From: a virus
Taxonomy: Duplodnaviria; Heunggongvirae; Uroviricota; Caudoviricetes
Direction: 5' to 3' (one strand)
IMG/VR virus record: IMGVR_UViG_3300031417_000379
Length of the DNA stretch: 64,000 nucleotides
Position numbers and translations under genes: made by a program. Below, piece by piece: positions 1-64,000 of the stretch (positions are counted from its first letter, which is position 1; each line of letters begins with the position of its first letter). The notes beneath the pieces are model-generated. The model was not told the DNA's origin and did not search any database. It was given only the letters and a program-made list of their open reading frames with translations.

Positions 1-294
1 TTAGTCGCCAGCTTGCTGAAGTTCTTGCTGAACATCTGGTGAAAGCTGGCTCTCAGGATTCGTGAGTGAGGAGCTAATGCCTGATTCTACGCTCTTAACT
101 TCAGGAGCCGGGAACAGTAGCCCAAGCAGCAGCGAGAAGATCACTGTCTGGAAAACAGCTGTAATAGCCCATACCTTTAGCCACTTTACATACGCCAAGC
201 TAGTGTTCTCATTCGATCGAATGTAGAGTGCTCCGACTCCCCAAACTGCAAGAGCTAATACGAACGAGAGTACGTAGTTAGTGAAATCGTCCAT
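1..294 (-). CDS. small membrane protein (2 predicted TM helices)
   Basis: Complete 97-aa ORF (ATG at 292-294, TAA at 1-3) with two hydrophobic stretches; same strand and spacing as downstream operon. Confidence 0.55.
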   Translation of the reverse strand: MDDFTNYVLSFVLALAVWGVGALYIRSNENTSLAYVKWLKVWAITAVFQTVIFSLLLGLLFPAPEVKSVESGISSSLTNPESQLSPDVQQELQQAGD

Positions 295-352
295 GGGCCA
301 GTCCTTAAGGAAGCTTAACGCTTACGAGCGTTGGAAATATCAAGCTCTGGCG

Positions 353-1111
353 TTAGTTCGTTAAGAAATCTCGCACGATGTCACGCGATACGCGATCCAA
401 AATAGCTTTTTCAAGATCTCCGAGTTCAGCGTAGAAATCACCTTCGGGCCCTTTGATCTTTCGAGCGTAGGCTTCAGTATCGTCAAAGTCTTCAACGCCA
501 AACGGCTTACTGCCGTTCCCGTACTCTCTACGAATAGAAGCCAGATTGGTTACACCGGTGACATCGAGATACTCGTCTTCGCCAAGCTTGATAGCCACGT
601 GGCCTTGCCAGTATTTTGAGCTTGTATCGTGCGTAAACATCGTTACTGGGAGTCCAGTCTTTTCACGAAGAGCGTAGGCTAGATAGCCGCAAGCGCCGTG
701 CGTAAAGACGTTCATTGTCTCAGGCGAGTTGTAGTCGAAAGTGGCGTCCATGTTGTGGGTAAAACGAGTGTAGACCGGGGTGCTTGGGCCGATCGGCCCC
801 ATACGTTCGATCTCTTTATTCGTGTAGCCGTTCTTCAGCTGACGTTTGACCATAGCTGTTTCTTTGACAGTTAGAGGATACACGTCGTTCGGGATAGGCG
901 AGTAAACAGCCTGGATATCCTTCGGCATCTTCTTCGGCTTAGACATAACGGTCGGCACAACTTCAGCCGCCATTGCTGTTTCGTAAAGCTGCCGAGCTTC
1001 TTCCTTCGTGGCACCGTGCGGCGCTGTCTCGCCGTAGCGACAGTTTCCAGGCTGGGCTGTACATTTGTTGACACGGCCGGTTTCCGGATTGATGTGATAG
1101 CGCTCAGTCAC
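353..1111 (-). CDS. HCCH-module protein (N-terminal YHINPETG..C..GNC..H motif), C-terminal domain of unknown function
   Basis: 252-aa ORF; N-terminus MTERYHINPETGRVNKCTAQPGNCRYGETAPHG matches the H-C-C-H module shared with 5 other ORFs in this window. Confidence 0.8.
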   Translation of the reverse strand: MTERYHINPETGRVNKCTAQPGNCRYGETAPHGATKEEARQLYETAMAAEVVPTVMSKPKKMPKDIQAVYSPIPNDVYPLTVKETAMVKRQLKNGYTNKEIERMGPIGPSTPVYTRFTHNMDATFDYNSPETMNVFTHGACGYLAYALREKTGLPVTMFTHDTSSKYWQGHVAIKLGEDEYLDVTGVTNLASIRREYGNGSKPFGVEDFDDTEAYARKIKGPEGDFYAELGDLEKAILDRVSRDIVRDFLTN

Positions 1112-1301
1112 TTGGTCTCCTAAAGCTCATGAGGCTTTCTAAACGCTGTAGCTGGGGCGCTAACGGTGAGCGTAAGCGTTTCATACGACCTGACGAGCAT
1201 AAGCTATACCACTGTGAGAAAGCTGAGTAGCGTCTGGCTCAAGTTCTTACACCTCTGGGCCGCAAGAATTGCTCCTGCGGCCCAGAAAGATAGAGCTAGT
1301 G

Positions 1302-2387
1302 TTACTTCGTGGCAGGGATCACCACGGAGTTGTTGCCGCTCCAGCAGGAGAAGCCTGCAGGCAGCTTGTAGTTCGACGAGATAGCGTCAGCTACAGAGTC
1401 AAAGCACTTGGAAACAAGCACGTTCGGATCGTTGCTAACAGAGTCGGAGAGGGTCTTGTTCGCGTTGGCCTGAGCCTTGGCGGTCTCCTCCTTCTGCATG
1501 GCGATACGAGTTTCACCGATGGCAGCGATGTAGTTGTCCAGCTTCTTCTGTGTGTTCGGCGCGAGCTTCAGGTTGGAGAACGTTACGGACTCGATGTTCG
1601 CCAGCCCTCCGGTCGCCTTAAGTCGAGCCTGCATGTCCTCGGTCATGTCCTTGGAAACAGCGTCGTAGTCGGGCGAGAAGGAGACGGTCTGGCCAGTGTT
1701 AGTGCCCTCTACCTTCTTAAGCTCAGCAATCGGATTGTAATCCTTCAGCGCCTTCTGAACAGCCGCCTCAAGCTGAGTAGAGACAACAGCACTGCGGAAC
1801 GTCTGCGTCGGATCGTTCGAGCGGTAGTTCTCGTAGATCTTAGCACCCGATTCCGCGTTGATGCTCCAGCGGTTAGTGATGGTTGCGTGAGCCACGCTAC
1901 CATCACCGATACGGACCGGAATAGTGTACTGAGCGTTGTACTCGTCAGTCTGGATTGTTCCGTCGATCGAAACGATCTCGGCCCACGGTGCCTTAAAGTT
2001 CAAACCGGAGTGGCGAGTGTTCTGATCAACAGCACCGAAGGAGACCACAACGCCAACGTTCTTCGCAGAAACGGTGGTGAAACACATGCTCACAGCGATG
2101 ATGAAACCGATGGCTGAGAGCAAGATACCGCCGTAGAACATACCGAGGTTAGCACTCTTAGAGTACTTCGGGCGCTGAGCGTCCGGCGCTGGGGAGTTGT
2201 AGGAGTTCGAGTCGTCGTTTCCGAAGATAGCGCCACGGATGCCGCTCTTTCCGTGGTTACCTCCGGAGGCTGCAGTCGCGGCAGAAGTCGAACCTGCAAC
2301 CTTACTCTTACTCGGGCGCTTCCGAATAACGACGACACCTCCGACCAACATAGCCAGAGCGATGATGAAGCCGAGGATGTGTACCAT
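1302..2387 (-). CDS. SPFH/band-7 (HflK/HflC-like) membrane protein
   Basis: N-terminal TM helix after a basic/Gly-rich segment, then VGVVVSFGAV...GLNFKAPWAEIV resembling the start of SPFH domains (HflK: GLHFKIPFI). Confidence 0.6.
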   Translation of the reverse strand: MVHILGFIIALAMLVGGVVVIRKRPSKSKVAGSTSAATAASGGNHGKSGIRGAIFGNDDSNSYNSPAPDAQRPKYSKSANLGMFYGGILLSAIGFIIAVSMCFTTVSAKNVGVVVSFGAVDQNTRHSGLNFKAPWAEIVSIDGTIQTDEYNAQYTIPVRIGDGSVAHATITNRWSINAESGAKIYENYRSNDPTQTFRSAVVSTQLEAAVQKALKDYNPIAELKKVEGTNTGQTVSFSPDYDAVSKDMTEDMQARLKATGGLANIESVTFSNLKLAPNTQKKLDNYIAAIGETRIAMQKEETAKAQANANKTLSDSVSNDPNVLVSKCFDSVADAISSNYKLPAGFSCWSGNNSVVIPATK

Positions 2388-2444
2388 AACAACCTTTCAA
2401 GTTGAATTAGGCACATCTTACAAGGCTACGCGTTCATAGTCAAA

Positions 2445-2927
2445 CTAGACGCCTTGGACAACTTTAGCTTCCTCTAACGAAAGCCCGGGCCAGATATAAG
2501 GCAGCCCTGGCTTCGTGTCAGCAGCGAATGCCTGTCCGTAGATAGTTGGAGCTTTAGCTGAAAGTACGGAGCGGTGAGTTTCGTGAAGCTTCTCGTCGCC
2601 GATCCAGTTCGGAAACTCATACTCACCAGCTTTATAGGCGCGAAGCTCATCGGCTGTGAAGAGCGCTAACGACTTCTCCCAGCAGGTGTCTTTAAAGCCT
2701 CTTGAGAGCCACTCGTCGACAGTGACCTCCTGATAACGGAGTAGAGCGAGTTCGTACCCCCACCACATACGGGCCGCAGGATGACGTGACCAACCACCGT
2801 GAAGTCCGCCTTGCCCTTTGAAAGCCTTGAGAACCTGGTACGTCTCTACTCGCTGTTTACCGAGTCGCTTGCTGTCGAGGAGCCCTACAGAACGAGCGAA
2901 ATCGGGGTAAGGGAGGAACGTTTGCAT
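2445..2927 (-). CDS. hypothetical protein; weak resemblance to bacterial pyrimidine-dimer DNA glycosylase-like family (tentative)
   Basis: 160-aa ORF; N-terminus MQTFLPYPDF..LLDSKRLGKQRVE..HP has a pattern reminiscent of the MRLWSLHPKYLD..GLVALWRE family; product assignment is low confidence, the CDS itself is likely real. Confidence 0.55.
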   Translation of the reverse strand: MQTFLPYPDFARSVGLLDSKRLGKQRVETYQVLKAFKGQGGLHGGWSRHPAARMWWGYELALLRYQEVTVDEWLSRGFKDTCWEKSLALFTADELRAYKAGEYEFPNWIGDEKLHETHRSVLSAKAPTIYGQAFAADTKPGLPYIWPGLSLEEAKVVQGV

Positions 2928-3026
2928 GAGAGGCTTCTTCCTAAGCTTGAGGAATTGTGCGTGCGTAAGCTATAACGCTCTACAGCTCTACTTCATTCCG
3001 ATTCGTCTACGAATCTACAGCTAACA

Positions 3027-3068
3027 AGCTTCAAGGGACACCCGAATTAACGGGTATCCCTTGAAGCT
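3027..3068. terminator. imperfect 19-bp inverted repeat (1 mismatch) with 6-nt loop between two minus-strand genes
   Basis: aagcttcaagggacacccg-aattaa-cgggtatcccttgaagctt lies downstream of the 3119 stop and upstream of the 2927 start; no U-tract. Confidence 0.4.
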
Positions 3069-3118
3069 TTAGACTGCTAGGGGGTGGCGCTTTTTACAGC
3101 GTTCGCCTCTCATGCAGC

Positions 3119-3301
3119 CTACGGTTTAAGCCGATCACTCCGGTCGGAGCCGGAATGGTCAAACCCAGCCTTGTCATCAGCTCGTTCCGCTCGAGCCTCG
3201 TGAACCTCTGCCTCGGTATGCTCCTTAGCAGCCTCAGCCTTATTCTGTAGCCCTTCGGCCAAATCCGAAGCTTTTTCCTTGATGTCATCGAATCGGGACA
3301 T
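3119..3301 (-). CDS. small charged protein, CsbD-like (tentative)
   Basis: 60-aa ORF rich in K/E/A (KEKASDLAEGLQNKAEAAKE), resembling CsbD-type stress proteins; short, so low confidence. Confidence 0.4.
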   Translation of the reverse strand: MSRFDDIKEKASDLAEGLQNKAEAAKEHTEAEVHEARAERADDKAGFDHSGSDRSDRLKP

Positions 3302-3436
3302 GAATGCCTCCTTCTAACCTTGGATCGGGGCGGCCACCTTAGGCCGTCGTTGTTGGTAGCTAATATCAAGCGGAGTCGGTTGTTAGCCGCAGTTTCCATA
3401 AAGGAGCCTGAACTCTAGGTTTGAGTTTCCTGCTTC

Positions 3437-3769
3437 TTAGCAAGCCGGTCGTAGCTTGTCCACATCTTCTGGAGAGAGGTTTAGCAAGCGATACCAACGG
3501 TCACAGAAGGTCAGCTTCTCGAGCGCTTCGCGTTCTTTTCGGCGAGGCGCCTCCGGGAATCCGTTATATGAGCACCAAGCGTGCTCACCTGTGGCTCGAT
3601 CGCGGATATCAAGCCAAACGACTCCTCGATCCGAAGCTCGTGTTTTCTCTACTCGAAGCTGCACCACATCGATGCTTCTATTGAGCTTCCGGTTGACCTC
3701 GCCGATGAGGCCAACCGCGCTCTGTGCAAGTTGTTCTGGGGTTTTGTCCATGTCACCCTCCGTACTCAT
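3437..3769 (-). CDS. hypothetical protein
   Basis: 110-aa ORF on the operon strand; overlapping plus-strand ORFs judged spurious. Confidence 0.55.
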   Translation of the reverse strand: MSTEGDMDKTPEQLAQSAVGLIGEVNRKLNRSIDVVQLRVEKTRASDRGVVWLDIRDRATGEHAWCSYNGFPEAPRRKEREALEKLTFCDRWYRLLNLSPEDVDKLRPAC

Positions 3770-3808
3770 GCGGTATATCGCCTATGTGTAACACCGCCAG
3801 CAGTATTT

Positions 3809-4387
3809 CTAATCCTGCGAGTAAAGCATGGCTTCCACTTCGAGCTCCGTCAACGGCGCACGAAGACTAGCGGCGTCTTCTTTAGTAATGAGATCTTCAA
3901 CTAGCCAGGCGTCCACTGTTTTCTCAAGGGAGTCGATGAGCACCTGTAGATGCTTTAGAGGCTGTGTTGATGATTCTAAAAGCCCGTTGGCTATAGCCTC
4001 AGAGATAAGTCGGTGACTGTTTTCAAACGGCTGACGAAAACCTTTCTGCTTTCGGTCAAAGCTTCTCACTGCGGATTCGATGCGATACTTAAGCATACGA
4101 TTTCCGGAGAAACGAAGCTCAATAGTCTCGACTTGCTGCTCAAGCAGGCTAACGAAGAACGGCATTCGCTTTGAGGGGTCACCGATGGCCCAATCACGAG
4201 CTTCAGCTGCTGGAATGAGAGCTTGAAGATAGGCTTTAAAGCCTTCGATCTGTGACTCAGGCGAGTTAAGAGCGGGCCATTCCACTAGCTTCACCTCGCT
4301 TGGAAAGTCCTTGTAGCCGGTCATCGTGGTAGCCGTCTCGATAGAGCGATTGAGTCGCGCTAGCAGCTCTTCAGTAGTAACGATCAT
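3809..4387 (-). CDS. hypothetical protein
   Basis: 192-aa ORF, divergent from the plus-strand gene at 4457. Confidence 0.7.
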   Translation of the reverse strand: MIVTTEELLARLNRSIETATTMTGYKDFPSEVKLVEWPALNSPESQIEGFKAYLQALIPAAEARDWAIGDPSKRMPFFVSLLEQQVETIELRFSGNRMLKYRIESAVRSFDRKQKGFRQPFENSHRLISEAIANGLLESSTQPLKHLQVLIDSLEKTVDAWLVEDLITKEDAASLRAPLTELEVEAMLYSQD

Positions 4388-4411
4388 CGTAGGCCGCCTA
4401 ACTGTTAAAGC

Positions 4412-4432
4412 TCGATAGGATAGCTCTATCGA
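4412..4432. promoter_or_regulatory. inverted repeat tcgatag-N7-ctatcga (with a gatag direct repeat) in a 69-bp divergent promoter region
   Basis: Lies between divergently transcribed 3809..4387(-) and 4457..4960(+); aaaggag RBS 8 nt before the 4457 ATG; candidate operator for the adjacent wHTH-like protein. Confidence 0.35.
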
Positions 4433-4456
4433 CTTGAAGTCACAAAGGAGACTCCG

Positions 4457-4960
4457 ATGAAGACACCTCAGCTTGCATCCCAGAACGGTCGCCGAGCCTT
4501 TCGTGCCCGCCGTGGCGAAACCGCTCTAGCAGTACTTTCAGTGTTAGCGAGCGGGAAAGGTGCTCTTACTCCTGGAGGCATCGCAAAGCGCATCCGTGAT
4601 CTTTCTCGCGGTGAGTGGGCGGTCACCACATCGTCAGTGAACGCACAGCTTGACGATCTCCTTCGAAGCAAGCTGGTCTACAAGACCTATCGGGACGACC
4701 CGCTCACCGGTTCAGATTACTACTACAGCGTAGAGCAGTCCGGAGTCAACCGTCTTACGACTAGCAAAACAGCGCTCGACGCTCTCTGGTCTAACTTCAA
4801 GGAAAGCTCCTCGGACGGATCGCAGCTCGAGGTGGAGCTTGAGAAACTGCAGCAGGCGTTGACCGTTGTGGATAAGCTCCCTGACGATCGCCTCAACCGG
4901 ATCACAGCGGCGGTGGCTGACCTTCGCAAGACTATCTACACCGTCCTCGCCGAAGACTGA
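4457..4960 (+). CDS. putative winged-helix DNA-binding regulator
   Basis: 167-aa ORF with a good RBS; segment LASGKGALTPGGIAKRIRDLSRGEWAVTTSSVNAQLDDLLRSKLVY looks like a wHTH (MarR/PadR-like); one of only two plus-strand genes. Confidence 0.6.
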   Translation: MKTPQLASQNGRRAFRARRGETALAVLSVLASGKGALTPGGIAKRIRDLSRGEWAVTTSSVNAQLDDLLRSKLVYKTYRDDPLTGSDYYYSVEQSGVNRLTTSKTALDALWSNFKESSSDGSQLEVELEKLQQALTVVDKLPDDRLNRITAAVADLRKTIYTVLAED

Positions 4961-5011
4961 CTTACACTACTCCCCCTCGCTGCGCGAAACGGCGAGGGGG
5001 AGTAGTGTAAG
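4961..5011. terminator. bidirectional intrinsic terminator (perfect 20-bp stem, 11-nt loop)
   Basis: cttacactactccccctcgc-tgcgcgaaacg-gcgagggggagtagtgtaag exactly between convergent genes 4457..4960(+) and 5018..5641(-). Confidence 0.7.
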
Positions 5012-5017
5012 TACTAC

Positions 5018-5641
5018 TTAGTCAACACTAGTCACTAGTAAGGTAACCTCAAGGTTTACTAGCCCCTTGCGGAGAGCTGTAAGAGTAGCCTCTACCTCAC
5101 GCTCCTTGAGATTGTGATTCTCATAGTACTCGAAGGTGTCGATCAAGCGCTCACCATAGGCGATGTAGTTGTCTAGCCAGATCTCCGGTGGGTTTGGAGT
5201 AGTCAGAATCTTGAAAGCTTGAAATGAAAGCATCTCTTCCAGCAGTCGCCCGGAGCGGCAAGACTCCCCGTTAAAAGGGATTGGTTTTGTGACGCTTAAG
5301 AAACTTTCGACAGCCTTCATGACTGGAGTGTAGTGTTCCCAGCGTACCAACACACCTGGAAGTTCGGCGGCTAACTTTTCTTTCAGTGCTGCAGCATCGT
5401 GAATATCCAACGCGCTAATAGCGCAATCCTCTAGATCAGCAGCAAAGCTGGGAAGCGCTCTTAAGATCTCTATGATGCGATTCTCATCTTTGAACATCAC
5501 ATAAGGGTCTTGCTCCCAAAACTTCATGAGCTCTTGATTAGCTTCGGTGAGAGTATTGCGATGAGCAACAGTGGCCACCGGATGCTGCAGCGTGTAGTCG
5601 ATGAGATCCATCGTTTGGCGAGATCTGCTCTTGTACTTCAA
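5018..5641 (-). CDS. tandem-array protein A (~200-aa predicted all-helical, unknown function)
   Basis: Last of 12 consecutive similar-sized ORFs; its stop region overlaps the next gene's start (translational coupling). Confidence 0.8.
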   Translation of the reverse strand: MKYKSRSRQTMDLIDYTLQHPVATVAHRNTLTEANQELMKFWEQDPYVMFKDENRIIEILRALPSFAADLEDCAISALDIHDAAALKEKLAAELPGVLVRWEHYTPVMKAVESFLSVTKPIPFNGESCRSGRLLEEMLSFQAFKILTTPNPPEIWLDNYIAYGERLIDTFEYYENHNLKEREVEATLTALRKGLVNLEVTLLVTSVD

Positions 5642-6261
5642 ATTGAAAGCTCCACCCGCATGGCAATCTCGAACTTATCGAGGTAGCTAAGAGTTCTTGC
5701 AAGTTCTTCAGAATAGGCTTCAGGCCAATCTGCAGTTACGGCGGTCTTGAAAAGCTGGAACGACTCATCAAAGGCTTTCACTAACTTTTCACCGTCTTCG
5801 ATAGTTACGTTTTCCCCGTAGAGGAAGTCATAAATCTCATCGTAATGGCTCCAAAGTTGATCCGTTCCTTCTTCATCACCATCATCATCGAACAACGCTT
5901 GAAGCGCCATGGCTGCATCGAAAGCTAGGTCACGAAGAGCTGTGTGACTTCCGAAACGCTTGAGAACCTCGTCACGGCGTGTGCGTACGTAGGCTACATA
6001 CTTAGAGTACTCTTTAGCAAACTTCGGTTGCGCTTTAGCTCGTTCTTCATACTGGAGCATGAGGGGCTCGATAGTCTTTAGAGCCGGCTCGTACTTAGAC
6101 AACGGAGTATCAAAGAACACAACGCTATCCGCCGCCTGTTTGAGAGTTTGAAACTCGCTTAAGCTCTTGATGAAATCATCTGCGTTGTCCAATAGCTCGA
6201 AGAAGAGATACGATGCACTTTCTCCAGCTCTAAGTAGAGCTGCTGCGTACTGCATCTTCAT
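5638..6261 (-). CDS. tandem-array protein B (~200-aa helical, unknown function)
   Basis: 207 aa; 4-nt overlaps with both flanking array genes. Confidence 0.8.
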   Translation of the reverse strand: MKMQYAAALLRAGESASYLFFELLDNADDFIKSLSEFQTLKQAADSVVFFDTPLSKYEPALKTIEPLMLQYEERAKAQPKFAKEYSKYVAYVRTRRDEVLKRFGSHTALRDLAFDAAMALQALFDDDGDEEGTDQLWSHYDEIYDFLYGENVTIEDGEKLVKAFDESFQLFKTAVTADWPEAYSEELARTLSYLDKFEIAMRVELSI

Positions 6262-6860
6262 TACGATGTCACACCCTTAACTGTTTCGATTTCGGCTAGT
6301 ATGAGCAACGACTCAAGTCGATTGAGCATGTTGATCAGTTGATCGTAGTCCGAAGCCATTAGTGAGCGAGTCCGAGCTTCACTCTCTAGATAGCTCCGCG
6401 CGAGGTCTTCTCCACGCTCAACAAGAGCGTGTACCTTTGAGAGATCAAGTTCTCGTGATGAGAGCAAATCGCCGGCGAGCAAAAGCGTTTCGTTACGTCG
6501 ATTCTCCCCAGCCAGATAGCTCATCTGATAACGTCTACAAAAGGCTGTAAACTCATCGATCACATTACGAAGAGGATCAGGTCTTACTCTCAACATCACG
6601 ATAGAGAGTTGTGCTTCGAGTTCCTTCATCGCGCCGAGCGGGAAACGAGTGTTAAGTCTCTCGCGCACATCCTTCTGAAGAAGCTCGAGCAGACGGTCAC
6701 GCACCCGAGGTTCCATAAGCATGCTGTAGAACGCTCCAGGCGAAACAAAGCTTCTAACCTCTTCGCTAAGGTAATCGATCACAGCGTAGTAGCGGTCTTC
6801 GAGGATCTCTACTTCCTCGCCAAACGGCTTGTAGCTATTGACGATGCGATGACTCATCAA
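6261..6860 (-). CDS. tandem-array protein C
   Basis: 199 aa; coupled start/stop overlaps. Confidence 0.8.
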   Translation of the reverse strand: MMSHRIVNSYKPFGEEVEILEDRYYAVIDYLSEEVRSFVSPGAFYSMLMEPRVRDRLLELLQKDVRERLNTRFPLGAMKELEAQLSIVMLRVRPDPLRNVIDEFTAFCRRYQMSYLAGENRRNETLLLAGDLLSSRELDLSKVHALVERGEDLARSYLESEARTRSLMASDYDQLINMLNRLESLLILAEIETVKGVTS

Positions 6861-7486
6861 TTTACCTCTTCAAGTAAGTACAGCACACGAAGCCTGTCAA
6901 GCCGGCGTTCTGCAGAAGCTATACGCTCTGGAGATTTTGTAGCGTCACATTGCGTAAGGAAAGCTTCAATCAGCTGTGTAAGCTTATGCTCCTCATCCTC
7001 GTGAAGTCGAAGCTGACGCTGTACCCAAACAGAGTACTCTACGATGTCAGAAAAAGCGTTGGCAGCTCGAGCGCCGATAAACGCGCCATCCCCAGATGTC
7101 TGAAGAGGAAGAAGTTGGCGAAGCTCCGCCAGCGTTTCGGAAAGTTGTGTCTTGAACTGCACCATGTGCTCAAAGCGCGGAGTGAGCTCATTAATTTGAT
7201 CAGCGATGGATTTGTAGTGCTCTACAAGCTTTCTAGCCGCCAAGGGTACACCCTCACCGTAAAAGTCGATCCCCTGGCTCTCAATGAGCTGTCGTATAGT
7301 CGGTCTTACCTGGCCTAGAAGCTTGAGTACCGAGCTGTCTGTTACCTTAGTTCGAGCGTAGCTAAAGAGCTCGATGCTAAGTGACTCCGCCTTGCTAGCG
7401 TTCTGGCATTCCTGACTAAAGTTGTGGAGCTCTTGGCTTAGACTCTGCAGAGCGCTATAGCGAGAGTATGGATCCCTACGCATCAA
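6857..7486 (-). CDS. tandem-array protein D
   Basis: 209 aa; coupled. Confidence 0.8.
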   Translation of the reverse strand: MMRRDPYSRYSALQSLSQELHNFSQECQNASKAESLSIELFSYARTKVTDSSVLKLLGQVRPTIRQLIESQGIDFYGEGVPLAARKLVEHYKSIADQINELTPRFEHMVQFKTQLSETLAELRQLLPLQTSGDGAFIGARAANAFSDIVEYSVWVQRQLRLHEDEEHKLTQLIEAFLTQCDATKSPERIASAERRLDRLRVLYLLEEVN

Positions 7487-8096
7487 CTACCTCCAGTATC
7501 ATAAGTTGAGCTTCGATGTGATCGAAAGCTGAGTGGAAGGTTTCAAGCACCTGGCGATGTGATCCGTTGCCGTGGTTAGTCACGAGCTCATCCAGCTCGT
7601 TAATAGTCTCGAGAAGTCGTTCAAAGTGAATCTCGCTTGCCGTCCGGGCTCCCCAGATTGGAGTGAGTTCTCGTCGCATATCGCTGAAGATAACGTCAAG
7701 CCGATCACTAAAGACGTAGCTTGTAGGCGGAATCACGCCCGACCCGAGATTGGTCCAGAGCTGGTCCACCGCGTAGCCCAACGGGTCCTTAAGTAGAACG
7801 AGCGCTCCCCAGCGAGCCTCGATGAAATCAAACTCATCAAGAAGCTCGTGAACGCTCTCGACGAACTGAGCGTCCTCTTTGCGCTTGCGGCTTTGAGAAT
7901 AAAACTGAAGTGCTTCACGCAGCTGTTCAAAAGTCAGCAAGAAACTGTGAGCATCACCGATGTGGTTATACTTTCGGAGTGCCTCGAGCTCAACGCTGAG
8001 CTTTGGGACTGTGCTGCTCACAACAGCGTTCACCTCTACGAGGAACGTGTCCGTAGCCTTTTCACGGCTAAGTAAGCTCTTGCTATACCACTTCAC
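7476..8096 (-). CDS. tandem-array protein E
   Basis: 206 aa; 31-bp gap to the upstream member. Confidence 0.8.
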   Translation of the reverse strand: MKWYSKSLLSREKATDTFLVEVNAVVSSTVPKLSVELEALRKYNHIGDAHSFLLTFEQLREALQFYSQSRKRKEDAQFVESVHELLDEFDFIEARWGALVLLKDPLGYAVDQLWTNLGSGVIPPTSYVFSDRLDVIFSDMRRELTPIWGARTASEIHFERLLETINELDELVTNHGNGSHRQVLETFHSAFDHIEAQLMILEVVDA

Positions 8097-8127
8097 TTAT
8101 TCATAGTACGCCTGAGCTAGCCGTCTG

Positions 8128-8733
8128 TCAATAGAGCCCGACCATCATGGCCTCGACCTCGAGCTTCTGTATAGAGTCAAGATGTTCATCACGAAGACTT
8201 GTGTGGAGGGTCGGAGCTTGAACCTGATCGTGGATCGTGTAGTTCAAATTGATGAAGTCTCTTAAAAGTCCCTCGTCTATCTCGCGAGCTTTCAGAAGCT
8301 CAAGCGCGCAGTCCTCCAGATCTTCGTAAAGCGCACGTCTTTCCGGCGGAAGCGCCTCCGCAGTGCGGAGAAAATCAGCGCTTAGAGCTAGCATCGCCTG
8401 GCGTCCAGCTATTTCGATGTAAAGCTTAAGCTTCGGGTTGTAGTACCAGCGCGCTAATACGTCCTCGCACTGCTTTAGAATTGGGCGTGCTATCTTCGTG
8501 TACTCCTGCGCTCGCAGAGGTGAATCTTTTACCATGCGTCCGGAGTAAGAGGCTTCACGAGTGAACTGCTCGAACAGTTCTAGGAATTCACTGTGCTCGC
8601 TATCACTGTCGTTGAATAACTTGCCAGATTCAATGAGAAAGGTGTCAACTAGGGAGTATACTCTGGGCGGCATTGCTGTACGCTTAAGTTTCTGAGCCGC
8701 GGCCATAGCTGCGGTTGCTCGTGTTTGGATCAT
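8128..8733 (-). CDS. tandem-array protein F
   Basis: 201 aa; coupled. Confidence 0.8.
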   Translation of the reverse strand: MIQTRATAAMAAAQKLKRTAMPPRVYSLVDTFLIESGKLFNDSDSEHSEFLELFEQFTREASYSGRMVKDSPLRAQEYTKIARPILKQCEDVLARWYYNPKLKLYIEIAGRQAMLALSADFLRTAEALPPERRALYEDLEDCALELLKAREIDEGLLRDFINLNYTIHDQVQAPTLHTSLRDEHLDSIQKLEVEAMMVGLY

Positions 8734-9347
8734 GTTTGAGCTTCCTCTTGTTCAGCGTAGAGATCGGAAAGGACCGAAGCGACCTCAAAGTTTTCGAGCA
8801 GCTTATCAAGCTTTTTAGCTAAGTCCGACGGATAAATCGAGTCCTCAGCTTCATGCTTGATCGCGCGGAGAAGCACAAGCGTTCGCTCTGCTGAGACCCC
8901 AAGAGAGTCAGTTCGTAGACTCCAATAGGCGGTTGACTCGAAGTCTTGATGATAGACTGTGATAGCCTGTCTGCTCACTTGAAACTGTCTTAGCAGATCT
9001 TCGAGCGCCGTCACCACTGTTTCAACGGCCTGTCGGTACTCTGGGGGCTTACTCACTCGAGTGAGCAGCATTTCAAGCTGATCTCGGTATTCGTAAGCAG
9101 GGAAGTAGCTGTAGCTTTGGGCGTCCTCGAGCCACTCTCTATCGCTACTGAGAACAGCTATGAGATCGCGCATCATGGTGATGAGCTCAGCCTCTTTTTT
9201 GGGCAAGCTCGACTTATTCTCCCTGTAGCTTGAGAGTGCGCGCTTTGCTAAAAACTCGATATCGAGATGAGTAAAGGCCCGAGCGTCTCGAGAGATACTC
9301 GTCAACACGTTTGCCACTTCCTCGTCAAGACTCCTATAGTAGAGCAT
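8730..9347 (-). CDS. tandem-array protein G (start chosen at internal ATG 9345-9347 with gaggag RBS; longest ORF extends to 9440)
   Basis: The longest ORF would overlap upstream gene H by ~100 nt; the internal Met preceded by GAGGAG gives a 205-aa product and a 14-nt overlap. Confidence 0.7.
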   Translation of the reverse strand: MLYYRSLDEEVANVLTSISRDARAFTHLDIEFLAKRALSSYRENKSSLPKKEAELITMMRDLIAVLSSDREWLEDAQSYSYFPAYEYRDQLEMLLTRVSKPPEYRQAVETVVTALEDLLRQFQVSRQAITVYHQDFESTAYWSLRTDSLGVSAERTLVLLRAIKHEAEDSIYPSDLAKKLDKLLENFEVASVLSDLYAEQEEAQT

Positions 9348-9903
9348 CGATACTCTCCTCACGCTTACTAGCGTAAAACTCTGGATAGTAGCCAATTCTG
9401 GTGACGAGCTTTTGAGCTTCGATAATAGCTTTATAGACATTGAGGCTATTGATCTGAGAAAGACGATTCGAGTTAAATAGGTCCAATGTTAAGTAGTAAG
9501 TGGACGCGAACGCGCTCAGCAATTTTAGCTCATCCAGGTTAAGCGAAGAACTCCTCGTTTCAAGCTCCTCTACCACGGAATAAAGTAGGTTGAGCATCGC
9601 TTCAACTTCTTTGCGAACATCTTCTTGCTTTCCCCAGTAATTCCAGAGCTTGACAGCTTCATCAAAACGATCGCTAGCAATAGCCGAACCTTGTGGCTTG
9701 AGAGCTAGAGTCTTGAAGTGCTTCTTGAGCACCGCTAGATGCATCTGGATAAGCTCACTTTGAGCGATTGGATCGCTGCTGAGATAACCTTTCAGAACGG
9801 TTGCAGAGTAGTACGCATCGTTTGATAGCTCTTTGCTACCGTCGCCACAAATCACCTCATTTAAGAAGCGTAGAGTCAACGTCCTTCTATCGCGGTAGAT
9901 CAT
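9334..9903 (-). CDS. tandem-array protein H
   Basis: 189 aa; coupled to I. Confidence 0.75.
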   Translation of the reverse strand: MIYRDRRTLTLRFLNEVICGDGSKELSNDAYYSATVLKGYLSSDPIAQSELIQMHLAVLKKHFKTLALKPQGSAIASDRFDEAVKLWNYWGKQEDVRKEVEAMLNLLYSVVEELETRSSSLNLDELKLLSAFASTYYLTLDLFNSNRLSQINSLNVYKAIIEAQKLVTRIGYYPEFYASKREESIDALL

Positions 9904-10514
9904 AGGAGCGTCTCGAGAGTGATCGCTGTCTCAAAGTCCTCAATAGCCTCTTCAAGCGCATCCATTCGTGCGTTGGCTAACACGTCGTTGGGAAAGCTCT
10001 TGCACAATGCTACTACGTTCTCTTTGAATAGGCCTGCTAGCTCATAAGCAGCTTCTTCGTCAAGGCTCTCTGAAGCGTAGAATCGCTCGATGGCCGGTTG
10101 AAGAATGGCCTTACGCGGCTGAAACAGCTCGGCTGTTGCACTGCTTCTGTCGACTGTAGTTCTCGTGAGCTCCATAACTCTTTCAAGCTTGAGCTTGAGC
10201 TGCGGCCTGTGAACAAAACGAGCTACGGTTGCGTCAGTGTAAGGCACGATCCAGGATACGAAAAGCTCTAAGACTTGGCGCTTCATCGGTAAACGAACCG
10301 AACGAATTACCTGCTTAAGCGTCGGCTCAACATTCCTAAGTGTGGCTAAAAGAGGCGGATTACCCTTAGCTCTACCCTCGGTACTACTACAGTAGTAATG
10401 GAGCTCATTGCCGAGCTCAAGAAGCTTTGGGACTTTCTGATGACGCCCGATTGTCCGAAGCTGATCAGCAATCTCAATCGCAGAGTTATAGCGTGTCAGG
10501 TAAAACCTATCCAT
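9900..10514 (-). CDS. tandem-array protein I
   Basis: 204 aa; shares motif VPKLLELGNELHYY with J (LAKLSKLGGQLHGF) and K (LPKLLEVGSTLDAQY), supporting paralogy. Confidence 0.8.
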   Translation of the reverse strand: MDRFYLTRYNSAIEIADQLRTIGRHQKVPKLLELGNELHYYCSSTEGRAKGNPPLLATLRNVEPTLKQVIRSVRLPMKRQVLELFVSWIVPYTDATVARFVHRPQLKLKLERVMELTRTTVDRSSATAELFQPRKAILQPAIERFYASESLDEEAAYELAGLFKENVVALCKSFPNDVLANARMDALEEAIEDFETAITLETLL

Positions 10515-11103
10515 TGGTTACCTCGTGCATGAGCGTAAGTACCTCAAGTCGCTCAATACCAGCCTCAAGCTTCGGCTTGAGCTCGCGATTAGAGCCGGTG
10601 TCAGCGGCGAAAGCCTGCACCTCGCACGCAAGCTCCAGGAACTTGGAAAGAGCCTCGCCGGTGAGTGATTCTCCGCCAAGAATAGAGATAACGATGGCCT
10701 CTATAGCAACGTAGCTGTCTGATCGCTCCTGACTCCACTGGTAACCCAACTTGTAGAGACAATCCATGACCTCGCTCACAGCTGCCTTTGTCTGTGGCTC
10801 AACAGTGAGTCGATTGTAGAGCGATGTCACAGCAACTTCGGCTTCGTTGCGGTAAGCCTTGAGCCGTTCTCTCTTATCATCGTTACGCACGTGCCTAATG
10901 TGACCGTCGATCACCGGAAGAAGAGTTGGCAGTAGTTTGATGGCGCCCAACCGGTGCGGCTCACTAAGCTCACTCCGGTATGAAAATCCGTGGAGTTGGC
11001 CTCCGAGCTTTGAAAGCTTAGCAAGCCCAAGCCTTGAGCCGGTACGCTGAGCCGTGATTGCAAGATCCAACAGCTCTTTCACCGCCGGCATGTACTTGAT
11101 CAC
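10507..11103 (-). CDS. tandem-array protein J
   Basis: 198 aa; paralog motif as above. Confidence 0.8.
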   Translation of the reverse strand: MIKYMPAVKELLDLAITAQRTGSRLGLAKLSKLGGQLHGFSYRSELSEPHRLGAIKLLPTLLPVIDGHIRHVRNDDKRERLKAYRNEAEVAVTSLYNRLTVEPQTKAAVSEVMDCLYKLGYQWSQERSDSYVAIEAIVISILGGESLTGEALSKFLELACEVQAFAADTGSNRELKPKLEAGIERLEVLTLMHEVTNG

Positions 11104-11267
11104 TAAGGTCTCCTCTAAGCTTTTGCCGATCTTATCATGAGAAAGTTAGGTTGGCAATCGGTAACAAACGCTCTAGATGACAGTTTAAGCGTTTGTAAAG
11201 CTAGGATGACAGGTTGTACGGCTCTTCGCCAATCTACTGTTAGCGACTGATCTCGTCACTTAGAAGC
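11104..11267. promoter_or_regulatory. 164-bp intergenic region inside the array with a 9-bp inverted repeat and gatgacag direct repeats
   Basis: acaaacgct(11164-11172)/agcgtttgt(11188-11196) inverted repeat; gatgacag at 11176-11183 and 11205-11212; the only sizeable gap in the 12-gene array, so a candidate internal promoter/operator. Confidence 0.35.
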
Positions 11268-11915
11268 TTAATTATCTGTCACCGCGAAGTCGAGTTCAAT
11301 CTGAAGCTCTGCTTCTGCTAGAGCGACTTCCATTCGTGAGGCGGCTACAACGCTATCCTGCTCTATCTGAGCCACCATAAGCTCGCCTAGCTCAAAGAAA
11401 CGGCTGAGTGATTCGATTTTCAACTCTCTGCTATCTACCAAGGCAAAAGCTTCCTCGCGAAAAGCATTCTCCACTGCTACTCGAGCTGAACGTCGATGCT
11501 TTCGCCTGTCAACGTTCGCGTCGATGGCTCTGAGCGGCTTCAAAAGTATGGCTTTGCGCGTAAACTGCGAAGTAAAGCGTTCGTAGCTATCAGTAGCAAG
11601 CGGTTCGGCTAGTGCTCGAAGATTTAATAGCGTCTCTCTCGTTTCGTCCTTCTTGAGACGAGAGTACTGTGCGTCTAAAGTTGAACCTACTTCCAGAAGT
11701 TTAGGTAAGCTCTCAGGTTCAAGCTTTCCTTTCCAAAGCCGTTGGCTGTTTGGAAGACTGAAAGCCAATGACATGATACTGGAGAGCTTGTGTTTTACCC
11801 CGTAGTTGTAGAACAAAGCCCGGACTGTCTGCATTCTTACGTGAGCGTTCTCAAGCTCAATCTCCCGAGTGCTCCAAGGGAGTGCCTTGTAGAGCAACGA
11901 ACCCTCAATAGCCAC
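11268..11915 (-). CDS. tandem-array protein K
   Basis: 215 aa; paralog motif shared with I and J. Confidence 0.8.
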   Translation of the reverse strand: MAIEGSLLYKALPWSTREIELENAHVRMQTVRALFYNYGVKHKLSSIMSLAFSLPNSQRLWKGKLEPESLPKLLEVGSTLDAQYSRLKKDETRETLLNLRALAEPLATDSYERFTSQFTRKAILLKPLRAIDANVDRRKHRRSARVAVENAFREEAFALVDSRELKIESLSRFFELGELMVAQIEQDSVVAASRMEVALAEAELQIELDFAVTDN

Positions 11916-12572
11916 TTACAGAACCCCGGTCTGTCGCATAAGAAGAGCAACCTCAAGTTCGTCTTCAGCATCTTTCGGTAGAGCAACCTGCACGCCGAGT
12001 AACTGAAGCTTCGTAATGAGCGCTTCAGCAGCCTTGTGATACTTATCTAGAGTATTGAACGTCACAGTACGGGAGCTCATAACATTCGTAAGCTGGCCAA
12101 CAAGGTTGAACTCTTCAGTTTCAGTTTGCTTACGCTTTGAGAATGCTGCTCTAAGTTGCTCGTTGACACTGTGGTGCAGCTTTAACACCACTGTTTTGAT
12201 TTGTGTGTCACTACTAAGAATCTCAGTGAGGTCAGCAGCAAGTGGCAGCGCAACCGCCTCGAACTCCGCAAAGTCAGCCTTGCGTTCTTCTGAACGGAGT
12301 CGCTTTCTCTGAGCTTCAAGCTTCTGAGCTAGCTCTTTGAGTCCGAGGAATCGGTCACTGGTGTAGAAGTCTGAGCGAATCTTAAGCATGTTGGGAAGGC
12401 AGCGGCCTTGACGAAGCACTATAGATAACCCGCTTGCATGCCCGTAGTCTTGCAGTAGGTAAGTAAGTGTATCGAGCTTCTTATCGAAGGTCCAACCTGA
12501 AAAGTGCTTTGCAGATTTTAGGCGGCGGTAGTAGCTTTGATGTCTCAAAACTCGTCTCTGCGCGGCGTGCAT
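11916..12572 (-). CDS. tandem-array protein L (first member; ATGA overlap with the SNF2 helicase stop)
   Basis: 218 aa; start codon 12570-12572 overlaps the helicase TGA at 12572-12574. Confidence 0.8.
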   Translation of the reverse strand: MHAAQRRVLRHQSYYRRLKSAKHFSGWTFDKKLDTLTYLLQDYGHASGLSIVLRQGRCLPNMLKIRSDFYTSDRFLGLKELAQKLEAQRKRLRSEERKADFAEFEAVALPLAADLTEILSSDTQIKTVVLKLHHSVNEQLRAAFSKRKQTETEEFNLVGQLTNVMSSRTVTFNTLDKYHKAAEALITKLQLLGVQVALPKDAEDELEVALLMRQTGVL

Positions 12573-15409
12573 CAGACACCCCAGGCTCGTCGCTCAGCCT
12601 CGAAGAGAGAGCCCTGTTCGCCGGCAACAGCGTCGTCAAACGCGTGGAGGTCGCTCACGCCGGCGGTGGCGTCGAAGAGCTTCTGCTTCTCGTTCTGCAT
12701 CGCAACCCAGCGCTCATCGATGGTGTTCTTCCCTCGAAAACGCACAACGGTTACCGGCTTGGTCTGACCCATGCGATAAGCGCGGCGAATGGCCTGAGAC
12801 TCAAGTGAGGGCTTGGTCTGAGGCTCAAGGATAAGCACCAGTGAGGCCGCCTGGATGTTGAGCCCGGTGCCTCCCGCCTTGATCTGTGCGAGAAGAACGC
12901 CAGGCTTTTCAGCCTTAGTGAACGCATCCACCTGCTCCTGACGTTCGGATGAGCTCAGGTCGCCGGTGAGCGGGACGAACGGATCATCTTCCTTGAGCTC
13001 GTTCTGCAGGACGCTAATAGCCTCACGATAGAAGCTGAAGATCAGCACCTTGTTGTCGTTGGCCATTGCTTCGCTTACGAGCTCCTTGATACGCTGAACA
13101 GTACTCGACTTCGACCCCGCCAGAACCTTTGCTCGCCGAGCCATGTTCCAGTCACCGGCCTGAAGTGCGCGCTTATAGTATTCAGCGTCGGCTTCGGAAA
13201 GCTCGATGAACTCTTCGGTCTCAAGCAGCTCAGGAAGCTCCTGAAGTACATCTACCTGGTTGCGGCGCAGGTAGGCCGGGGCGATTGCCTTACGGAAAGC
13301 AGTGTAGATGGTCTTGTTCTTCGGCATCTTCAAGTGCGGCTGAACGTACGAAAGAAGCTGTTCGAACTCCTCAAGCTTGTTCTCGAGCGCCGTTCCGGTC
13401 ATGAGAAGTGCACGTTCGCCGGCCTTAACCCAAGGAATCACACCTCGAGTACGAAGAGTCTCCGGGTTCTTCAGATAATGCGCTTCGTCAACCACAGTGA
13501 GATCGGTACTGGTGATGGAGCTCACTAGATGATGAGCGTTTACCTTCTGGATACTCTCGAAGGTGGCTAGAGCAAGACCTCCGTTGGTAGCCCAGCTCTG
13601 GAGGTTATCCTCGAGCTCCTCACCGTAGAGCATGTGCGGTTCGAAGTCCGTGTGCTTGAGTACCTCACGACGCCAGTTCTCAAGCACGGCCAGCGGCACG
13701 ATGACAAGGAATCGGTTGTGATCAGTGTTCTGTAGGTGCTTGGCTAATCCAAGTGCGGTTACGGTCTTGCCGAGCCCCATCTCGTCACCGACAACAACTC
13801 GACGCTGGTGGAGTGCGTACTGAACAGCGAAGGTCTGGTACGAACGAAGCTGAGACTTCATACCTTCGGTCTCGAGTTCGATGTTTCGGATTGCTGCGGT
13901 GAGCTCAGGAGCCAGGAAGCCGGAGATCTGTTCGAGTGTAAGAGCGTTGAATCCGAGTGCGCTCAGCATGGTCTGGAACGTGGCAGGGTTCTCGCGGAAG
14001 TAGAGGCGAGCCTCGTCTACCGTAGGCTCAGCGTACTCCTCAGAAAGACGCTGCAGGCGGTCCGTGTCCGTGTAGGTGTCAAGCGAACCGATCAGGTGCT
14101 TCACCGCAGCCTCGTTACGAGCTACCAGGTGAAGCTGCTCAGGATCATCCTGAAGAAGCTTTGCGAGAGCTTCAAACTGAGTCTTCGAAGGGTGTGGGCG
14201 AAGCTGGTCGAGCTGCAGCTTGTAGCTCTTACGGAGGAATTCCTCAAAGTAAGAGTCCTTATCCGTGAGTCGCGGATAGCCTCGAAGAAGCTTCTGATCA
14301 CGAGCGTAGGTTCTCATGAGCTGCACACCGAAGTTCAACGACTGACCCTCGAAGAGCCGCTCAGCCTTATCGGCAAGACGAAGCACGGCACCGACCGTCG
14401 GAGTCTGATCGCTCGCATCCATGTGAGTTTTTGCGAGGTCGTTGAAGCGATTCTCGAGGAGTCGTCGCGGGAAGCCCTGTCCCTTAGTGTGCTTAGCAAA
14501 AGCCTCCAGCGAGAGTGAGTTCAGGTGGTCACGTAGACGGCGAGTAGTGAGCTTATCGAGCTCTTCACGAAGATCTTCGTTAAGCTGAGCCTGACGCTCA
14601 AAGCTCTTCTGGATCACTACGATTGCAGCCTGGACAGCCTGCATCTTCTCCACGTCGAGAGTCACCACCACCGAGCCGGTGGGGAAGTCCTTAAGTGACT
14701 CAAGCTTTGTGACAGCCTGAAGCCAGTCGCTCAGCTCCGGTAGACGACGCCCAGCCGAAAGGCTAGCGCGAGAATCCATGAGCCCGGCGATGACGTGGAG
14801 GTTACGGTCTCCGGGGTTCGTGGCGGAGAGAAGTAGCTGTGCGGAGCTTCGAAGGTTGACCTGACGCTCATCCTTAGCGACCGGCCACCAGCGCCAGCGC
14901 AGGTACTGCTCAGTGGGCGGAATGAGCTCTTTAAGGTTCTTTAGATCCTGAACGAAGGCTTCTGCGTTCGGCACTCCCCAGAGATCGTGAGCCAGGAGGA
15001 ACCCACCGATGGCTCGCTGAGTGATCTTATTCACCGGGATAGCCACGATGGAGATCTCGCCGTCACGCTGGAACACAGAAATTGCGTTGGAGAAGTCACC
15101 CTTAGTGGAGGAAAGCTCTTTACCAGCATCGTTGAGCAGTTCGTTGACGCTCTCTACGGCCTCGATGGCCACGCGGAGCTTCTTACGGTCTTCGCCGTCG
15201 AGCGCGAGTTTCTCATCCCCGGTGTAGTTCACACGCGGGAAGAACGAAGAATCCTGAGTAGGAGTCCAGTCGTTGAGGAAGCTAAAGTCAGGGCTGTCAG
15301 TCACCGTCTGGAGAAGATCGGTGATCGCGGTGACGCCTCGCGTGTTGATCGCCATGAGCCTACTTTCTTGAACGTTTGTGGAGCGACCCGCTCTTGGGAG
15401 TCGGCTCAA
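12572..15409 (-). CDS. SNF2/RAD54-family helicase with ~500-aa N-terminal extension of unknown function
   Basis: Motif I GDEMGLGKT, motif II DEAHYLKN, motif III LLMTGTALEN, helicase-C GGTGLN and QAIRRAYRMGQ all present in the C-terminal half. Confidence 0.9.
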   Translation of the reverse strand: MSRLPRAGRSTNVQESRLMAINTRGVTAITDLLQTVTDSPDFSFLNDWTPTQDSSFFPRVNYTGDEKLALDGEDRKKLRVAIEAVESVNELLNDAGKELSSTKGDFSNAISVFQRDGEISIVAIPVNKITQRAIGGFLLAHDLWGVPNAEAFVQDLKNLKELIPPTEQYLRWRWWPVAKDERQVNLRSSAQLLLSATNPGDRNLHVIAGLMDSRASLSAGRRLPELSDWLQAVTKLESLKDFPTGSVVVTLDVEKMQAVQAAIVVIQKSFERQAQLNEDLREELDKLTTRRLRDHLNSLSLEAFAKHTKGQGFPRRLLENRFNDLAKTHMDASDQTPTVGAVLRLADKAERLFEGQSLNFGVQLMRTYARDQKLLRGYPRLTDKDSYFEEFLRKSYKLQLDQLRPHPSKTQFEALAKLLQDDPEQLHLVARNEAAVKHLIGSLDTYTDTDRLQRLSEEYAEPTVDEARLYFRENPATFQTMLSALGFNALTLEQISGFLAPELTAAIRNIELETEGMKSQLRSYQTFAVQYALHQRRVVVGDEMGLGKTVTALGLAKHLQNTDHNRFLVIVPLAVLENWRREVLKHTDFEPHMLYGEELEDNLQSWATNGGLALATFESIQKVNAHHLVSSITSTDLTVVDEAHYLKNPETLRTRGVIPWVKAGERALLMTGTALENKLEEFEQLLSYVQPHLKMPKNKTIYTAFRKAIAPAYLRRNQVDVLQELPELLETEEFIELSEADAEYYKRALQAGDWNMARRAKVLAGSKSSTVQRIKELVSEAMANDNKVLIFSFYREAISVLQNELKEDDPFVPLTGDLSSSERQEQVDAFTKAEKPGVLLAQIKAGGTGLNIQAASLVLILEPQTKPSLESQAIRRAYRMGQTKPVTVVRFRGKNTIDERWVAMQNEKQKLFDATAGVSDLHAFDDAVAGEQGSLFEAERRAWGV

Positions 15410-15418
15410 TCTCTTACA

Positions 15419-15460
15419 CTAACGGGCCAGACTCGGTTTGTCAACCGGCTGGCCCGTTAG
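15419..15460. terminator. 12-bp perfect inverted repeat (ctaacgggccag/ctggcccgttag), 18-nt loop
   Basis: Between the BI-1 family gene stop (15471) and the SNF2 helicase start (15409). Confidence 0.45.
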
Positions 15461-15470
15461 CTTTCACTCA

Positions 15471-16139
15471 TCAGCGAAAGATACTGAGGATCCTTAGCAG
15501 ACTCATGAAGATGTTCCAGATGTCCAGGAAGATGTTCAAAGCGAAGACACCGGGGTGGATGTCAGTGCCGTACTTATCCGCGTTCTTCAGGCTCTGGATA
15601 TCCATCACACTGTAGATCGAGAAGATTACGAGCGAACCGATAGCGATGAGCACCTGCAGGGCTCCGAGGTGGAACACGAAGGCGTTGAGAAGCGAGATAA
15701 CGATGACGCCCAGGAGGATAAAGAACATCGGCTTATACCAGCCGGAGAGGTCCTTCTTAGTGGTCCAACCCCAGATCGCCATGCTGCCGAAGACCACCAC
15801 TGTGCCGGCAGCGGCCATCACGATGAGATCTCCCATCCCGGACTGAACGTAGTAGTTCAATGCCGGATATGAGACAGCGCCGACGATGGCTGGGATTGCG
15901 ATGGCCAGCGGACCGGCCAGATACTTAGCCGCCTTACGGACAAACGCGGAGAGCAAGAGCAATCCGAGAGCCACGAAGTAGAGCGGCATGATGAGCGTCG
16001 GAGGGATAAAAGGTCCAATGAGCAGGATGCCGAGAAGCGCCGCTGCGAAGCCACCGGCGAGCCAGGTCATCACCTGCCCAAAGAAGCGAGGTTCAGTACC
16101 TCGCGAGGTGCGAGACGGCTTCAGATCAGTAAAAGTCAC
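15471..16139 (-). CDS. Bax-inhibitor-1/YccA-family membrane protein
   Basis: ~7 predicted TM helices and C-terminal ALNIFLDIWNIFMSLLRILSIF matching the conserved C-terminus of the BI-1/YccA family (..LYLDF.N.FL.LLRIL..). Confidence 0.75.
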   Translation of the reverse strand: MTFTDLKPSRTSRGTEPRFFGQVMTWLAGGFAAALLGILLIGPFIPPTLIMPLYFVALGLLLLSAFVRKAAKYLAGPLAIAIPAIVGAVSYPALNYYVQSGMGDLIVMAAAGTVVVFGSMAIWGWTTKKDLSGWYKPMFFILLGVIVISLLNAFVFHLGALQVLIAIGSLVIFSIYSVMDIQSLKNADKYGTDIHPGVFALNIFLDIWNIFMSLLRILSIFR

Positions 16140-16171
16140 TGCTATTACTCCTTAGTTGAGTAGTAGGAATA

Positions 16172-16792
16172 TCACGCTAGCGGACGTGTCACCGGAAGCT
16201 CAGCAGTTTCGCCAAGCTCCATCATAGCATCGGTAGTCATAACGCTTCCCACGATGATCGGGATCTTCCGGTAAGGTCGAAGCCCAGTGAGCGCAAGTAG
16301 CTGACTAGCGAAGCTACGAGCATCATACATGCGGATCATCTCTGGTTCAATTTCGTCGTCATCAAGGACATCAAACGTGGTGGTCTGCTCAGCCACGTGG
16401 CCTAAGGACTCCGCAACACGAACTACCACATCGAGAATCTCAGGATGAGTAGCTGCTTGAAGAAGAGTCACCATGTCAGCCATGGAGGTTTCTACCAGCT
16501 CCTCCTTCTTAGAAGCCTCGTCAAGAAGCTTAAGAATCTGTGGAGTGATAACGCTCTCCAGAGCCTTACGCGACTCCTTCTTGCGAAGAGCGTGAAGCTC
16601 CCAATCGAGCTTTGTCTCGCAGTACCAGAGGTGGTTCCCCGAAGCCTTTACAATGGTGCCGTCGTCAAGCTCGATCTCCCACATGCTTTCGGGCGTGTGG
16701 ATGTCATGAACTCGAGTAACCTCTACCGGCTGACCATCCGAGCCAAGAACCCAATCGCCGGGCTCTACATCGCCAAAGTTCTTTACAGTCAT
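16172..16792 (-). CDS. hypothetical protein
   Basis: 206-aa ORF; N-terminal GDWVLGSDGQPVEVTRVHDI..IELDDGTIVKASGNHLWY has a faint Hint/beta-strand-rich look but no catalytic Cys/Ser. Confidence 0.65.
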   Translation of the reverse strand: MTVKNFGDVEPGDWVLGSDGQPVEVTRVHDIHTPESMWEIELDDGTIVKASGNHLWYCETKLDWELHALRKKESRKALESVITPQILKLLDEASKKEELVETSMADMVTLLQAATHPEILDVVVRVAESLGHVAEQTTTFDVLDDDEIEPEMIRMYDARSFASQLLALTGLRPYRKIPIIVGSVMTTDAMMELGETAELPVTRPLA

Positions 16793-17697
16793 GGTCGTTG
16801 CTCCTCTAACGCTTCGAGATAGGCATCCCAGTCAGCATCCTGTTTCTCAAGCGCCGCCTGTCGCTCTATCACCCATTGTTCCTTTTCAGCACGCACCGGT
16901 GCCATGCGACGAAGCGCATCTGGCTTGGTGATGTCCCAAACCACACCGATACGGATAGAACCAAAATCTCGATCGTGCACCGGCACCTTGTAGAACGCCT
17001 CAGCAAGCTTTTGATTAGCGTCCCCGACGAAGATAGCCGACTCTGCAGCTTTCACGACACCTACAGAAAGATCAGATGCTTCTTTCGTGGCTAGAATCGG
17101 ATATATCCGTTCCTTATGAGCGTTAGTGAAGAACTCTTCTAACTCATCTAATAAAGCTTGACTTGAGTGAAGCTCTTGCAGCGCATCGGCATCGAGCTTC
17201 AAAAACATGAGAAGGCCAGTGCGTCTTTTTGGGCCGTAAGGTGTATCGGAGTAAGCTGCTCGTACTTCGTCACGGAAAACGTTGAGGTCACGTAGTAGTC
17301 CGGTGAGCGAAGGTGGGACTCGATAGACAAAGTCTCTTGAGAGCTTTGTGAGCTCTACAGCAAGTTCCCGCTGTGTAGCACCGAAGTCGTAGAACACGAC
17401 CTGCCCGTGGTCTTTGAATCCGGTTTCTTCCATGCTTCGACGTTTTGGCCTTGCAGCTGCCTTACGAAGTTTCGGCTCCCTGTACTGCTGGGTCGAGAGT
17501 TTCACTGCCCGCTTGAGCCGATTGAGAAGCTGATCTTCTTGGTCGCCGTAAGCGTATAGCCCGTTGGTGAAGTACGAAGCAGCCCAGTAAACAACGGCCG
17601 GGCTTCTTCCCCACCAGAAGTAGATAGTCTCGGGGCTAGAGTAACGCTGGAGCAGAGTAACGTCAAAGCCTAATGCTTTCTCGGTAACTCTATCCAT
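16789..17697 (-). CDS. hypothetical protein
   Basis: 302-aa ORF, 4-nt overlap with downstream gene. Confidence 0.75.
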   Translation of the reverse strand: MDRVTEKALGFDVTLLQRYSSPETIYFWWGRSPAVVYWAASYFTNGLYAYGDQEDQLLNRLKRAVKLSTQQYREPKLRKAAARPKRRSMEETGFKDHGQVVFYDFGATQRELAVELTKLSRDFVYRVPPSLTGLLRDLNVFRDEVRAAYSDTPYGPKRRTGLLMFLKLDADALQELHSSQALLDELEEFFTNAHKERIYPILATKEASDLSVGVVKAAESAIFVGDANQKLAEAFYKVPVHDRDFGSIRIGVVWDITKPDALRRMAPVRAEKEQWVIERQAALEKQDADWDAYLEALEEQRP

Positions 17698-17885
17698 CGT
17701 GATCCTTTCCTGCGAGAGCCAGCTAACAGCTTAGCCTCGCTGAGATTGTTCGGTTACGCAGGATATCACGTAACCGGGGTTAGTGCTGAAAAAGCCTTCT
17801 TAAGCTGCGCTAAACCGCCCAGTTTCCCCTACTGGCTATTGGGGTCACTAGACGGTCGAGCGTAGCGCTGTTTTGAGCTTCTAAC

Positions 17886-18548
17886 TTACTTCGAAGAATC
17901 CGTGCTACCGCTGGACTTCTGCTGTTGTAAGCCAAGCGACAATCGGAGCTGATCGAGGACGCTGTATGGGGCAAACTTCCACTTCCCATCAACGTAGACG
18001 AATTCCAGGCTGAAGGTATTTGCAGCACCCTGCTGGTTCACAAAAATGTTCATCGGAACCTGTGCTGTGCCAGTCTCCTGGTCGACGTAGATAGTCATAG
18101 GCCCGTCTGCGTAAAGAGACGCGATCTTGCCATCACTACTCGAAGCTTTTGAGAGGGAAGCAAAGGTAACGAGAGCCTGGTAGGTGGTGATCTTAAGCTC
18201 ATCCTTATCGAGCGTGTCAACGAACCGCGCCTTGTCGAGGAATCCGGCTGGTATATCTGTGATCTTAGCCTTGTCCAAAGAGCTCAGTAGCTTCTGGTAA
18301 TCTTCCTGTTTAGCCGGAGCGTTGGTCGACTCTAGAAGCTCAGTAGCCGCTTTGTAGACGTCAGCTCTGTCTTCATCGATCGGCTTTCCTGTGACGCTGC
18401 GCTGCACCTGCTTCGTTGATGAGGTCTGCTGTTGAGTCGGAGCACTACTATCACTGTTCTGCGATGCGACGTAGACGAGACCCCAGATGAGTCCGAGGAT
18501 AATAACCACCGCGCCGGCGATAGCTGTCATCACTAGTTTCTTGTTCAT
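17886..18548 (-). CDS. membrane-anchored (N-terminal TM) secreted-domain protein
   Basis: 220 aa; N-terminal hydrophobic helix then a polar domain; coupled to the upstream gene. Confidence 0.7.
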   Translation of the reverse strand: MNKKLVMTAIAGAVVIILGLIWGLVYVASQNSDSSAPTQQQTSSTKQVQRSVTGKPIDEDRADVYKAATELLESTNAPAKQEDYQKLLSSLDKAKITDIPAGFLDKARFVDTLDKDELKITTYQALVTFASLSKASSSDGKIASLYADGPMTIYVDQETGTAQVPMNIFVNQQGAANTFSLEFVYVDGKWKFAPYSVLDQLRLSLGLQQQKSSGSTDSSK

Positions 18549-19000
18549 TTGATGCCTCGTCTTGCAATGTCGATGATGAATGTGAGAGCTGAAAGCACTA
18601 AGAAGAGCGTCATAATGGCGCCGGCGATCACCCAGCGCAAACCATAGAACTTATAGAAGTCCGAGTACCAACTGAGGCCCGAAGAGGCCATGAGCTCCTT
18701 ATACTCTTTTGAGCCGGCGAGCTGTTGGGTAAGGCCATTGAAATAGTCAACGCTGCCGATCTGATCCGCGGTGGACTGCATAAAGATGATAAAGAGCGTA
18801 GTGACCACGGCTCCGATTACGAGAAGACCGATGGCTAGCGGCCGAAGACTTCTTTTCTCATCCTTCGGCCGCTTAGCCTTCTTAAAACGCTCCCAGGAGA
18901 GAAGAGGGACAGCCGCCGGTTTGGCGGTAGCCATAGCCGTGCGATTATCCGCTCTCACTCGAGCAATAAGCTCGGCTTCCTCTTCTGAAAGATCTTTCAC
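18545..19000 (-). CDS. membrane protein (2-3 TM)
   Basis: 151 aa with hydrophobic helices. Confidence 0.7.
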   Translation of the reverse strand: MKDLSEEEAELIARVRADNRTAMATAKPAAVPLLSWERFKKAKRPKDEKRSLRPLAIGLLVIGAVVTTLFIIFMQSTADQIGSVDYFNGLTQQLAGSKEYKELMASSGLSWYSDFYKFYGLRWVIAGAIMTLFLVLSALTFIIDIARRGIK

Positions 19001-19002
19001 TA

Positions 19003-20265
19003 TTACCCGCTAATGTTCTTTGCAAGCGCCGCAACGAACGGAGCTGAAAGGGTTCGGATGTTGCCAAGATCAAGCTCGGCAGTATCAATCTGACTGATGA
19101 GGAAGTAAGAGCTTGCAAAGTCTTGAGTCTCAAGAGCAGCCTGAATTACAGCAATAGAGATACGGTTCGCGAGCTCCACATCAGTGTCACCGGCTCCAGC
19201 TGTTAGGTCACCAGAGAGGTTAGACTCCACTGATTTCTCATCAGCATTTTCGTCCCATGAAAGAGTCGTAGCTGTCTGTGAACGAACCCAAGCTCGGTGC
19301 TTTTCCTCAAGCTCTAAGAAGTCGTAAAGCTGGAGGCCAAGGGTCTCAGCAATCTTCTCGTTCGGTATCGTCTTCCCGCCGGCTTCTTCAGCAAGAGCTT
19401 TGAGGGCACGTGAACGCTCACGCTGGAACGCACTAAGTTCCTTGCCGAGGTACATGGCCGGAAGGTCATATGGCCAGCGACGAAGAACCGAGTTCAGGTA
19501 GCCACTAAACGGAACTGATGACGACTCGTCGAACTTTTCAATGGCGGTGAGCACCCAAATCACGATCTGTGATTCCTGATCTTCGGGATCCGGGATGAAG
19601 ATTCGGATGGTGTCCATCATCGGCTTGACAAGAGTGTGACCGAACTGACGATAGAACAGTACTAGCCTATTGGCGAAGGCTGGGGTGAAGTCTACGAGCT
19701 CACGCCGCGAGGCTTCAGAGCGAGTGTAGGTCTTGATGATCTGACCGAGTTCTTTCGCAACCTCGTTAATACCGGCGTTGATGTGACTCGGCTCAAGACC
19801 GTAAGCTTTGTACTTGCCAGGAGAAACTTCCCGAACGCGAGCGACGCCTCGAAGCCCTTCCTGTACAGCTGAAGCGGTCTTAGTATCAGCTGTGAATGAA
19901 ACGATGCTTACCGTGCGGAGTGGGGCTGCTAAGAAGCCGTCGTTCTCGGTCTGGTTATCCCAGATTCGCGGTGGGAACAGGAAGTCAATGAGCTGGTCAT
20001 TCTCGAGTGAGTAACCGTGCTCGTGATACCACTTACGAATAGCAGGAAGCAAGAAGCGGTAAGACTTTGCTCCTGTCGCGGACTGCTCAAGATCACCGCT
20101 GGCTGTGTAACGAGCGATCCATTCCTGAAGCTCATCCTCTTCGCAGCGTGCCAGCTTTCTCCACTTCGGAAGAGAGTACCACATACCGTCGGAAACGATG
20201 GCGCCGATGCGGAAGTCAGTCGGCTGTGAGTAGAAGGTCTTCCGCGTGTATAGAGCTTTTGACAT
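19003..20265 (-). CDS. hypothetical protein (possible HTH near C-terminus)
   Basis: 420-aa ORF immediately downstream of a small ORF and the sigma factor gene. Confidence 0.75.
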   Translation of the reverse strand: MSKALYTRKTFYSQPTDFRIGAIVSDGMWYSLPKWRKLARCEEDELQEWIARYTASGDLEQSATGAKSYRFLLPAIRKWYHEHGYSLENDQLIDFLFPPRIWDNQTENDGFLAAPLRTVSIVSFTADTKTASAVQEGLRGVARVREVSPGKYKAYGLEPSHINAGINEVAKELGQIIKTYTRSEASRRELVDFTPAFANRLVLFYRQFGHTLVKPMMDTIRIFIPDPEDQESQIVIWVLTAIEKFDESSSVPFSGYLNSVLRRWPYDLPAMYLGKELSAFQRERSRALKALAEEAGGKTIPNEKIAETLGLQLYDFLELEEKHRAWVRSQTATTLSWDENADEKSVESNLSGDLTAGAGDTDVELANRISIAVIQAALETQDFASSYFLISQIDTAELDLGNIRTLSAPFVAALAKNISG

Positions 20266-20273
20266 CGGGATCC

Positions 20274-20570
20274 TTAGTGGCTGACCTGGGTGAAGTGTGG
20301 GGAGTGCGATGCAGTGATGGTGAAAAGCTGCCAGATCTTCTGGAAGAACTCGCGCTCGTCGGCCAGCGAGTCCATCACCGGTCGCTGAAGCTTCACTACG
20401 ATTTCACGAGAATCCATAGTGGTAAGCTCATGCGCCTTGCCAGACTTGTCACCGAACACATCACCGATTGCGCTGAGAATGCGAGCTGATTCTCCTGAAG
20501 CCTTTACGTCCTCGTTAATGTGAAACGCAACGAAAACGGCTAGGCTTGGGTTCTGAGTGCTTTGCTTCAT
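20274..20570 (-). CDS. hypothetical small protein
   Basis: 98-aa ORF between the sigma gene and the 420-aa ORF. Confidence 0.5.
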   Translation of the reverse strand: MKQSTQNPSLAVFVAFHINEDVKASGESARILSAIGDVFGDKSGKAHELTTMDSREIVVKLQRPVMDSLADEREFFQKIWQLFTITASHSPHFTQVSH

Positions 20571-20626
20571 GCACTTATACTACCAAGCCTAGCCGTTAAG
20601 GTACGCCGTCTCGCGGTTAAGGCCTA

Positions 20627-21547
20627 TCAGTCGAGGAAGTCAGCGAACGTGATGTCTAGACCTTCCAACTCGTGCTTGAGCTTCTCTAGGCCGGTGTTCA
20701 GATGACGCTTGAACTTCTGCGGCGTGAGATTGTGCTTCTCGCGAATCTCCTTCACCGAGAGTCGCTTTGTAGCGGTGTCCTCGATGAGGAACGAGGCGAC
20801 CACAGCTTCCTTCTCGATCTCGGTTAGAGTAGCGAGCTTCTCGAAGAGGAGGTTGCGAAGGCTCTCGCGCATAGCAAGCGCCTCAGAAGAATCCTCAACC
20901 TCGGTGTCAGCGATGTAGTCAATGAGCTCCTTTGCGCCGGAGTCGTCAGAACCAACGCGACGGGAAAGGGAGGTGGGAGTGGATGCGGCCTGGAGAATGT
21001 TGGAGAAATCAGAAGGAGAGAGCTTGAGCTCATCCATCGCGATCTCATCGATCTCCTTCGGAGTTAAGTCAGTGTCCTCGTAGAGACTACGGATCTTCAT
21101 GATTCCGAAGAAGTCCTGCTCACGATTCTCAGGCAGGCGAATTAGGCGGCCGGTCTTGCTCACGGAGCGAGCGATTGCCTGGTCAATCCAGTAGAACGCG
21201 ACGGTGGAGAACTTGTTTCCGCGTGACGGATCGTACTTGTCAGCAGCGCGAAGAAGGCCAAGGTAACCCTCCTGAACGAGATCGTCCAGGTCTCCAGACG
21301 CGGGGTGCTTGGCCTTAAACTTGCGAGCGCGCGACCAGACCAGAGCAGTGTTATGTTCGAGCAGTTCTTCGACAGCCTTCTTTCCCGAACGGATAACCGA
21401 GGGGATGTCTTTAGCCGCAACGGCCACCCCGTCGATTTCGAAGCTTTCAGCGTTTGCAGAAGCCTCACGCGCTTCCTTTACCTTAGAAGCCTTCTGAATG
21501 AGGGCGCCCAGTTCAAGTTCGCGTTCCTTCGAAAGATATACGGCCAT
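20627..21547 (-). CDS. RNA polymerase sigma factor, sigma-70 family
   Basis: Region 2 DLVQEGYLGLLRAADKYDPSRGNKFSTVAFYWIDQAI and a C-terminal region-4-like HTH (LSVKEIREKHNLTPQKFKRHLNTGLEKL). Confidence 0.85.
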   Translation of the reverse strand: MAVYLSKERELELGALIQKASKVKEAREASANAESFEIDGVAVAAKDIPSVIRSGKKAVEELLEHNTALVWSRARKFKAKHPASGDLDDLVQEGYLGLLRAADKYDPSRGNKFSTVAFYWIDQAIARSVSKTGRLIRLPENREQDFFGIMKIRSLYEDTDLTPKEIDEIAMDELKLSPSDFSNILQAASTPTSLSRRVGSDDSGAKELIDYIADTEVEDSSEALAMRESLRNLLFEKLATLTEIEKEAVVASFLIEDTATKRLSVKEIREKHNLTPQKFKRHLNTGLEKLKHELEGLDITFADFLD

Positions 21548-21657
21548 ATGCTTACTCCCTTTTCCGTACTTACATGCGTTCGTGATTTGCTCACGGTGTC
21601 ATTTGGCAAAGCTAATATCGCTACTAGACAGTTCGTTCTAACAGCGTCACAGGTTAT

Positions 21658-21682
21658 CCTCAGGCTCTTAGAGCCGCTGAGG
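21658..21682. promoter_or_regulatory. nested palindrome cctcaGGCTCTtAGAGCCgctgagg in the 318-bp region upstream of the sigma factor gene
   Basis: Perfect palindrome ggctcttagagcc flanked by cctcag/ctgagg; could act as a terminator for upstream genes or an operator. Confidence 0.35.
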
Positions 21683-21865
21683 CGTAGATGACTCGATGAT
21701 GCTAACGCATAGATCTCCCGGTCTATTCCCAGACTATAGCACCTCACCAGACATGCTGGTAGTAAGGTAAGGGAGCGAAGAGCTTCTGTCCGGCGGACCA
21801 CTCATCGTTTCCTCGAGATTCACTTTACTTCATAAAGCGCGCTATGTCAACAAGACTAATAACGG

Positions 21866-22360
21866 CTACTTATCGTAGACGCGACCTTTAATCACACTTC
21901 CATCCGGAAGTCGAAGTGAAAGAGAATTATCGTCGTCATTTTTGTTTACGTCTATATGATCGAAGTCTTTTAATGTCTTATAGACATCAAAAGCGGCGTC
22001 TTCGTAATCATCAATCCCGTCAAGTAGGAGATTCTCTCCACCTGAACCGGAGCTAATCTCTTCGTCAAGCTCAGAATCGTAGGTAGGAAGACCCTGGGTG
22101 GTGCGCGTACCTTGCTCGCCGGCTTCGCGGAAGACGCGGTCGCCGTCAGCATCGATCGGGCGGAATGTTGGTAGCTCCTGTCGATCGAGTACCCCAGAAG
22201 CCGTAAGCTCATCCTTGAGAAGCTCGACCATAGCACGGTCATCCCGCGACATCTGCTTCACACCGGTGAGGTTCATGGCCTGAAGTTTCTCAGGATCAAC
22301 CTTCGGAAGTTCGAGTTCACGACCGACCTTCTCAACCTTGACGCGCTTCCACCACGGCAT
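21866..22360 (-). CDS. hypothetical acidic protein
   Basis: 164-aa ORF. Confidence 0.65.
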   Translation of the reverse strand: MPWWKRVKVEKVGRELELPKVDPEKLQAMNLTGVKQMSRDDRAMVELLKDELTASGVLDRQELPTFRPIDADGDRVFREAGEQGTRTTQGLPTYDSELDEEISSGSGGENLLLDGIDDYEDAAFDVYKTLKDFDHIDVNKNDDDNSLSLRLPDGSVIKGRVYDK

Positions 22361-22362
22361 TC

Positions 22363-22698
22363 CTAATCTCCTAGCTCGCTATTCACCAGGTTGACGACGA
22401 GCTCACAAACAAGATCGAGCTGGTTCGTCTTGGCCAGGAAAATCATGAGCTGAGCAAGAACAAGCTCATCGAGCTCGTCAGTCGGCTTTTGGTAGTCCTG
22501 GAGATACACAAAGGCAATTGAAAAGCCTGTGTCAGTAACCTCTACGGTCTTGCGGTAAAAGCTTGACTCGACCACGCTTGCAAAACCTGGCACCTCGCGA
22601 ATCAGGTGCTGCTGCATAGCAGCTAGCATGGCTCCACCCTGAGCCTGCGACTTGCCCGTAACGTGGAATCGCTTCTTCTGCATCGTAACTGCTTTCAC
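22363..22698 (-). CDS. hypothetical protein
   Basis: 111-aa ORF. Confidence 0.65.
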   Translation of the reverse strand: MKAVTMQKKRFHVTGKSQAQGGAMLAAMQQHLIREVPGFASVVESSFYRKTVEVTDTGFSIAFVYLQDYQKPTDELDELVLAQLMIFLAKTNQLDLVCELVVNLVNSELGD

Positions 22699-22934
22699 CC
22701 TATGAAGATCCTAATTGCGGTGACGGTTACAGCCACCACTGCTGCAACGATGATAAGCCCCACCGCTACGTTCACAAGCAGCTTGGTGCGCTTGTATGTG
22801 TCAAGAGATACGGAACTACTGCCCTTGCGCTGCTTCGCCGACTTCGGCTGAGCGCGGACAATTTTTTCTGCCTGGCGCTCTTCCGGATCATCGAGGCGCT
22901 TAGCGTGCTGGTTGAGTTCTTCGAAAACTGCCAT
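22695..22934 (-). CDS. small membrane protein (C-terminal TM)
   Basis: 79 aa with a C-terminal hydrophobic helix. Confidence 0.55.
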   Translation of the reverse strand: MAVFEELNQHAKRLDDPEERQAEKIVRAQPKSAKQRKGSSSVSLDTYKRTKLLVNVAVGLIIVAAVVAVTVTAIRIFIG

Positions 22935-22939
22935 GAGCT

Positions 22940-23557
22940 TTACTTCCTATCGGTTAGTGGGACACCGAGTAGGTTAGCACTCGGGATCACGTATGCGTTT
23001 CCAGGGGCGCAGGCGCCACGGACACACTCTACAAGATATTCACTATCAAGCTTCTTATCGCCGGGATCCTTCATCAATACACTCGGGACGATCTTTCCAT
23101 CCACGGTGATAATCCCGGGATTAGTCCAGCCGAAAGTTCCCCAAGGACCTTTCAGCACCTTTACCACCGAAACGTCGTCCTGAGGGAGGGTAGCCTGAGC
23201 CAGATAGTCCTGGATCTCCTGCCCCTGAGGCCTCGTCATGCTCACCGCTACTACAGCGTCCTGAGGTACGAGTCCACCCTGGTAGGTGATGTTCTTGACC
23301 GGGAGCAAGCCGGCTGATGTAGTTGGGATTACACGGATAATTGTAGCCGCGAGACCAAGATAAACCACAAGAAGCACCAGCACCGCGAGGCCGAAGCCTT
23401 TTAGAATGCGAGTGCTTAGCATGTTTGCGTAGGTACTTCGGGCGATACGCACCGAAGGAGCCTTCTTAGGAGTTTTCGGCTCGTTACTTAGCCCTTGAGC
23501 GCCGGCGAGAAGAGAAGAACCGAATCGGTTCTTCAGGTTCTCATTGTCGTTAGCCAT
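22940..23557 (-). CDS. membrane-anchored protein
   Basis: 205 aa with an internal TM helix (LAVLVLLVVYLGLAATII). Confidence 0.7.
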   Translation of the reverse strand: MANDNENLKNRFGSSLLAGAQGLSNEPKTPKKAPSVRIARSTYANMLSTRILKGFGLAVLVLLVVYLGLAATIIRVIPTTSAGLLPVKNITYQGGLVPQDAVVAVSMTRPQGQEIQDYLAQATLPQDDVSVVKVLKGPWGTFGWTNPGIITVDGKIVPSVLMKDPGDKKLDSEYLVECVRGACAPGNAYVIPSANLLGVPLTDRK

Positions 23558-23597
23558 CGCGCGAGCTCCCTTCTAAGCTTCACTGTCGAAGGTTATA

Positions 23598-24167
23598 TCA
23601 GCGCGCCACTAGCCCAACGATCACCACGATCGATAGCAGGACGATGCTGGCCACCCCGATTGGACGAGCACCAACAGCGTCGATTATAGCCTGCTTAGCT
23701 GAAGCAACTGTGAAATGCTTTTTAGGCTTCTTCTCAAGGCCGTAGTAACCGTAGTGCACACGGTTGAGAATCTCACTCATACTGCGCGAGAAGTCTTTCG
23801 TGAGGATGAACTCAGCTTTAGATTCGTTGGAGCCCTCGATGGTAAGCACCGGCGGATTTGCGTTAAGCTCTCGTTTACTATACTGTTTGCCTTCAGCGTC
23901 GAAGAGGTTCTCGATCTTCCATGAAACTACACCATCGTCTTGCTTGAAGATGGCGTAGGCTTCTTCGTCTTCTAGTACAGCATCCTTACTTCGGATAAGC
24001 TGCTCGTCATCATCGTATGGAATATCCTCGTAACGCTGAATCGGTTCTCGAGTTGCCGACTCAAGATCTTCTTCAAGCGACTCGTCAAGCTCCTTGTGAG
24101 CTTCGAGTTCCGCATCGGGCTCCGGCGGAGTGTTCGTCGAGTCAAGATTAGCCATTAGAGTTCCCAT
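23598..24167 (-). CDS. acidic protein with C-terminal TM anchor
   Basis: 189 aa; D/E-rich N-terminus, C-terminal hydrophobic helix. Confidence 0.7.
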   Translation of the reverse strand: MGTLMANLDSTNTPPEPDAELEAHKELDESLEEDLESATREPIQRYEDIPYDDDEQLIRSKDAVLEDEEAYAIFKQDDGVVSWKIENLFDAEGKQYSKRELNANPPVLTIEGSNESKAEFILTKDFSRSMSEILNRVHYGYYGLEKKPKKHFTVASAKQAIIDAVGARPIGVASIVLLSIVVIVGLVAR

Positions 24168-25005
24168 CTTCGAGCCCGCCTTGATTTTCTACAGCTTCCT
24201 TATAGTGCTGTAGATTATCGGTCGGCTTCGAGAGTTTGCCGTCGTCGCCGACGGTCTGTACAGTGTAGGTTGTTGGATCAGCGTTAGTGCTCTGGAACTG
24301 TCCGTTAGAGAACGTAAAAGTCTTATCAGTGGCCCAAACGTGAGTGCCCTGATTGAAGTCACGGAGAACCCAACCATCACCCTTCTTAGCTACTGTCACT
24401 GACAAGTCACTCTTAAACGTAAGAGTCTCGTAACGCAGTCCACCCTTGATCAGCTTACCGTCGTTATCGCGGTAGTTGTAATCCTGTCCGATGAACGAAA
24501 GAGTAGTGGTTACGGGAGTGACGAGTTCGATCGTGGGATAACCGTTGAGCTTAGCAACCATGTCAGGATACTGGTACGGCCCGGTGAACTTGGATGTTAC
24601 GCTAAACGGAGTGTCGTAGATCATAGTGTTAGCAGCACGACCGTACTGAGTCGACTTGCTAAGCTCGTTCAGATTTCCGTTGATGGCAGCCGGATCCGTA
24701 TGCGTCAGGTTCTCGTAGATTACTGATGAGTCAACAGCATCTTTGGCCAGATTTAGGTTCGTCTGGTTAGTGAGAATTTCAGGCTTCCAGCCGTAGTTGC
24801 CGGCGGATTCTAGGTACGAATTAGCGATGAGCTCAATGTCTTGCTTGTCGTCCGAAGTGAGCTTGTAGTTCGTACGAGCGATCGGAGGCGCATCCTGCGG
24901 CTTTGGCTCATCCGGCTTGGACGTTACCACCGCGAAGACCACCACCACAACGGTGACGACGAGCAACGCGATGATGCCCACGATGTACTTAGTACGAGTC
25001 TTCAT
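24148..25005 (-). CDS. N-terminally anchored secreted protein
   Basis: 285 aa; N-terminal TM/signal anchor then a T/S/N-rich domain. Confidence 0.7.
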   Translation of the reverse strand: MKTRTKYIVGIIALLVVTVVVVVFAVVTSKPDEPKPQDAPPIARTNYKLTSDDKQDIELIANSYLESAGNYGWKPEILTNQTNLNLAKDAVDSSVIYENLTHTDPAAINGNLNELSKSTQYGRAANTMIYDTPFSVTSKFTGPYQYPDMVAKLNGYPTIELVTPVTTTLSFIGQDYNYRDNDGKLIKGGLRYETLTFKSDLSVTVAKKGDGWVLRDFNQGTHVWATDKTFTFSNGQFQSTNADPTTYTVQTVGDDGKLSKPTDNLQHYKEAVENQGGLEDGNSNG

Positions 25006-25054
25006 ACGATCCCTGTCTATTGCTTCGGACTATTCTACCGAGTTACGTGAACTC

Positions 25055-26428
25055 TTAGTACCAGTTATGAGACTCAGAGTGTGCCCAGGCTCCGCAGGGA
25101 TTTGTATACCTGCCTTGGATATACTTCAAGCCCCACTTGATTTGTGTTTCGGGGTTAGTTTTCCAGTCAGCGCCTTCGGAAGCCATCTTCTCGCCGGGGA
25201 GAGCTTGCGGGATACCGTAGGCCGGTCCAGCAGGGTTGAACGCATCCACTCGCCAGTTTGACTCGCGATTCCAGAGCTTCACAAGACAGGTAAAGTCTGC
25301 TTCGCTCCAGCCGTTAGACTTAACGATCTTGTGAGCAATTTCCTGTGGATTTCCGGACGGAGCGGTCGATGGGCCGCTATTGCCACCACTCGAGCTGTCT
25401 CCTTGAGCCCACTCCGGCGGTGGTGGAAGCATCGGGTCATCGTCTAGGAACGTGCCTTGGTAGCCCTCTGCCGGTGGGAGGAACCAGCCACGGATTCCGG
25501 ATCGGCTACGGTCATCGAGGATACGGTAGCCAGGACCGGTAGCAGGGCCACCGGCGTGGATGTTCCAGGTGTTGTCGATCACCTTTCCGTCGTCTGTAAG
25601 CACAACGTAAGTGTGACCAGCAGGGCCGGTTCCGGTAGACTGTACGATGGCACCGGCAGGAGGTTCAGTCTGTTTAGCTCCTGGAGAAGCGGTGTTTGGG
25701 AACCACCATGACTGCGCTTGCATACCAGCAGCAAGAAGACGCTGGTAGTTCTGGTAAGCATTAACGATGCCGTTGTTACCGATGTAGTGCTCAGGCATAC
25801 CGTAGATGATGTTCACGATGTCTGGGCAAGCAGCACGCCACGGGTTACCGTTAGTTCGTCCGGGGTTACCGCCGTGAGCAGATACGAAGGAGTCAGAGAT
25901 CGGATACTTGTAGGCGTTCTGGCTGAGAAGTACGGCTCTCTGGGCAAGTTTTGCAAAGTTACCGTTAGCGACACCGGCGCCAGTTTCCTGGCCATCTACA
26001 GCGATAGATCCTACAGTCTGGTAGGTGGTCGTGGTAGCGTTGGCTACGATGAAGATAACGAACACTACGGCGATGGCGATCCATGTGATCGGATTCCCGA
26101 GCGCTGCAACAGCACCCTTAGTTGCCCAAGCAGCACGGGAGAGGTTCGCTCGAGTCTTAGCTACAGTTTGCTCTACCTGAGCAGCAAACTTGCCAGCCTC
26201 TTCTGGAGATGTAGGGATACCTCCGAAATCGTTTTCCTTGTTCTGGACTGCCTGGTCGTTGTCAGCTCGATCTTCATTCGTGACGTTAGAACCATTTTCT
26301 AGTTCTTCAGGATCCTGAGGCTCCGCGTAGTACTGTTCGTTCTCGCGGTCCATTTCGAGGTTACATTCTCTGCAGAACTCGCTACCGTTTTCCCGGTCAC
26401 GCTCACCGCAATTGTTGCACTTTTCCAT
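25055..26428 (-). CDS. membrane-anchored cell-wall hydrolase: zinc-ribbon + TM + CHAP-like + C-terminal lytic-transglycosylase-like domain
   Basis: N-terminal CNNCG..CREC zinc ribbon; TM helix; central CHAP-like segment (..GHTYVVLTDDGKVIDNTWN); C-terminal GWSEADFTCLVKLWNRESNWRVDAFNPAGPAYGIPQALP..QIKWGLKYIQGRY transglycosylase-like motif. Confidence 0.75.
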   Translation of the reverse strand: MEKCNNCGERDRENGSEFCRECNLEMDRENEQYYAEPQDPEELENGSNVTNEDRADNDQAVQNKENDFGGIPTSPEEAGKFAAQVEQTVAKTRANLSRAAWATKGAVAALGNPITWIAIAVVFVIFIVANATTTTYQTVGSIAVDGQETGAGVANGNFAKLAQRAVLLSQNAYKYPISDSFVSAHGGNPGRTNGNPWRAACPDIVNIIYGMPEHYIGNNGIVNAYQNYQRLLAAGMQAQSWWFPNTASPGAKQTEPPAGAIVQSTGTGPAGHTYVVLTDDGKVIDNTWNIHAGGPATGPGYRILDDRSRSGIRGWFLPPAEGYQGTFLDDDPMLPPPPEWAQGDSSSGGNSGPSTAPSGNPQEIAHKIVKSNGWSEADFTCLVKLWNRESNWRVDAFNPAGPAYGIPQALPGEKMASEGADWKTNPETQIKWGLKYIQGRYTNPCGAWAHSESHNWY

Positions 26429-26434
26429 CTAGTA

Positions 26435-29400
26435 TCACTCCCCGTTAGATGGGTTATCAGCCTGCGGTCCCGGCAGGCCTCCGCCTGGACGGGTAGGAAT
26501 ACCCCCGCCAGGTCTCGGGGCCGGCGGTGTTGACGGCGGTGTGTCATTGAAAGTCGGAGTTGTCGGAGCAGCCGGCGCCTCAGGCGCAAGCCTTACTAGA
26601 TTCCTGATCTGTTCTTCGATCTTTCGCGCAATAGCGTTAGTACCAGCACCGCTGTTTCGAGCGTTCTTAGCTGTCGACTTAATTAGCTCCTGGTACTTTG
26701 CGATCTCCTTAGCCTGTTCAGTAGTCTGCGGAGCCGCCTTTGCGAGTTCGTTAGCCATATCGACTAGCTTATCGAGACTCTGGTTAATAGCAAAGTCCTC
26801 AGACGTCTTCGGCTTCTTTACCATCGGAGCATCGTCTGCTGTCAAGACGCTTTGGCTGCGAGCGATTCCGGCTTGAACACGCTCGTTATCCTTGATAGCC
26901 TTCTCGTGGTCTTTAGCAGCAGATTGAGCGTCACGAGTTGCATCCTTGACATCACGACGAGCCTCGCGCGACTCACGACGAGCCTCGTCAGCCTCCACTC
27001 GCATCTTGTCAAGCGCCTCCTGAGCTCGAGTCTCGGCTTCCTTAGCTGCCGCATCGCGGGCTATGGCGCCGAGGCTCGAAGAGAGCTTAGTCTCTAGACG
27101 CTGTCGAGCGTTCTCATACATTTCCGGAGTGATTTCCTTGCCTGGCTCAGGAGCGTTCATGCGCTTTTCAAGCTGCTCGAGCTGGCCTCTGGTTTCACGA
27201 ACCACATCGTCCTGACCTCGAGCGTATTCAGCTCTCATTGCCGAGTCGCTCTGTGCAAGTCGAAGCTGTTCTACTGCGGCTCTAACAGCTCGATCAGTGA
27301 GCTCGATGTTGTTATTAGCCTCACCTCTAGCCGTCTTAGCACTGTCCTGAGCCTGTGTAGCAGCTGCGTTACGGGCTTCGGCAGCCTGACGAGTAGCGTT
27401 TGTCTCCGGGAGACGCTCATCGAGAGTCATGCCGGTACGCGATACCGAAGCTGTTTCACGCATTGCGGCAGCGGCACGCTCACGCAGCGTCGGAGCCGAA
27501 GCTTCTGTAGCTTCAAGTCCGTCTGCCTGCTTGAACGCGGTGGAGACGCCCTTACCGATTTCCTGCGCCTCATCCATAGCCTTACGGTTGTCTCTACCCG
27601 TCGGAAGCTTTCCAGGGCCGAGGTCCTGCATCTGCTGGAACATCTTGTCAGCGGTCGCGCGGTTACCGGCAGCCGCAGCCTCAGCAGTACGAGCACGGGT
27701 TCGTGCAGCCTCAGCCTCAGAATCGAGCGAGGACGCCTTCTCCTGTACAACCTGAGTGTTAATTCGCATCTCACCTGCAGCCTCGGTAGCGCGAGTAACA
27801 CCGTTCTCAGCCATAGTGATTCGGATGTCTGCGTTATCCAGATCACGACCGGCGTTCATAGCCTGCTTGTTCGCGTCGAGAACAGCGTTCTCGTTGAACT
27901 TCTGGATAGTGCCGTCATCGTTTACGAACTGCGGGTCGAGACGCTTCTCATTGTTAAGCTTAGCGTTGTAAGCGCTCTCTTCACGCTTCCAGTCCTTGAG
28001 CTTTTCAGGAGTGTTCGTGGCGCCGTTGTAGATCTGACCAGCCTGAACCTTAGCATCGTCACGCTGTTTCTCAAGGCGAACGAGGTTAACCGTATCTCCT
28101 CGAGCTCCAGCAAGCTTCGCCTGAAGACCAAGAGCCTGTACATCGGCCATAAGCTTCTTGAAATCGCTCATGTCCTTACCGAAGGTTCCGTCGGCCAAGC
28201 CGCTTTCGGCTACGGCTTTCTCAAGCTCTGTATGAACAGCTGCTTTAGTGGATTCCGTGTCAAGCTTTAGATCAGCGTCAGCGGCTACATTCTCAAGGCG
28301 CTGTTTGTCTAGGTTAGCATCACGAAGTTCACTTTGAGCTTCTCCGATACCGTTAACCGCTTTATCTTGATCAGCGCGTGCAGTCGCTAGATCGTTATCA
28401 GAGAAAGCCTGAGCCGCCTTGGCGCTGTTGTCTGCATCACGATCAAGTGCAGTTGCTGTGCTTTCTGAGCGCTTTGCAGTGTCTCCAGCACGAGTAGCCT
28501 CGCGGTTAAAGTCAGTCATGTTGTCGCGCTTCTGTCGTTCAGTAGCCTGAGCAGTACGCCCGACGAGACCAGGAGCGGAGCGGAGTTCGTTCTGTGCAGC
28601 GATAGCAGCACCCTGACCCATCTTGCTAATTCCACCTGCAGCGAAACCACCAAGCGCACCGCCAACAATGGAGCTAGGCATCTTAGCAGCCTTGTCGCCC
28701 AGTTGTCGAGCACTTGCACCCATCATGGGGATCTTCTGGTCAAGCACGTTAGCCATACGCTCTCCACCGAGGTTCACACGACTGAAGGTCTCAACGATTT
28801 CCTTACGGTACATCCAGAGGACCATCGAGAGGATACCGACAAAGAGCAGAGCAGACATAGGATCAGCCGCACCGAGAACGGCGCTATAAAGAGCAAGCGA
28901 GACGAGCAAGAAGATGGCTGAAGCCAGGTACTTCAAGATCGAAGCTAGAATTGTCTCAAGCCAGCCGAGCATGATCTTCTTTCCCCGGGTCGGGTGCATA
29001 CCCACCAGGATGAAGAGCGGGGCGAAGATCATAAGAATCACTGCAGTGAGGTAGTACATGAGAGCAGTGATGGCTACAACCGAGATGAGGATTCCACCAA
29101 GGATGGTTGAGACAACAGCAACGATACCCTGAGCGAACTGCTGGCCACCGTTACTCCAGATCGGCCACATCTTGTCGCTAGAAGCGACTGTGGTGATCAG
29201 GTTGTACCAAGCTGGGTCAAACTGCGTTGGAGTGTTGCTCGTTGTCTGTCCCGCCGGAGTGACCTTCATTTGCATGAGCATGTTGTAGACAGCAAGGTTA
29301 CAAACCTTGGAGCCTCCGGACTTAGACTCAAGCCACTTACCATCGTAGCCGTTCGCGCTACCGGTGGTCTGTAGGGAGTAGCAGAACTTATTCGGGTCAA

Positions 29401-30670
29401 CGCCGGATTTTGCTACGGCCTTCCCGGCGACAGTGTCAGCGTTCTTTACCTCAAGCTGGTCAAGATTAGTGCCGAAAGCGCCCTTAGCGTAGTTCTGTAG
29501 GATAAAGGTCTTCCAAATGGTGCAACCCATGCTATTGACTGCTAGCCCGGTGAGCTGATCCGCTGTTGCACCACTAGCATCTGATACGCAGACACCCTTG
29601 TCAGCGGTTAGGGCCACGCCATCAGATGTCTTGGTTCCGAAGCCCGCTCCGCTAAAGCAGTTAGCTCCGTTAAACGCTCCGATCACACAGCCACTTACTG
29701 TGTTCGAGGCCACCATCGGTGCTTTCGCGAGCATGCTTGGGTTAAGGAGTACGGCTAAGCCGATGATGAACGATACCGCGAGCCAAACGGCCTGACCAAG
29801 CGCATCACGGAAGCGTCGCTTAACAACACCGGTGTAGAGCACGCCGAGCGCAGTCACCATGACAACAATGAGCACGAGTGGCTTATAGATGCTGTTGGTA
29901 AGCGAACCGATGAGGCCGGTGTCGCTAGTGTTCGGAGTACCACCGATGATACGAACTAGATCAATACAGCCGTCTGCTGCCGGAGTATTCGGATCACAGA
30001 TGAATGAAGAGTTAAAAGCGTTGGTGGCTAGCCAGGTAACAGTTGTCTGGATAGCGTTAGCAGCTCCGAGCCCAATCCCGTTAGCCACGTTAGTGACGAA
30101 AGTCTGCTCCCAGAAGCAAGTACCGGTGTTGCGCTCGCCGGTGAGCTTATCCTTGATGTCTCCCCAGTTAGTTTTGTAGGTCTGAGGAAGAATGCCGGCG
30201 GTACTGTCGGACGATCCCTTACCGGTGCCGTCGTCAAGAGCCTTACCAGCGAGCCCATTCTGATTGAGCACATCAGCGTACGGCTTCACGAAGAAGTCTG
30301 ACTCAGGGCCTGGCCCAATGCCGGTGTAGTTTGTCCACGCAGGAGCACCGACTACTTCGTTGATGGTGAACGTGCGGCCCTTAAGCTCCGGATAAAGCTT
30401 TCCGCCCCAGGTGCCGGCACCCCAGGGGCCACGTTCGTCCATGTTTCCGCCGATAACGGTGGTACAGCTCATGCCGAGGCCCGCGCTAGCGGTGGTTACG
30501 TGCTTCGTACTGCTAGCATCGATAGCCAGCGCACCGGCGCCGATACCGATGAGTACCGTCGCTACGGCCGCTAACGCTGCTATAGACGAAGTGAGCCTTG
30601 TCTTGAGGCTTCTGACGCGCGTCCTGTCGGTTGCACCGATGTAGTTGGCGCCTTTGGTTCGAAGCTTCAA
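26435..30670 (-). CDS. 1411-aa polytopic membrane protein (VirB6/TrbL-like, tentative) with ~750-aa coiled-coil and Pro-rich C-terminal tail
   Basis: Signal-like N-terminus, many TM helices in the first ~640 aa, then long A/R/D/E-rich coiled-coil; immediately upstream of the CHAP/transglycosylase gene (Tn916 orf15-orf14-like pairing); a tape-measure role cannot be excluded. Confidence 0.8.
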   Translation of the reverse strand: MKLRTKGANYIGATDRTRVRSLKTRLTSSIAALAAVATVLIGIGAGALAIDASSTKHVTTASAGLGMSCTTVIGGNMDERGPWGAGTWGGKLYPELKGRTFTINEVVGAPAWTNYTGIGPGPESDFFVKPYADVLNQNGLAGKALDDGTGKGSSDSTAGILPQTYKTNWGDIKDKLTGERNTGTCFWEQTFVTNVANGIGLGAANAIQTTVTWLATNAFNSSFICDPNTPAADGCIDLVRIIGGTPNTSDTGLIGSLTNSIYKPLVLIVVMVTALGVLYTGVVKRRFRDALGQAVWLAVSFIIGLAVLLNPSMLAKAPMVASNTVSGCVIGAFNGANCFSGAGFGTKTSDGVALTADKGVCVSDASGATADQLTGLAVNSMGCTIWKTFILQNYAKGAFGTNLDQLEVKNADTVAGKAVAKSGVDPNKFCYSLQTTGSANGYDGKWLESKSGGSKVCNLAVYNMLMQMKVTPAGQTTSNTPTQFDPAWYNLITTVASSDKMWPIWSNGGQQFAQGIVAVVSTILGGILISVVAITALMYYLTAVILMIFAPLFILVGMHPTRGKKIMLGWLETILASILKYLASAIFLLVSLALYSAVLGAADPMSALLFVGILSMVLWMYRKEIVETFSRVNLGGERMANVLDQKIPMMGASARQLGDKAAKMPSSIVGGALGGFAAGGISKMGQGAAIAAQNELRSAPGLVGRTAQATERQKRDNMTDFNREATRAGDTAKRSESTATALDRDADNSAKAAQAFSDNDLATARADQDKAVNGIGEAQSELRDANLDKQRLENVAADADLKLDTESTKAAVHTELEKAVAESGLADGTFGKDMSDFKKLMADVQALGLQAKLAGARGDTVNLVRLEKQRDDAKVQAGQIYNGATNTPEKLKDWKREESAYNAKLNNEKRLDPQFVNDDGTIQKFNENAVLDANKQAMNAGRDLDNADIRITMAENGVTRATEAAGEMRINTQVVQEKASSLDSEAEAARTRARTAEAAAAGNRATADKMFQQMQDLGPGKLPTGRDNRKAMDEAQEIGKGVSTAFKQADGLEATEASAPTLRERAAAAMRETASVSRTGMTLDERLPETNATRQAAEARNAAATQAQDSAKTARGEANNNIELTDRAVRAAVEQLRLAQSDSAMRAEYARGQDDVVRETRGQLEQLEKRMNAPEPGKEITPEMYENARQRLETKLSSSLGAIARDAAAKEAETRAQEALDKMRVEADEARRESREARRDVKDATRDAQSAAKDHEKAIKDNERVQAGIARSQSVLTADDAPMVKKPKTSEDFAINQSLDKLVDMANELAKAAPQTTEQAKEIAKYQELIKSTAKNARNSGAGTNAIARKIEEQIRNLVRLAPEAPAAPTTPTFNDTPPSTPPAPRPGGGIPTRPGGGLPGPQADNPSNGE

Positions 30671-30807
30671 GACTCAGGCCTCACTTAGTTGAAATCAGCG
30701 GTAGTCCGCTGCAGAGTAGCTGATTTGAATATCGACTCAGGGTAAGTCTACAGCGATACGTAGTTCTCTAACTTTGCACGGTCGATTTGCCGTGACGAAC
30801 GTTGAAA

Positions 30808-30856
30808 CTAAGCACCGCGGCCACGCAGTTTTGAAGTGCGTGGCCGCGGTGCTTAG
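30808..30856. terminator. 19-bp perfect-stem hairpin downstream of phoH-like gene
   Basis: ctaagcaccgcggccacgc-agttttgaagt-gcgtggccgcggtgcttag; just past the 30872 stop on the minus strand. Confidence 0.6.
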
Positions 30857-30871
30857 GGGTTACTAGCGAAA

Positions 30872-32299
30872 TCAGTCGTGCTCTAGAATGCCAGCAGCAA
30901 TCTCAGCAACACGCGAACGCTCGGTCTTCGTTAAGGTGATGTGAGCGAAGATGTCCGTATCCTTTAGCGAGTCGATGACTGACCAAATGTCAGCATCCTT
31001 ACCGGACTTTAGGAAACGGTTGTCAACCTGAGCAGAGTCGGCGGTGAGAACGATCTTCGTCCCCTGGCCGGCTCGCGAAAGGATGTTCAGAATCTCGGAT
31101 CGGCTGAAGTTCTGAGCCTCTTCAAGAATCATAAAGGTACGAGCAAGCGAGCGACCACGGAGATAAGTGATCGGAGCGATCTCTACCATCTCTCGCATCT
31201 TCTTCGACTCTTCCTTCTGCTTTTCACGAGCAGCCTGAGTTGCGTTCTTCGGGAGTGGCTTCTCAAGGCGCCCGAGGGTGTCGATAGCGTCAAATACAGC
31301 GCCAGCCCAGGGGCCCATCTTCTCATCGACGCTTCCCGGGAGGAATCCCATCTCCTGACCCTGACCAAGCTCGTGGAGGGAACGGAAGATCATGATCTTC
31401 TCATACGTCCCGGCCTTTAGCTCGCTAAGAGCAGCTGCGATAGTAAGAAGCGTCTTTCCGGTACCGGCGCCACCACCAACCGAAACAACGGGGAGCTCCT
31501 CCGGAGATGCGGTAAGCAGTTCGAGGAGTACGTTCTGCTCGATCGTCTTACCGGTAACCTTCATGGCCTTCTTCTTGTGACCAACCTTAGTGATCTTTTT
31601 GTTGGAGACAAGAACGGCGGCCTTGGCTGGCTCACCCTGGATGGTGAACTCGACAAAGCTGGTGCTCGGTGCATCTTCAGGAAGATTGGCAAGCACGTAA
31701 GCCTCTAGCTCGGCATCAACGCCGTCGCTGTAAAGACCGAAAGCGTCAACATCTTCGTTCTTCACGTCGATTACGAAGCGCCCCTGGAACGGCTTCTTGA
31801 GATTACGAGTAGAGGAGTACTCAAAAGCCTCAAGATCGAGCTCAAGCGAAGCGTGTAGACGCATCGGCATGTCGTTGGAAAGGAGTACAACATTCTCACC
31901 CTCCTCGCGCAGGTTGACAGCAACGGCTAGAATTGTGCTGTCGTTGGTTCCGTTCTGCAGGTGCTCAGGGAGTGAGGTCTGGCGTGAGTGGTTCGGCTCG
32001 ATCTGAATGCGAACGCCGGGGTGATCCTCAAGCTCGATTCCCGCCTTGAGCTTGGAAGCATCGGTGATGCGGTAGTTCTCGATGAGTCGCAGCCATTCAC
32101 GTGCCAGGAAGCCCAGAGTGGCGTGAGTCCGCTTTTCCTCAAGCTCTCGAACGACTACGGCTGGAATAACAACCTTACAATCGCTTAGATTCTCGAGGAG
32201 GAACGTCCCTGCAATAAGCAGTGAGGACGTGTCGCTAACTACAACCTTCCCTTTCAAAACTTCGGTTAATGAGCTGGTCTGGATCTTCGAAGATGGCAT
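30872..32299 (-). CDS. phoH: PhoH2-like ATPase (N-terminal PIN domain + PhoH-like P-loop ATPase)
   Basis: Walker A GGGAGTGKT, PhoH-like C-terminal region, and an N-terminal PIN-like acidic-residue segment (VVSDTSSLL..). Confidence 0.85.
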   Translation of the reverse strand: MPSSKIQTSSLTEVLKGKVVVSDTSSLLIAGTFLLENLSDCKVVIPAVVVRELEEKRTHATLGFLAREWLRLIENYRITDASKLKAGIELEDHPGVRIQIEPNHSRQTSLPEHLQNGTNDSTILAVAVNLREEGENVVLLSNDMPMRLHASLELDLEAFEYSSTRNLKKPFQGRFVIDVKNEDVDAFGLYSDGVDAELEAYVLANLPEDAPSTSFVEFTIQGEPAKAAVLVSNKKITKVGHKKKAMKVTGKTIEQNVLLELLTASPEELPVVSVGGGAGTGKTLLTIAAALSELKAGTYEKIMIFRSLHELGQGQEMGFLPGSVDEKMGPWAGAVFDAIDTLGRLEKPLPKNATQAAREKQKEESKKMREMVEIAPITYLRGRSLARTFMILEEAQNFSRSEILNILSRAGQGTKIVLTADSAQVDNRFLKSGKDADIWSVIDSLKDTDIFAHITLTKTERSRVAEIAAGILEHD

Positions 32300-32349
32300 G
32301 CTCTACCTTATTCTATTGGTTGTGGAGTACTGCTAAGCGATGTTAAGTT

Positions 32350-32416
32350 GTATGGTTCTTTCTAACAAGAAAGCTACCCTTCTAACAAGCTTGAGGGAGG
32401 AAGCGTTGTGCCTCCT
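32350..32416. promoter_or_regulatory. two ttctaacaag direct repeats (20-bp spacing) followed by a 13-bp perfect-stem hairpin, upstream of phoH
   Basis: Repeats at 32350-32359 and 32370-32379; hairpin agcttgagggagg...cctccctcaagct at 32378-32416; lies between the TadE-like gene stop and the phoH start. Confidence 0.4.
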
Positions 32417-32464
32417 CCCTCAAGCTATATCAGTAGTAATGAGCGCCAGCTCACAACTCAGGCT

Positions 32465-33115
32465 TCACTTGGAGATGTCTTCGTTAGATCCGAAGGTGAT
32501 GCCGGAGACCACGCTCTTACTAGTGTAACAGCCGGCTTTCTTCCCAAGTACTGCGAAGCCATCGCCGAGAAGGGAGTGTGAAGCTTCGTAAACCGTTGCT
32601 GACAAGACACGGTAATTAGGCTTTGTGTTCGGAGAATGTACAGCCTGTGCCGGTGCGCCACCGTTCGAGATATAGAGCGGGGCGTCAACCGAGCTTACTC
32701 CTCGACCTCGTGAAGGGTCAAGACTAATCTCCATGTACGGAGATGCGTGTACGACTCCGTTTACCTCCACTGTGCTACATGTGGAGCCGGAGCCTTCTGC
32801 CGTCTGGTAAGCAGCACTGTCTTTACCGGCCACTAAGTTTGGGTTAGCGGTACGGTTCGTTAGCTGCATATACTCGCTCACGAACGTATCGACCGAACCC
32901 TTATCGAGGAAACCGGCGTTGTTAATGGCTCCAGCGGCTTTCTGAGCTGACGCTTGAGCGGAATCAGAGAATGAGGCCTTGAACCAGCTGTTCTGAGCGA
33001 GACCTACAGCAAACATGAACGCGGCCATGAACAGAGGAATACAGATGAGCACGGTCACAAGAACCGCGTCACCTCGATCCCTTTGCTTTTTAAGAATAGA
33101 GTCATAGCTAAGCAT
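32465..33115 (-). CDS. TadE/TadG-like pseudopilin-type protein
   Basis: N-terminus ...QRDRGDAVLVTVLICIPLFMAAFMF resembles the TadE-like N-terminal helix. Confidence 0.55.
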   Translation of the reverse strand: MLSYDSILKKQRDRGDAVLVTVLICIPLFMAAFMFAVGLAQNSWFKASFSDSAQASAQKAAGAINNAGFLDKGSVDTFVSEYMQLTNRTANPNLVAGKDSAAYQTAEGSGSTCSTVEVNGVVHASPYMEISLDPSRGRGVSSVDAPLYISNGGAPAQAVHSPNTKPNYRVLSATVYEASHSLLGDGFAVLGKKAGCYTSKSVVSGITFGSNEDISK

Positions 33116-33117
33116 GC

Positions 33118-33723
33118 TTAGTTCCTGTTGACGAGAGCGGAGTCGTTAAGGTTAACCTCGGTTGTGGTAGTGACACGCGTGGTCATTACGCCGTCGAGGC
33201 CCCCGCCGGCCTTAACATTAGCGTTACCGGCAGCACGTAGGAGTGTGAGACCGGAGCCAGGAACACCGGCGTACTTCCACTGAACATCACAGAACGCCTG
33301 CTGTCCGATGAAGTTTGACTTGCTCGGGCCACAAGTGACCTTAGTAATAGTCACATTAGTAAGCCCAGCAGAAGTGCTAAGGTTAGCCATAAGCTGGCAC
33401 TCGATGGCGGTGTTCTTCGTCATCGGGTTACCACTAATCTGAACGTTCGGGTTATTCACTAGCCCCGAACATGGATTAACAGCTGAACCGTAAGCCTTCT
33501 CAAGTTTAGTCTCTTGAGTGTTCGTACCGTTACCACCGAAGATAGAAACGGTACGAACAGCATCACGAGTTGAGCTTAAGATTACGTTGCGGTTCATAAA
33601 GAAGATCGAAGTATCGACAATCGTAATGAGAATTGCAACAATGAGCGGGATGACAATGATGGTAGACACCAGGGTAGAGTCACCCCGGTCACGCATTCTG
33701 CGCTTGAGTTTGGAAAACAGCAT
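33118..33723 (-). CDS. TadE-like protein (paralog of the preceding gene)
   Basis: N-terminus MRDRGDSTLVSTIIVIPLIVAILITIV matches the same pattern. Confidence 0.55.
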   Translation of the reverse strand: MLFSKLKRRMRDRGDSTLVSTIIVIPLIVAILITIVDTSIFFMNRNVILSSTRDAVRTVSIFGGNGTNTQETKLEKAYGSAVNPCSGLVNNPNVQISGNPMTKNTAIECQLMANLSTSAGLTNVTITKVTCGPSKSNFIGQQAFCDVQWKYAGVPGSGLTLLRAAGNANVKAGGGLDGVMTTRVTTTTEVNLNDSALVNRN

Positions 33724-33795
33724 CTGCCTACTCCTGATTGGTCATCTAGCTATTGCGAATATCACTTAGGCTACTTTCTGACCTTTCTAAACGAG

Positions 33796-34665
33796 TCAGC
33801 CGGCAAACGCCTGAAGCTGCTTTACCTGCTCCTGGAGTCGACTAATCTCGTCAGCGTAAGACTCGCACTGAGAGCAATTAAAGACTCCCGGAGGGTTACC
33901 CCAGTTATTGTCGGCCACGTCAATGATGGAAACGTAGAAACGACGGCGTGCGTCTAGATTAAGGTGCTGATCAGCAGCGCTGTTGGGAGTCTGATCAAAG
34001 ATTAGCATACGAAGATAGTCAGTGGTGGACAGGCATAGACGCTGTGCACGGAACTTAACCTTCTCAGCTTCAGCGTAAGTCATACGGCCCTGAAGTCGCA
34101 CCCCACGCTTATCACCGGTCTTTGAAACTAGCTTGTCGAGCTTTTTCATGAGATCAACGAGCTCGCGCTCCATGATCGCCACCTGCTCCGCATCATCGTG
34201 ATCTTCGCCCTCTTCGAGAGCAACCTCGATCATCTTCTTACGGTTCTTCAGGTCCTTCTGGCCTTTCGAGAGGCCGTCTAGCTCATCAAGAGCTTTCTCA
34301 GCAATCTCACGCCAGTCAGCCATGTTCGGAGTACCCATTGCTCGTGAGCGGATGAGCGCGCCAAGAGTAGTGGATTGACCAGTAGCCTTAATCGCGCGAA
34401 CCTCACCGTCGAGGATAGCTCGCTCGCCTGCTGAAAGAGCGATCGATACACGCTGATCCAGCGGGGCACCCTTGCGACGCCGCGCTGCGGTGCGAGGCTT
34501 CCAATCTTTGAAGATCTCGATGAGGTCAGTCTGTCCTCGGCGTTCTAGGATCTTTAGCTTCTGATCTACAGACAACGCTTCTCCAGCGGTGTTATAGCTC
34601 TTCGAAGCGTGATCGTGACGCTGATCGTTGAACTTCCTCGTCAGGTTCTCGGTGGTGTGAGCCAT
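33796..34665 (-). CDS. MobC-like relaxosome accessory protein (two RHH-like repeats)
   Basis: Two copies of the MobC-type motif: RVSIALSAGERAILDGEVRAIKATGQSTTLGALIRSRAM and RMTYAEAEKVKFRAQRLCLSTTDYLRMLIFD. Confidence 0.5.
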   Translation of the reverse strand: MAHTTENLTRKFNDQRHDHASKSYNTAGEALSVDQKLKILERRGQTDLIEIFKDWKPRTAARRRKGAPLDQRVSIALSAGERAILDGEVRAIKATGQSTTLGALIRSRAMGTPNMADWREIAEKALDELDGLSKGQKDLKNRKKMIEVALEEGEDHDDAEQVAIMERELVDLMKKLDKLVSKTGDKRGVRLQGRMTYAEAEKVKFRAQRLCLSTTDYLRMLIFDQTPNSAADQHLNLDARRRFYVSIIDVADNNWGNPPGVFNCSQCESYADEISRLQEQVKQLQAFAG

Positions 34666-34770
34666 CGTTACTCCATACCCTCTAATTAGCTGTAGCTGAC
34701 AGCTTGAGCGATTTGTTTGCTGTTGTGCAGTGGTTGTATGTGGTGCAGGACTAAGCTCTTAGAATTGCTT

Positions 34771-35598
34771 CTAGCACTTCGTCTTAATGACGTTCTCGAC
34801 AGCTTTCTTATCGGCCTCGGTGATGGTGAGCCCGTATTTGTCGATGACCGTTACGAAAGAGTTCACGTACTGGCACTGGAAAGCGCCGTTCGGAGGAAGA
34901 TACTCAGACGGCCCCTTGTCACCTTTGCTTCGGTTCTCTTTAGCAATAGAGATGTAGAGGTTCTGAGGATCGTTAGCGAGCTGCTCTTTCTTCGCCGCGC
35001 TAAGCTTGTCTCCGCCGCTCTTCGCCGCTAAGCTTAGAGCCACCACGTGATCGATGTCCAGCTTGGACGAGTCAGTCACCTTGGTCTTTGCGTAAGGCTC
35101 AACCCATGCACCGCCGGTGATCTTGCAGGTGGATGGATCGTGCGTTACGTTAGTGCCACTCTTAATGAGTACGTCTTCTCTGGTGTCGCAGCCGTTGCCG
35201 TCGAGATCACTCCAGTGCTTCCACTGCGAGCGAGAGTAATCGGTGCTCTGCTCAGGCTTCACTACAAGCGAGTTAAGCTGTTTCGTGAGTTGCGAAGCAG
35301 TAACCGGCTTCTCACCTGTCTTATCTCCGCTAGCGGAGGGGATCTTTGCGCCCTTACCCTCTTCGTAGCCGGGGATCGGCGTCTCGCAGGTCCAGTGTAG
35401 GTCGCTTACGCCACAGTTCTCGATCTGACTGCTCGCGGTACGGAAGTAGTCTAGTGCATCGCTGATGCTGCGGATGTTATTGCTGTTACCCCAGGCTATA
35501 ACGAAAGCTACAATGAGTAGAATGCTGAAGCCGCTAAAGAGGCCGGCTTTAAGACCGCCACCGCCTCCTCCACCGCCTCTACCGGTACGTCGCGCCAT
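34771..35598 (-). CDS. membrane-anchored secreted DUF1524/HNH-like (His-Me finger) nuclease
   Basis: Gly-rich basic N-terminus + TM helix; domain with WKHWSDLDGNGCDTREDVLIKSG and DIDHVVALSLA resembling DUF1524 secreted nucleases. Confidence 0.55.
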   Translation of the reverse strand: MARRTGRGGGGGGGGLKAGLFSGFSILLIVAFVIAWGNSNNIRSISDALDYFRTASSQIENCGVSDLHWTCETPIPGYEEGKGAKIPSASGDKTGEKPVTASQLTKQLNSLVVKPEQSTDYSRSQWKHWSDLDGNGCDTREDVLIKSGTNVTHDPSTCKITGGAWVEPYAKTKVTDSSKLDIDHVVALSLAAKSGGDKLSAAKKEQLANDPQNLYISIAKENRSKGDKGPSEYLPPNGAFQCQYVNSFVTVIDKYGLTITEADKKAVENVIKTKC

Positions 35599-35601
35599 GG
35601 A

Positions 35602-37005
35602 TCAAGCCTCCCCTGAGCCGAAGATGAAGTCCCCGACATCATTGGAGTTTCTAAAGCCGGATGTAGCAAGGAACGAGAGGTTCGTAGTCTGCTTGAACGA
35701 CTTGATTCGAGTCGAGTCACCGGGCATCTGCTCGAGGAAGAGTTCGGCCTGGTCACCTGCAGTCCATGTGACGTTGATGTCGAGGTCAGCGTAGCGCTGC
35801 TTCACGATGGAGCAGTACTTACGAAGGATTTCCTCGGTAGGCGTTTCTACAACAATGCGGTAAGAGCCCTCAACCCATGGGGCCTTATCGCTGCCGAGGA
35901 CATCAGTCATAATCTGCACATCTTCGAGCGCTCGGGCCACATCGTCAGGAAGACCGCCGTTGATGACGCTTCCGGTGGCTGTAGCTCCAGCATAAGCGTT
36001 CTCGATCTCGTCTTTCTGTTCTTTCTTCTTCTTCTCGATTTCTTTCTTCATGATTTCTGACGGCTTAAGCGTCAGTCGAGCGTAGAGAGTGAACGGAAGG
36101 CTAAGTTTGTTCGGGAAGTACATGAACGGGAACGTGCCAGGGTAGTTGCTAAAGCGCGGGAATTTAGTAAAGCTTAGGCAAGCACGGTAACCCTCCAGCT
36201 CTTGACCATCTACAATCTGGTTGATCTTGAGCCAACGGTACTTGTTCTCAATAGCCGAGGCGGTCTCAAGCTCCATGTCTCCAGGGCCGAGGCGTGATTC
36301 GTGGTCAACGTCAAGGTACGGAGTCGGCATGGAGGGGTACATCTGTCGCTTGATCAGAAGTAGAATATCCTCGGAGGTAAGGCGCTTTGCCTGGAGATTC
36401 CCGTTCGCAAGAGTACGGAAGATCTCCGCCTCTTTACGCCGAGCACTATCTTCCTCGTCTGCTGAAATCTCTTCACCGGGAATGGCTAGAGCGCGATCCC
36501 ACCACTTGAGAAGCTGCTCTTTCGTGCCCTTGATACCCATTTCGAGGAAGTTTACGTCTTCGAACTCGAGAGCACCACGTTTACCGATGTTTACGCCGAG
36601 AGTAACTACCTTCTTGAGGTACTCCTCCTGCTTGAGATAGCGAATCTGATCATCGAGGTATTTGTCGAACCCGGGAGACCGTCGCCAATCCTGAGTGATC
36701 TCTTGGATCTGAACGCTCCAGGCGTCAATGTCAATCGGGACGGAAGATTCGATGATGTGGATATCCATCGATTCTTTACGGTCACCCATAAGGTTCGTAA
36801 AAGCGTTAGCAATTTGGAACGCGCCGGCGATCTTTCCATCTGATGAAAGGAAGTCGAAGACATCCGTCGTAAGACGGTAGTAAGCCCATGTTTCGGTCTT
36901 TGAGAACACCAGATTATCTACCACTGCGACCGCTGCTGGCTTTAAGTCTTTCTTGGCTGCCTTTGCCTTCTTCGCCTTAGCGTCCTTCGATTCTTTCTCA
37001 GCCAT
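35602..37005 (-). CDS. hypothetical protein (possible ATPase-less VirB4 N-terminal-domain homologue)
   Basis: 467 aa; N-terminal lysine-rich tail, then VVDNLVFSKTETWAYYRL... pattern reminiscent of VirB4/TcpF N-terminal domains; no Walker A found. Confidence 0.75.
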   Translation of the reverse strand: MAEKESKDAKAKKAKAAKKDLKPAAVAVVDNLVFSKTETWAYYRLTTDVFDFLSSDGKIAGAFQIANAFTNLMGDRKESMDIHIIESSVPIDIDAWSVQIQEITQDWRRSPGFDKYLDDQIRYLKQEEYLKKVVTLGVNIGKRGALEFEDVNFLEMGIKGTKEQLLKWWDRALAIPGEEISADEEDSARRKEAEIFRTLANGNLQAKRLTSEDILLLIKRQMYPSMPTPYLDVDHESRLGPGDMELETASAIENKYRWLKINQIVDGQELEGYRACLSFTKFPRFSNYPGTFPFMYFPNKLSLPFTLYARLTLKPSEIMKKEIEKKKKEQKDEIENAYAGATATGSVINGGLPDDVARALEDVQIMTDVLGSDKAPWVEGSYRIVVETPTEEILRKYCSIVKQRYADLDINVTWTAGDQAELFLEQMPGDSTRIKSFKQTTNLSFLATSGFRNSNDVGDFIFGSGEA

Positions 37006-37059
37006 AGCAACCGTCCGTTCTGAGTTGGTGTGTCACGTTCTATATCGTTTTGGTGCTTA

Positions 37060-37105
37060 AACTTCTAGCCACTGACAAGTGTTAACTCGTCAGTGGCTAG
37101 AAGTT
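37060..37105. terminator. 17-bp perfect-stem hairpin (aacttctagccactgac/gtcagtggctagaagtt)
   Basis: Between the 37117 stop and the 37005 start on the minus strand. Confidence 0.5.
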
Positions 37106-37116
37106 ATGAGCTGATC

Positions 37117-37419
37117 TTAATTGATCTGTTTAGCTGCCTTCTCAGCGGTGCCGGTTAGTGCACCACCATCACCGAACAGTGCCGGACCGGCGAAGATGAG
37201 CACACCGACGATGGCAGCAATACCGATGAAGCCGATGAGCTTTGTCCAGGAGCGGTCTTTAATGAACATGATAGCGAAAATAGCTACAGCCGCAATGAAG
37301 ATTGGAGTAACCCACCCTGAACGGAGAGAGTTCCAAAGCTCATTCAGACCAGCAGCTGGGATTACAGTTGCTAGATAGGTGAATGTGTTTAACATGGTTG
37401 ACCCCAGTTGTGTTTGCAA
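37117..37419 (-). CDS. small hydrophobic protein (VirB2/pilin-like, tentative)
   Basis: 100 aa with 2-3 TM helices, located next to a TraG-like ATPase. Confidence 0.65.
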   Translation of the reverse strand: MQTQLGSTMLNTFTYLATVIPAAGLNELWNSLRSGWVTPIFIAAVAIFAIMFIKDRSWTKLIGFIGIAAIVGVLIFAGPALFGDGGALTGTAEKAAKQIN

Positions 37420-37465
37420 ACATTACCGGTTGGAGGCCGGCGATTCGAATATCGGTATCTCTAAC

Positions 37466-39082
37466 TTATTTCGCCGGCGCGGGTACGTAGTAGTATGGAG
37501 CGAACTTTGTAACCGTATATCCGTTGGAGGCCGGCTCGAGAGTCATAACGTATTGCGACGTATAAATGGTGTTAGAAGTGGCAGTAAACTTGTATTCCCA
37601 GTTAACCTTGATTAGGACTTTGATTTCCTTTGTTGACGTAGAGTAAGCGGTGTAAGTCACAGCGCTGTCAACTCCATCAGCAAAATCGTAGATACCGCCT
37701 AGGCCGTCTGTGAGCTCAGGCCCCGGCTTTGCTGGGAGATACTGGTCAAGGCGGATGTGATCCTCAGGGGTGGATGTGCGGTAGCCCTCCATGAAGCCCT
37801 GAACTACAGCCTTCACATCGTTCTGATCCTCGATCTCCTCGCCTGAACCGAGAGCGTCACCGTCCGGAACCTTAGTCGAAGCCATGTTAGTAGGAGTCGG
37901 GATAAGTGACGGGCTGTCGGGAGTAACTGAATACTGCTGCTTCTTGGCGTCGTAGAAAACGTTGACGCTGAAGAACTGCCACTTCGCCGTGCTCTTGTCA
38001 ATAGGAGCGGTGTTTTCAGTGGTGGAGTCACCATCGGCAGTCTCGGTGTCGCCGGAGTCAGCTTTTCCTCCTGAGGTGTCCTCAGGCTGCACAAGAGCAC
38101 CGACGGTAAAGTTAGCCGACTCATCCGAAAGGTACTGCTTACCGTAGATCGTGGGGCCGTAGAGGATCTTTTGCCCATACCCGTTACCGTTCTGGCGGTT
38201 CGGGTAGTTCTGCTCACCCTCGACCATACGGCCGGAGTAATAGTAGTTTAGAACGCTTTCAGCTGTAGGGTCTGTGCCGAGCGTGAGATAAGCCTGGACG
38301 AAGTCCTTAGCGAAGCCTTCCCCACCGTCGATGGGGAAGTCCGTCATAGCAACTGTCTCTTGTACAGTGTTACGCACATCCGCTGTGGTGAGAGTAGGCT
38401 TTGGGACGATGGCGTTGTAAGCACCGAGGCCGACGATCACAACGAGGAATGCGATCACAACCGCCATGAAGCCCTTAGCTTGAGAGCGTAGGTTCTTGCG
38501 CTTGTCAAGATCCGCAACTTTGAGAGATTTCTTCCCACCGAAGGGGCGAAGCTTCTTCTTACTCTCGCTGATGTGGACGTTCTGCCCCTTCTTATCAACC
38601 TTGCCCGCTTGCGGAGTTAGCTTCTCGGGCTTCGGCTGCTTAGTCTTACGAGCCTTACGAGCTTCTTCTTGAGCTCGCTCGAGCTCGTCATCGTAAGCCT
38701 CTTCGTCTTCTTCAGTAGTACGCTGAGGTTCAGGTGTCGCGATCGGGCGGCGCACTTGCTCTTCATCCTCTTCTACCGCTTCACTCGGCGGAAGAGTGCT
38801 AAAGGGATCGTCTTCCTCGGGTGAGCTGTAGTCACGAGAAAAGTCGGAGTCGACATTTGATGGACGTGAGCCATCGAAGTCGTAGTCTCCAAGCCGGTCG
38901 TTTGTGAGCATATCTGGAAGCGCTGGCGCCTCTGAGCGCGGTGAAGGAGTCGCTCTCGGCGAGAGATCAGGCAGCCCGTTCCCGCTTCCGGTAGCTGCCG
39001 GTCGCTGCGGCAAACCCGGTCGCTGCGGAAGTCCATTTCCCTGTTTAGGGTTGGAAGGTAAGGCCATTTTTTGTCCTCTCAA
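37466..39082 (-). CDS. bitopic membrane protein with Pro-rich N-terminal region and ~300-aa extracytoplasmic domain (VirB8/TcpC-like position)
   Basis: 538 aa; PQRPG repeats, one TM helix (FMAVVIAFLVVIVGLGAYNAIV), then a globular domain. Confidence 0.75.
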   Translation of the reverse strand: MRGQKMALPSNPKQGNGLPQRPGLPQRPAATGSGNGLPDLSPRATPSPRSEAPALPDMLTNDRLGDYDFDGSRPSNVDSDFSRDYSSPEEDDPFSTLPPSEAVEEDEEQVRRPIATPEPQRTTEEDEEAYDDELERAQEEARKARKTKQPKPEKLTPQAGKVDKKGQNVHISESKKKLRPFGGKKSLKVADLDKRKNLRSQAKGFMAVVIAFLVVIVGLGAYNAIVPKPTLTTADVRNTVQETVAMTDFPIDGGEGFAKDFVQAYLTLGTDPTAESVLNYYYSGRMVEGEQNYPNRQNGNGYGQKILYGPTIYGKQYLSDESANFTVGALVQPEDTSGGKADSGDTETADGDSTTENTAPIDKSTAKWQFFSVNVFYDAKKQQYSVTPDSPSLIPTPTNMASTKVPDGDALGSGEEIEDQNDVKAVVQGFMEGYRTSTPEDHIRLDQYLPAKPGPELTDGLGGIYDFADGVDSAVTYTAYSTSTKEIKVLIKVNWEYKFTATSNTIYTSQYVMTLEPASNGYTVTKFAPYYYVPAPAK

Positions 39083-39102
39083 GTACTGATGTAAATATCA
39101 CT

Positions 39103-41679
39103 TCAAAGCTCAGGTAGACTCATGTCTCCAATATTCGGAAGTGATGCATCTGCAGGCTTTTTCTGTTGCGGCGCAGTTGGAATACCCGTAGGGCGAGTGG
39201 GAAGACCGACTCGCTTTGGAGCGCCTGACTGTGAGCTTTGAGCAGGGCTAGGAGGCTGCACCAGCGGCTTAGACGGCGCGGGAGCCGCCGCAGGTGTCGT
39301 CCCAAATAGTGAGTCGAGACCGTCGCTATCTGTCAGCTCTGGCTTTTTCTGCGGGCTCTTTGGACCTACAGGCTTACGAAGCGGAGGAGTCGGCGCCGGT
39401 GCCGCACCGCTAAAGATAGAGCTTAAGGTCTCCGGCTTGTGCTCCTCATCTTCTGACTCGAGTAATTCAGCCGGCGCCTCAGTCATGATCCATTCGTCGT
39501 CTTCCTCGTGATAAGTCGAGAAATCATCCTCTTCGGCGTTACGAGCCGGGAAGTTGAACATCTGGCGCTCTTCTTCGGGATCGAACTCATCAAAGTTCAC
39601 GTCTGCTACTGCCTGCTGACGAGTGTAATCGTGCTCAAGGGCTGTAGACGAATCTTTAGCCTTCTCAACTGCCGGCTTAGGGCGGCGCGCGAGTTCTTTC
39701 TGAGCGCCACTGTAATAGTCAGCGAGCACCGCCACCGGAGGAACCATCCAAACAGAGCGTGCAAGTGCTCCGCCCCCGCGCTTAGAGTACTTCGGATCTG
39801 CCGTTGTCTTCGTAACCCAAACAGCTGATGACTTGAAGCCGTTCACCGGGTCTGGCGAGGAAAGCTTCATGAACTCTGACGGTGGGTAAACCCAACGCTC
39901 TTCCTCACGCGCGGCCACCCGGCTGTCCATGCTTCGTGAACGATTGTAGCTCAGGAATGAGCTGTCGTTCTCATTAGTTCTTGAGTAAACCGTGACAAAG
40001 TGTTTTCCAAGAAGCTTTGAGAGGCGTGTAGCTGAGTCCTCTGTTGAGCCGGCGTGAGCGATGAAGTTACCACAGGTGTCAAGGATAGAGTTAAGGTATG
40101 ACTCCCCAGCTTTCTCAGCTGAGGCTACCACCTGATCGAAAGACTGCTGAGCAATGGTCATGGCCATCTTTGACTCACGTGACTTCTCGAGAAGCGCTGT
40201 AACTGCATCCGGCGGGACCGCCTGGAATTCGTCAACGTAGATGCTTACTTCGTTGTCTGCCTGAGCGTTACGACGAAGAGCTGAGATGTTCGTGAGATCC
40301 GAGAAGATCATTGATCCCACGTACTGAGCGAACTCCGGCTCCGAGTCAGAGTTGAGAGAGAACATAATGACGTTTCCCGGCTGCTTGGTGAGCTCGAAGA
40401 GATCAATCTCTCGATCTCCAGGAGCGTTGCCGGTTCTCATCCAACGGCCGTACTCCGAAGCTGTGATGGTTCGCATCTGGCCTTGGAGCTCAGTGTAGGC
40501 TTGAGTAAGAGCGCCTTTAGACTTAAGCGCCTCACCAATCTCGATAGCGTTCTTTGCGACCGGTGAGTTGACCGGCACTGATTTCCGGACATCGTTGATT
40601 CCACCTTCGCCTACCGGAGTGTAGGTGTACTTGAAAGTTTCGGGGAAGCGCTTGTCATCCGAGTTAGCGTCAACAAGTTCGTTCATGCCGTTGCCGGAAA
40701 CAGCTGAAGCTAACTGAGCTATGCCACCGTGATCCCAGTCGATGCTTCGAGCAATTTCACGGTTTCCGTACTTGAACATGGCAAAAGTTACCTGGAGTAA
40801 CTGCTGCATGGCTGTCTTGTAGACTGCAGCAGCGCTGTCATACTCGCGCATACCGAGAACCATGTCAGCTTTAGACGTAGGAGTACCCGAGCGTAGGGGA
40901 TCGTAGTAGCACTGCCCCTTCGAGCGGGGGATGTCGTAGTCCTCTGGATCGCCGTTGACAAAGTGGTAGAACTCTCTGCCGTTCTCTTCGGCGAACGCAG
41001 CAGCCATAGCTGCGAACTTCGGCGAACGCTTAAAGTCGATGACCACTACGGTCTTGCCCATTTCAATGTCAGAGTGCATGAGACTCTGCATGGTGATACT
41101 CTTACCGGAACCGGTCTGGCCGGTAATGAACGTATGCTTAGCCGCCTCTGTAGAGTAGCGCGAAACCACCTCATCAGTTTTCTCGTCAATTCCCATAGGA
41201 GAGCGCTTCACAGTGGTAAGAAGGCCGTTTTTGAGCTTCTGAATGTTCTTTTTGCGCTCGAGAATCTGTAGAGGCGTACGGCGGTAAGAGAACCTATAGC
41301 GCCATGAGCCTTCTAGCTGAGTTAGGTACGGGTTACGCTTTAGTCGACGAGCTTCTAACCAAACAAAGCCGTACCCGGTCGGTGCACCTAGTACGACACT
41401 AAGTCCAATCCATGCTGGAATTAGCGACGGTAGATACTTGGTGAAGTTTGATAGATCACCGAAGAGCTGTGAAAGTCCGCTTACTCCAATACCAAGAGTT
41501 ATGAGCCCAATAATCCCCACCGCGGCGGCGACCGCGCTGACCACCGTCGGACGATTCCGGTGGTAGCGGAATAGATACCAGAGTGAGTACGCGACGATGG
41601 CACCGGGGAGGAAAACCAGCCCCAGAACGATTAGAATCGGCCACGGAGAACTCTGCTTGGCGTCTTCATCATCGGCCAT
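39103..41679 (-). CDS. FtsK/TraG/VirD4-like coupling-type ATPase with 3 N-terminal TM helices and a Pro-rich C-terminal tail
   Basis: Walker A FITGQTGSGKS (~aa 190) after N-terminal TM helices; Walker B-like IYVDEFQAV; 858 aa. Confidence 0.75.
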   Translation of the reverse strand: MADDEDAKQSSPWPILIVLGLVFLPGAIVAYSLWYLFRYHRNRPTVVSAVAAAVGIIGLITLGIGVSGLSQLFGDLSNFTKYLPSLIPAWIGLSVVLGAPTGYGFVWLEARRLKRNPYLTQLEGSWRYRFSYRRTPLQILERKKNIQKLKNGLLTTVKRSPMGIDEKTDEVVSRYSTEAAKHTFITGQTGSGKSITMQSLMHSDIEMGKTVVVIDFKRSPKFAAMAAAFAEENGREFYHFVNGDPEDYDIPRSKGQCYYDPLRSGTPTSKADMVLGMREYDSAAAVYKTAMQQLLQVTFAMFKYGNREIARSIDWDHGGIAQLASAVSGNGMNELVDANSDDKRFPETFKYTYTPVGEGGINDVRKSVPVNSPVAKNAIEIGEALKSKGALTQAYTELQGQMRTITASEYGRWMRTGNAPGDREIDLFELTKQPGNVIMFSLNSDSEPEFAQYVGSMIFSDLTNISALRRNAQADNEVSIYVDEFQAVPPDAVTALLEKSRESKMAMTIAQQSFDQVVASAEKAGESYLNSILDTCGNFIAHAGSTEDSATRLSKLLGKHFVTVYSRTNENDSSFLSYNRSRSMDSRVAAREEERWVYPPSEFMKLSSPDPVNGFKSSAVWVTKTTADPKYSKRGGGALARSVWMVPPVAVLADYYSGAQKELARRPKPAVEKAKDSSTALEHDYTRQQAVADVNFDEFDPEEERQMFNFPARNAEEDDFSTYHEEDDEWIMTEAPAELLESEDEEHKPETLSSIFSGAAPAPTPPLRKPVGPKSPQKKPELTDSDGLDSLFGTTPAAAPAPSKPLVQPPSPAQSSQSGAPKRVGLPTRPTGIPTAPQQKKPADASLPNIGDMSLPEL

Positions 41680-41730
41680 TGAATCTCACCGGTCTTCCTT
41701 GTTAGCGTAACCTGAAAGGCTACGCCTCGC

Positions 41731-43344
41731 TCACCTCACAATGCTCTGAGGATCAATGGCGAGGCGATTAGCCACAGAAAGGAATATCGGAGGAATGGTG
41801 TCACCGTCGGCCAGGCGAGGCTGAGGCCCGCGAACAGCTTTTTCCAGAGCCGAAAGCTTGTTCTCATCCTCGTCAATTTCGAAAGCGTGAAGATTCGAGT
41901 CAATTAGAACAGGCTCATCATCTTCCTGGAATTCAGAAAGAGCTTCTAGGAACTTCTCAGCGTCCTGAGCTTCGGCTTCAATATCTTCGCCTTCAGCAAG
42001 ATCTCGAATGAACGGGTCGCCGTTTGCGTCCGTGCCGATTACAGCATCCTTAGCATTGAACTCAAGTTCTTGCTCGTCAAGTTCAAAGTCGTGATTACCG
42101 GTAGTTACATCGCTAAAGTCAAAGTGGATACCAGCTTGAGCGATACCGGTGAGTTTCGCAGCTATGAGCGGAGATACTTCGTTCTCTTCTACTACAACGT
42201 TCTCACGAAGACGCTCCAGAATAGCTTCACGCTTTGCGTTGTGAGCCTCACGCTCCTTTAGTAAGAGTCGTATGCTAGCCTGGACATCACCGGGAAGTTC
42301 AGAAAAAGCTACAAACTCTTCATCCGCTAGTTCCTTGATGAGCTGATCCTCAATAGCGTTGACCCTGTCCTCAAGCTTCTCGTTGTCGTTCGTGAGTGCT
42401 AAGGCGCTTTCACGCCAGTCGGAATTAGCGAAGAGTTTCTCTACCAACGGAAGAAGTGAGTCACCGATGACGGTAGGAGTGAACACACGCTCGTACGGCT
42501 TTACCGGCACGCTTAGAAGCTCAGGAAGTTTTAAAGCATCCTCGACGGTGTAAGAAAGCTCCACCTCACCAGCATCTACTAGACGACGAAGTGACCGAAG
42601 AAGCTCAAGCTTGCTAAATCCGTCGCCTAGCTCAAGAGCTTCGTCTAGATTGCTGCCGGCGTTAGCGGCTGCGAGGATGAACTTATCCTCAGACGATTCC
42701 GGGGAGCCGGCCTTTGCACCAAGCTCAAGTAGAACTTCATAACGCTCGTACTCCGCAACACCAAGCACCTGTAGAGCGTCGTGCTCGAGCTTTCGAACTG
42801 CGGTTAAGTTCTCGTCTAGAGCAGCAAGTGCGATACCGTACGGAGCGAGTTCATTCACAACGGCCTTCGTCTTAAAGATCGAAGTGTCTACAGATCTGTA
42901 ATCAGCGATGAGTTTAGAAGCTTCGAGTAAAGCTTCAGTGCCGGAGACAGTGACGTGAGAACGAAGTAACTCGTTTAGCGAAGGAGCTGCCTGAACGCTC
43001 GGAAGCTCAAGAGCAAGAGGAAGTGTTGTCGGGCTGAGCTCACGAACCTTGGTAATGAGATCGGATTTAACTGTTGCAGGCGCGTCTATCCAGTAAAGGA
43101 ATTCGCGAAGACTAATGATGTGAGCAGAGTCTACAGCGCCGATGACCTTGTCGTCCGCGACCCAAACTTTAATCGTGCGTTCATCGTCAAAATGGATCGT
43201 GACAATCTTGGCATCGTCTGAGTTCAGGCTCACCTCGCCGATGAGGAGCTCCTGAACTGAGGTGTACCGGACATCAGCGAGCTTAGCTCCGAGCAGACGC
43301 TCTTTGTCCTTGCTCTTCGATGATTTTCTGTCGAATAGCCCCAT
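41731..43344 (-). CDS. hypothetical acidic protein
   Basis: 537-aa ORF. Confidence 0.75.
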   Translation of the reverse strand: MGLFDRKSSKSKDKERLLGAKLADVRYTSVQELLIGEVSLNSDDAKIVTIHFDDERTIKVWVADDKVIGAVDSAHIISLREFLYWIDAPATVKSDLITKVRELSPTTLPLALELPSVQAAPSLNELLRSHVTVSGTEALLEASKLIADYRSVDTSIFKTKAVVNELAPYGIALAALDENLTAVRKLEHDALQVLGVAEYERYEVLLELGAKAGSPESSEDKFILAAANAGSNLDEALELGDGFSKLELLRSLRRLVDAGEVELSYTVEDALKLPELLSVPVKPYERVFTPTVIGDSLLPLVEKLFANSDWRESALALTNDNEKLEDRVNAIEDQLIKELADEEFVAFSELPGDVQASIRLLLKEREAHNAKREAILERLRENVVVEENEVSPLIAAKLTGIAQAGIHFDFSDVTTGNHDFELDEQELEFNAKDAVIGTDANGDPFIRDLAEGEDIEAEAQDAEKFLEALSEFQEDDEPVLIDSNLHAFEIDEDENKLSALEKAVRGPQPRLADGDTIPPIFLSVANRLAIDPQSIVR

Positions 43345-43372
43345 CAGCTTCCAGCTTTCTTGGTTGAGTTCG

Positions 43373-43945
43373 TTACCGCTCAGTGAATATCGTTACAGCA
43401 TCTTCAAGCGAACCGGCCGGTGGCTGTTCAAGATACAGTCGAGCAAATGTCTCCTCGAGTGACATGTAGAGCTCTCCGAGCACCTCTACAGTTTCAAAGC
43501 GACCAAGAAGCTCCTTATGCTGGACAGTTTCCTTGCCGGGACATTCGACTTGAATGACCGAGTAGTTACGCTCAGTGTTTGACTCAAGAGAGTAGCGCAT
43601 TCCGTCAAGCGTGAAAACCATTCTGGCTTTCGGTTCTACAGCCTTGGGTGTAGGGCCGAAAAGAAGAGAGTAGTACTCATCTGATGAGATACTCTCTCGG
43701 CGACCAATTTTCTCCAGACGCCAAGCCTTGCTTTTTACAGCAAACTCAGCACGAGCAAAGAGTTGTTGTGCCGACTTGTTCTGCAGCTCAAAGACTGAGA
43801 GAAGCTGTGTGAGCTTCTGGTGCTCATCGCTCACGATGAACGACTCGACTACTTGATAGAGCCCGTGAACCTCAGCCCTGCTCCTCTGGATCTCTTTCAT
43901 CAATTGCTTCAGGTTCGTCTCGATGAGGAACAGGCGTCGGGACAA
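43373..43945 (-). CDS. hypothetical protein (start uncertain; overlaps dnaG-like gene by 28-74 nt)
   Basis: 190-aa ORF. Confidence 0.6.
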   Translation of the reverse strand: MSRRLFLIETNLKQLMKEIQRSRAEVHGLYQVVESFIVSDEHQKLTQLLSVFELQNKSAQQLFARAEFAVKSKAWRLEKIGRRESISSDEYYSLLFGPTPKAVEPKARMVFTLDGMRYSLESNTERNYSVIQVECPGKETVQHKELLGRFETVEVLGELYMSLEETFARLYLEQPPAGSLEDAVTIFTER

Positions 43946-45761
43946 GAGGGCTCTCTCTCATGAAAGACTCTTCAGAGCGCAAGGCCTCTTCGAGGAGATC
44001 AAGCTGGTTATTCTCTGTAGAGGAAAGAACGGCGTGAATACGCGCGTGAACTTCCTGCTCATGAGCAGCTTTGACCGTCTCCATATAGCGCTTGAAGACG
44101 TAGGCGAACTGGTGTTTCGTATCGAATGATGGGGATGAAGCGTGGGGGAAGAGATTTGCACTTGTTAAGTACTCGACAAAGTCGGACTCATCAAAAGCCT
44201 CTGGGATAATCGGCTTACTTGGGTCAAGCTGTGCAAGGGTATCGATGAAATTACCGAACTCCTTCGGTAATTTCTTCTTGTTCTTCGGGAGATGCGGCAC
44301 AAGCTCACGATCAATCACCGCAAGACCTAGGAAGCGTGCAGCGAGAGCGTAAGCCTCGTTGGTGTCGATGAGCTCCATCAGCGGCTGCGAGACAGTGTCT
44401 TCAAGCTCTTCAGGAACCGTGTATGTGGTCTCGACGGTCCCAAGCTCCTTATCAAGCTCAAGGGGCTTGCTCTTCTTTGTGAGTTCACGTACAGTTTCCA
44501 CATCCGTGAACGAATCTAAAGCCACCTTACGAGTGAAGGTGTTGCGAAGTGAGTTAGACGCGATGGTAGCCAATACTCGGGCCGCATGGTCCAGGTACTG
44601 CGCACGGCCAAGCTCAGTGCGAAGATCAAAGTCGTTCTTGGCAGCCTCGAGTACGAAGCCGACAAGTGGGATCGGATTACTTACGAGTTCTTTAAGCTTT
44701 TCGTTCCCGTGCTCAAGTCGGTAGTCGCAAGGATCCTGGCCTTCGGGGAATTGAACAACCCAGGCACTCGAGTGGATGTTAGGTACCTTCACGAAGACTT
44801 TGAGTGCCGCGCTGATCCCGGCAGCGTCACCGTCGAAAGCGAAGACCACCCGACCAGACTCCCCTACAAGTCGTTGCAGGATAGCACCCTGCTGTTGGGT
44901 GAAGGCAGTCCCGGATGATGCAACAGTGTTCGGCACGTCAGCTTCAATGAAGGCCGCCACATCGAACTGACCTTCGGCCACATAGACAGCCTTCTCTTTA
45001 GAAGCAGGATCCTTAGCGTTCTGTACGTTGAAGAGCGCCGAAGACTTGTCGAAGACAGGACCGGCGGTTGAGTTGACGAACTTACCACGCTTGTCGCGAT
45101 CAGTAAAGAGAATGCGTCCTGAGAACCCAATCGGCTTGCCGGTAATGTCCGTGATAACGAACATGAGTCGACCGTTCCAGAAGTCTGAGAACTTTCCGGT
45201 GTCCTCCCACTTGGTAGCCACACCGGCCTGGAGGATGATCTCGTCAGCGAAGCTCTTGCTCTTGAGGTGATCGTAAAGTGCGGTGCGCTTTTCAGGGGCA
45301 TAGCCGTAGACCATGCCTTTCTCGGAAAGGCCTCGATCAGTCACCTGCTTGCGAGCCGGGTGCTCTGGCGGGAGCTTGTGATACTCGCGAGCGTAGAAAT
45401 TAGCCGCCTCACGGAGGCACTCTTTGATTGCACGGTAGTCTACCGCGTTTTCGTTTTTCTCGAGCTCAAGCTGAATACCTTTGTCCTCAGCGAGCTTCTT
45501 AAGCGCTTCCATGAACTCAAGATGCTCGATCTGAGTGACCCACTTGAAGATATCTCCAGTTGCCCCACAAGACCAGCACTTGTAGTTCTGGTAGTCGTCC
45601 GAGACGGTGAAGGACGGCTTACTATCGTTGTGGAAGCTGCAGAGGCCTTTCCACTTACCGGCACCCGCCGGCTTTAACTGTACGCCGGAAGCCTTGATGT
45701 AGTCCGACAGCACGTATGCGGATTTAATCTGCGCAACGACGCTCTTTAGATCTGTAGCCAT
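43872..45761 (-). CDS. dnaG: DnaG-type DNA primase (CHC2 zinc finger + TOPRIM)
   Basis: CHC2 zinc finger CSFH..CWSCGATGDIFKW; TOPRIM EGQFDV and DGDAAG motifs. Confidence 0.85.
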   Translation of the reverse strand: MATDLKSVVAQIKSAYVLSDYIKASGVQLKPAGAGKWKGLCSFHNDSKPSFTVSDDYQNYKCWSCGATGDIFKWVTQIEHLEFMEALKKLAEDKGIQLELEKNENAVDYRAIKECLREAANFYAREYHKLPPEHPARKQVTDRGLSEKGMVYGYAPEKRTALYDHLKSKSFADEIILQAGVATKWEDTGKFSDFWNGRLMFVITDITGKPIGFSGRILFTDRDKRGKFVNSTAGPVFDKSSALFNVQNAKDPASKEKAVYVAEGQFDVAAFIEADVPNTVASSGTAFTQQQGAILQRLVGESGRVVFAFDGDAAGISAALKVFVKVPNIHSSAWVVQFPEGQDPCDYRLEHGNEKLKELVSNPIPLVGFVLEAAKNDFDLRTELGRAQYLDHAARVLATIASNSLRNTFTRKVALDSFTDVETVRELTKKSKPLELDKELGTVETTYTVPEELEDTVSQPLMELIDTNEAYALAARFLGLAVIDRELVPHLPKNKKKLPKEFGNFIDTLAQLDPSKPIIPEAFDESDFVEYLTSANLFPHASSPSFDTKHQFAYVFKRYMETVKAAHEQEVHARIHAVLSSTENNQLDLLEEALRSEESFMRESPLVPTPVPHRDEPEAIDERDPEEQG

Positions 45762-45793
45762 ATGGCTATCCTACCAACTCACGCTCTCATACT

Positions 45794-45821
45794 GAAAGCG
45801 CGGTGATTCCACCGCGCTTTC
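45794..45821. terminator. 12-bp perfect-stem hairpin with 4-nt loop after nrdH-like gene
   Basis: gaaagcgcggtg-attc-caccgcgctttc located past the nrdH-like stop (45835) on the minus strand. Confidence 0.55.
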
Positions 45822-45834
45822 ATTGTACAGCCTA

Positions 45835-46062
45835 TCAGGCTCCGAAAACTTCCTGAATCTTCTCCGGCTTGTAACCAGCCCAGGCACCCTTCGGGGTGAC
45901 CATAACGGGAGCGCCTCGGAATCCGAGAGCACGAAGCTGATCGATGTACTCAGGGTTCTCACTGATGTTCACCACAGAGTACTCAACCTCGAGCTTATCG
46001 AGGTCAGCCTTGGTGGCGTCGCAGTTCACACAATCGTTCTTAGAGAACAGTGTCGGTTTCAT
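45835..46062 (-). CDS. nrdH: NrdH-like glutaredoxin
   Basis: 75 aa; CVNC (CxxC) redox motif, thioredoxin-fold size and pattern (SKNDCVNCDATK...). Confidence 0.75.
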   Translation of the reverse strand: MKPTLFSKNDCVNCDATKADLDKLEVEYSVVNISENPEYIDQLRALGFRGAPVMVTPKGAWAGYKPEKIQEVFGA

Positions 46063-46227
46063 CTTGCTCCTTACTAATCGTTCACATTCTACCGAGTATA
46101 AACCGGTAGCTTTAAAAAGCTAGACGAAAGCCAAAGCTTGGGCCAGCGTAAGTTGGGGTAAAAACAGCGCCGAGCTTCGACAAGCGAAGTGCGGCGCGGT
46201 GTATTTCTTTCTAACCGTTACTGCGTT

Positions 46228-46767
46228 TTACTCTCCAGCTAGAAAGCGCAGGTAGTGCCGGTACTCTTCAATAGAGTCCTCTACATCCAGCAATGCTCGG
46301 TGATCCTGACGCTTGTTATAGCGTGGTGCTCCACGAGTCTCCTGGAGAACTGTAGCCAATCCAGTAGCATCCACAGTCATGTGAGTAAGGAGCGAACTGA
46401 ACAGAGGCAGGTGCATCTTAGCAAAGCTTCTATCTGTACCCACTGAGTTTCCGCCGAGGAATAACAGTGTCCTCGGCGGAAGCTCAGTAAGCATGGTGTA
46501 GAGCTCCTGATCGATAAGCTCAGCAGGCTTTGATTCTTTCTCCCAAAGATCCTGCCAGAGATTCGATGTAGTATGCATCCTCTGAACAAGAGGATTTGCA
46601 GAGCTAATCACGGCTTTAAGGTCAGGCACAGTGACCAGCGAACTGTAAGCATCGGAAATCGGTTCGCCGTGGAAGTCGGTGACAATAGCGCCGATCTCGA
46701 GAAGTGTGTCCACTTCAGGAGTTAGGCCGTTGGCCTCCACGTCAAGCCATACGATGGCTTTTCCCAT
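46228..46767 (-). CDS. oligoribonuclease-like DEDD 3'-5' exonuclease
   Basis: N-terminus IVWLDVEANGLTPEVDTLLEIGAIVTD matches the Exo I motif of Orn-type exonucleases. Confidence 0.7.
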   Translation of the reverse strand: MGKAIVWLDVEANGLTPEVDTLLEIGAIVTDFHGEPISDAYSSLVTVPDLKAVISSANPLVQRMHTTSNLWQDLWEKESKPAELIDQELYTMLTELPPRTLLFLGGNSVGTDRSFAKMHLPLFSSLLTHMTVDATGLATVLQETRGAPRYNKRQDHRALLDVEDSIEEYRHYLRFLAGE

Positions 46768-46846
46768 TGCTTTCCGCTTTCAGTTCGCCGGTTTGTGCTT
46801 CTGGGGAGATACGTGGTAGAGGTTCTCCTTATTCAGCAATATCGCT

Positions 46847-47116
46847 TCAGTTCTCTCGCTTGAGGGCTCGTACGAAGTCCCCAATCTCCTGGTGAGAGTA
46901 TCCCGCATCGGACGCCTCAAGCAGTAGATTTACCACCGAAAGCTCCTGGAACTCATCCGAATCAGCTCCACGCTTAATGTCTTCAAGCGCTTTAGTGATG
47001 GCCTGGATAAACAGTGTATCTAGTCCAGTACGAGTATCCAGTGGATCCAGAACCTCAGCAGCTCGCCTCTGGATTTCGAGAAGGAGCTGGCTTAGGGTGG
47101 AGAGCTGTGAAGCCAT
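46847..47116 (-). CDS. hypothetical small protein
   Basis: 89-aa ORF. Confidence 0.5.
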   Translation of the reverse strand: MASQLSTLSQLLLEIQRRAAEVLDPLDTRTGLDTLFIQAITKALEDIKRGADSDEFQELSVVNLLLEASDAGYSHQEIGDFVRALKREN

Positions 47117-47128
47117 AGAGAGTAACTC

Positions 47129-48355
47129 CTACTTAGTAACGCCGGCGAGCATCGGGCGGAACTGCACCCAATCCTCAGAGAAGTTCGACTTAAGCTGGTC
47201 CGAAGCGGTGACAATTCCTTCTGCGGTCGGCGCCACATCGTGATAGAACACATCAGACGCGATAGCCTGGTGCTCGAACGGCGAATAGTGCTTTAGCTTG
47301 AGAAGGCGTTCTCCTAGCTCCGAAGTTCCGGTAGAGCGAACAGACTTCGACTTGTCGTTATAGGAGACCTGAGCCGCCTCCGCAGAAGACTGTAGCAGAA
47401 TCGGACGAAGATCCTCAAAGTTGTGTGACTCCGGAATCGTCTTTCGGTCAACGAACGGAGCGTGGATCCAGCTATCAGTAGGAGCCGATACCTTGAGACC
47501 TTCGCGGATTAGTACTGCGATGGCCTTGATCTCAGGCTGAGCCTCTTCAGCGTCACGAAGCTCAAGCATGTTCCCCCAGTATGAAGAGGTGATGACTTCT
47601 TCGAACTCGGTGTGAGCCTCAATAAGCCGGTTGAAGTTCTGCTTGTGAGCGGAAAGGTAACCCTCCTTAGGATTACCCTCGCTGTCGTAGCCGTTCGCGT
47701 AGTAGTCGTCTAGAAGCTCCTGGTAAGAAGCAGCTACCTCGGTGTCGGTCTTCCCTTCCCGAATGCGCGGGTGGATAAGCATCGACAGAACCGAAGTCAC
47801 ATCCTTGTCGCGCGCTAGGAGCCATTCCTTAGTGAGCGCCTCACGAGTCTCAGGGTCAGCGAACTTCCCGCCCATACCCTTCTGGTTGACGGTGAAGAGC
47901 GGGATCACCGGCGTCTCCATCACATCGCGCAGTGTCGCCTTTACAGAGCGGGCACGTGACGATGCAGCGTTACGCGAGATCACACGGTGACGGAGGAACT
48001 CAGCGTGTACGTAGCGTGGATAACGAGCTACAAAAGTGGTGAGGCGACGGCCACCGCGTACGAATGCTGAGTCAGCAAAGTTACCCTCATGCTCCGTAAG
48101 AGTCGGGGCGCCGTGGTGAGTGTCAGCGATCACAAGAAGCGAATAGTTCTTCAGCATCGGATCGTTGTAGCTGAGCTTGAGAACCTTCTCTTCCTGGAAC
48201 GGAAGGCTGACTTCCTCGATGACCACCGAGGTGAAGTCTGGTTCGTACATGCGTTTCTCTCTTCCTGAAGTCTTCATCGTTGCTGGGGCGGGTTCTAGGG
48301 AGAAAGAGCTCTCACCCTCGCTGCGCGGGGAGTCAGCGAGGGTGAGAGAGACCAT
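47129..48355 (-). CDS. ThyX-like (flavin-dependent thymidylate synthase family) protein, divergent and unusually long (tentative)
   Basis: RHRVISRNAAS fits the ThyX RHR-x7-S signature; 408 aa vs ~250 typical. Confidence 0.4.
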   Translation of the reverse strand: MVSLTLADSPRSEGESSFSLEPAPATMKTSGREKRMYEPDFTSVVIEEVSLPFQEEKVLKLSYNDPMLKNYSLLVIADTHHGAPTLTEHEGNFADSAFVRGGRRLTTFVARYPRYVHAEFLRHRVISRNAASSRARSVKATLRDVMETPVIPLFTVNQKGMGGKFADPETREALTKEWLLARDKDVTSVLSMLIHPRIREGKTDTEVAASYQELLDDYYANGYDSEGNPKEGYLSAHKQNFNRLIEAHTEFEEVITSSYWGNMLELRDAEEAQPEIKAIAVLIREGLKVSAPTDSWIHAPFVDRKTIPESHNFEDLRPILLQSSAEAAQVSYNDKSKSVRSTGTSELGERLLKLKHYSPFEHQAIASDVFYHDVAPTAEGIVTASDQLKSNFSEDWVQFRPMLAGVTK

Positions 48356-48437
48356 TTACGATCTTGCCTTTCGAAGCCTAAAGCCCATGGTAATCTACCA
48401 ATAAGCTAAAGGGACTATCGACTTAGGCTCCTAAGAG

Positions 48438-50909
48438 CTACGCCGCTTTGGCGTTTCTCTTCGTCTTGATCTCTTTGGCGAGCCGGCGGAGCGCGGACTT
48501 GGCCATAGATGACTTAGAAAGATCGTAGCTTGCGCTAGTCGTAAGCAGAGTACGCAGGACGCTCCGATCGAAATCCTTGGCATTCTCACGACTGAGCTCG
48601 CGTGTGAGGTGCTCTAGATCCATAAGAGCCTTTAGTGCTCCTTCACCGTAGCGTGCAACAAAGACCGGCCGTGTCTCTTCGGCCGCCGCGCTTGTGTAGG
48701 GCGAGCCATCGTAGGTGATGTAGGCGTCGAAAATCGTGAGTAGATCACTGTCGTCCTGATCGAGATATGGCTTTACCTCGGCTAGTACGGTCTTGTTCAC
48801 GCCACGATAGCTGAAGGCAAGCTGGCTTCTAATCAGCTGCTCAAGCGTGAGGCTTTCGAGAGTTGTCTTAAGAGCAGAAGCGCTGTAACAGCGATCCTTG
48901 GCCAACTCCTTGAGCGAAGTAGCAGTAAGCGGGTAGCTCGTGTTGAAGTAGAACCGCTCACGATACTCAAGAAGCTGACTAGCCTCTGCACCGGTGAGCT
49001 TGTACTTATAGATTACAACGCTACGACCCGAAACGTCCACACCGGCGTTCTTCATACCGTAGTAAGTATTCTTCCAACCGTCACCCACAAGGATAATAGC
49101 ATCAGTGTCCAGCACGTCCTGGAAGCACATAAGCTCGGACGACCTATTCATTTCATGGCTGCCGAGTTCTTCGATCTTGTTTGGGTCCGCCAGCTTTTCA
49201 GTCTTTAGAGTCCAGAACTCACGACGCCCGGTGAGAATCTCCTGGTCACGGTGCTTGCGCTGAGTCGAGCGCTTCGCCTTCTCGAGATCGATGTCAGGCT
49301 TCACAAGCTCGAAAAGTTCCTTAGCTGTGTAGTGAAGGATACTTTCCTCGCCGAGGAAGATGTTTGCATACCGCAGATCTTCCTGGTTGACACGGTTCTT
49401 TGCTTGCTTAGTGAAGGTGAAGATCCAGGAGGAACGCGCGCCGGCGAAGATAGCGTCGCGCTGTCGAAGAACCTTCCTCATGTCAGCGTCCGAGCAAGAA
49501 TAGACCATCACGACGGTCTTGTCCTTACCCATAAGCTCTTTACCCAGGTGGCCGACCGAGAGGTCCGGAGCGTCCTCATCATAACGCTTGCTAATCACAC
49601 TCATAGTAGAGGTGACGCTGATGTCTAGATCACCCTTGCGGTAGCTTTCGTGCCAGTAAGCAAAGCCGCCTCGAGTGTAGTGATCCTGATTCTTACTAAG
49701 AGCAAGACGAACACTCTTTAAGCTTTCGAAGTCCTTTACGGCGCTTACGACGAGCGGATTAAACCCGAACTTTGAGTCGAGGAGCGAAATGGGATACTCG
49801 TGATTTGCAAAGAGCACCTTATCGCCGGCCACTACGTCGAAGACACGATCAGCCTTGGCCATAAGCTCGCTGAGCTGCTGCCGACTAAAGTTTCGTACCT
49901 GTGCAAACGTCGCCTTAGCGATCTCAGGCTGAGCGAGAGCTGTCACAACTCGTGAAGTAAGCATGTGATGCTTCTGATCATGGGTGATGGAGTCCCGCGA
50001 TGAGTCAAAGTTAACGAGTGCCGGAACAATCTCCACCACGACGTTAGGAGCTAAGTCGATGGCGGTGCTTCCATCACCACGATAAAGCCAACCGGAAAGC
50101 GAGAAGCTCAGGTCACCGTCACCAACAGAGCTGGAGTAGTACCGATCCTTGCCGACACGGCTAAAGTATGAGCTAACCCAGGACTTACGGATGAACACTC
50201 GCCCGGTGATCTCTCCATCCTCGTCAGCGTAGATCACCGCATCGCCAGCAAAGTAATAGTCCAAGTTCGTGCCAGAGATCTCGCCGTCCACCATCACCGG
50301 AAGGAGTCGACTGTGAAGCTGATAGACGCTCACCGCCTCCTTGAAGCGGTAGATGTCCTGAGCCTGAACCGGGATACGAACTGTGGTGCCTGCTTCAGCG
50401 CCGGTGCGCCCAGACGAACGAATCGTGGTGCGAGTTTCACCTCCGGATCGAGCCATTACGAACTCCGTGGTGACGCCGGCGTGCGTGGTAGTGACCTCGA
50501 AAGAATCAGTGTAGGCTAGCGGCGACTTACCTCCGAGACCGTATGAGCCGATGGCCTTCAAGTCGTTGGTCTTCGTCGTCGCACCGTAGTCAGCAAAGAC
50601 ACTCCGTACGGTCTGAAGACTCATGCCGATGCCGTAGTCCTTCACCGTGAAGTACGCCTCAAGCTCAGTCGGAAGAGTGAGCTCAACCGGCTTCCTCTGA
50701 TCCTCAGGAAGAGCGACGGTAGCATCCGTAGCATTGCTGACGGTTTCTCGAACTGTGGCCTTCACGGGGTCAACATAAAGCTTTGTAAGACGATCGATCA
50801 CGTGAGACATGTTCGCCTTGTTGATGCTCGCCTTGATCTCTTCAGATCCCACCGCAGGAAGCAGAGTGGTTACGCTGGGGGCAGTGGTGTCAGTCTTCGT
50901 CAACGCCAT
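48438..50909 (-). CDS. HSP90-like GHKL-ATPase domain protein (823 aa)
   Basis: ETVSNATDA (cf. HSP90 ELISNASDA) and YGIGMS..GATTKT (cf. DTGIGMT..GTIAKSGT) ATP-lid motifs near the N-terminus. Confidence 0.5.
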   Translation of the reverse strand: MALTKTDTTAPSVTTLLPAVGSEEIKASINKANMSHVIDRLTKLYVDPVKATVRETVSNATDATVALPEDQRKPVELTLPTELEAYFTVKDYGIGMSLQTVRSVFADYGATTKTNDLKAIGSYGLGGKSPLAYTDSFEVTTTHAGVTTEFVMARSGGETRTTIRSSGRTGAEAGTTVRIPVQAQDIYRFKEAVSVYQLHSRLLPVMVDGEISGTNLDYYFAGDAVIYADEDGEITGRVFIRKSWVSSYFSRVGKDRYYSSSVGDGDLSFSLSGWLYRGDGSTAIDLAPNVVVEIVPALVNFDSSRDSITHDQKHHMLTSRVVTALAQPEIAKATFAQVRNFSRQQLSELMAKADRVFDVVAGDKVLFANHEYPISLLDSKFGFNPLVVSAVKDFESLKSVRLALSKNQDHYTRGGFAYWHESYRKGDLDISVTSTMSVISKRYDEDAPDLSVGHLGKELMGKDKTVVMVYSCSDADMRKVLRQRDAIFAGARSSWIFTFTKQAKNRVNQEDLRYANIFLGEESILHYTAKELFELVKPDIDLEKAKRSTQRKHRDQEILTGRREFWTLKTEKLADPNKIEELGSHEMNRSSELMCFQDVLDTDAIILVGDGWKNTYYGMKNAGVDVSGRSVVIYKYKLTGAEASQLLEYRERFYFNTSYPLTATSLKELAKDRCYSASALKTTLESLTLEQLIRSQLAFSYRGVNKTVLAEVKPYLDQDDSDLLTIFDAYITYDGSPYTSAAAEETRPVFVARYGEGALKALMDLEHLTRELSRENAKDFDRSVLRTLLTTSASYDLSKSSMAKSALRRLAKEIKTKRNAKAA

Positions 50910-50947
50910 GGGCTAGTCCTTTCGACTCTCCCAAACTACCAGGCTTT

Positions 50948-52597
50948 CTAGGCTACGTCAACCGCTTCGAACTGCTTGTGCAGATAGCGACGAACGAAAA
51001 TCTCAAGCTCTTGAGCAGGCGGAGTGGCGAGCTCTTTGTGCTTAGGAAGCTCCATTTCAGAATCAGGAGTGTAGACCTCGCCGGTGTGAAGATTCGAGAT
51101 AAGCTTTGTAAAGCGATCGTAGACAAGTACAGTGCTCTTACCAGTTTCAGCTTTGTTGAGATTCCACTGATGCTTAAGAGCCCCAGTGAGTGGGCGGTGA
51201 ATATAGCCAGAGGTTACCGTGTACGTCGGCGCCATACCGGTGCGCTGGCGGTCAACGAGCGAGATAATACGCTTCTCTCGGAGAAGTCGAGTGGCGGCTG
51301 AAACGCGGCTTGGCGTAAGTTCGAGAGCTTCAGCCACCGGTTTAATAGCCAACACGACTCGAGAAGCACCAACGTTAAGAAGCGGCTGGAAAACAGCATC
51401 CAGAATGAGAACAGCATCGCGCATAACCTGAGGGATCTTCTTACGCTTGTGTGCGTCAAGACGAAGAAGAACACGCTCAATATGTACTACTCGAGGATCG
51501 CGGCGATGCCAGCTCATAGCGAGAGTACGCTCACGGATCTTGCGGCGATTCTCCTCAATCACAGATTCGAGTGATCGTGGTGACTGTTCAGCCACCTCAC
51601 GACGACCTACTGGACAGTAAACAGTGTGCTCCGTGTTCGGATGATTCTCTCGGAAACGACGTACGTCCTCGATGATCTGCCAAAGTGAGATTCTCTTGCT
51701 CGTGTAGGAGTCTCGATCGATCTCAAGCTCAAGACACGCTATAGCAATGGTGTAATCACTGTAACAGCACTGAAGAGCGGCCGTTACGAAAGCTCGACGA
51801 CGGTAGTACTCGATGTCAGGGCTACGCTTTAGCTTCTTTCGCAGTCCGGCTCGGAGCAAGATCACTACGCCGGCATCCGGCTTCGTCTCCACAAGGTGGA
51901 CCGGTATCTGTTTAGGAGCTTTCGGTTCACGTGAAAGCTTTCGCTCTTTTTGAGAAACTCTTAGCTCACCTAAGATACGTGCAGCGTTTGGCGAGATCTC
52001 TTCAAGCTGACTAAAGTCCCCAGAACGCAAGATTTCACGCGAGCGCCCTTGAAGGATGTAGGAACCAGGAGTCGGATAGGCGGCACCGTCCTTCATCTGT
52101 GAGACGTAAGAACCTGGCCCGACTACGTATCCTGCAGCGTCCGAGGAGCGAATGTCAGCGTCGATCAGCGGGGCTACCTCGTCACCGATGAGTTCTGCAA
52201 GCTTTTTAGCGTAAGGGCGTAATGATCCGTTAAAGATGGTGCCTCCGCCGGGAATACGGAGATAGTAGTGACGCCCACCAGAAGGCGACTTCACTGAAAG
52301 TGTCTCTGACAGAGTGACACCGAGGAAGCGCTCAAAGAACTCTTCCGAAGCTTTTAACGGTGCTTTGTGGATGTCAATGTCAAGTACGAAGAAGTCTGAG
52401 CTTGGAATGACGCCGTAGTTACCTGACTTCGGGACTTCGGTTACTCGAGCTCTAGCCTTACGGCCCTCTTTGAGCCGGTAAGTGCCGGTTGGCTCTTTGG
52501 TCCCTTCCTTAAGCGTGACGTAGTTTGCACGCTCGCCGAGAATCCGAGTCAGTTGTTCTCGTGTTGCTGCGGAAAGATCCGGTGTAGCCAAAAGCAC
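50948..52597 (-). CDS. Prim-Pol-like replication protein with C-terminal HTH
   Basis: NYGVIPSSDFFVLDIDIHK resembles the bifunctional primase-polymerase (RepB'-like) catalytic motif; C-terminal wHTH-like segment. Confidence 0.55.
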   Translation of the reverse strand: MLLATPDLSAATREQLTRILGERANYVTLKEGTKEPTGTYRLKEGRKARARVTEVPKSGNYGVIPSSDFFVLDIDIHKAPLKASEEFFERFLGVTLSETLSVKSPSGGRHYYLRIPGGGTIFNGSLRPYAKKLAELIGDEVAPLIDADIRSSDAAGYVVGPGSYVSQMKDGAAYPTPGSYILQGRSREILRSGDFSQLEEISPNAARILGELRVSQKERKLSREPKAPKQIPVHLVETKPDAGVVILLRAGLRKKLKRSPDIEYYRRRAFVTAALQCCYSDYTIAIACLELEIDRDSYTSKRISLWQIIEDVRRFRENHPNTEHTVYCPVGRREVAEQSPRSLESVIEENRRKIRERTLAMSWHRRDPRVVHIERVLLRLDAHKRKKIPQVMRDAVLILDAVFQPLLNVGASRVVLAIKPVAEALELTPSRVSAATRLLREKRIISLVDRQRTGMAPTYTVTSGYIHRPLTGALKHQWNLNKAETGKSTVLVYDRFTKLISNLHTGEVYTPDSEMELPKHKELATPPAQELEIFVRRYLHKQFEAVDVA

Positions 52598-52748
52598 CTC
52601 CTATGCCAGGTATCTTCTAACAGGTTTAGCGACGATAGTGAAGACGCTGTAGCTGCGATTCTAAGCCGAGTAGTAAGTGGCTTGATGCGTTTGTCGAGCG
52701 AACGACGAAGGCCTCTTAGTCTGACAGCTACGGCTGCTTAGTAAAAGG

Positions 52749-53561
52749 TTAGCGCTTTACCTGGATACTCTCGATGTAAACCTGTCGATCCTTAGGAAGC
52801 GAGGTAAGCCGTTCGTCACCGAGACCGAGCTCAAGGGAGGTGATAATCTGCCCCTTGACCTCTACCTTTGAGCCGTACTGATAGTATCGAAGTTTCTCAG
52901 CCGACTTATACACTGAGTCACTGGCCACGAGCGCGCGACCCTCAGGATTATTCAAGCTTCCACCACCGGTGAGCTGATCGAACGGAAGACCTTCGGGGGC
53001 AGTGATCCAGGAAGGGTAAAGCTCTCTAGCAGGATGTGCCCAGATCGGGTTCGCCGAGTAGTTCGGGCCGGAGCCTAGAGCGTATGAGGGGCCCTGGAAA
53101 AGAGTTCTCGCGTAGCGCTCGTTGAGTAAAGCGGCGGTTTCGTCCGCTGTTTCTGGACGACCGAGCTCGAGCCATTCGCCGTAAGTGAGCCCTCCGTGAG
53201 TGAGTAACCTTCCACGTACAGCTACAGCGGTGAGGGCAGGGTCTTCTCCCATCCAAAGATCGCGAAGAAGAGCTTTCGAGTTAGAGTTTGTCCAGGTGTC
53301 TGGACTTGTGAGCGCTACGAGCTCATTCGGTCCGATGAGCTGATGCCACTTGGAAAGCTTTCGACGGCGTTCGATGCTTTTAAGAAGGATCATGTTTCCG
53401 CCGGACTGAAAGTTATCCGCCGCGTAATCCGAGAGCCCCACGATGTTCCCGAACTGGTAAACCTCATCAGCTACTGCTGACTCCTTATCCAGAAGATGGC
53501 GCCAAACCGTCACCTGCCCTTGGACGGAGGGGAGGTAAAGCGCTCTAATAATCTTCGGCAA
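52749..53561 (-). CDS. hypothetical protein (possible degenerate metallophosphoesterase-like)
   Basis: 270 aa; LLTHGGL could be an HGG-type motif but other phosphoesterase motifs are not clear. Confidence 0.7.
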   Translation of the reverse strand: MPKIIRALYLPSVQGQVTVWRHLLDKESAVADEVYQFGNIVGLSDYAADNFQSGGNMILLKSIERRRKLSKWHQLIGPNELVALTSPDTWTNSNSKALLRDLWMGEDPALTAVAVRGRLLTHGGLTYGEWLELGRPETADETAALLNERYARTLFQGPSYALGSGPNYSANPIWAHPARELYPSWITAPEGLPFDQLTGGGSLNNPEGRALVASDSVYKSAEKLRYYQYGSKVEVKGQIITSLELGLGDERLTSLPKDRQVYIESIQVKR

Positions 53562-53594
53562 GTCTTCGTCTTTCGTTTGTGCGGGCTACGATGA

Positions 53595-53918
53595 CTATCG
53601 CTCTATCGGGAGCCAGGTAAGCACCTCGATACGCTCGTCGAGATCTCCGAACGGAAGCTCCTCCACCGCTAATTTGAAGACCGGAGCGTGCTTCTTCCAA
53701 ATCTCGTGCCAGGTGACGTAGTACTCTACCGGCTCCCATTCCCCACTCTCTTTTAACTGGCGGTGGAACCAAACGCCATCACGCTCTTGCAGGAGAATCG
53801 TGTGTGGTGTCCTGTAGCGCTGTACAGACATGAGAAGCTCTCCCCCGATGGGAGCTTCGGACGGACCGATCTCCTCAGAGTTTTCAAGCATGAGCTTTTC
53901 GATAACAGCGCTATCCAT
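53595..53918 (-). CDS. hypothetical protein
   Basis: 107-aa ORF; its start codon at 53918 overlaps the stop of the upstream nucleotidyltransferase gene by 1 nt. Confidence 0.6.
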   Translation of the reverse strand: MDSAVIEKLMLENSEEIGPSEAPIGGELLMSVQRYRTPHTILLQERDGVWFHRQLKESGEWEPVEYYVTWHEIWKKHAPVFKLAVEELPFGDLDERIEVLTWLPIER

Positions 53919-54733
53919 CAGTCAACCTCTTTAGCAAGCTCCGTCACAAAGTCGTAGACGTTGTTGACATCCTTATAGCGCCGGTTAAGCACCGGCAGTT
54001 GACGGTAGAAAGCTTCACGCTCCTCATCAGTAAACTCAGGTCGAACACGCTCTTCACGCTGGAAACGATTAGCCAGGATCTCATTACGCAGCGCAGTCTT
54101 CAAGAACTTCATAGCCCGAGGTGAATCATCGCCTCGCTTTTCTGCGCCGTCAGCGAACTTTGAGCTAAGAGAGTGGAGTCTAGTGAGATACTCATACTCG
54201 TTGAAACGAAGATCCGCTAGATACGGCGCCCATTCCTCTTCGTCGCCGGAGAGGTTAAATCCTCGAGAATGATAGGTGTCCACGTTGAAGTGGATTCCTT
54301 TCATGTACTCCTCAGCAAAGACGTAGACTGAAGAGACCCGAACATCTCTGACCTCACCGACCTGAGCAAAGTCCTTGCTAGCCTTACGATCAGTGATGAG
54401 AAAGAGATCGTTGTCACTATCTGGATGATCCAGATTGTAGCTTACGGAGCCGAACTGTGCATGACCAACAAGCTCGCCCTTCAGGATACGCTTGTGAGGA
54501 TTCTCAGTTCGAAGATTCGAGAGAACCTCTAGCACTTCATCGGTAGTAGCAGGGACAATACCAGACTTAGCCGGAGCGAACGAACGCTTAAGAGCTTTCT
54601 GTTCAAAACGTTCAGCATAGGCAGCCTCTGCTTCGCCGAGCGTCTTGTGGTGTTCACCAGCTGCATAAGGGCAGTTACGGATTGACGCTGTACAAGGCTT
54701 TGGACCGTCGTCTGTAAGATGGTACATCAGCAA
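53918..54733 (-). CDS. HCCH module fused to Pol-beta-superfamily nucleotidyltransferase domain
   Basis: N-terminal YHLTDDGPKPCTASIRNCPYAAGEHH module; NTase signature GSVSYNLDHPDSDNDLFLI (GS-x9-D-x-D). Confidence 0.7.
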   Translation of the reverse strand: MLMYHLTDDGPKPCTASIRNCPYAAGEHHKTLGEAEAAYAERFEQKALKRSFAPAKSGIVPATTDEVLEVLSNLRTENPHKRILKGELVGHAQFGSVSYNLDHPDSDNDLFLITDRKASKDFAQVGEVRDVRVSSVYVFAEEYMKGIHFNVDTYHSRGFNLSGDEEEWAPYLADLRFNEYEYLTRLHSLSSKFADGAEKRGDDSPRAMKFLKTALRNEILANRFQREERVRPEFTDEEREAFYRQLPVLNRRYKDVNNVYDFVTELAKEVD

Positions 54734-54736
54734 TCC

Positions 54737-55681
54737 TTAATGCGAAGCTTTAGTCTTCTTCTCGAAGAGACCGATGAGCGGGTGGATGCTGTAGAAGAGA
54801 ACCACACCGAGAACAGCGCCGAAGAGTGTCGATGCAGCGGTGTCACCAAGCCAGCCCAGTACAGGGTGAAAGTGGTGGAAGAACTCTTCGACATGATGAA
54901 GACTATCGGAGAAGATGCCTACTCCGATGTCACCAAGCGACTTCCAAACCAGGTGACCGCCGACCCAGAGCATAGCGAGAGTACCGACCACGGTGAGGAA
55001 AGTGAATACACCGGGCATGGTCTTTACGATGCTGAGACCGAAGAGGCGAAGGCTTCGACGCTCTGTACCACGAACAAGAGCGAGGCCGATGTCATCGAGC
55101 TTCACGAGAAGGGCGACAGCGCCGTAGACTGCGATGGTCATCACGAAACCGATGAGTAGGAGCATGAGAAGCTTCTTGATCCAGTTGTCCTCATCCACCG
55201 ATGAGAGCGCAATGAGCATGATCTCGGTGGAGAGAATTAGGTCTGTACGCACAGCCGAAGAGATCATGCTCTTTTCAAGATTCGTCCCTGCAGTAAGGTG
55301 ACCATCCTCGACGTGTTCCTTCACCAGCTTCAGCCACTCGAGAACCTTCTCAGCGCCTTCGAAGACCAGGTAAGAGCCACCGACCACGAGCAAGAATGGA
55401 AGTACCTGCGGCGCGAGCCAGGAGAGAATCATGGCGAGCGGGATGATGAAGAGGAACTTGTTACGAAAGCTTCCGAGAGCGATCTTGATGACCACGGTGA
55501 GCTCGCGCTTTGGGGAGATGCCCTGGACATATTGAGGAGCCACGGCGGTGTCGTCTACTATGACCCCTACGGTCTTTACGGAAGCCTTGCCGGCACCGAG
55601 AGCCACGTCATCGATACCGACAGCGGCTGACTTGGCGAGCAAGGCGATGTCGCGGAGGAGCAATGAGAAGCCAGAGGCCAT
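54737..55681 (-). CDS. DUF808/YedI-family inner-membrane protein
   Basis: N-terminus MASGFSLLLRDIALLAKSAAVGIDDV..KASVKTVGVIVDD and central FEGAEKVLEWL closely match the E. coli YedI pattern. Confidence 0.8.
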   Translation of the reverse strand: MASGFSLLLRDIALLAKSAAVGIDDVALGAGKASVKTVGVIVDDTAVAPQYVQGISPKRELTVVIKIALGSFRNKFLFIIPLAMILSWLAPQVLPFLLVVGGSYLVFEGAEKVLEWLKLVKEHVEDGHLTAGTNLEKSMISSAVRTDLILSTEIMLIALSSVDEDNWIKKLLMLLLIGFVMTIAVYGAVALLVKLDDIGLALVRGTERRSLRLFGLSIVKTMPGVFTFLTVVGTLAMLWVGGHLVWKSLGDIGVGIFSDSLHHVEEFFHHFHPVLGWLGDTAASTLFGAVLGVVLFYSIHPLIGLFEKKTKASH

Positions 55682-55732
55682 AAGAGTTTTAATCCTTAAG
55701 AGTTAACGAGGTTCGATCATATCACGCTTACA

Positions 55733-55768
55733 CTTCTGGGGCGACGCCCGAAAGCGTCGCCCCAGAAG
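55733..55768. terminator. 15-bp perfect-stem GC-rich hairpin (cttctggggcgacgc-ccgaaa-gcgtcgccccagaag)
   Basis: Immediately downstream of the 55786 stop on the minus strand. Confidence 0.6.
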
Positions 55769-55785
55769 GTCGTGGTAGCTCTAAC

Positions 55786-56748
55786 TCACTTAAAGGTGTA
55801 GATTGGCATACTGCGATCCGGAATCTCACCGAACGCCTCGCCGTCCACCTCGGTCTTAAGGCCGCCGACCATAGTCCAGCTGGAGCCTAATCTCGTTAGT
55901 GACTGGTCGTGCTGGAAAGCTGTAGTGGAGCCGATTGTATGCACATCGTCACCGCCGGTAGCCACAAGCTTGTATGCGTCGCGTCCAGTGTCAGTCTTAC
56001 CTTTCCAGACTTCTAAAGTAGCGACGTGTTCGTTGCCCTGGCGATCTTTGTAGTTCCACATTGTAAGGCCGTTAGACGAGTTCGCCATGTCCTTATGCGG
56101 GTTACCTCGTTTAGCGATCGGCAGGATCGAGTACGGACTATAGTAGTCAAAGGAAGTGGTGTGCGTCTGAGAAAGCTGACCGGTCTTTGAAGCATCAAGC
56201 TGACTGTTCGCGGGGAAGCCGGCTTTGCGGTTAGCAGCTTCTCGAACAGCCTTAGTGTCAACAGCTGGAGCAGCGGCAACCGGCGCAGCTACGATGTTCT
56301 CTGGGTTGTTGTAAGCCGTGTTGTAGTCCTCCACACTCATAAGCTCTTCACCAGAGTCTTTTACACGCTTCCAGGCGCCGCGGCCGTTGCGGAGGTCTGA
56401 TGGAGTGCCGCTTGTTTTAGCAGCCTTCCCGTTCTTAAAGACCTCCATTCCGCGAAGATCGTGGATGATAGCGATCTTGCCCTGCGTGTGAACGAAGACC
56501 TCATCATACTTCTCGATGCGACTACGGTAAAGCTCGATGTCAGGCCATGCGCCGCGAGCAGCTCGACCGTCCCCCTTTTGCTTTGAAACAGGAGCGTGAG
56601 CCTTAGTCGCCATGCTGTTTTCGTAGCTACTACGAGCAGCCTCGGCTGAAGTGAAGTGGTCGTCAGTGGAGCCGAACGGGCACTTACCTTTCTGGGCGCT
56701 ACAAGCCCCAGCTTCACCGGTGGCCGGGTTAACGTGGAACAAAGCCAT
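55786..56748 (-). CDS. HCCH-module protein (N-terminal), C-terminal domain unknown
   Basis: MALFHVNPATGEAGACSAQKGKCPFGSTDDHFTSAEAARSSYE module. Confidence 0.8.
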   Translation of the reverse strand: MALFHVNPATGEAGACSAQKGKCPFGSTDDHFTSAEAARSSYENSMATKAHAPVSKQKGDGRAARGAWPDIELYRSRIEKYDEVFVHTQGKIAIIHDLRGMEVFKNGKAAKTSGTPSDLRNGRGAWKRVKDSGEELMSVEDYNTAYNNPENIVAAPVAAAPAVDTKAVREAANRKAGFPANSQLDASKTGQLSQTHTTSFDYYSPYSILPIAKRGNPHKDMANSSNGLTMWNYKDRQGNEHVATLEVWKGKTDTGRDAYKLVATGGDDVHTIGSTTAFQHDQSLTRLGSSWTMVGGLKTEVDGEAFGEIPDRSMPIYTFK

Positions 56749-56785
56749 GAGTCCTCCTAGTCCTGACTATATCTAACGGCTCGGT

Positions 56786-57997
56786 TTAGTCACTCGAATC
56801 TGTCTGACCTGTAAGCTCGCCGGTGACCGGGTTGAACGATGCACCTGCGTTGTACTGATTAGCTTTGCCGAGGAAGAAGATGTCGTCGTTCGTTAGTCCA
56901 TACTTGCGAACACGCTCCATGTCGAAAACCTGCGTTCTCTCACTGTATGCTCTTCCAAGCTGAGCAGATTTACCGGCCTTTACGATCTCGCCGAACTCAG
57001 ACGGACCAAGCTTCTCCTTTAGCTTTGCCATACGGATGGCCGGTGACTTCGGTAGCTTATCCTCGATACGTTTACGAAGGATGCTAGAGGAGCTGGGATT
57101 CGCGTAAACGCGCTCAAGCTGTAGATCTTGATCAACGAGAGCAGTGAGTGTCGCCTCTCGAGTGCGAGTATCACTAGCGATCCAGTACTGGAGACGCTCG
57201 TGGTTACGCTTGAGAGCAACGATTCCGAGTTTTGTAATGTCGCCGCTGGTGAGCCTGTGCGGAAGTCCGGTGGTGGCGAAGTAGCTGAGGTACTTCTCCG
57301 GAGCGTTCGCGAGCATGGCTTCAGTAAGCTTCCCACTCGTAAGCGCTGTCTCAGGCTTGAGAGGATGAGTAGCCCAGTTGTTATCCTCGAGCCAGGTCTG
57401 TAAACGCTGCGAGGTGATGTGGTTGTCTTGGCTTAAGACACGAGCGAAATCACTCTTTGCATAACGATCAAGTCGTTTACTGCTGTTGACTTGATCAAAG
57501 TGAGCGTCGGTTAGATGCGGGCTGTTGACCACGCGCCCTATCGGAGTGCTTGAGTCTTTAAGCTTTGACCAGCTTAGGAAGTTATTCGGTACCGAAAGAA
57601 GAACCTCTTCAAGATCCTCAGGAGTCATCGATTGATTAGGTTCGCCGCCGGCGACGAGAATAGCGGCTCGCACCTTCGGCGATGTGGCCCGTGCTAACGC
57701 CTTAGCTGCCTGAGCAGGAGTCAGATTCGGGTTCTTAGCCACGTTCCCGAGAGTTCTTTCTGACCCCTGTTCGATGGCAGCGTTGATGATCCCTGGATCA
57801 TCGGTAGTCTTGGACTGAGCGTTGAGCTCTTTGAGAGGGAGCTTCGCGAAGACCTGTGAGCCCTGCTTTTCCTCAAAAGCCGCACGAGCAGCTTCCGACG
57901 AAGTGTAGTGTTCGTTCTCACCACCGAACGGGCAGTTGCCCTTGGTAGCTGAACACTTGCCGGCGTCACCGGTCTCAGGATTAACGTGATAGCGCAT
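56786..57997 (-). CDS. HCCH-module protein (N-terminal), C-terminal domain unknown
   Basis: MRYHVNPETGDAGKCSATKGNCPFGGENEHYTSSEAARAAFE module. Confidence 0.8.
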   Translation of the reverse strand: MRYHVNPETGDAGKCSATKGNCPFGGENEHYTSSEAARAAFEEKQGSQVFAKLPLKELNAQSKTTDDPGIINAAIEQGSERTLGNVAKNPNLTPAQAAKALARATSPKVRAAILVAGGEPNQSMTPEDLEEVLLSVPNNFLSWSKLKDSSTPIGRVVNSPHLTDAHFDQVNSSKRLDRYAKSDFARVLSQDNHITSQRLQTWLEDNNWATHPLKPETALTSGKLTEAMLANAPEKYLSYFATTGLPHRLTSGDITKLGIVALKRNHERLQYWIASDTRTREATLTALVDQDLQLERVYANPSSSSILRKRIEDKLPKSPAIRMAKLKEKLGPSEFGEIVKAGKSAQLGRAYSERTQVFDMERVRKYGLTNDDIFFLGKANQYNAGASFNPVTGELTGQTDSSD

Positions 57998-58021
57998 AGG
58001 AACCTCCGATGAGCTATCTAA

Positions 58022-58702
58022 TCAGCTAAGGCCGATCTTGGTGTGAAGCTCGCAAAGCTCTTCAGCTGTGGGCTTCCACTCGAGCAAGTTCATGGCCATG
58101 TGACCCTGACCCACGGCGTCGTCGAGAGCATGGTGTGTGTGAGGTACATCGGTCTTGAGCAAGTGCTTCGGCATCCAACGCTTGGTTGCCCTGGAATACG
58201 GAACATCAGCCTTGGTTGCGTAGGTTTCTTTGAGATCCTTCACCCCGCTGAAGCCGAAGGGGCTAGTGACGCCGAAGTGATCCAGATACCAGCTCACGAA
58301 CTTCCAATCGAAAGCAGCCGGATAAGCAGTGAAGAGAGGACGTGCTCCTTCGATGCGCTTCTGCGCGAGGTTCACCCAGCGAGCAAATTGCTGGATAGCA
58401 TCGGCAGCCTCAACGCCGTGGTCCTTCATCCACTGAAGGCGAAGCTCTCCAGTAGGGTCGTCGGCTTCGAAACCTTCCAGCAAGCCCACCTTAATTGCGT
58501 CGGGGATGAAGTTGTCGTTGAGAGGCTTGAACTCAATGTAGAACGTGTTCTGAGCGTCATGCCGGTCGAAGCGAACGTAGTCGCCGGACTTCAGACGCGC
58601 TCCAGCAATGAACGCGCCGAGTGAAGACATGGAGTAATCTCCAGGGTTCGGACCGGTGGCCTCGATGTCAACAGAGATGTAGAACTCAGAATAGTTACCC
58701 AT
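58022..58702 (-). CDS. DnaQ-like DEDDh 3'-5' exonuclease
   Basis: Exo I ISVDIEATG near the N-terminus and Exo III HHALDDA near the C-terminus. Confidence 0.8.
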   Translation of the reverse strand: MGNYSEFYISVDIEATGPNPGDYSMSSLGAFIAGARLKSGDYVRFDRHDAQNTFYIEFKPLNDNFIPDAIKVGLLEGFEADDPTGELRLQWMKDHGVEAADAIQQFARWVNLAQKRIEGARPLFTAYPAAFDWKFVSWYLDHFGVTSPFGFSGVKDLKETYATKADVPYSRATKRWMPKHLLKTDVPHTHHALDDAVGQGHMAMNLLEWKPTAEELCELHTKIGLS

Positions 58703-58738
58703 AGGCTCATGCTATCACCTTAAGACAGTTACTTCAAT

Positions 58739-59302
58739 TCAGAGCTCGTAGCCTTGCTCCCAAAGAGCGTACGCGAGTGACGACGGCTGGTTAATGCTGA
58801 GCGCAACAGAAACCGGAGCTCTGTTCTCTTCTGTCATCCAGCCCCAGATATGACGCCGAGCCTGCCAGCTCTCGACTGTTTCATCCTCAGGCGCATCAGA
58901 GTTGTCCCAGTAACCAAAGTCTCGAAAGAGGCCAGAGTTAATAAGAGCTTCTCTGTAACTCTTGTCTTCGGAGTAAATGAGTGCGAGTACAGAGTCATCA
59001 CTGTAGGAGGGCAGCAGCATGAGTTCGTAACCGATGTCAGCTCTACTAAACGTGTGAGTGGCGGCTCTCTTGAGATGCTCAACGGCCGCGAAAACAGCAT
59101 GTTCCGCATCGTAGGTCTTACCCAGTGGTTCGCGAAGATCAAAGACATCTTCCGGCGTGTCGCCGCCGCGAGACTCGAGGATCTCAATGAGATTCTTAGC
59201 CTTACTGAAGAACAGTGGTTCGAGAACGGCCCTCGCTTGGCGAGCCACATCAAACGCTGAACCGGCTGCGCTGTGCATGCCGTCGTAGATAGTGATACTC
59301 AT
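58739..59302 (-). CDS. hypothetical protein
   Basis: 187-aa ORF. Confidence 0.65.
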   Translation of the reverse strand: MSITIYDGMHSAAGSAFDVARQARAVLEPLFFSKAKNLIEILESRGGDTPEDVFDLREPLGKTYDAEHAVFAAVEHLKRAATHTFSRADIGYELMLLPSYSDDSVLALIYSEDKSYREALINSGLFRDFGYWDNSDAPEDETVESWQARRHIWGWMTEENRAPVSVALSINQPSSLAYALWEQGYEL

Positions 59303-59316
59303 GGCGCTATCTTACA

Positions 59317-60126
59317 TTACTTACGGTCTAGATGGCGAACGTAAGCTCCGGTCGTGATGAAGCCCGGGCGTCCGATGAGCTCTTCAGCTTTCTTCTGAAT
59401 CGGCTTGGGTGTCTTGCGCACAAACTCAGGAAGCTCTCTACGGCGAGCCTTATCTTTGAAAAGCTCCGCGAACTCCTTAGCAAAGAGCTTTGCTCGGCCT
59501 TCGACAGTGTCTACCTGAACATCCGAGTTTCGGCCTTTGCCCTTCAGCGAAGCTTCGTAGTCAAAGTTAAGATAGTGCCCGTCTTCAATGAGCAGCTTCT
59601 GCACATCGTAGAGGTTCCAATGGTTGATCTTCCGAGTCTGGTTCTTCCCAGGGCCGGCGCTCATCTCAACGATGGTGGCTAAACCACGCTCCATAGCTTC
59701 GTTAGTAGCCATCTTCTCTTCATCGCGCAGCTCGAGTTTGTCGAGCCACTTGCCAACCTCGTTAGCCGAAACTGAGAAGTAAGATGCGATGGTGCCAAGA
59801 TTCACCCACTGCGGCTCCGCGGAAGCCGGCTCCTTGAGCTCCTGGTTAACAGCCGCTCGCTCAAAGTTGTTTCCGAGAGTTGAAAGCTGCCCTTCTACTA
59901 CAGCTAGATTCCAAAGAACCTTACCCTCGTGCGCATCGACAAGACCGTCAGAAGCGGCCTTCTTTGTGGGCTTACCAGCGTCGGTAACCCACCCCTGCTT
60001 AAAGAGAATGAAGCGTAGAGCATTCGCGTCAAGCCCCTTGAAGTTCGACGCAAGTTTAGCAGTGGCCGAATGTGAGGGGAAAGCACCGGAAGTGTACTTG
60101 ATGAGAGGGCCGTTGAGCTTTTCCAT
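59317..60126 (-). CDS. hypothetical protein
   Basis: 269-aa ORF. Confidence 0.7.
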   Translation of the reverse strand: MEKLNGPLIKYTSGAFPSHSATAKLASNFKGLDANALRFILFKQGWVTDAGKPTKKAASDGLVDAHEGKVLWNLAVVEGQLSTLGNNFERAAVNQELKEPASAEPQWVNLGTIASYFSVSANEVGKWLDKLELRDEEKMATNEAMERGLATIVEMSAGPGKNQTRKINHWNLYDVQKLLIEDGHYLNFDYEASLKGKGRNSDVQVDTVEGRAKLFAKEFAELFKDKARRRELPEFVRKTPKPIQKKAEELIGRPGFITTGAYVRHLDRK

Positions 60127-60149
60127 AGCATCCGTTTCTTTAGTGAGTT

Positions 60150-60584
60150 CTAGTCTGCAAAGACAAAGTCGAGATGAAGCCCCTTATCGCCGATGGCGTA
60201 AGGCTTCTCAATGATGATTGCGCCTTGATCCTCGTAGACACGACGAGAGCTTTCCTTGCTAGCGCCGTAGAGAGGGTAGACGTTACGGTCCTTAGCAAAG
60301 TTCACAATGGCTTTAAGGAACTCATCACTTTTACCGCTTCCACGGTGGATCGGATCAATAGCCATCGCCCTTAGTCTCCAGTTGATGTTGTCAGCTCCAA
60401 CTTTCTTCATGTCAGGGACGATGCTCGCGATACCAGCAACTCGGTCATCGTGGACCCAGATAATGTGCTTGGCAGCGTCGGATGTGTCGCCGGTGTAGAG
60501 AGGAGCGTCGTCTGAAAAGCCGAGCCAACGACGACGGTACAGTTGTACCTCGCTGAGTTCGACGGAGAACAGGGCCATAGTCAT
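60150..60584 (-). CDS. GNAT-family N-acetyltransferase
   Basis: Motif A-like RLRAMAIDPIHRGSGKSDEFLKAIVNFA. Confidence 0.7.
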   Translation of the reverse strand: MTMALFSVELSEVQLYRRRWLGFSDDAPLYTGDTSDAAKHIIWVHDDRVAGIASIVPDMKKVGADNINWRLRAMAIDPIHRGSGKSDEFLKAIVNFAKDRNVYPLYGASKESSRRVYEDQGAIIIEKPYAIGDKGLHLDFVFAD

Positions 60585-60627
60585 GGGTCCTATATCAACT
60601 AGCTTTCAGGTATGTTACCATGGCGTT

Positions 60628-60999
60628 ATGACTCACTACCCAGTCGTTCTCATCGATGACCTTCGCTCATTCGTGCAGAAGCGAGACGATGCTCTTGTCC
60701 TGCGTACGCTTGCTGAGGCTCTCTCCTGGTTCACCGATGTGAAGTCCGAGGACACCGTTGGCCAGCTTTGGCTCGACCACGACCTCGGCAAGAACGACAA
60801 GGGCGAAATCATCGAGATCATCCCCTTCGTGGCGGAGCTCGAAGAGCGCGCCTACTTCGGTACTGCGCCGGAGATCGAGCAGGTCATCGTGCACTCGTCG
60901 AACAACCAGCGTGGTCCGAAGATGGTGGTTCCGCTTTCTCGTTACTTCGCGGTGCAGACCATTGCGCAGTCTGAGCTGGACAACTACCTGGTTCAGTAG
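60628..60999 (+). CDS. CPR-like (cyclic-phosphate processing receiver) domain protein (tentative)
   Basis: VVLIDDLRSF...QLWLDHDLGKNDKGE matches the hhLDDxR ... LDHDLG signature of CPR domains; start taken at ATG 60628 because the longer ORF overlaps the divergent GNAT start. Confidence 0.5.
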   Translation: MTHYPVVLIDDLRSFVQKRDDALVLRTLAEALSWFTDVKSEDTVGQLWLDHDLGKNDKGEIIEIIPFVAELEERAYFGTAPEIEQVIVHSSNNQRGPKMVVPLSRYFAVQTIAQSELDNYLVQ

Positions 61000-61010
61000 T
61001 CACAACACGT

Positions 61011-61057
61011 ATACTTCTATCCCCGGATGCAGTAATAGCATCCGGGGATAGAAGTAT
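61011..61057. terminator. bidirectional terminator, perfect 20-bp stem (atacttctatccccggatgc / gcatccggggatagaagtat)
   Basis: Exactly between convergent 60628..60999(+) and 61061..61795(-). Confidence 0.7.
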
Positions 61058-61060
61058 GTT

Positions 61061-61795
61061 TTACGCAGTCTTACGAGCATCCAGTCGTCGCTCAAGCTCC
61101 GCCATAAAAGTGTGATAGCGATCTGCGTTCTCGAGCTTCTCTCGGATGTATTCTAGCCGACGCCCTACGCTAGAAGCGATGGTCTCTAGCATCTCATCGA
61201 TCGACGTAATCTCTCCGATGTTAGCCTGGTCGTACCTCGAAAGTGTCTGATCATTCTCATAATAGCTCTTTGGGAACACTTCGAAGCGTTGAAGCGTCTC
61301 AAGCTGCGCTTCAGCATCCTCCGGGGTAAAAGCTTGCTGTACGAAATTCGGAAGCTCGTCATACTTTGCGTTGTATTCGTTCACCTGATCGATCCTGTCA
61401 AGCATGGCTCGATAGGCCTTAAGGGCGTCCACCACATCCTTGACAATGAGCCCGCGATTGGACTTGGAAAGCCGTTCATCGTGCTCGAAGACAGCCTTAG
61501 CCACCAGACGAAGCTCAGACGGCGTCCAGCTTCTAGGCTCCTTAGTGAGCACCGGAAGAAGTTCCTCAGCTGATTCAGCCTCATCCTGAAGCTCAAGCTC
61601 TTTAGCAAAATCGATGTTGTAGAACCCGTGCATCGGTCCGGCTTCGAACATCTCATCGATAAACACGTCTACATCGTCACGCGGTGCCCGAGGAACACCG
61701 AAGCGCTCAAGCTTTCGAGCAAGGCTATCGTAAGCACTTCGGGCGTAAACAGCCTCTTCAGTAGCCTCGTAGCGCTTCGAGTAAAGCTCGTTCAT
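61061..61795 (-). CDS. hypothetical protein
   Basis: 244-aa ORF. Confidence 0.7.
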   Translation of the reverse strand: MNELYSKRYEATEEAVYARSAYDSLARKLERFGVPRAPRDDVDVFIDEMFEAGPMHGFYNIDFAKELELQDEAESAEELLPVLTKEPRSWTPSELRLVAKAVFEHDERLSKSNRGLIVKDVVDALKAYRAMLDRIDQVNEYNAKYDELPNFVQQAFTPEDAEAQLETLQRFEVFPKSYYENDQTLSRYDQANIGEITSIDEMLETIASSVGRRLEYIREKLENADRYHTFMAELERRLDARKTA

Positions 61796-62121
61796 AAAGC
61801 TGTTGATGTACTCGAGCGACTTCTGCTTCTCCAGCCCGGTATAGCTTCGGTACTCAAGACTCCGTACGAAGAAAGCGATCTGCTGCTCAAGCGCTTCGTT
61901 CTTCGAGATGTAGCTGAAACCGTACGAGCCGAAATCAAGCTTCTTCGCCAGGTTCTTCGTGAGGGTAAACCCCGGAGCGCCATACTTATCGAAGAACGAA
62001 CTTCGCGCCGTCTCGAGTGATTCATAGTGTATTCGCTATCTCCAAAGAGACAGCTGTCCGGCACTTCGCAAGAGTCGATTTTGCCGGTGAGACTGTTGAC
62101 ATGAAAACTAGCCATGTACAC
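61792..62121 (-). CDS. short HCCH-module protein (degenerate module)
   Basis: SFHVNSLTGKIDSCEVPDSCLFGDSEY...H keeps the H-C-C spacing; 109 aa. Confidence 0.55.
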   Translation of the reverse strand: MYMASFHVNSLTGKIDSCEVPDSCLFGDSEYTMNHSRRREVRSSISMALRGLPSRRTWRRSLISARTVSATSRRTKRLSSRSLSSYGVLSTEAIPGWRSRSRSSTSTAL

Positions 62122-62151
62122 AACTGTACATGGCTAGTCCTCAAACGTCAA

Positions 62152-62877
62152 TCAGCTGTTAAGCGAAGCCTGCGCCGCTTCCTTCGAGGTGAAGTGCGCA
62201 TCCTCGTGAGCTACCTTGCAGCTATCAGCACCGTTAGCACAGCGTCTAACAGCGTTAGCATCCGTAGTCACGTGGTACTGACCGGTACGCTTAAGCTGCT
62301 GTCTACGGGCTCTACGTGCTGCTACCGCCTCCTGGTACTTCACGAACGAGGCGTCAGCCTGCTCTTCGACTTTGCGAGCATCATCAACCTGAGCACGAGC
62401 TGCCTCAACAGCCTTCTCTGCGGCTTTGACTGCATCCTGCTTTACACGAAGCTCCTGAACGCTAGCCTGAAGCTCCTTATTGCGAACTTCAAGCTGGCCC
62501 TTCTTCTTTGCCATCTTGTGCTTCGCTACCTCGTGACGGATAAGCTTCGCGAAGTCTCGATCGGAGAAAGAGAGGATACGTCGATCAAGTGTGAAGTTAG
62601 AGAACTGGATACTGTTCTCACCGAGCTTCTCCACCTTCGGCGACCAGGACTGGAGGAACTTACCGAGATCGCCGAGGAACTCGTAGTGCTCAGCACGGAG
62701 GTAGTGAGTACCGAACTTCTTCTTAAGGACACTGTTGCCGACGTAGTTCAGGTGCTGAAGCCGGCGCGTGATGATGCGATCGGTAGCCTCATTCAGCTTC
62801 TCCTGCTCAAGCTTCATGCGTGCCTCAAACTCCTCACGAGCAGCGGCCAGGTTGTTGTAGTTAAGCTTTGCGTTCAT
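62152..62877 (-). CDS. coiled-coil protein with C-terminal HCCH module
   Basis: C-terminus YHVTTDANAVRRCANGADSCKVAHEDAHFTSKEAAQASL carries the same module found at N-termini elsewhere. Confidence 0.75.
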   Translation of the reverse strand: MNAKLNYNNLAAAREEFEARMKLEQEKLNEATDRIITRRLQHLNYVGNSVLKKKFGTHYLRAEHYEFLGDLGKFLQSWSPKVEKLGENSIQFSNFTLDRRILSFSDRDFAKLIRHEVAKHKMAKKKGQLEVRNKELQASVQELRVKQDAVKAAEKAVEAARAQVDDARKVEEQADASFVKYQEAVAARRARRQQLKRTGQYHVTTDANAVRRCANGADSCKVAHEDAHFTSKEAAQASLNS

Positions 62878-62902
62878 TATGGGATTCTCCTTCGCCCTCT
62901 GT

Positions 62903-63223
62903 TTAGTTCTTCTCGATGTGGTGCTTGCCGGCTAGCGGAAGCTTTCGCAGATACTTCTTAACGGCCTCGTTCGGTACGAACGCGACCGCTGTTAGTTCGT
63001 CCTCCAGGTCGGGCTCACGAAAAACAACGGTGTCGAACCCGTTGTGGTGAGCGTCCTGAAGGAGCGCCTCAAGCGACTCCGTGCAGGGAGTCTGGAGAGA
63101 AACGATAAACTGAGAGGTGCTGTGCCAGTTGGCAAAGCTTTCCCCTCGATGAAGTGCGAAATCAGCAACAGCGTGAGCGATCTGGGCAGTCTGCTGGCCC
63201 GATGAAAGCTTTGCGTGCGTCAC
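62903..63223 (-). CDS. PTH2-like (peptidyl-tRNA hydrolase 2 family) protein (tentative)
   Basis: 106 aa; GQQTAQIAHAVADFAL resembles the PTH2 GK.AAQ..HA motif. Confidence 0.45.
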   Translation of the reverse strand: MTHAKLSSGQQTAQIAHAVADFALHRGESFANWHSTSQFIVSLQTPCTESLEALLQDAHHNGFDTVVFREPDLEDELTAVAFVPNEAVKKYLRKLPLAGKHHIEKN

Positions 63224-63305
63224 TAAGTAGAGGGGATATCCTCGATCAGTCTAGAACATTTCCGTAGTACTCCAATTTCTTGATGGTGAATGATGCGTCA
63301 TATGA

Positions 63306-63378
63306 GGTGCCCCCAGTCAGGATCGAACTGACTCAGTTGGGTTTAGAATCCACCGCTCTACCATTGAGCTATAGGGGC
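63306..63378 (-). tRNA. tRNA gene; anticodon CUA (amber-reading) if the canonical 7-nt loop is used; anticodon stem has two mismatches
   Basis: Reverse complement folds with a perfect 7-bp acceptor stem (one G-U), 4-bp D stem with GG loop, 5-bp T stem with TTCGATC loop, U33 and A37; anticodon stem only 3 WC pairs flanked by G-A and A-C; 3' CC encoded. Confidence 0.55.
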
Positions 63379-63558
63379 GTATGAGAAAACTATATCATAC
63401 TGGCTTCGAGTATGCACCTCGAGCGTAAGATTTTTCTCAGATTTTCTAATTACGACTGTTAAGAGCAAGCCTCAAGACTCCACAGGCTGAGAGTACGAGA
63501 GCTATCAACACAATTACTCGCTATATCCTATCAAAGCTAGTAGCTAGCGCTCTTACTC

Positions 63559-63594
63559 TTCGCCGGTGACCATCCGAAGACAGCCACCGGCGAA
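63559..63594. terminator. 10-bp perfect inverted repeat ttcgccggtg/caccggcgaa with 16-nt loop
   Basis: Just downstream of the 63602 stop on the minus strand. Confidence 0.4.
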
Positions 63595-63601
63595 AAGTCG
63601 T

Positions 63602-64000
63602 TTACTTAGCGATGAAGCGGATATCCGTACGGAGACCAGCAGCGGTAGTGCCCTTCTTCGGAGCAACGAGAACAACCAGAGCGTAAGCCGACTTGCCCGG
63701 CTTCAGAACGGTCTTCGCCATGCGAGCGTTGACGATGCCACGAGCAGCGGTGGTGCCGGTACCCGGGAGGACCTGGATGCCGAGCCCGTTCGGAGCGACG
63801 GTGATGTTCTTCTTGCTCTTGTTGGTGAGGGTGATGACGATGGACTTGCTCGAGCCACCCTTCATCTTCGCCCAGGTGTTGTTCGCTGGAGTGACGTAGA
63901 GGTTCGGTCCGGAAACACGAGCGATGTTCTTAGCGCTTCCCGGTGCAGTAGCAACAACCGTGGTACTCGGCTTGGTTACTGCCTGAGCCTGAGCCGCCGG
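63602..64000 (-). CDS. partial CDS (5' end beyond window): Thr/Ala/Pro-rich linker + DUF4352-like beta-rich domain (tentative)
   Basis: Reading frame stays open to the window edge upstream of the annotated Met; C-terminal domain IVITLTNKSKKNITVAPNG...YALVVLVAPKKG resembles Ig-like DUF4352 lipoprotein domains. Confidence 0.55.
   Translation of the reverse strand, partial: PAAQAQAVTKPSTTVVATAPGSAKNIARVSGPNLYVTPANNTWAKMKGGSSKSIVITLTNKSKKNITVAPNGLGIQVLPGTGTTAARGIVNARMAKTVLKPGKSAYALVVLVAPKKGTTAAGLRTDIRFIAK

What the first reader, a model, noticed from the sequence alone, without database searches (positions are those of the whole stretch)
63306..63378. tRNA with putative CUA (amber) anticodon in an element that itself uses TAG stops
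Acceptor, D and T arms are canonical. With the standard 7-nt loop the anticodon is CUA, but the anticodon stem has only three Watson-Crick pairs, flanked by G-A and A-C. Several genes in the window end in TAG (for example at 2445 and 3119), so an active suppressor would cause read-through. It may be a regulated or conditional suppressor, a pseudo-tRNA or attachment-site remnant, or a sign that genes elsewhere in the element carry in-frame TAG.
Basis: seen in the sequence. Interest (0 to 1): 0.7.

Follow-up and report, generated by a model that had tools for sequence, protein, structure and literature searches.

The report
Amber suppressor tRNA gating its neighbour gene
The tRNA is real and reads the stop codon TAG, and the gene right next to it (a peptidyl-tRNA-hydrolase-like enzyme) has a TAG as its third codon, so the tRNA appears to be needed to make its own neighbour, a pairing that recurs in many giant phage-like elements.

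Summary
A 71-nt tRNA (+CC) lies on the minus strand at 63306-63378 (Rfam 58 bits, anticodon CUA), with G27·A43 and A31·C39 mismatches. It is not a pseudogene, att remnant or tRNA-Pyl. Homologues in related contigs keep CUA through compensatory changes in three stems. Its body is tRNA-Lys type.

TAG is an ordinary stop here (14 of 67 genes), and coding density fits the standard code. The exception is the next gene, 46 nt downstream, a PTH2-fold protein annotated from GTG 63223. It actually starts at ATG 63259 and reads M-F-TAG-T-D-R-G-Y-P-L-Y-L-V. The residues after the TAG form the conserved first β-strand, and the GTG is not conserved.

An in-frame TAG at codon 3-8 occurs in about 16 diverged lineages of this subfamily (23-64% GC), including published 462-735 kb phages. 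A CUA tRNA lies within 2.5 kb in at least nine of them.

Best reading: a functional amber suppressor forming a conserved module with an amber-gated PTH2-like gene. Suppressor tRNAs on phages are known; I found no description of this gene-specific early-TAG gating. I could not scan the other ~660 kb of the 740-kb element for further TAG-containing genes.

The parts
63306..63378 (-). tRNA with anticodon CUA (reads UAG). tRNA-Lys-type body, A73, 4-nt variable loop, 3' CC but no encoded terminal A.
   Evidence: ARAGORN. Rfam RF00005 58.2 bits. Identical in 11 independent assemblies. Compensatory changes in homologues. The 5' 24 nt match tRNA-Lys in 22 of 26 genome hits.
63344..63346 (-). Anticodon C34-U35-A36, preceded by U33 and followed by A37 A38.
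   Evidence: U33-C-U-A is invariant in the five clade homologues.
63341..63349 (-). A31 (63349) and C39 (63341): a non-Watson-Crick pair closing the anticodon stem, leaving an effectively 9-nt loop.
   Evidence: The mismatch is kept in all five tRNAs of this clade (A·C, A·C, C·A, C·U, C·A). It is Watson-Crick in 15 of 15 cellular Lys/Thr tRNAs that share the same 5' half.
63389..63399 (-). Promoter-like -10 element TATGATATAGT, ending 11 nt before the tRNA 5' end.
   Evidence: Read from the sequence. TGATATAGTT is conserved upstream of the L069 tRNA, and L072 has TTTACA-17-TATGAT. The generic sigma-70 scan did not call it. Function is inferred.
63260..63305 (-). 46-nt spacer between the tRNA 3' end and the ATG. 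It contains an SD-like GGAG (63273-63270) 10 nt before the ATG and no terminator.
   Evidence: SD-like motifs precede the ATG in most homologues.
62903..63259 (-). PTH2-like gene: 118 codons including one in-frame TAG. True start ATG 63259-63257; the annotated start GTG 63223 truncates it.
   Evidence: Translation M F * T D R G Y P L Y L V T H.... Pfam PF01981 29.9 bits against a cut-off of 23. AlphaFold pLDDT 93 with β1 at L-Y-L-V-T-H spanning the GTG. Foldseek best matches are Pth2/Bit1, TM 0.67-0.74.
63251..63253 (-). In-frame TAG, codon 3 of the PTH2-like gene; the local client codon of the suppressor tRNA.
   Evidence: Present in all 11 near-identical assemblies. An in-frame TAG at codon 3-8 occurs in about 16 diverged lineages.

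Best explanation
The tRNA is a functional amber (UAG) suppressor built on a tRNA-Lys-type body. It forms a conserved two-gene module with the PTH2-like gene immediately downstream. The tRNA is probably transcribed from its own promoter-like element, and possibly on one transcript with the PTH2-like mRNA. It needs a CCA-adding enzyme to be completed and is charged by a cellular synthetase, most likely with Lys, or else Gln. Ribosomes start the PTH2-like gene at ATG 63259 and meet UAG at codon 3. If RF1 wins, only a dipeptide is released. If the suppressor tRNA wins, the full PTH2-fold protein is made. Synthesis of this enzyme is therefore gated by, and reports on, suppressor activity. Everywhere else in the roughly 74 kb I could read, TAG remains a normal stop, so suppression is presumably partial. 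The conserved 31:39 mismatch may keep it weak. Shown: the tRNA, its conservation, the in-frame TAG and its conservation, and the PTH2 fold. Inferred: expression, charging identity, read-through efficiency, co-transcription, and the purpose of the gating.
For: (1) A strong tRNA call with anticodon CUA.
(2) Homologues next to orthologous PTH2-like genes (L015, L069, L053, L072) keep U33-CUA. Position 3:70 is C-G, U-A or A-U. Position 28:42 is U-A, C-G or G·U. T-stem pairs also change on both sides, and no change disrupts a stem.
(3) Against L015 the tRNA is 82% identical, in line with neighbouring sequence at 63-84%, so the retained structure reflects selection rather than lack of time.
(4) The 24-nt 5' half equals tRNA-Lys in 22 of 26 genome hits.
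(5) The PTH2-like ORF reads ATG-TTC-TAG, followed by conserved residues that form β1. There is no canonical start between the TAG and β1. The window's GTG is GTA in L069. In L054 and L055 the next start lies inside or after the core.
(6) Between the window and L069, five of the six differing codons from the ATG to codon 17 differ only at synonymous sites.
(7) An in-frame TAG at codon 3-8 recurs in about 16 lineages spanning 23-64% GC, including LR756500, LR756501, LR756502 and LR756504.
(8) A CUA tRNA lies within 2.5 kb in at least nine of them.
(9) A prediction was confirmed three times out of three: database proteins showing Q near the N-terminus (P0004, P0016, P0008) have TAG in the DNA.
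(10) The base after the TAG is a purine in nearly all cases, which from my own knowledge of E. coli context effects favours suppression.
Against: There are no expression, charging or proteomic data. The anticodon stem has two mismatches, and A31·C39 could impair decoding. TAG ends 21% of genes in the window and is not avoided, so an efficient suppressor would be costly. Four lineages with the early TAG show no CUA tRNA within 4-10 kb (L012/L013/L017, L058, LR756504, LR756502). Some homologues next to CUA tRNAs lack the TAG (L016, L020). The canonical PTH2 of phage XacN1, which carries two CUA tRNAs, has no early TAG. The catalytic Lys of Pth2 is replaced in this subfamily, so its activity is unknown.
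Confidence: 0.75

Rival explanations
1. The suppressor mainly serves block-wise TAG recoding of many (for example late or structural) genes elsewhere in the 740-kb element, as in Lak and crAss-like phages. The PTH2-like gene is then just one recoded gene that happens to be nearby.
For: Recoded phages keep standard-code regions and carry suppressor tRNAs there (Borges et al., read). Only about 74 of 740 kb could be examined. The LR756501 PTH2-like gene has a second in-frame TAG.
Against: None of the roughly 80 other genes in the window plus 9.6 kb upstream shows an in-frame TAG. TAG is a common stop here (21%) and GC is 53%, unlike the TAG-depleted, low-GC relatives of recoded phages. The position of the TAG (codon 3-8, in a leader of variable length) is conserved across lineages whose local code is standard. 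That pattern suggests a gene-specific device rather than drift. No RF2 or aaRS 'code-change' genes are in the window.
Confidence: 0.25
2. ATG-NNN-TAG is a separate two-codon minigene or leader ORF, like the lambda bar minigenes that load peptidyl-tRNA hydrolase. It would regulate the PTH2-like gene without read-through, and the tRNA would be unrelated to it.
For: In many lineages the leader is exactly ATG + one codon + TAG with an SD in front. From my own knowledge, minigenes are linked to Pth biology.
Against: The leader ATG is in frame with the enzyme in every TAG-bearing lineage examined. Conserved, structurally required residues (β1, pLDDT above 90) lie between the TAG and any canonical start. 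Re-initiation would give truncated proteins in the window, L054, L055 and L069. TAG sits at codon 5-8 in L053, L018, L058 and L072. The stop is always TAG, never TAA or TGA, matching the adjacent CUA tRNA.
Confidence: 0.08
3. The tRNA is a non-functional relic: a pseudo-tRNA, an integration-site remnant, or a decoy for host tRNA nucleases or modification enzymes that does not decode.
For: There are two mismatches in the anticodon stem and no encoded terminal A. It sits in a neighbourhood rich in RNA-repair genes (Thg1, PNKP, 2H, cREC, RNase T), where decoys are conceivable.
Against: Compensatory substitutions occur in three stems and the CUA is invariant across five diverged homologues. G27·A43-type mismatches are normal in cellular tRNA-Lys of this type. 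The gene is complete and lies about 270 kb inside the contig, not at a junction. Its codon occurs in frame in the next gene.
Confidence: 0.05
4. It is a pyrrolysine tRNA, as ARAGORN's label suggests.
For: The CUA anticodon.
Against: It has a canonical 7-nt D-loop with GG, a canonical UUCGAUC T-loop, a 5-bp anticodon stem, a 4-nt variable loop and two nucleotides between the acceptor and D stems. None of these are tRNA-Pyl hallmarks (own knowledge). No Pyl biosynthesis or PylS domains appear among the window's Pfam hits.
Confidence: 0.01

Closest known systems
Phage-encoded suppressor tRNAs with stop-codon recoding (Lak megaphages, crAss-like and other gut phages; code 15)
   Same: A mobile element in a standard-code setting carries a CUA tRNA and has TAG inside a coding sequence. 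The tRNA itself sits in standard-code DNA.
   Different: There is no block of recoded genes, no gain in coding density with TAG as sense (92.1% against 93.1%), no depletion of TAG stops, 53% GC, and no RF2 or aaRS module in view. The single recoded codon is at the extreme N-terminus of one specific gene family, next to the tRNA.
CUA suppressor tRNAs of the standard-code jumbo phage XacN1 (PMC5852040)
   Same: A large standard-code element with amber suppressor tRNAs, tRNA-repair genes and a PTH2. The authors could not find target genes by reading through C-terminal stops.
   Different: XacN1's PTH2 (ORF295) is canonical and has no early TAG, so this module does not explain that case. Here a target is identified.
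PTH2 (archaeal/eukaryotic-type peptidyl-tRNA hydrolase) of jumbo phages (Iyer et al. 2021, PMC7824862)
   Same: PTH2 fold, often near tRNA or RNA-repair genes. Mycobacteriophage Myrna gp84 lies inside a tRNA cluster.
   Different: This subfamily replaces the Pth2 catalytic Lys (GK motif becomes G-L/Q/Y) and DAG with EPD. It also carries the conserved early amber codon, which that survey does not mention.
tRNA-Lys-derived nonsense suppressors and CUA-anticodon mischarging in E. coli (own knowledge: supG; Normanly/Kleina/Abelson/Miller amber suppressor series)
   Same: Lys-type body with A73 and U35 retained. Amber suppressors with such features are typically charged with Lys or Gln.
   Different: This one is natural, element-encoded and conserved, with a conserved 31:39 mismatch that is absent from cellular tRNA-Lys.
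Lambda bar minigenes / Pth-dependent minigene toxicity (own knowledge)
   Same: SD-ATG-one codon-stop directly linked to peptidyl-tRNA hydrolase biology.
   Different: Here the mini-ORF is in frame with, and continuous with, the hydrolase-like gene. The stop is always the one read by the adjacent tRNA.

Membership tests
tRNA (Rfam RF00005) | Cloverleaf covariance model score above the gathering threshold | tested here: met
   58.2 bits against 29, full-length match 1-71. ARAGORN also calls it.
tRNA (functional gene rather than pseudogene) | Stems maintained by compensatory substitutions in homologues | tested here: met
   3:70 is C-G/U-A/A-U. 28:42 is U-A/C-G/G·U. T-stem pairs change on both sides. 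No stem pair other than 27:43 and 31:39 is broken in any of five sequences.
Amber suppressor tRNA | Anticodon CUA in a 7-nt loop with U33 | tested here: met
   Loop UUCUAAA. U33-C-U-A is invariant in the homologues.
Amber suppressor tRNA | Demonstrated read-through of UAG in vivo | not testable with these tools
   Indirect evidence only: a conserved in-frame TAG in the adjacent gene.
tRNA-Lys (body type) | Acceptor stem and D-arm sequence with A73 shared with tRNA-Lys | tested here: met
   An exact 24-nt 5' half was found in 26 genome loci: 22 tRNA-Lys (UUU/CUU), 3 tRNA-Thr and 1 truncated. The acceptor 3' strand and A73 are identical to many of them.
tRNA-Lys (decoding and charging) | Anticodon UUU or CUU; charging by LysRS | tested here: not met
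   The anticodon is CUA. Charging could not be tested.
tRNA-Pyl | Short D-loop without GG, 3-nt variable loop, 6-bp anticodon stem, single base between acceptor and D stems, pylS nearby | tested here: not met
   All arms are canonical. No Pyl genes appear among the Pfam hits.
Stop-codon-recoded phage (code 15-like) | Coding density and ORF length rise markedly when TAG is read as sense | tested here: not met
   Window 92.1% (standard) against 93.1% (TAG as sense). Related loci behave similarly.
Stop-codon-recoded phage (code 15-like) | In-frame TAG in conserved genes | tested here: met
   One gene of about 80 examined: PTH2-like codon 3.
Stop-codon-recoded phage (code 15-like) | TAG rare as a genuine stop; RF2 or a cognate aaRS on the element | tested here: not met
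   14 of 67 stops are TAG. No RF or aaRS domains occur in the window.
PTH2 peptidyl-tRNA hydrolase (PF01981) | Sequence profile match above the Pfam gathering score | tested here: met
   29.9 bits against 23. Profile against PDB Pth2 gives E=8e-10.
PTH2 peptidyl-tRNA hydrolase (PF01981) | PTH2 α/β fold | tested here: met
   AlphaFold pLDDT 93. The top 14 Foldseek hits are all Pth2/Bit1, TM 0.67-0.74.
PTH2 peptidyl-tRNA hydrolase (PF01981) | Catalytic residues (Lys of the GK motif, Asp of DAG) and hydrolase activity | tested here: inconclusive
   In the alignment, Lys is replaced by L/Q/Y and DAG by EPD with a 4-residue deletion. Activity was not testable.
Minigene (lambda bar-like) | An independent 2-codon ORF whose product is dipeptidyl-tRNA, with no continuity with the downstream ORF | tested here: not met
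   It is always in frame with the enzyme. Conserved β1 lies before any start. TAG is at codon 5-8 in some lineages.

The most novel reading that the evidence does not exclude
The suppressor tRNA and the amber-gated PTH2-like gene form a self-contained, self-regulating module that is widespread in huge phages and giant elements with otherwise standard code. The enzyme would be made only in proportion to suppressor activity. It would in turn act on peptidyl- or N-blocked aminoacyl-tRNA generated by, or carried on, the suppressor. This would set a low level of read-through, or would cope with its by-products. The deliberately mismatched 31:39 pair would tune the tRNA. That would make it a natural amber-codon gene switch, and an explanation for 'orphan' suppressor tRNAs in standard-code phages.
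Probability: 0.3. Interest if true: 0.8.

Novelty: new variant of a known kind. Interest (0 to 1): 0.72.

Why it matters
Suppressor tRNAs on phages are usually explained by wholesale recoding of late genes. Where the genome uses the standard code, their targets have been reported as unknown, for example in XacN1. Here a concrete target is found: one codon, at the very start of the neighbouring tRNA-related enzyme, conserved from 23% to 64% GC and up to the largest published phage genomes. That has three consequences.

1. It gives a testable natural example of amber-codon gating of a single gene.
2. Standard gene callers systematically truncate this protein family or miss its start. Database entries begin at internal V or M residues, or show Q where the DNA has TAG.
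3. Searches for suppressor targets should look upstream of annotated starts, not only past annotated stops.

It also flags a conserved anticodon-stem mismatch that may tune suppressor strength.

Tried and rejected
- **Close relatives in reference collections.** Megablast of the window against the phage and plasmid collections gave no match. The T4CP-like protein has only distant plasmid hits and no phage hit. DnaG has only distant hits. No complete close relative was available for a genome-wide TAG scan.
- **Programmed C-terminal read-through.** Extensions after TAG are short (median 6.5 codons) and similar to those after TGA (7.5). The only in-frame ORF pair (47129-48355 and 46847-47116) has its own AGGAG-ATG, so I treat them as separate genes.
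- **Early TAG in other genes.** None was found in the window or in 9.6 kb upstream. ATG-x-TAA patterns occur by chance, so the pattern alone is not evidence.
- **Apparent 80-codon open extension upstream of gene 61061-61795.** This is explained by a 1-nt deletion relative to L003/L004, not by TAG.
- **XacN1 test of the hypothesis.** Its PTH2 has no early TAG.
- **Ochre analogue in LR745208** (tRNA-UUA beside a PTH2-like gene). There is no in-frame TAA with an upstream start.
- **Fast tRNA evolution.** The tRNA is not evolving unusually fast relative to its neighbours; rather, the PTH2-like gene is unusually conserved against L015.
- **Paralogy of the ~200-aa genes at 5018-12572.** Not supported by BLASTP.
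- **Host identification.** Only a weak lead was obtained. Exact 5'-half matches occur in Patescibacteria and Pirellulaceae tRNA-Lys.
- **Reaching the rest of the contig.** The 740-kb contig could not be reached beyond 10 kb flanks.

Full report
**1. The observation**

ARAGORN finds a single tRNA in the 64-kb window. It lies at 63306-63378 on the minus strand and has anticodon CTA; the 'tRNA-Pyl' label is simply ARAGORN's name for any CUA tRNA. Rfam's tRNA model matches full length at 58.2 bits against a gathering score of 29.

The cloverleaf is canonical:
- acceptor GCCCCUA/UGGGGGC with discriminator A73;
- D-arm GCUC-AAUGGUA-GAGC;
- T-arm GUCAG-UUCGAUC-CUGAC;
- a 4-nt variable loop.

The anticodon arm is GUGGA-UUCUAAA-CCCAA. 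The gene ends ...A-C-C-T, so the terminal A of CCA must be added after transcription.

TAG is a genuine stop here. In a non-overlapping ORF set, 14 of 67 genes end in TAG. The example at 3119 is a nested 60-aa ORF and not a credible gene.

**2. What the surrounding element is**

The window matches positions 206,812-270,811 of a 740,336-bp metagenomic contig without a single mismatch over an 11,098-nt overlap. Nearly all genes are on the minus strand, and GC is about 53%.

Recognisable genes include:
- a TrbL/VirB6-like protein, a TraG/TrwB-type coupling ATPase, NikA-like and TadE-like proteins;
- DnaG primase, a Prim-Pol and an SNF2 helicase;
- PhoH-PIN, a sigma-70 factor, ThyX and GmrSD.

Most proteins have no family hit. 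Nothing in the phage or plasmid collections is close. Just beyond the window end lie Thg1, a PNKP, a 2H phosphoesterase, RNase T-like and YqaJ genes. Inside the window, near the tRNA, are a cREC receiver domain and a GNAT. The tRNA therefore sits in a tRNA/RNA-repair neighbourhood of a giant mobile element. Whether that element is a huge phage or a giant conjugative plasmid is unresolved.

**3. The tRNA is under selection**

The tRNA is identical in 11 near-identical assemblies whose flanks carry SNPs and indels. More informative are diverged homologues found next to orthologues of the downstream gene: L015, L069, L053 and L072.

| Feature | State across the five sequences |
|---|---|
| Acceptor pair 3:70 | C-G, U-A or A-U |
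| Anticodon-stem pair 28:42 | U-A, C-G or G·U |
| Several T-stem pairs | changed on both sides |
| U33-C-U-A | invariant |

Against L015 the tRNA is 82% identical, within the range of neighbouring sequence (63-84%). Retention of the structure is therefore not due to lack of divergence. This rules out a pseudogene or an att remnant.

**4. Its origin**

An exact search of one genome per species with the first 24 nt returned 26 loci. Of these, 22 are tRNA-Lys (UUU or CUU), 3 are tRNA-Thr and 1 is truncated. They come from Patescibacteria and Pirellulaceae MAGs. Many share the full acceptor stem, A73 and even a 4-nt variable loop.

In those cellular tRNAs, 27:43 is often non-Watson-Crick, so the window's G27·A43 is ordinary. 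By contrast, 31:39 is Watson-Crick in 15 of 15 distinct sequences. All five suppressor-clade tRNAs have a mismatch at 31:39 (A·C, A·C, C·A, C·U, C·A). The mismatch is thus a conserved derived character, and its effect is unknown.

From established E. coli work (my own knowledge), CUA tRNAs with U35 and A73 are charged mainly by LysRS or GlnRS. I therefore predict Lys, or failing that Gln.

**5. The key finding**

The gene 46 nt downstream is annotated from GTG 63223 (106 aa). Read from ATG 63259, the same frame gives M-F-TAG-T-D-R-G-Y-P-L-Y-L-V-T-H-A-K.... The evidence that the true gene starts at this ATG is as follows.
- The residues between the TAG and the GTG align with the conserved N-terminal strand of homologues: PLY[LIV]VTH or KLY[VI]VVR.
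- An AlphaFold model (pLDDT 93) places β1 on L-Y-L-V-T-H. A GTG start would therefore cut a core strand.
- In L069 the GTG is GTA.
- In L054 and L055 the next canonical start lies after β1 or inside the core.
- An SD-like GGAG sits 10 nt before the ATG. The nearest SD-like motif to the GTG is 15 nt away.
- Codon differences between the window, L015 and L069 in this stretch are mostly synonymous.
- ATG-TTC-TAG is present in all 11 assemblies.

**6. Conservation of the amber codon**

An in-frame TAG at codon 3-8, following an ATG and preceding β1, is present in:
- window/L015, L069, L053, L050, L054, L055, L070/71 and L072;
- L056, L012/13/17, L018 and L058;
- the published huge phages LR756501 (735 kb), LR756504 (636 kb), LR756502 (642 kb) and LR756500 (462 kb).

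The lineages span 23-64% GC. The leader after the TAG varies in length and sequence, so only the early TAG is conserved. The base after it is almost always a purine.

I predicted that the database proteins P0004, P0016 and P0008, which show Q near the N-terminus, would have TAG in the DNA. All three do.

A CUA tRNA lies within 2.5 kb in window, L015, L069, L053, L072, L056, L018, LR756501 and LR756500. L070/71 have a cut tRNA 3' end directly upstream.

Homologues without the TAG are also tRNA-associated:
- L016 and L020 next to CUA tRNAs;
- LR745208 next to a UUA tRNA;
- L019 and L021 next to odd tRNAs;
- Myrna gp84 inside a tRNA cluster.

**7. The protein**

Pfam PTH2 scores 29.9 bits against a cut-off of 23. 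A family profile hits solved Pth2 structures at E=8e-10. The best Foldseek matches are all archaeal Pth2 or human Bit1, with TM 0.67-0.74.

The Pth2 catalytic Lys (GK motif) is L, Q or Y in this subfamily, and DAG is EPD with a short deletion. So the fold is certain, but the chemistry and substrate are not.

**8. TAG elsewhere**

Coding density is 92.1% under the standard code and 93.1% with TAG read as sense. Related loci behave the same way. No other gene in the window or in 9.6 kb upstream has an early in-frame TAG with an upstream start.

Read-through of the 14 TAG-terminated genes would add a median of 6.5 codons, compared with 7.5 for TGA. There are two long cases. One would fuse 47129-48355 in frame to ORF 46847-47116, which has its own AGGAG-ATG. 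So in about 74 kb there is one client codon, in the adjacent gene. The other ~660 kb could not be read.

**9. Mechanism proposed**

Shown:
- a selected CUA tRNA;
- a conserved in-frame TAG at the start of the adjacent PTH2-fold gene;
- recurrent physical linkage of the two.

Inferred:
- The tRNA is expressed from a conserved TGATATAGT-like -10 element, possibly on one transcript with the enzyme mRNA, since no terminator lies between them.
- At codon 3, RF1 and the suppressor compete, so enzyme output tracks suppressor activity. Unsuppressed ribosomes release only a dipeptide.

Why a PTH2-like enzyme should be gated this way is speculative. It may clear peptidyl-tRNA or blocked aminoacyl-tRNA that accumulates when stops are read through. 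It may counter host tRNA-directed toxins. Or it may act on the suppressor itself as negative feedback. The conserved 31:39 mismatch may keep suppression weak, which would explain tolerance of 21% TAG stops.

**10. Comparison with what is known**

Suppressor tRNAs with recoded late genes are well described. Jumbo-phage surveys report them too. PTH2 is known to be common in jumbo phages. XacN1 carries two CUA tRNAs whose targets could not be found.

I found no paper describing an amber codon at the start of a PTH2 gene, or this tRNA-enzyme module. The library is incomplete, so prior description cannot be excluded. XacN1's own PTH2 lacks the TAG, so the module does not explain every such case.

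**11. Verdict**

The finding is real. The tRNA is most likely an active, probably weak, Lys-type amber suppressor whose conserved local client is its neighbour gene. This is a new variant of a known kind. Interest is fairly high, because it offers a concrete, testable role for suppressor tRNAs in standard-code giant elements and exposes a systematic annotation error.

Noticed in passing
window 61061-62121 (-), deletion near 62020: The gene called as 244 aa (61061-61795) is the C-terminal part of a 351-aa gene that is intact in L003 and L004. The window and L002 carry a 1-nt deletion (GCGAAT-ACAC against GCGAATCACAC) that shifts the frame. This is either a true pseudogene or an assembly error.
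   Followed up: yes
window 46847-48355 (-): Gene 47129-48355 ends in TAG. The next ORF (46847-47116, 89 aa) is in the same frame four codons later. Amber suppression would fuse them into a protein of about 502 aa. The TAG is part of TAGGAG, an SD for the downstream ATG, so they are probably separate genes. Homologues were not checked.
   Followed up: partly
window 60150-60999, and L002 1-9622 (beyond the window end): There is a tRNA/RNA-repair island around the tRNA. It holds a cREC receiver domain (60583-60999 +) and a GNAT acetyltransferase (60150-60584 -). Upstream of the window lie Thg1-like, PNKP (kinase + HAD), 2H-SAK phosphoesterase, an R2K ATP-grasp, RNase T-like and YqaJ-RNase T genes. 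Thg1 is also near the PTH2-like/tRNA-CUA pair in L056. An RNA ligase and a class IIb aaRS lie near the one in L058.
   Followed up: partly
window 26435-30670, 39103-41679 and others: Conjugation-type genes are present: a 1411-aa TrbL/VirB6-like protein, an 858-aa TraG/TrwB-like coupling ATPase, and NikA-like and TadE-like proteins. They sit in an element whose tRNA/PTH2-like module is otherwise found on contigs filed as viral (IMG/VR) and in published huge phages. No clear phage structural gene is in the window. Whether the 740-kb element is a phage or a plasmid is open.
   Followed up: partly
L019 9721-9894; L021 9891-9970; L020 668-985; L056 6314-6389: Unusual tRNAs sit immediately beside PTH2-like genes in other giant contigs. 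Their anticodons are called AUG, AGG and AAU. One has a 9-nt anticodon loop (L021), and one may contain an insert (L019). The L056 CUA tRNA has T-loop AGAGUGG and a D-loop without GG. Their decoding is unexplained.
   Followed up: no
L067 4399-4475 (LR745208, 485-kb phage): A tRNA with anticodon UUA (ochre suppressor) lies about 100 nt after a PTH2-like gene that has no in-frame stop. I looked for an ochre-gated analogue and did not find one.
   Followed up: yes
L062 (Mycobacterium phage Myrna) 2965-2980: Myrna gp84, a cultured-phage member of the family, sits inside a tRNA cluster. Its annotated GTG start is directly preceded by GTG-TAG. Whether this is a vestige of the same device, and whether Myrna has a CUA tRNA, was not checked.
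   Followed up: no
database proteins P0001, P0002, P0005, P0010, P0021 and P0004, P0008, P0016: Public gene calls for this family are systematically wrong at the N-terminus. They are either truncated to an internal V or M (MVRGDL..., MSAGYQ..., MAHAVA...) or translated with TAG=Q on single short contigs.
   Followed up: yes
L063 4001-4100 (LR756501, 735-kb phage): The PTH2-like gene of the largest published phage has a second in-frame TAG about 33 codons in, and two tandem CUA tRNAs 2 kb downstream. The local 8 kb otherwise fits the standard code. The first of these tRNAs is most similar to phage tRNA-Lys and tRNA-Arg genes.
   Followed up: partly
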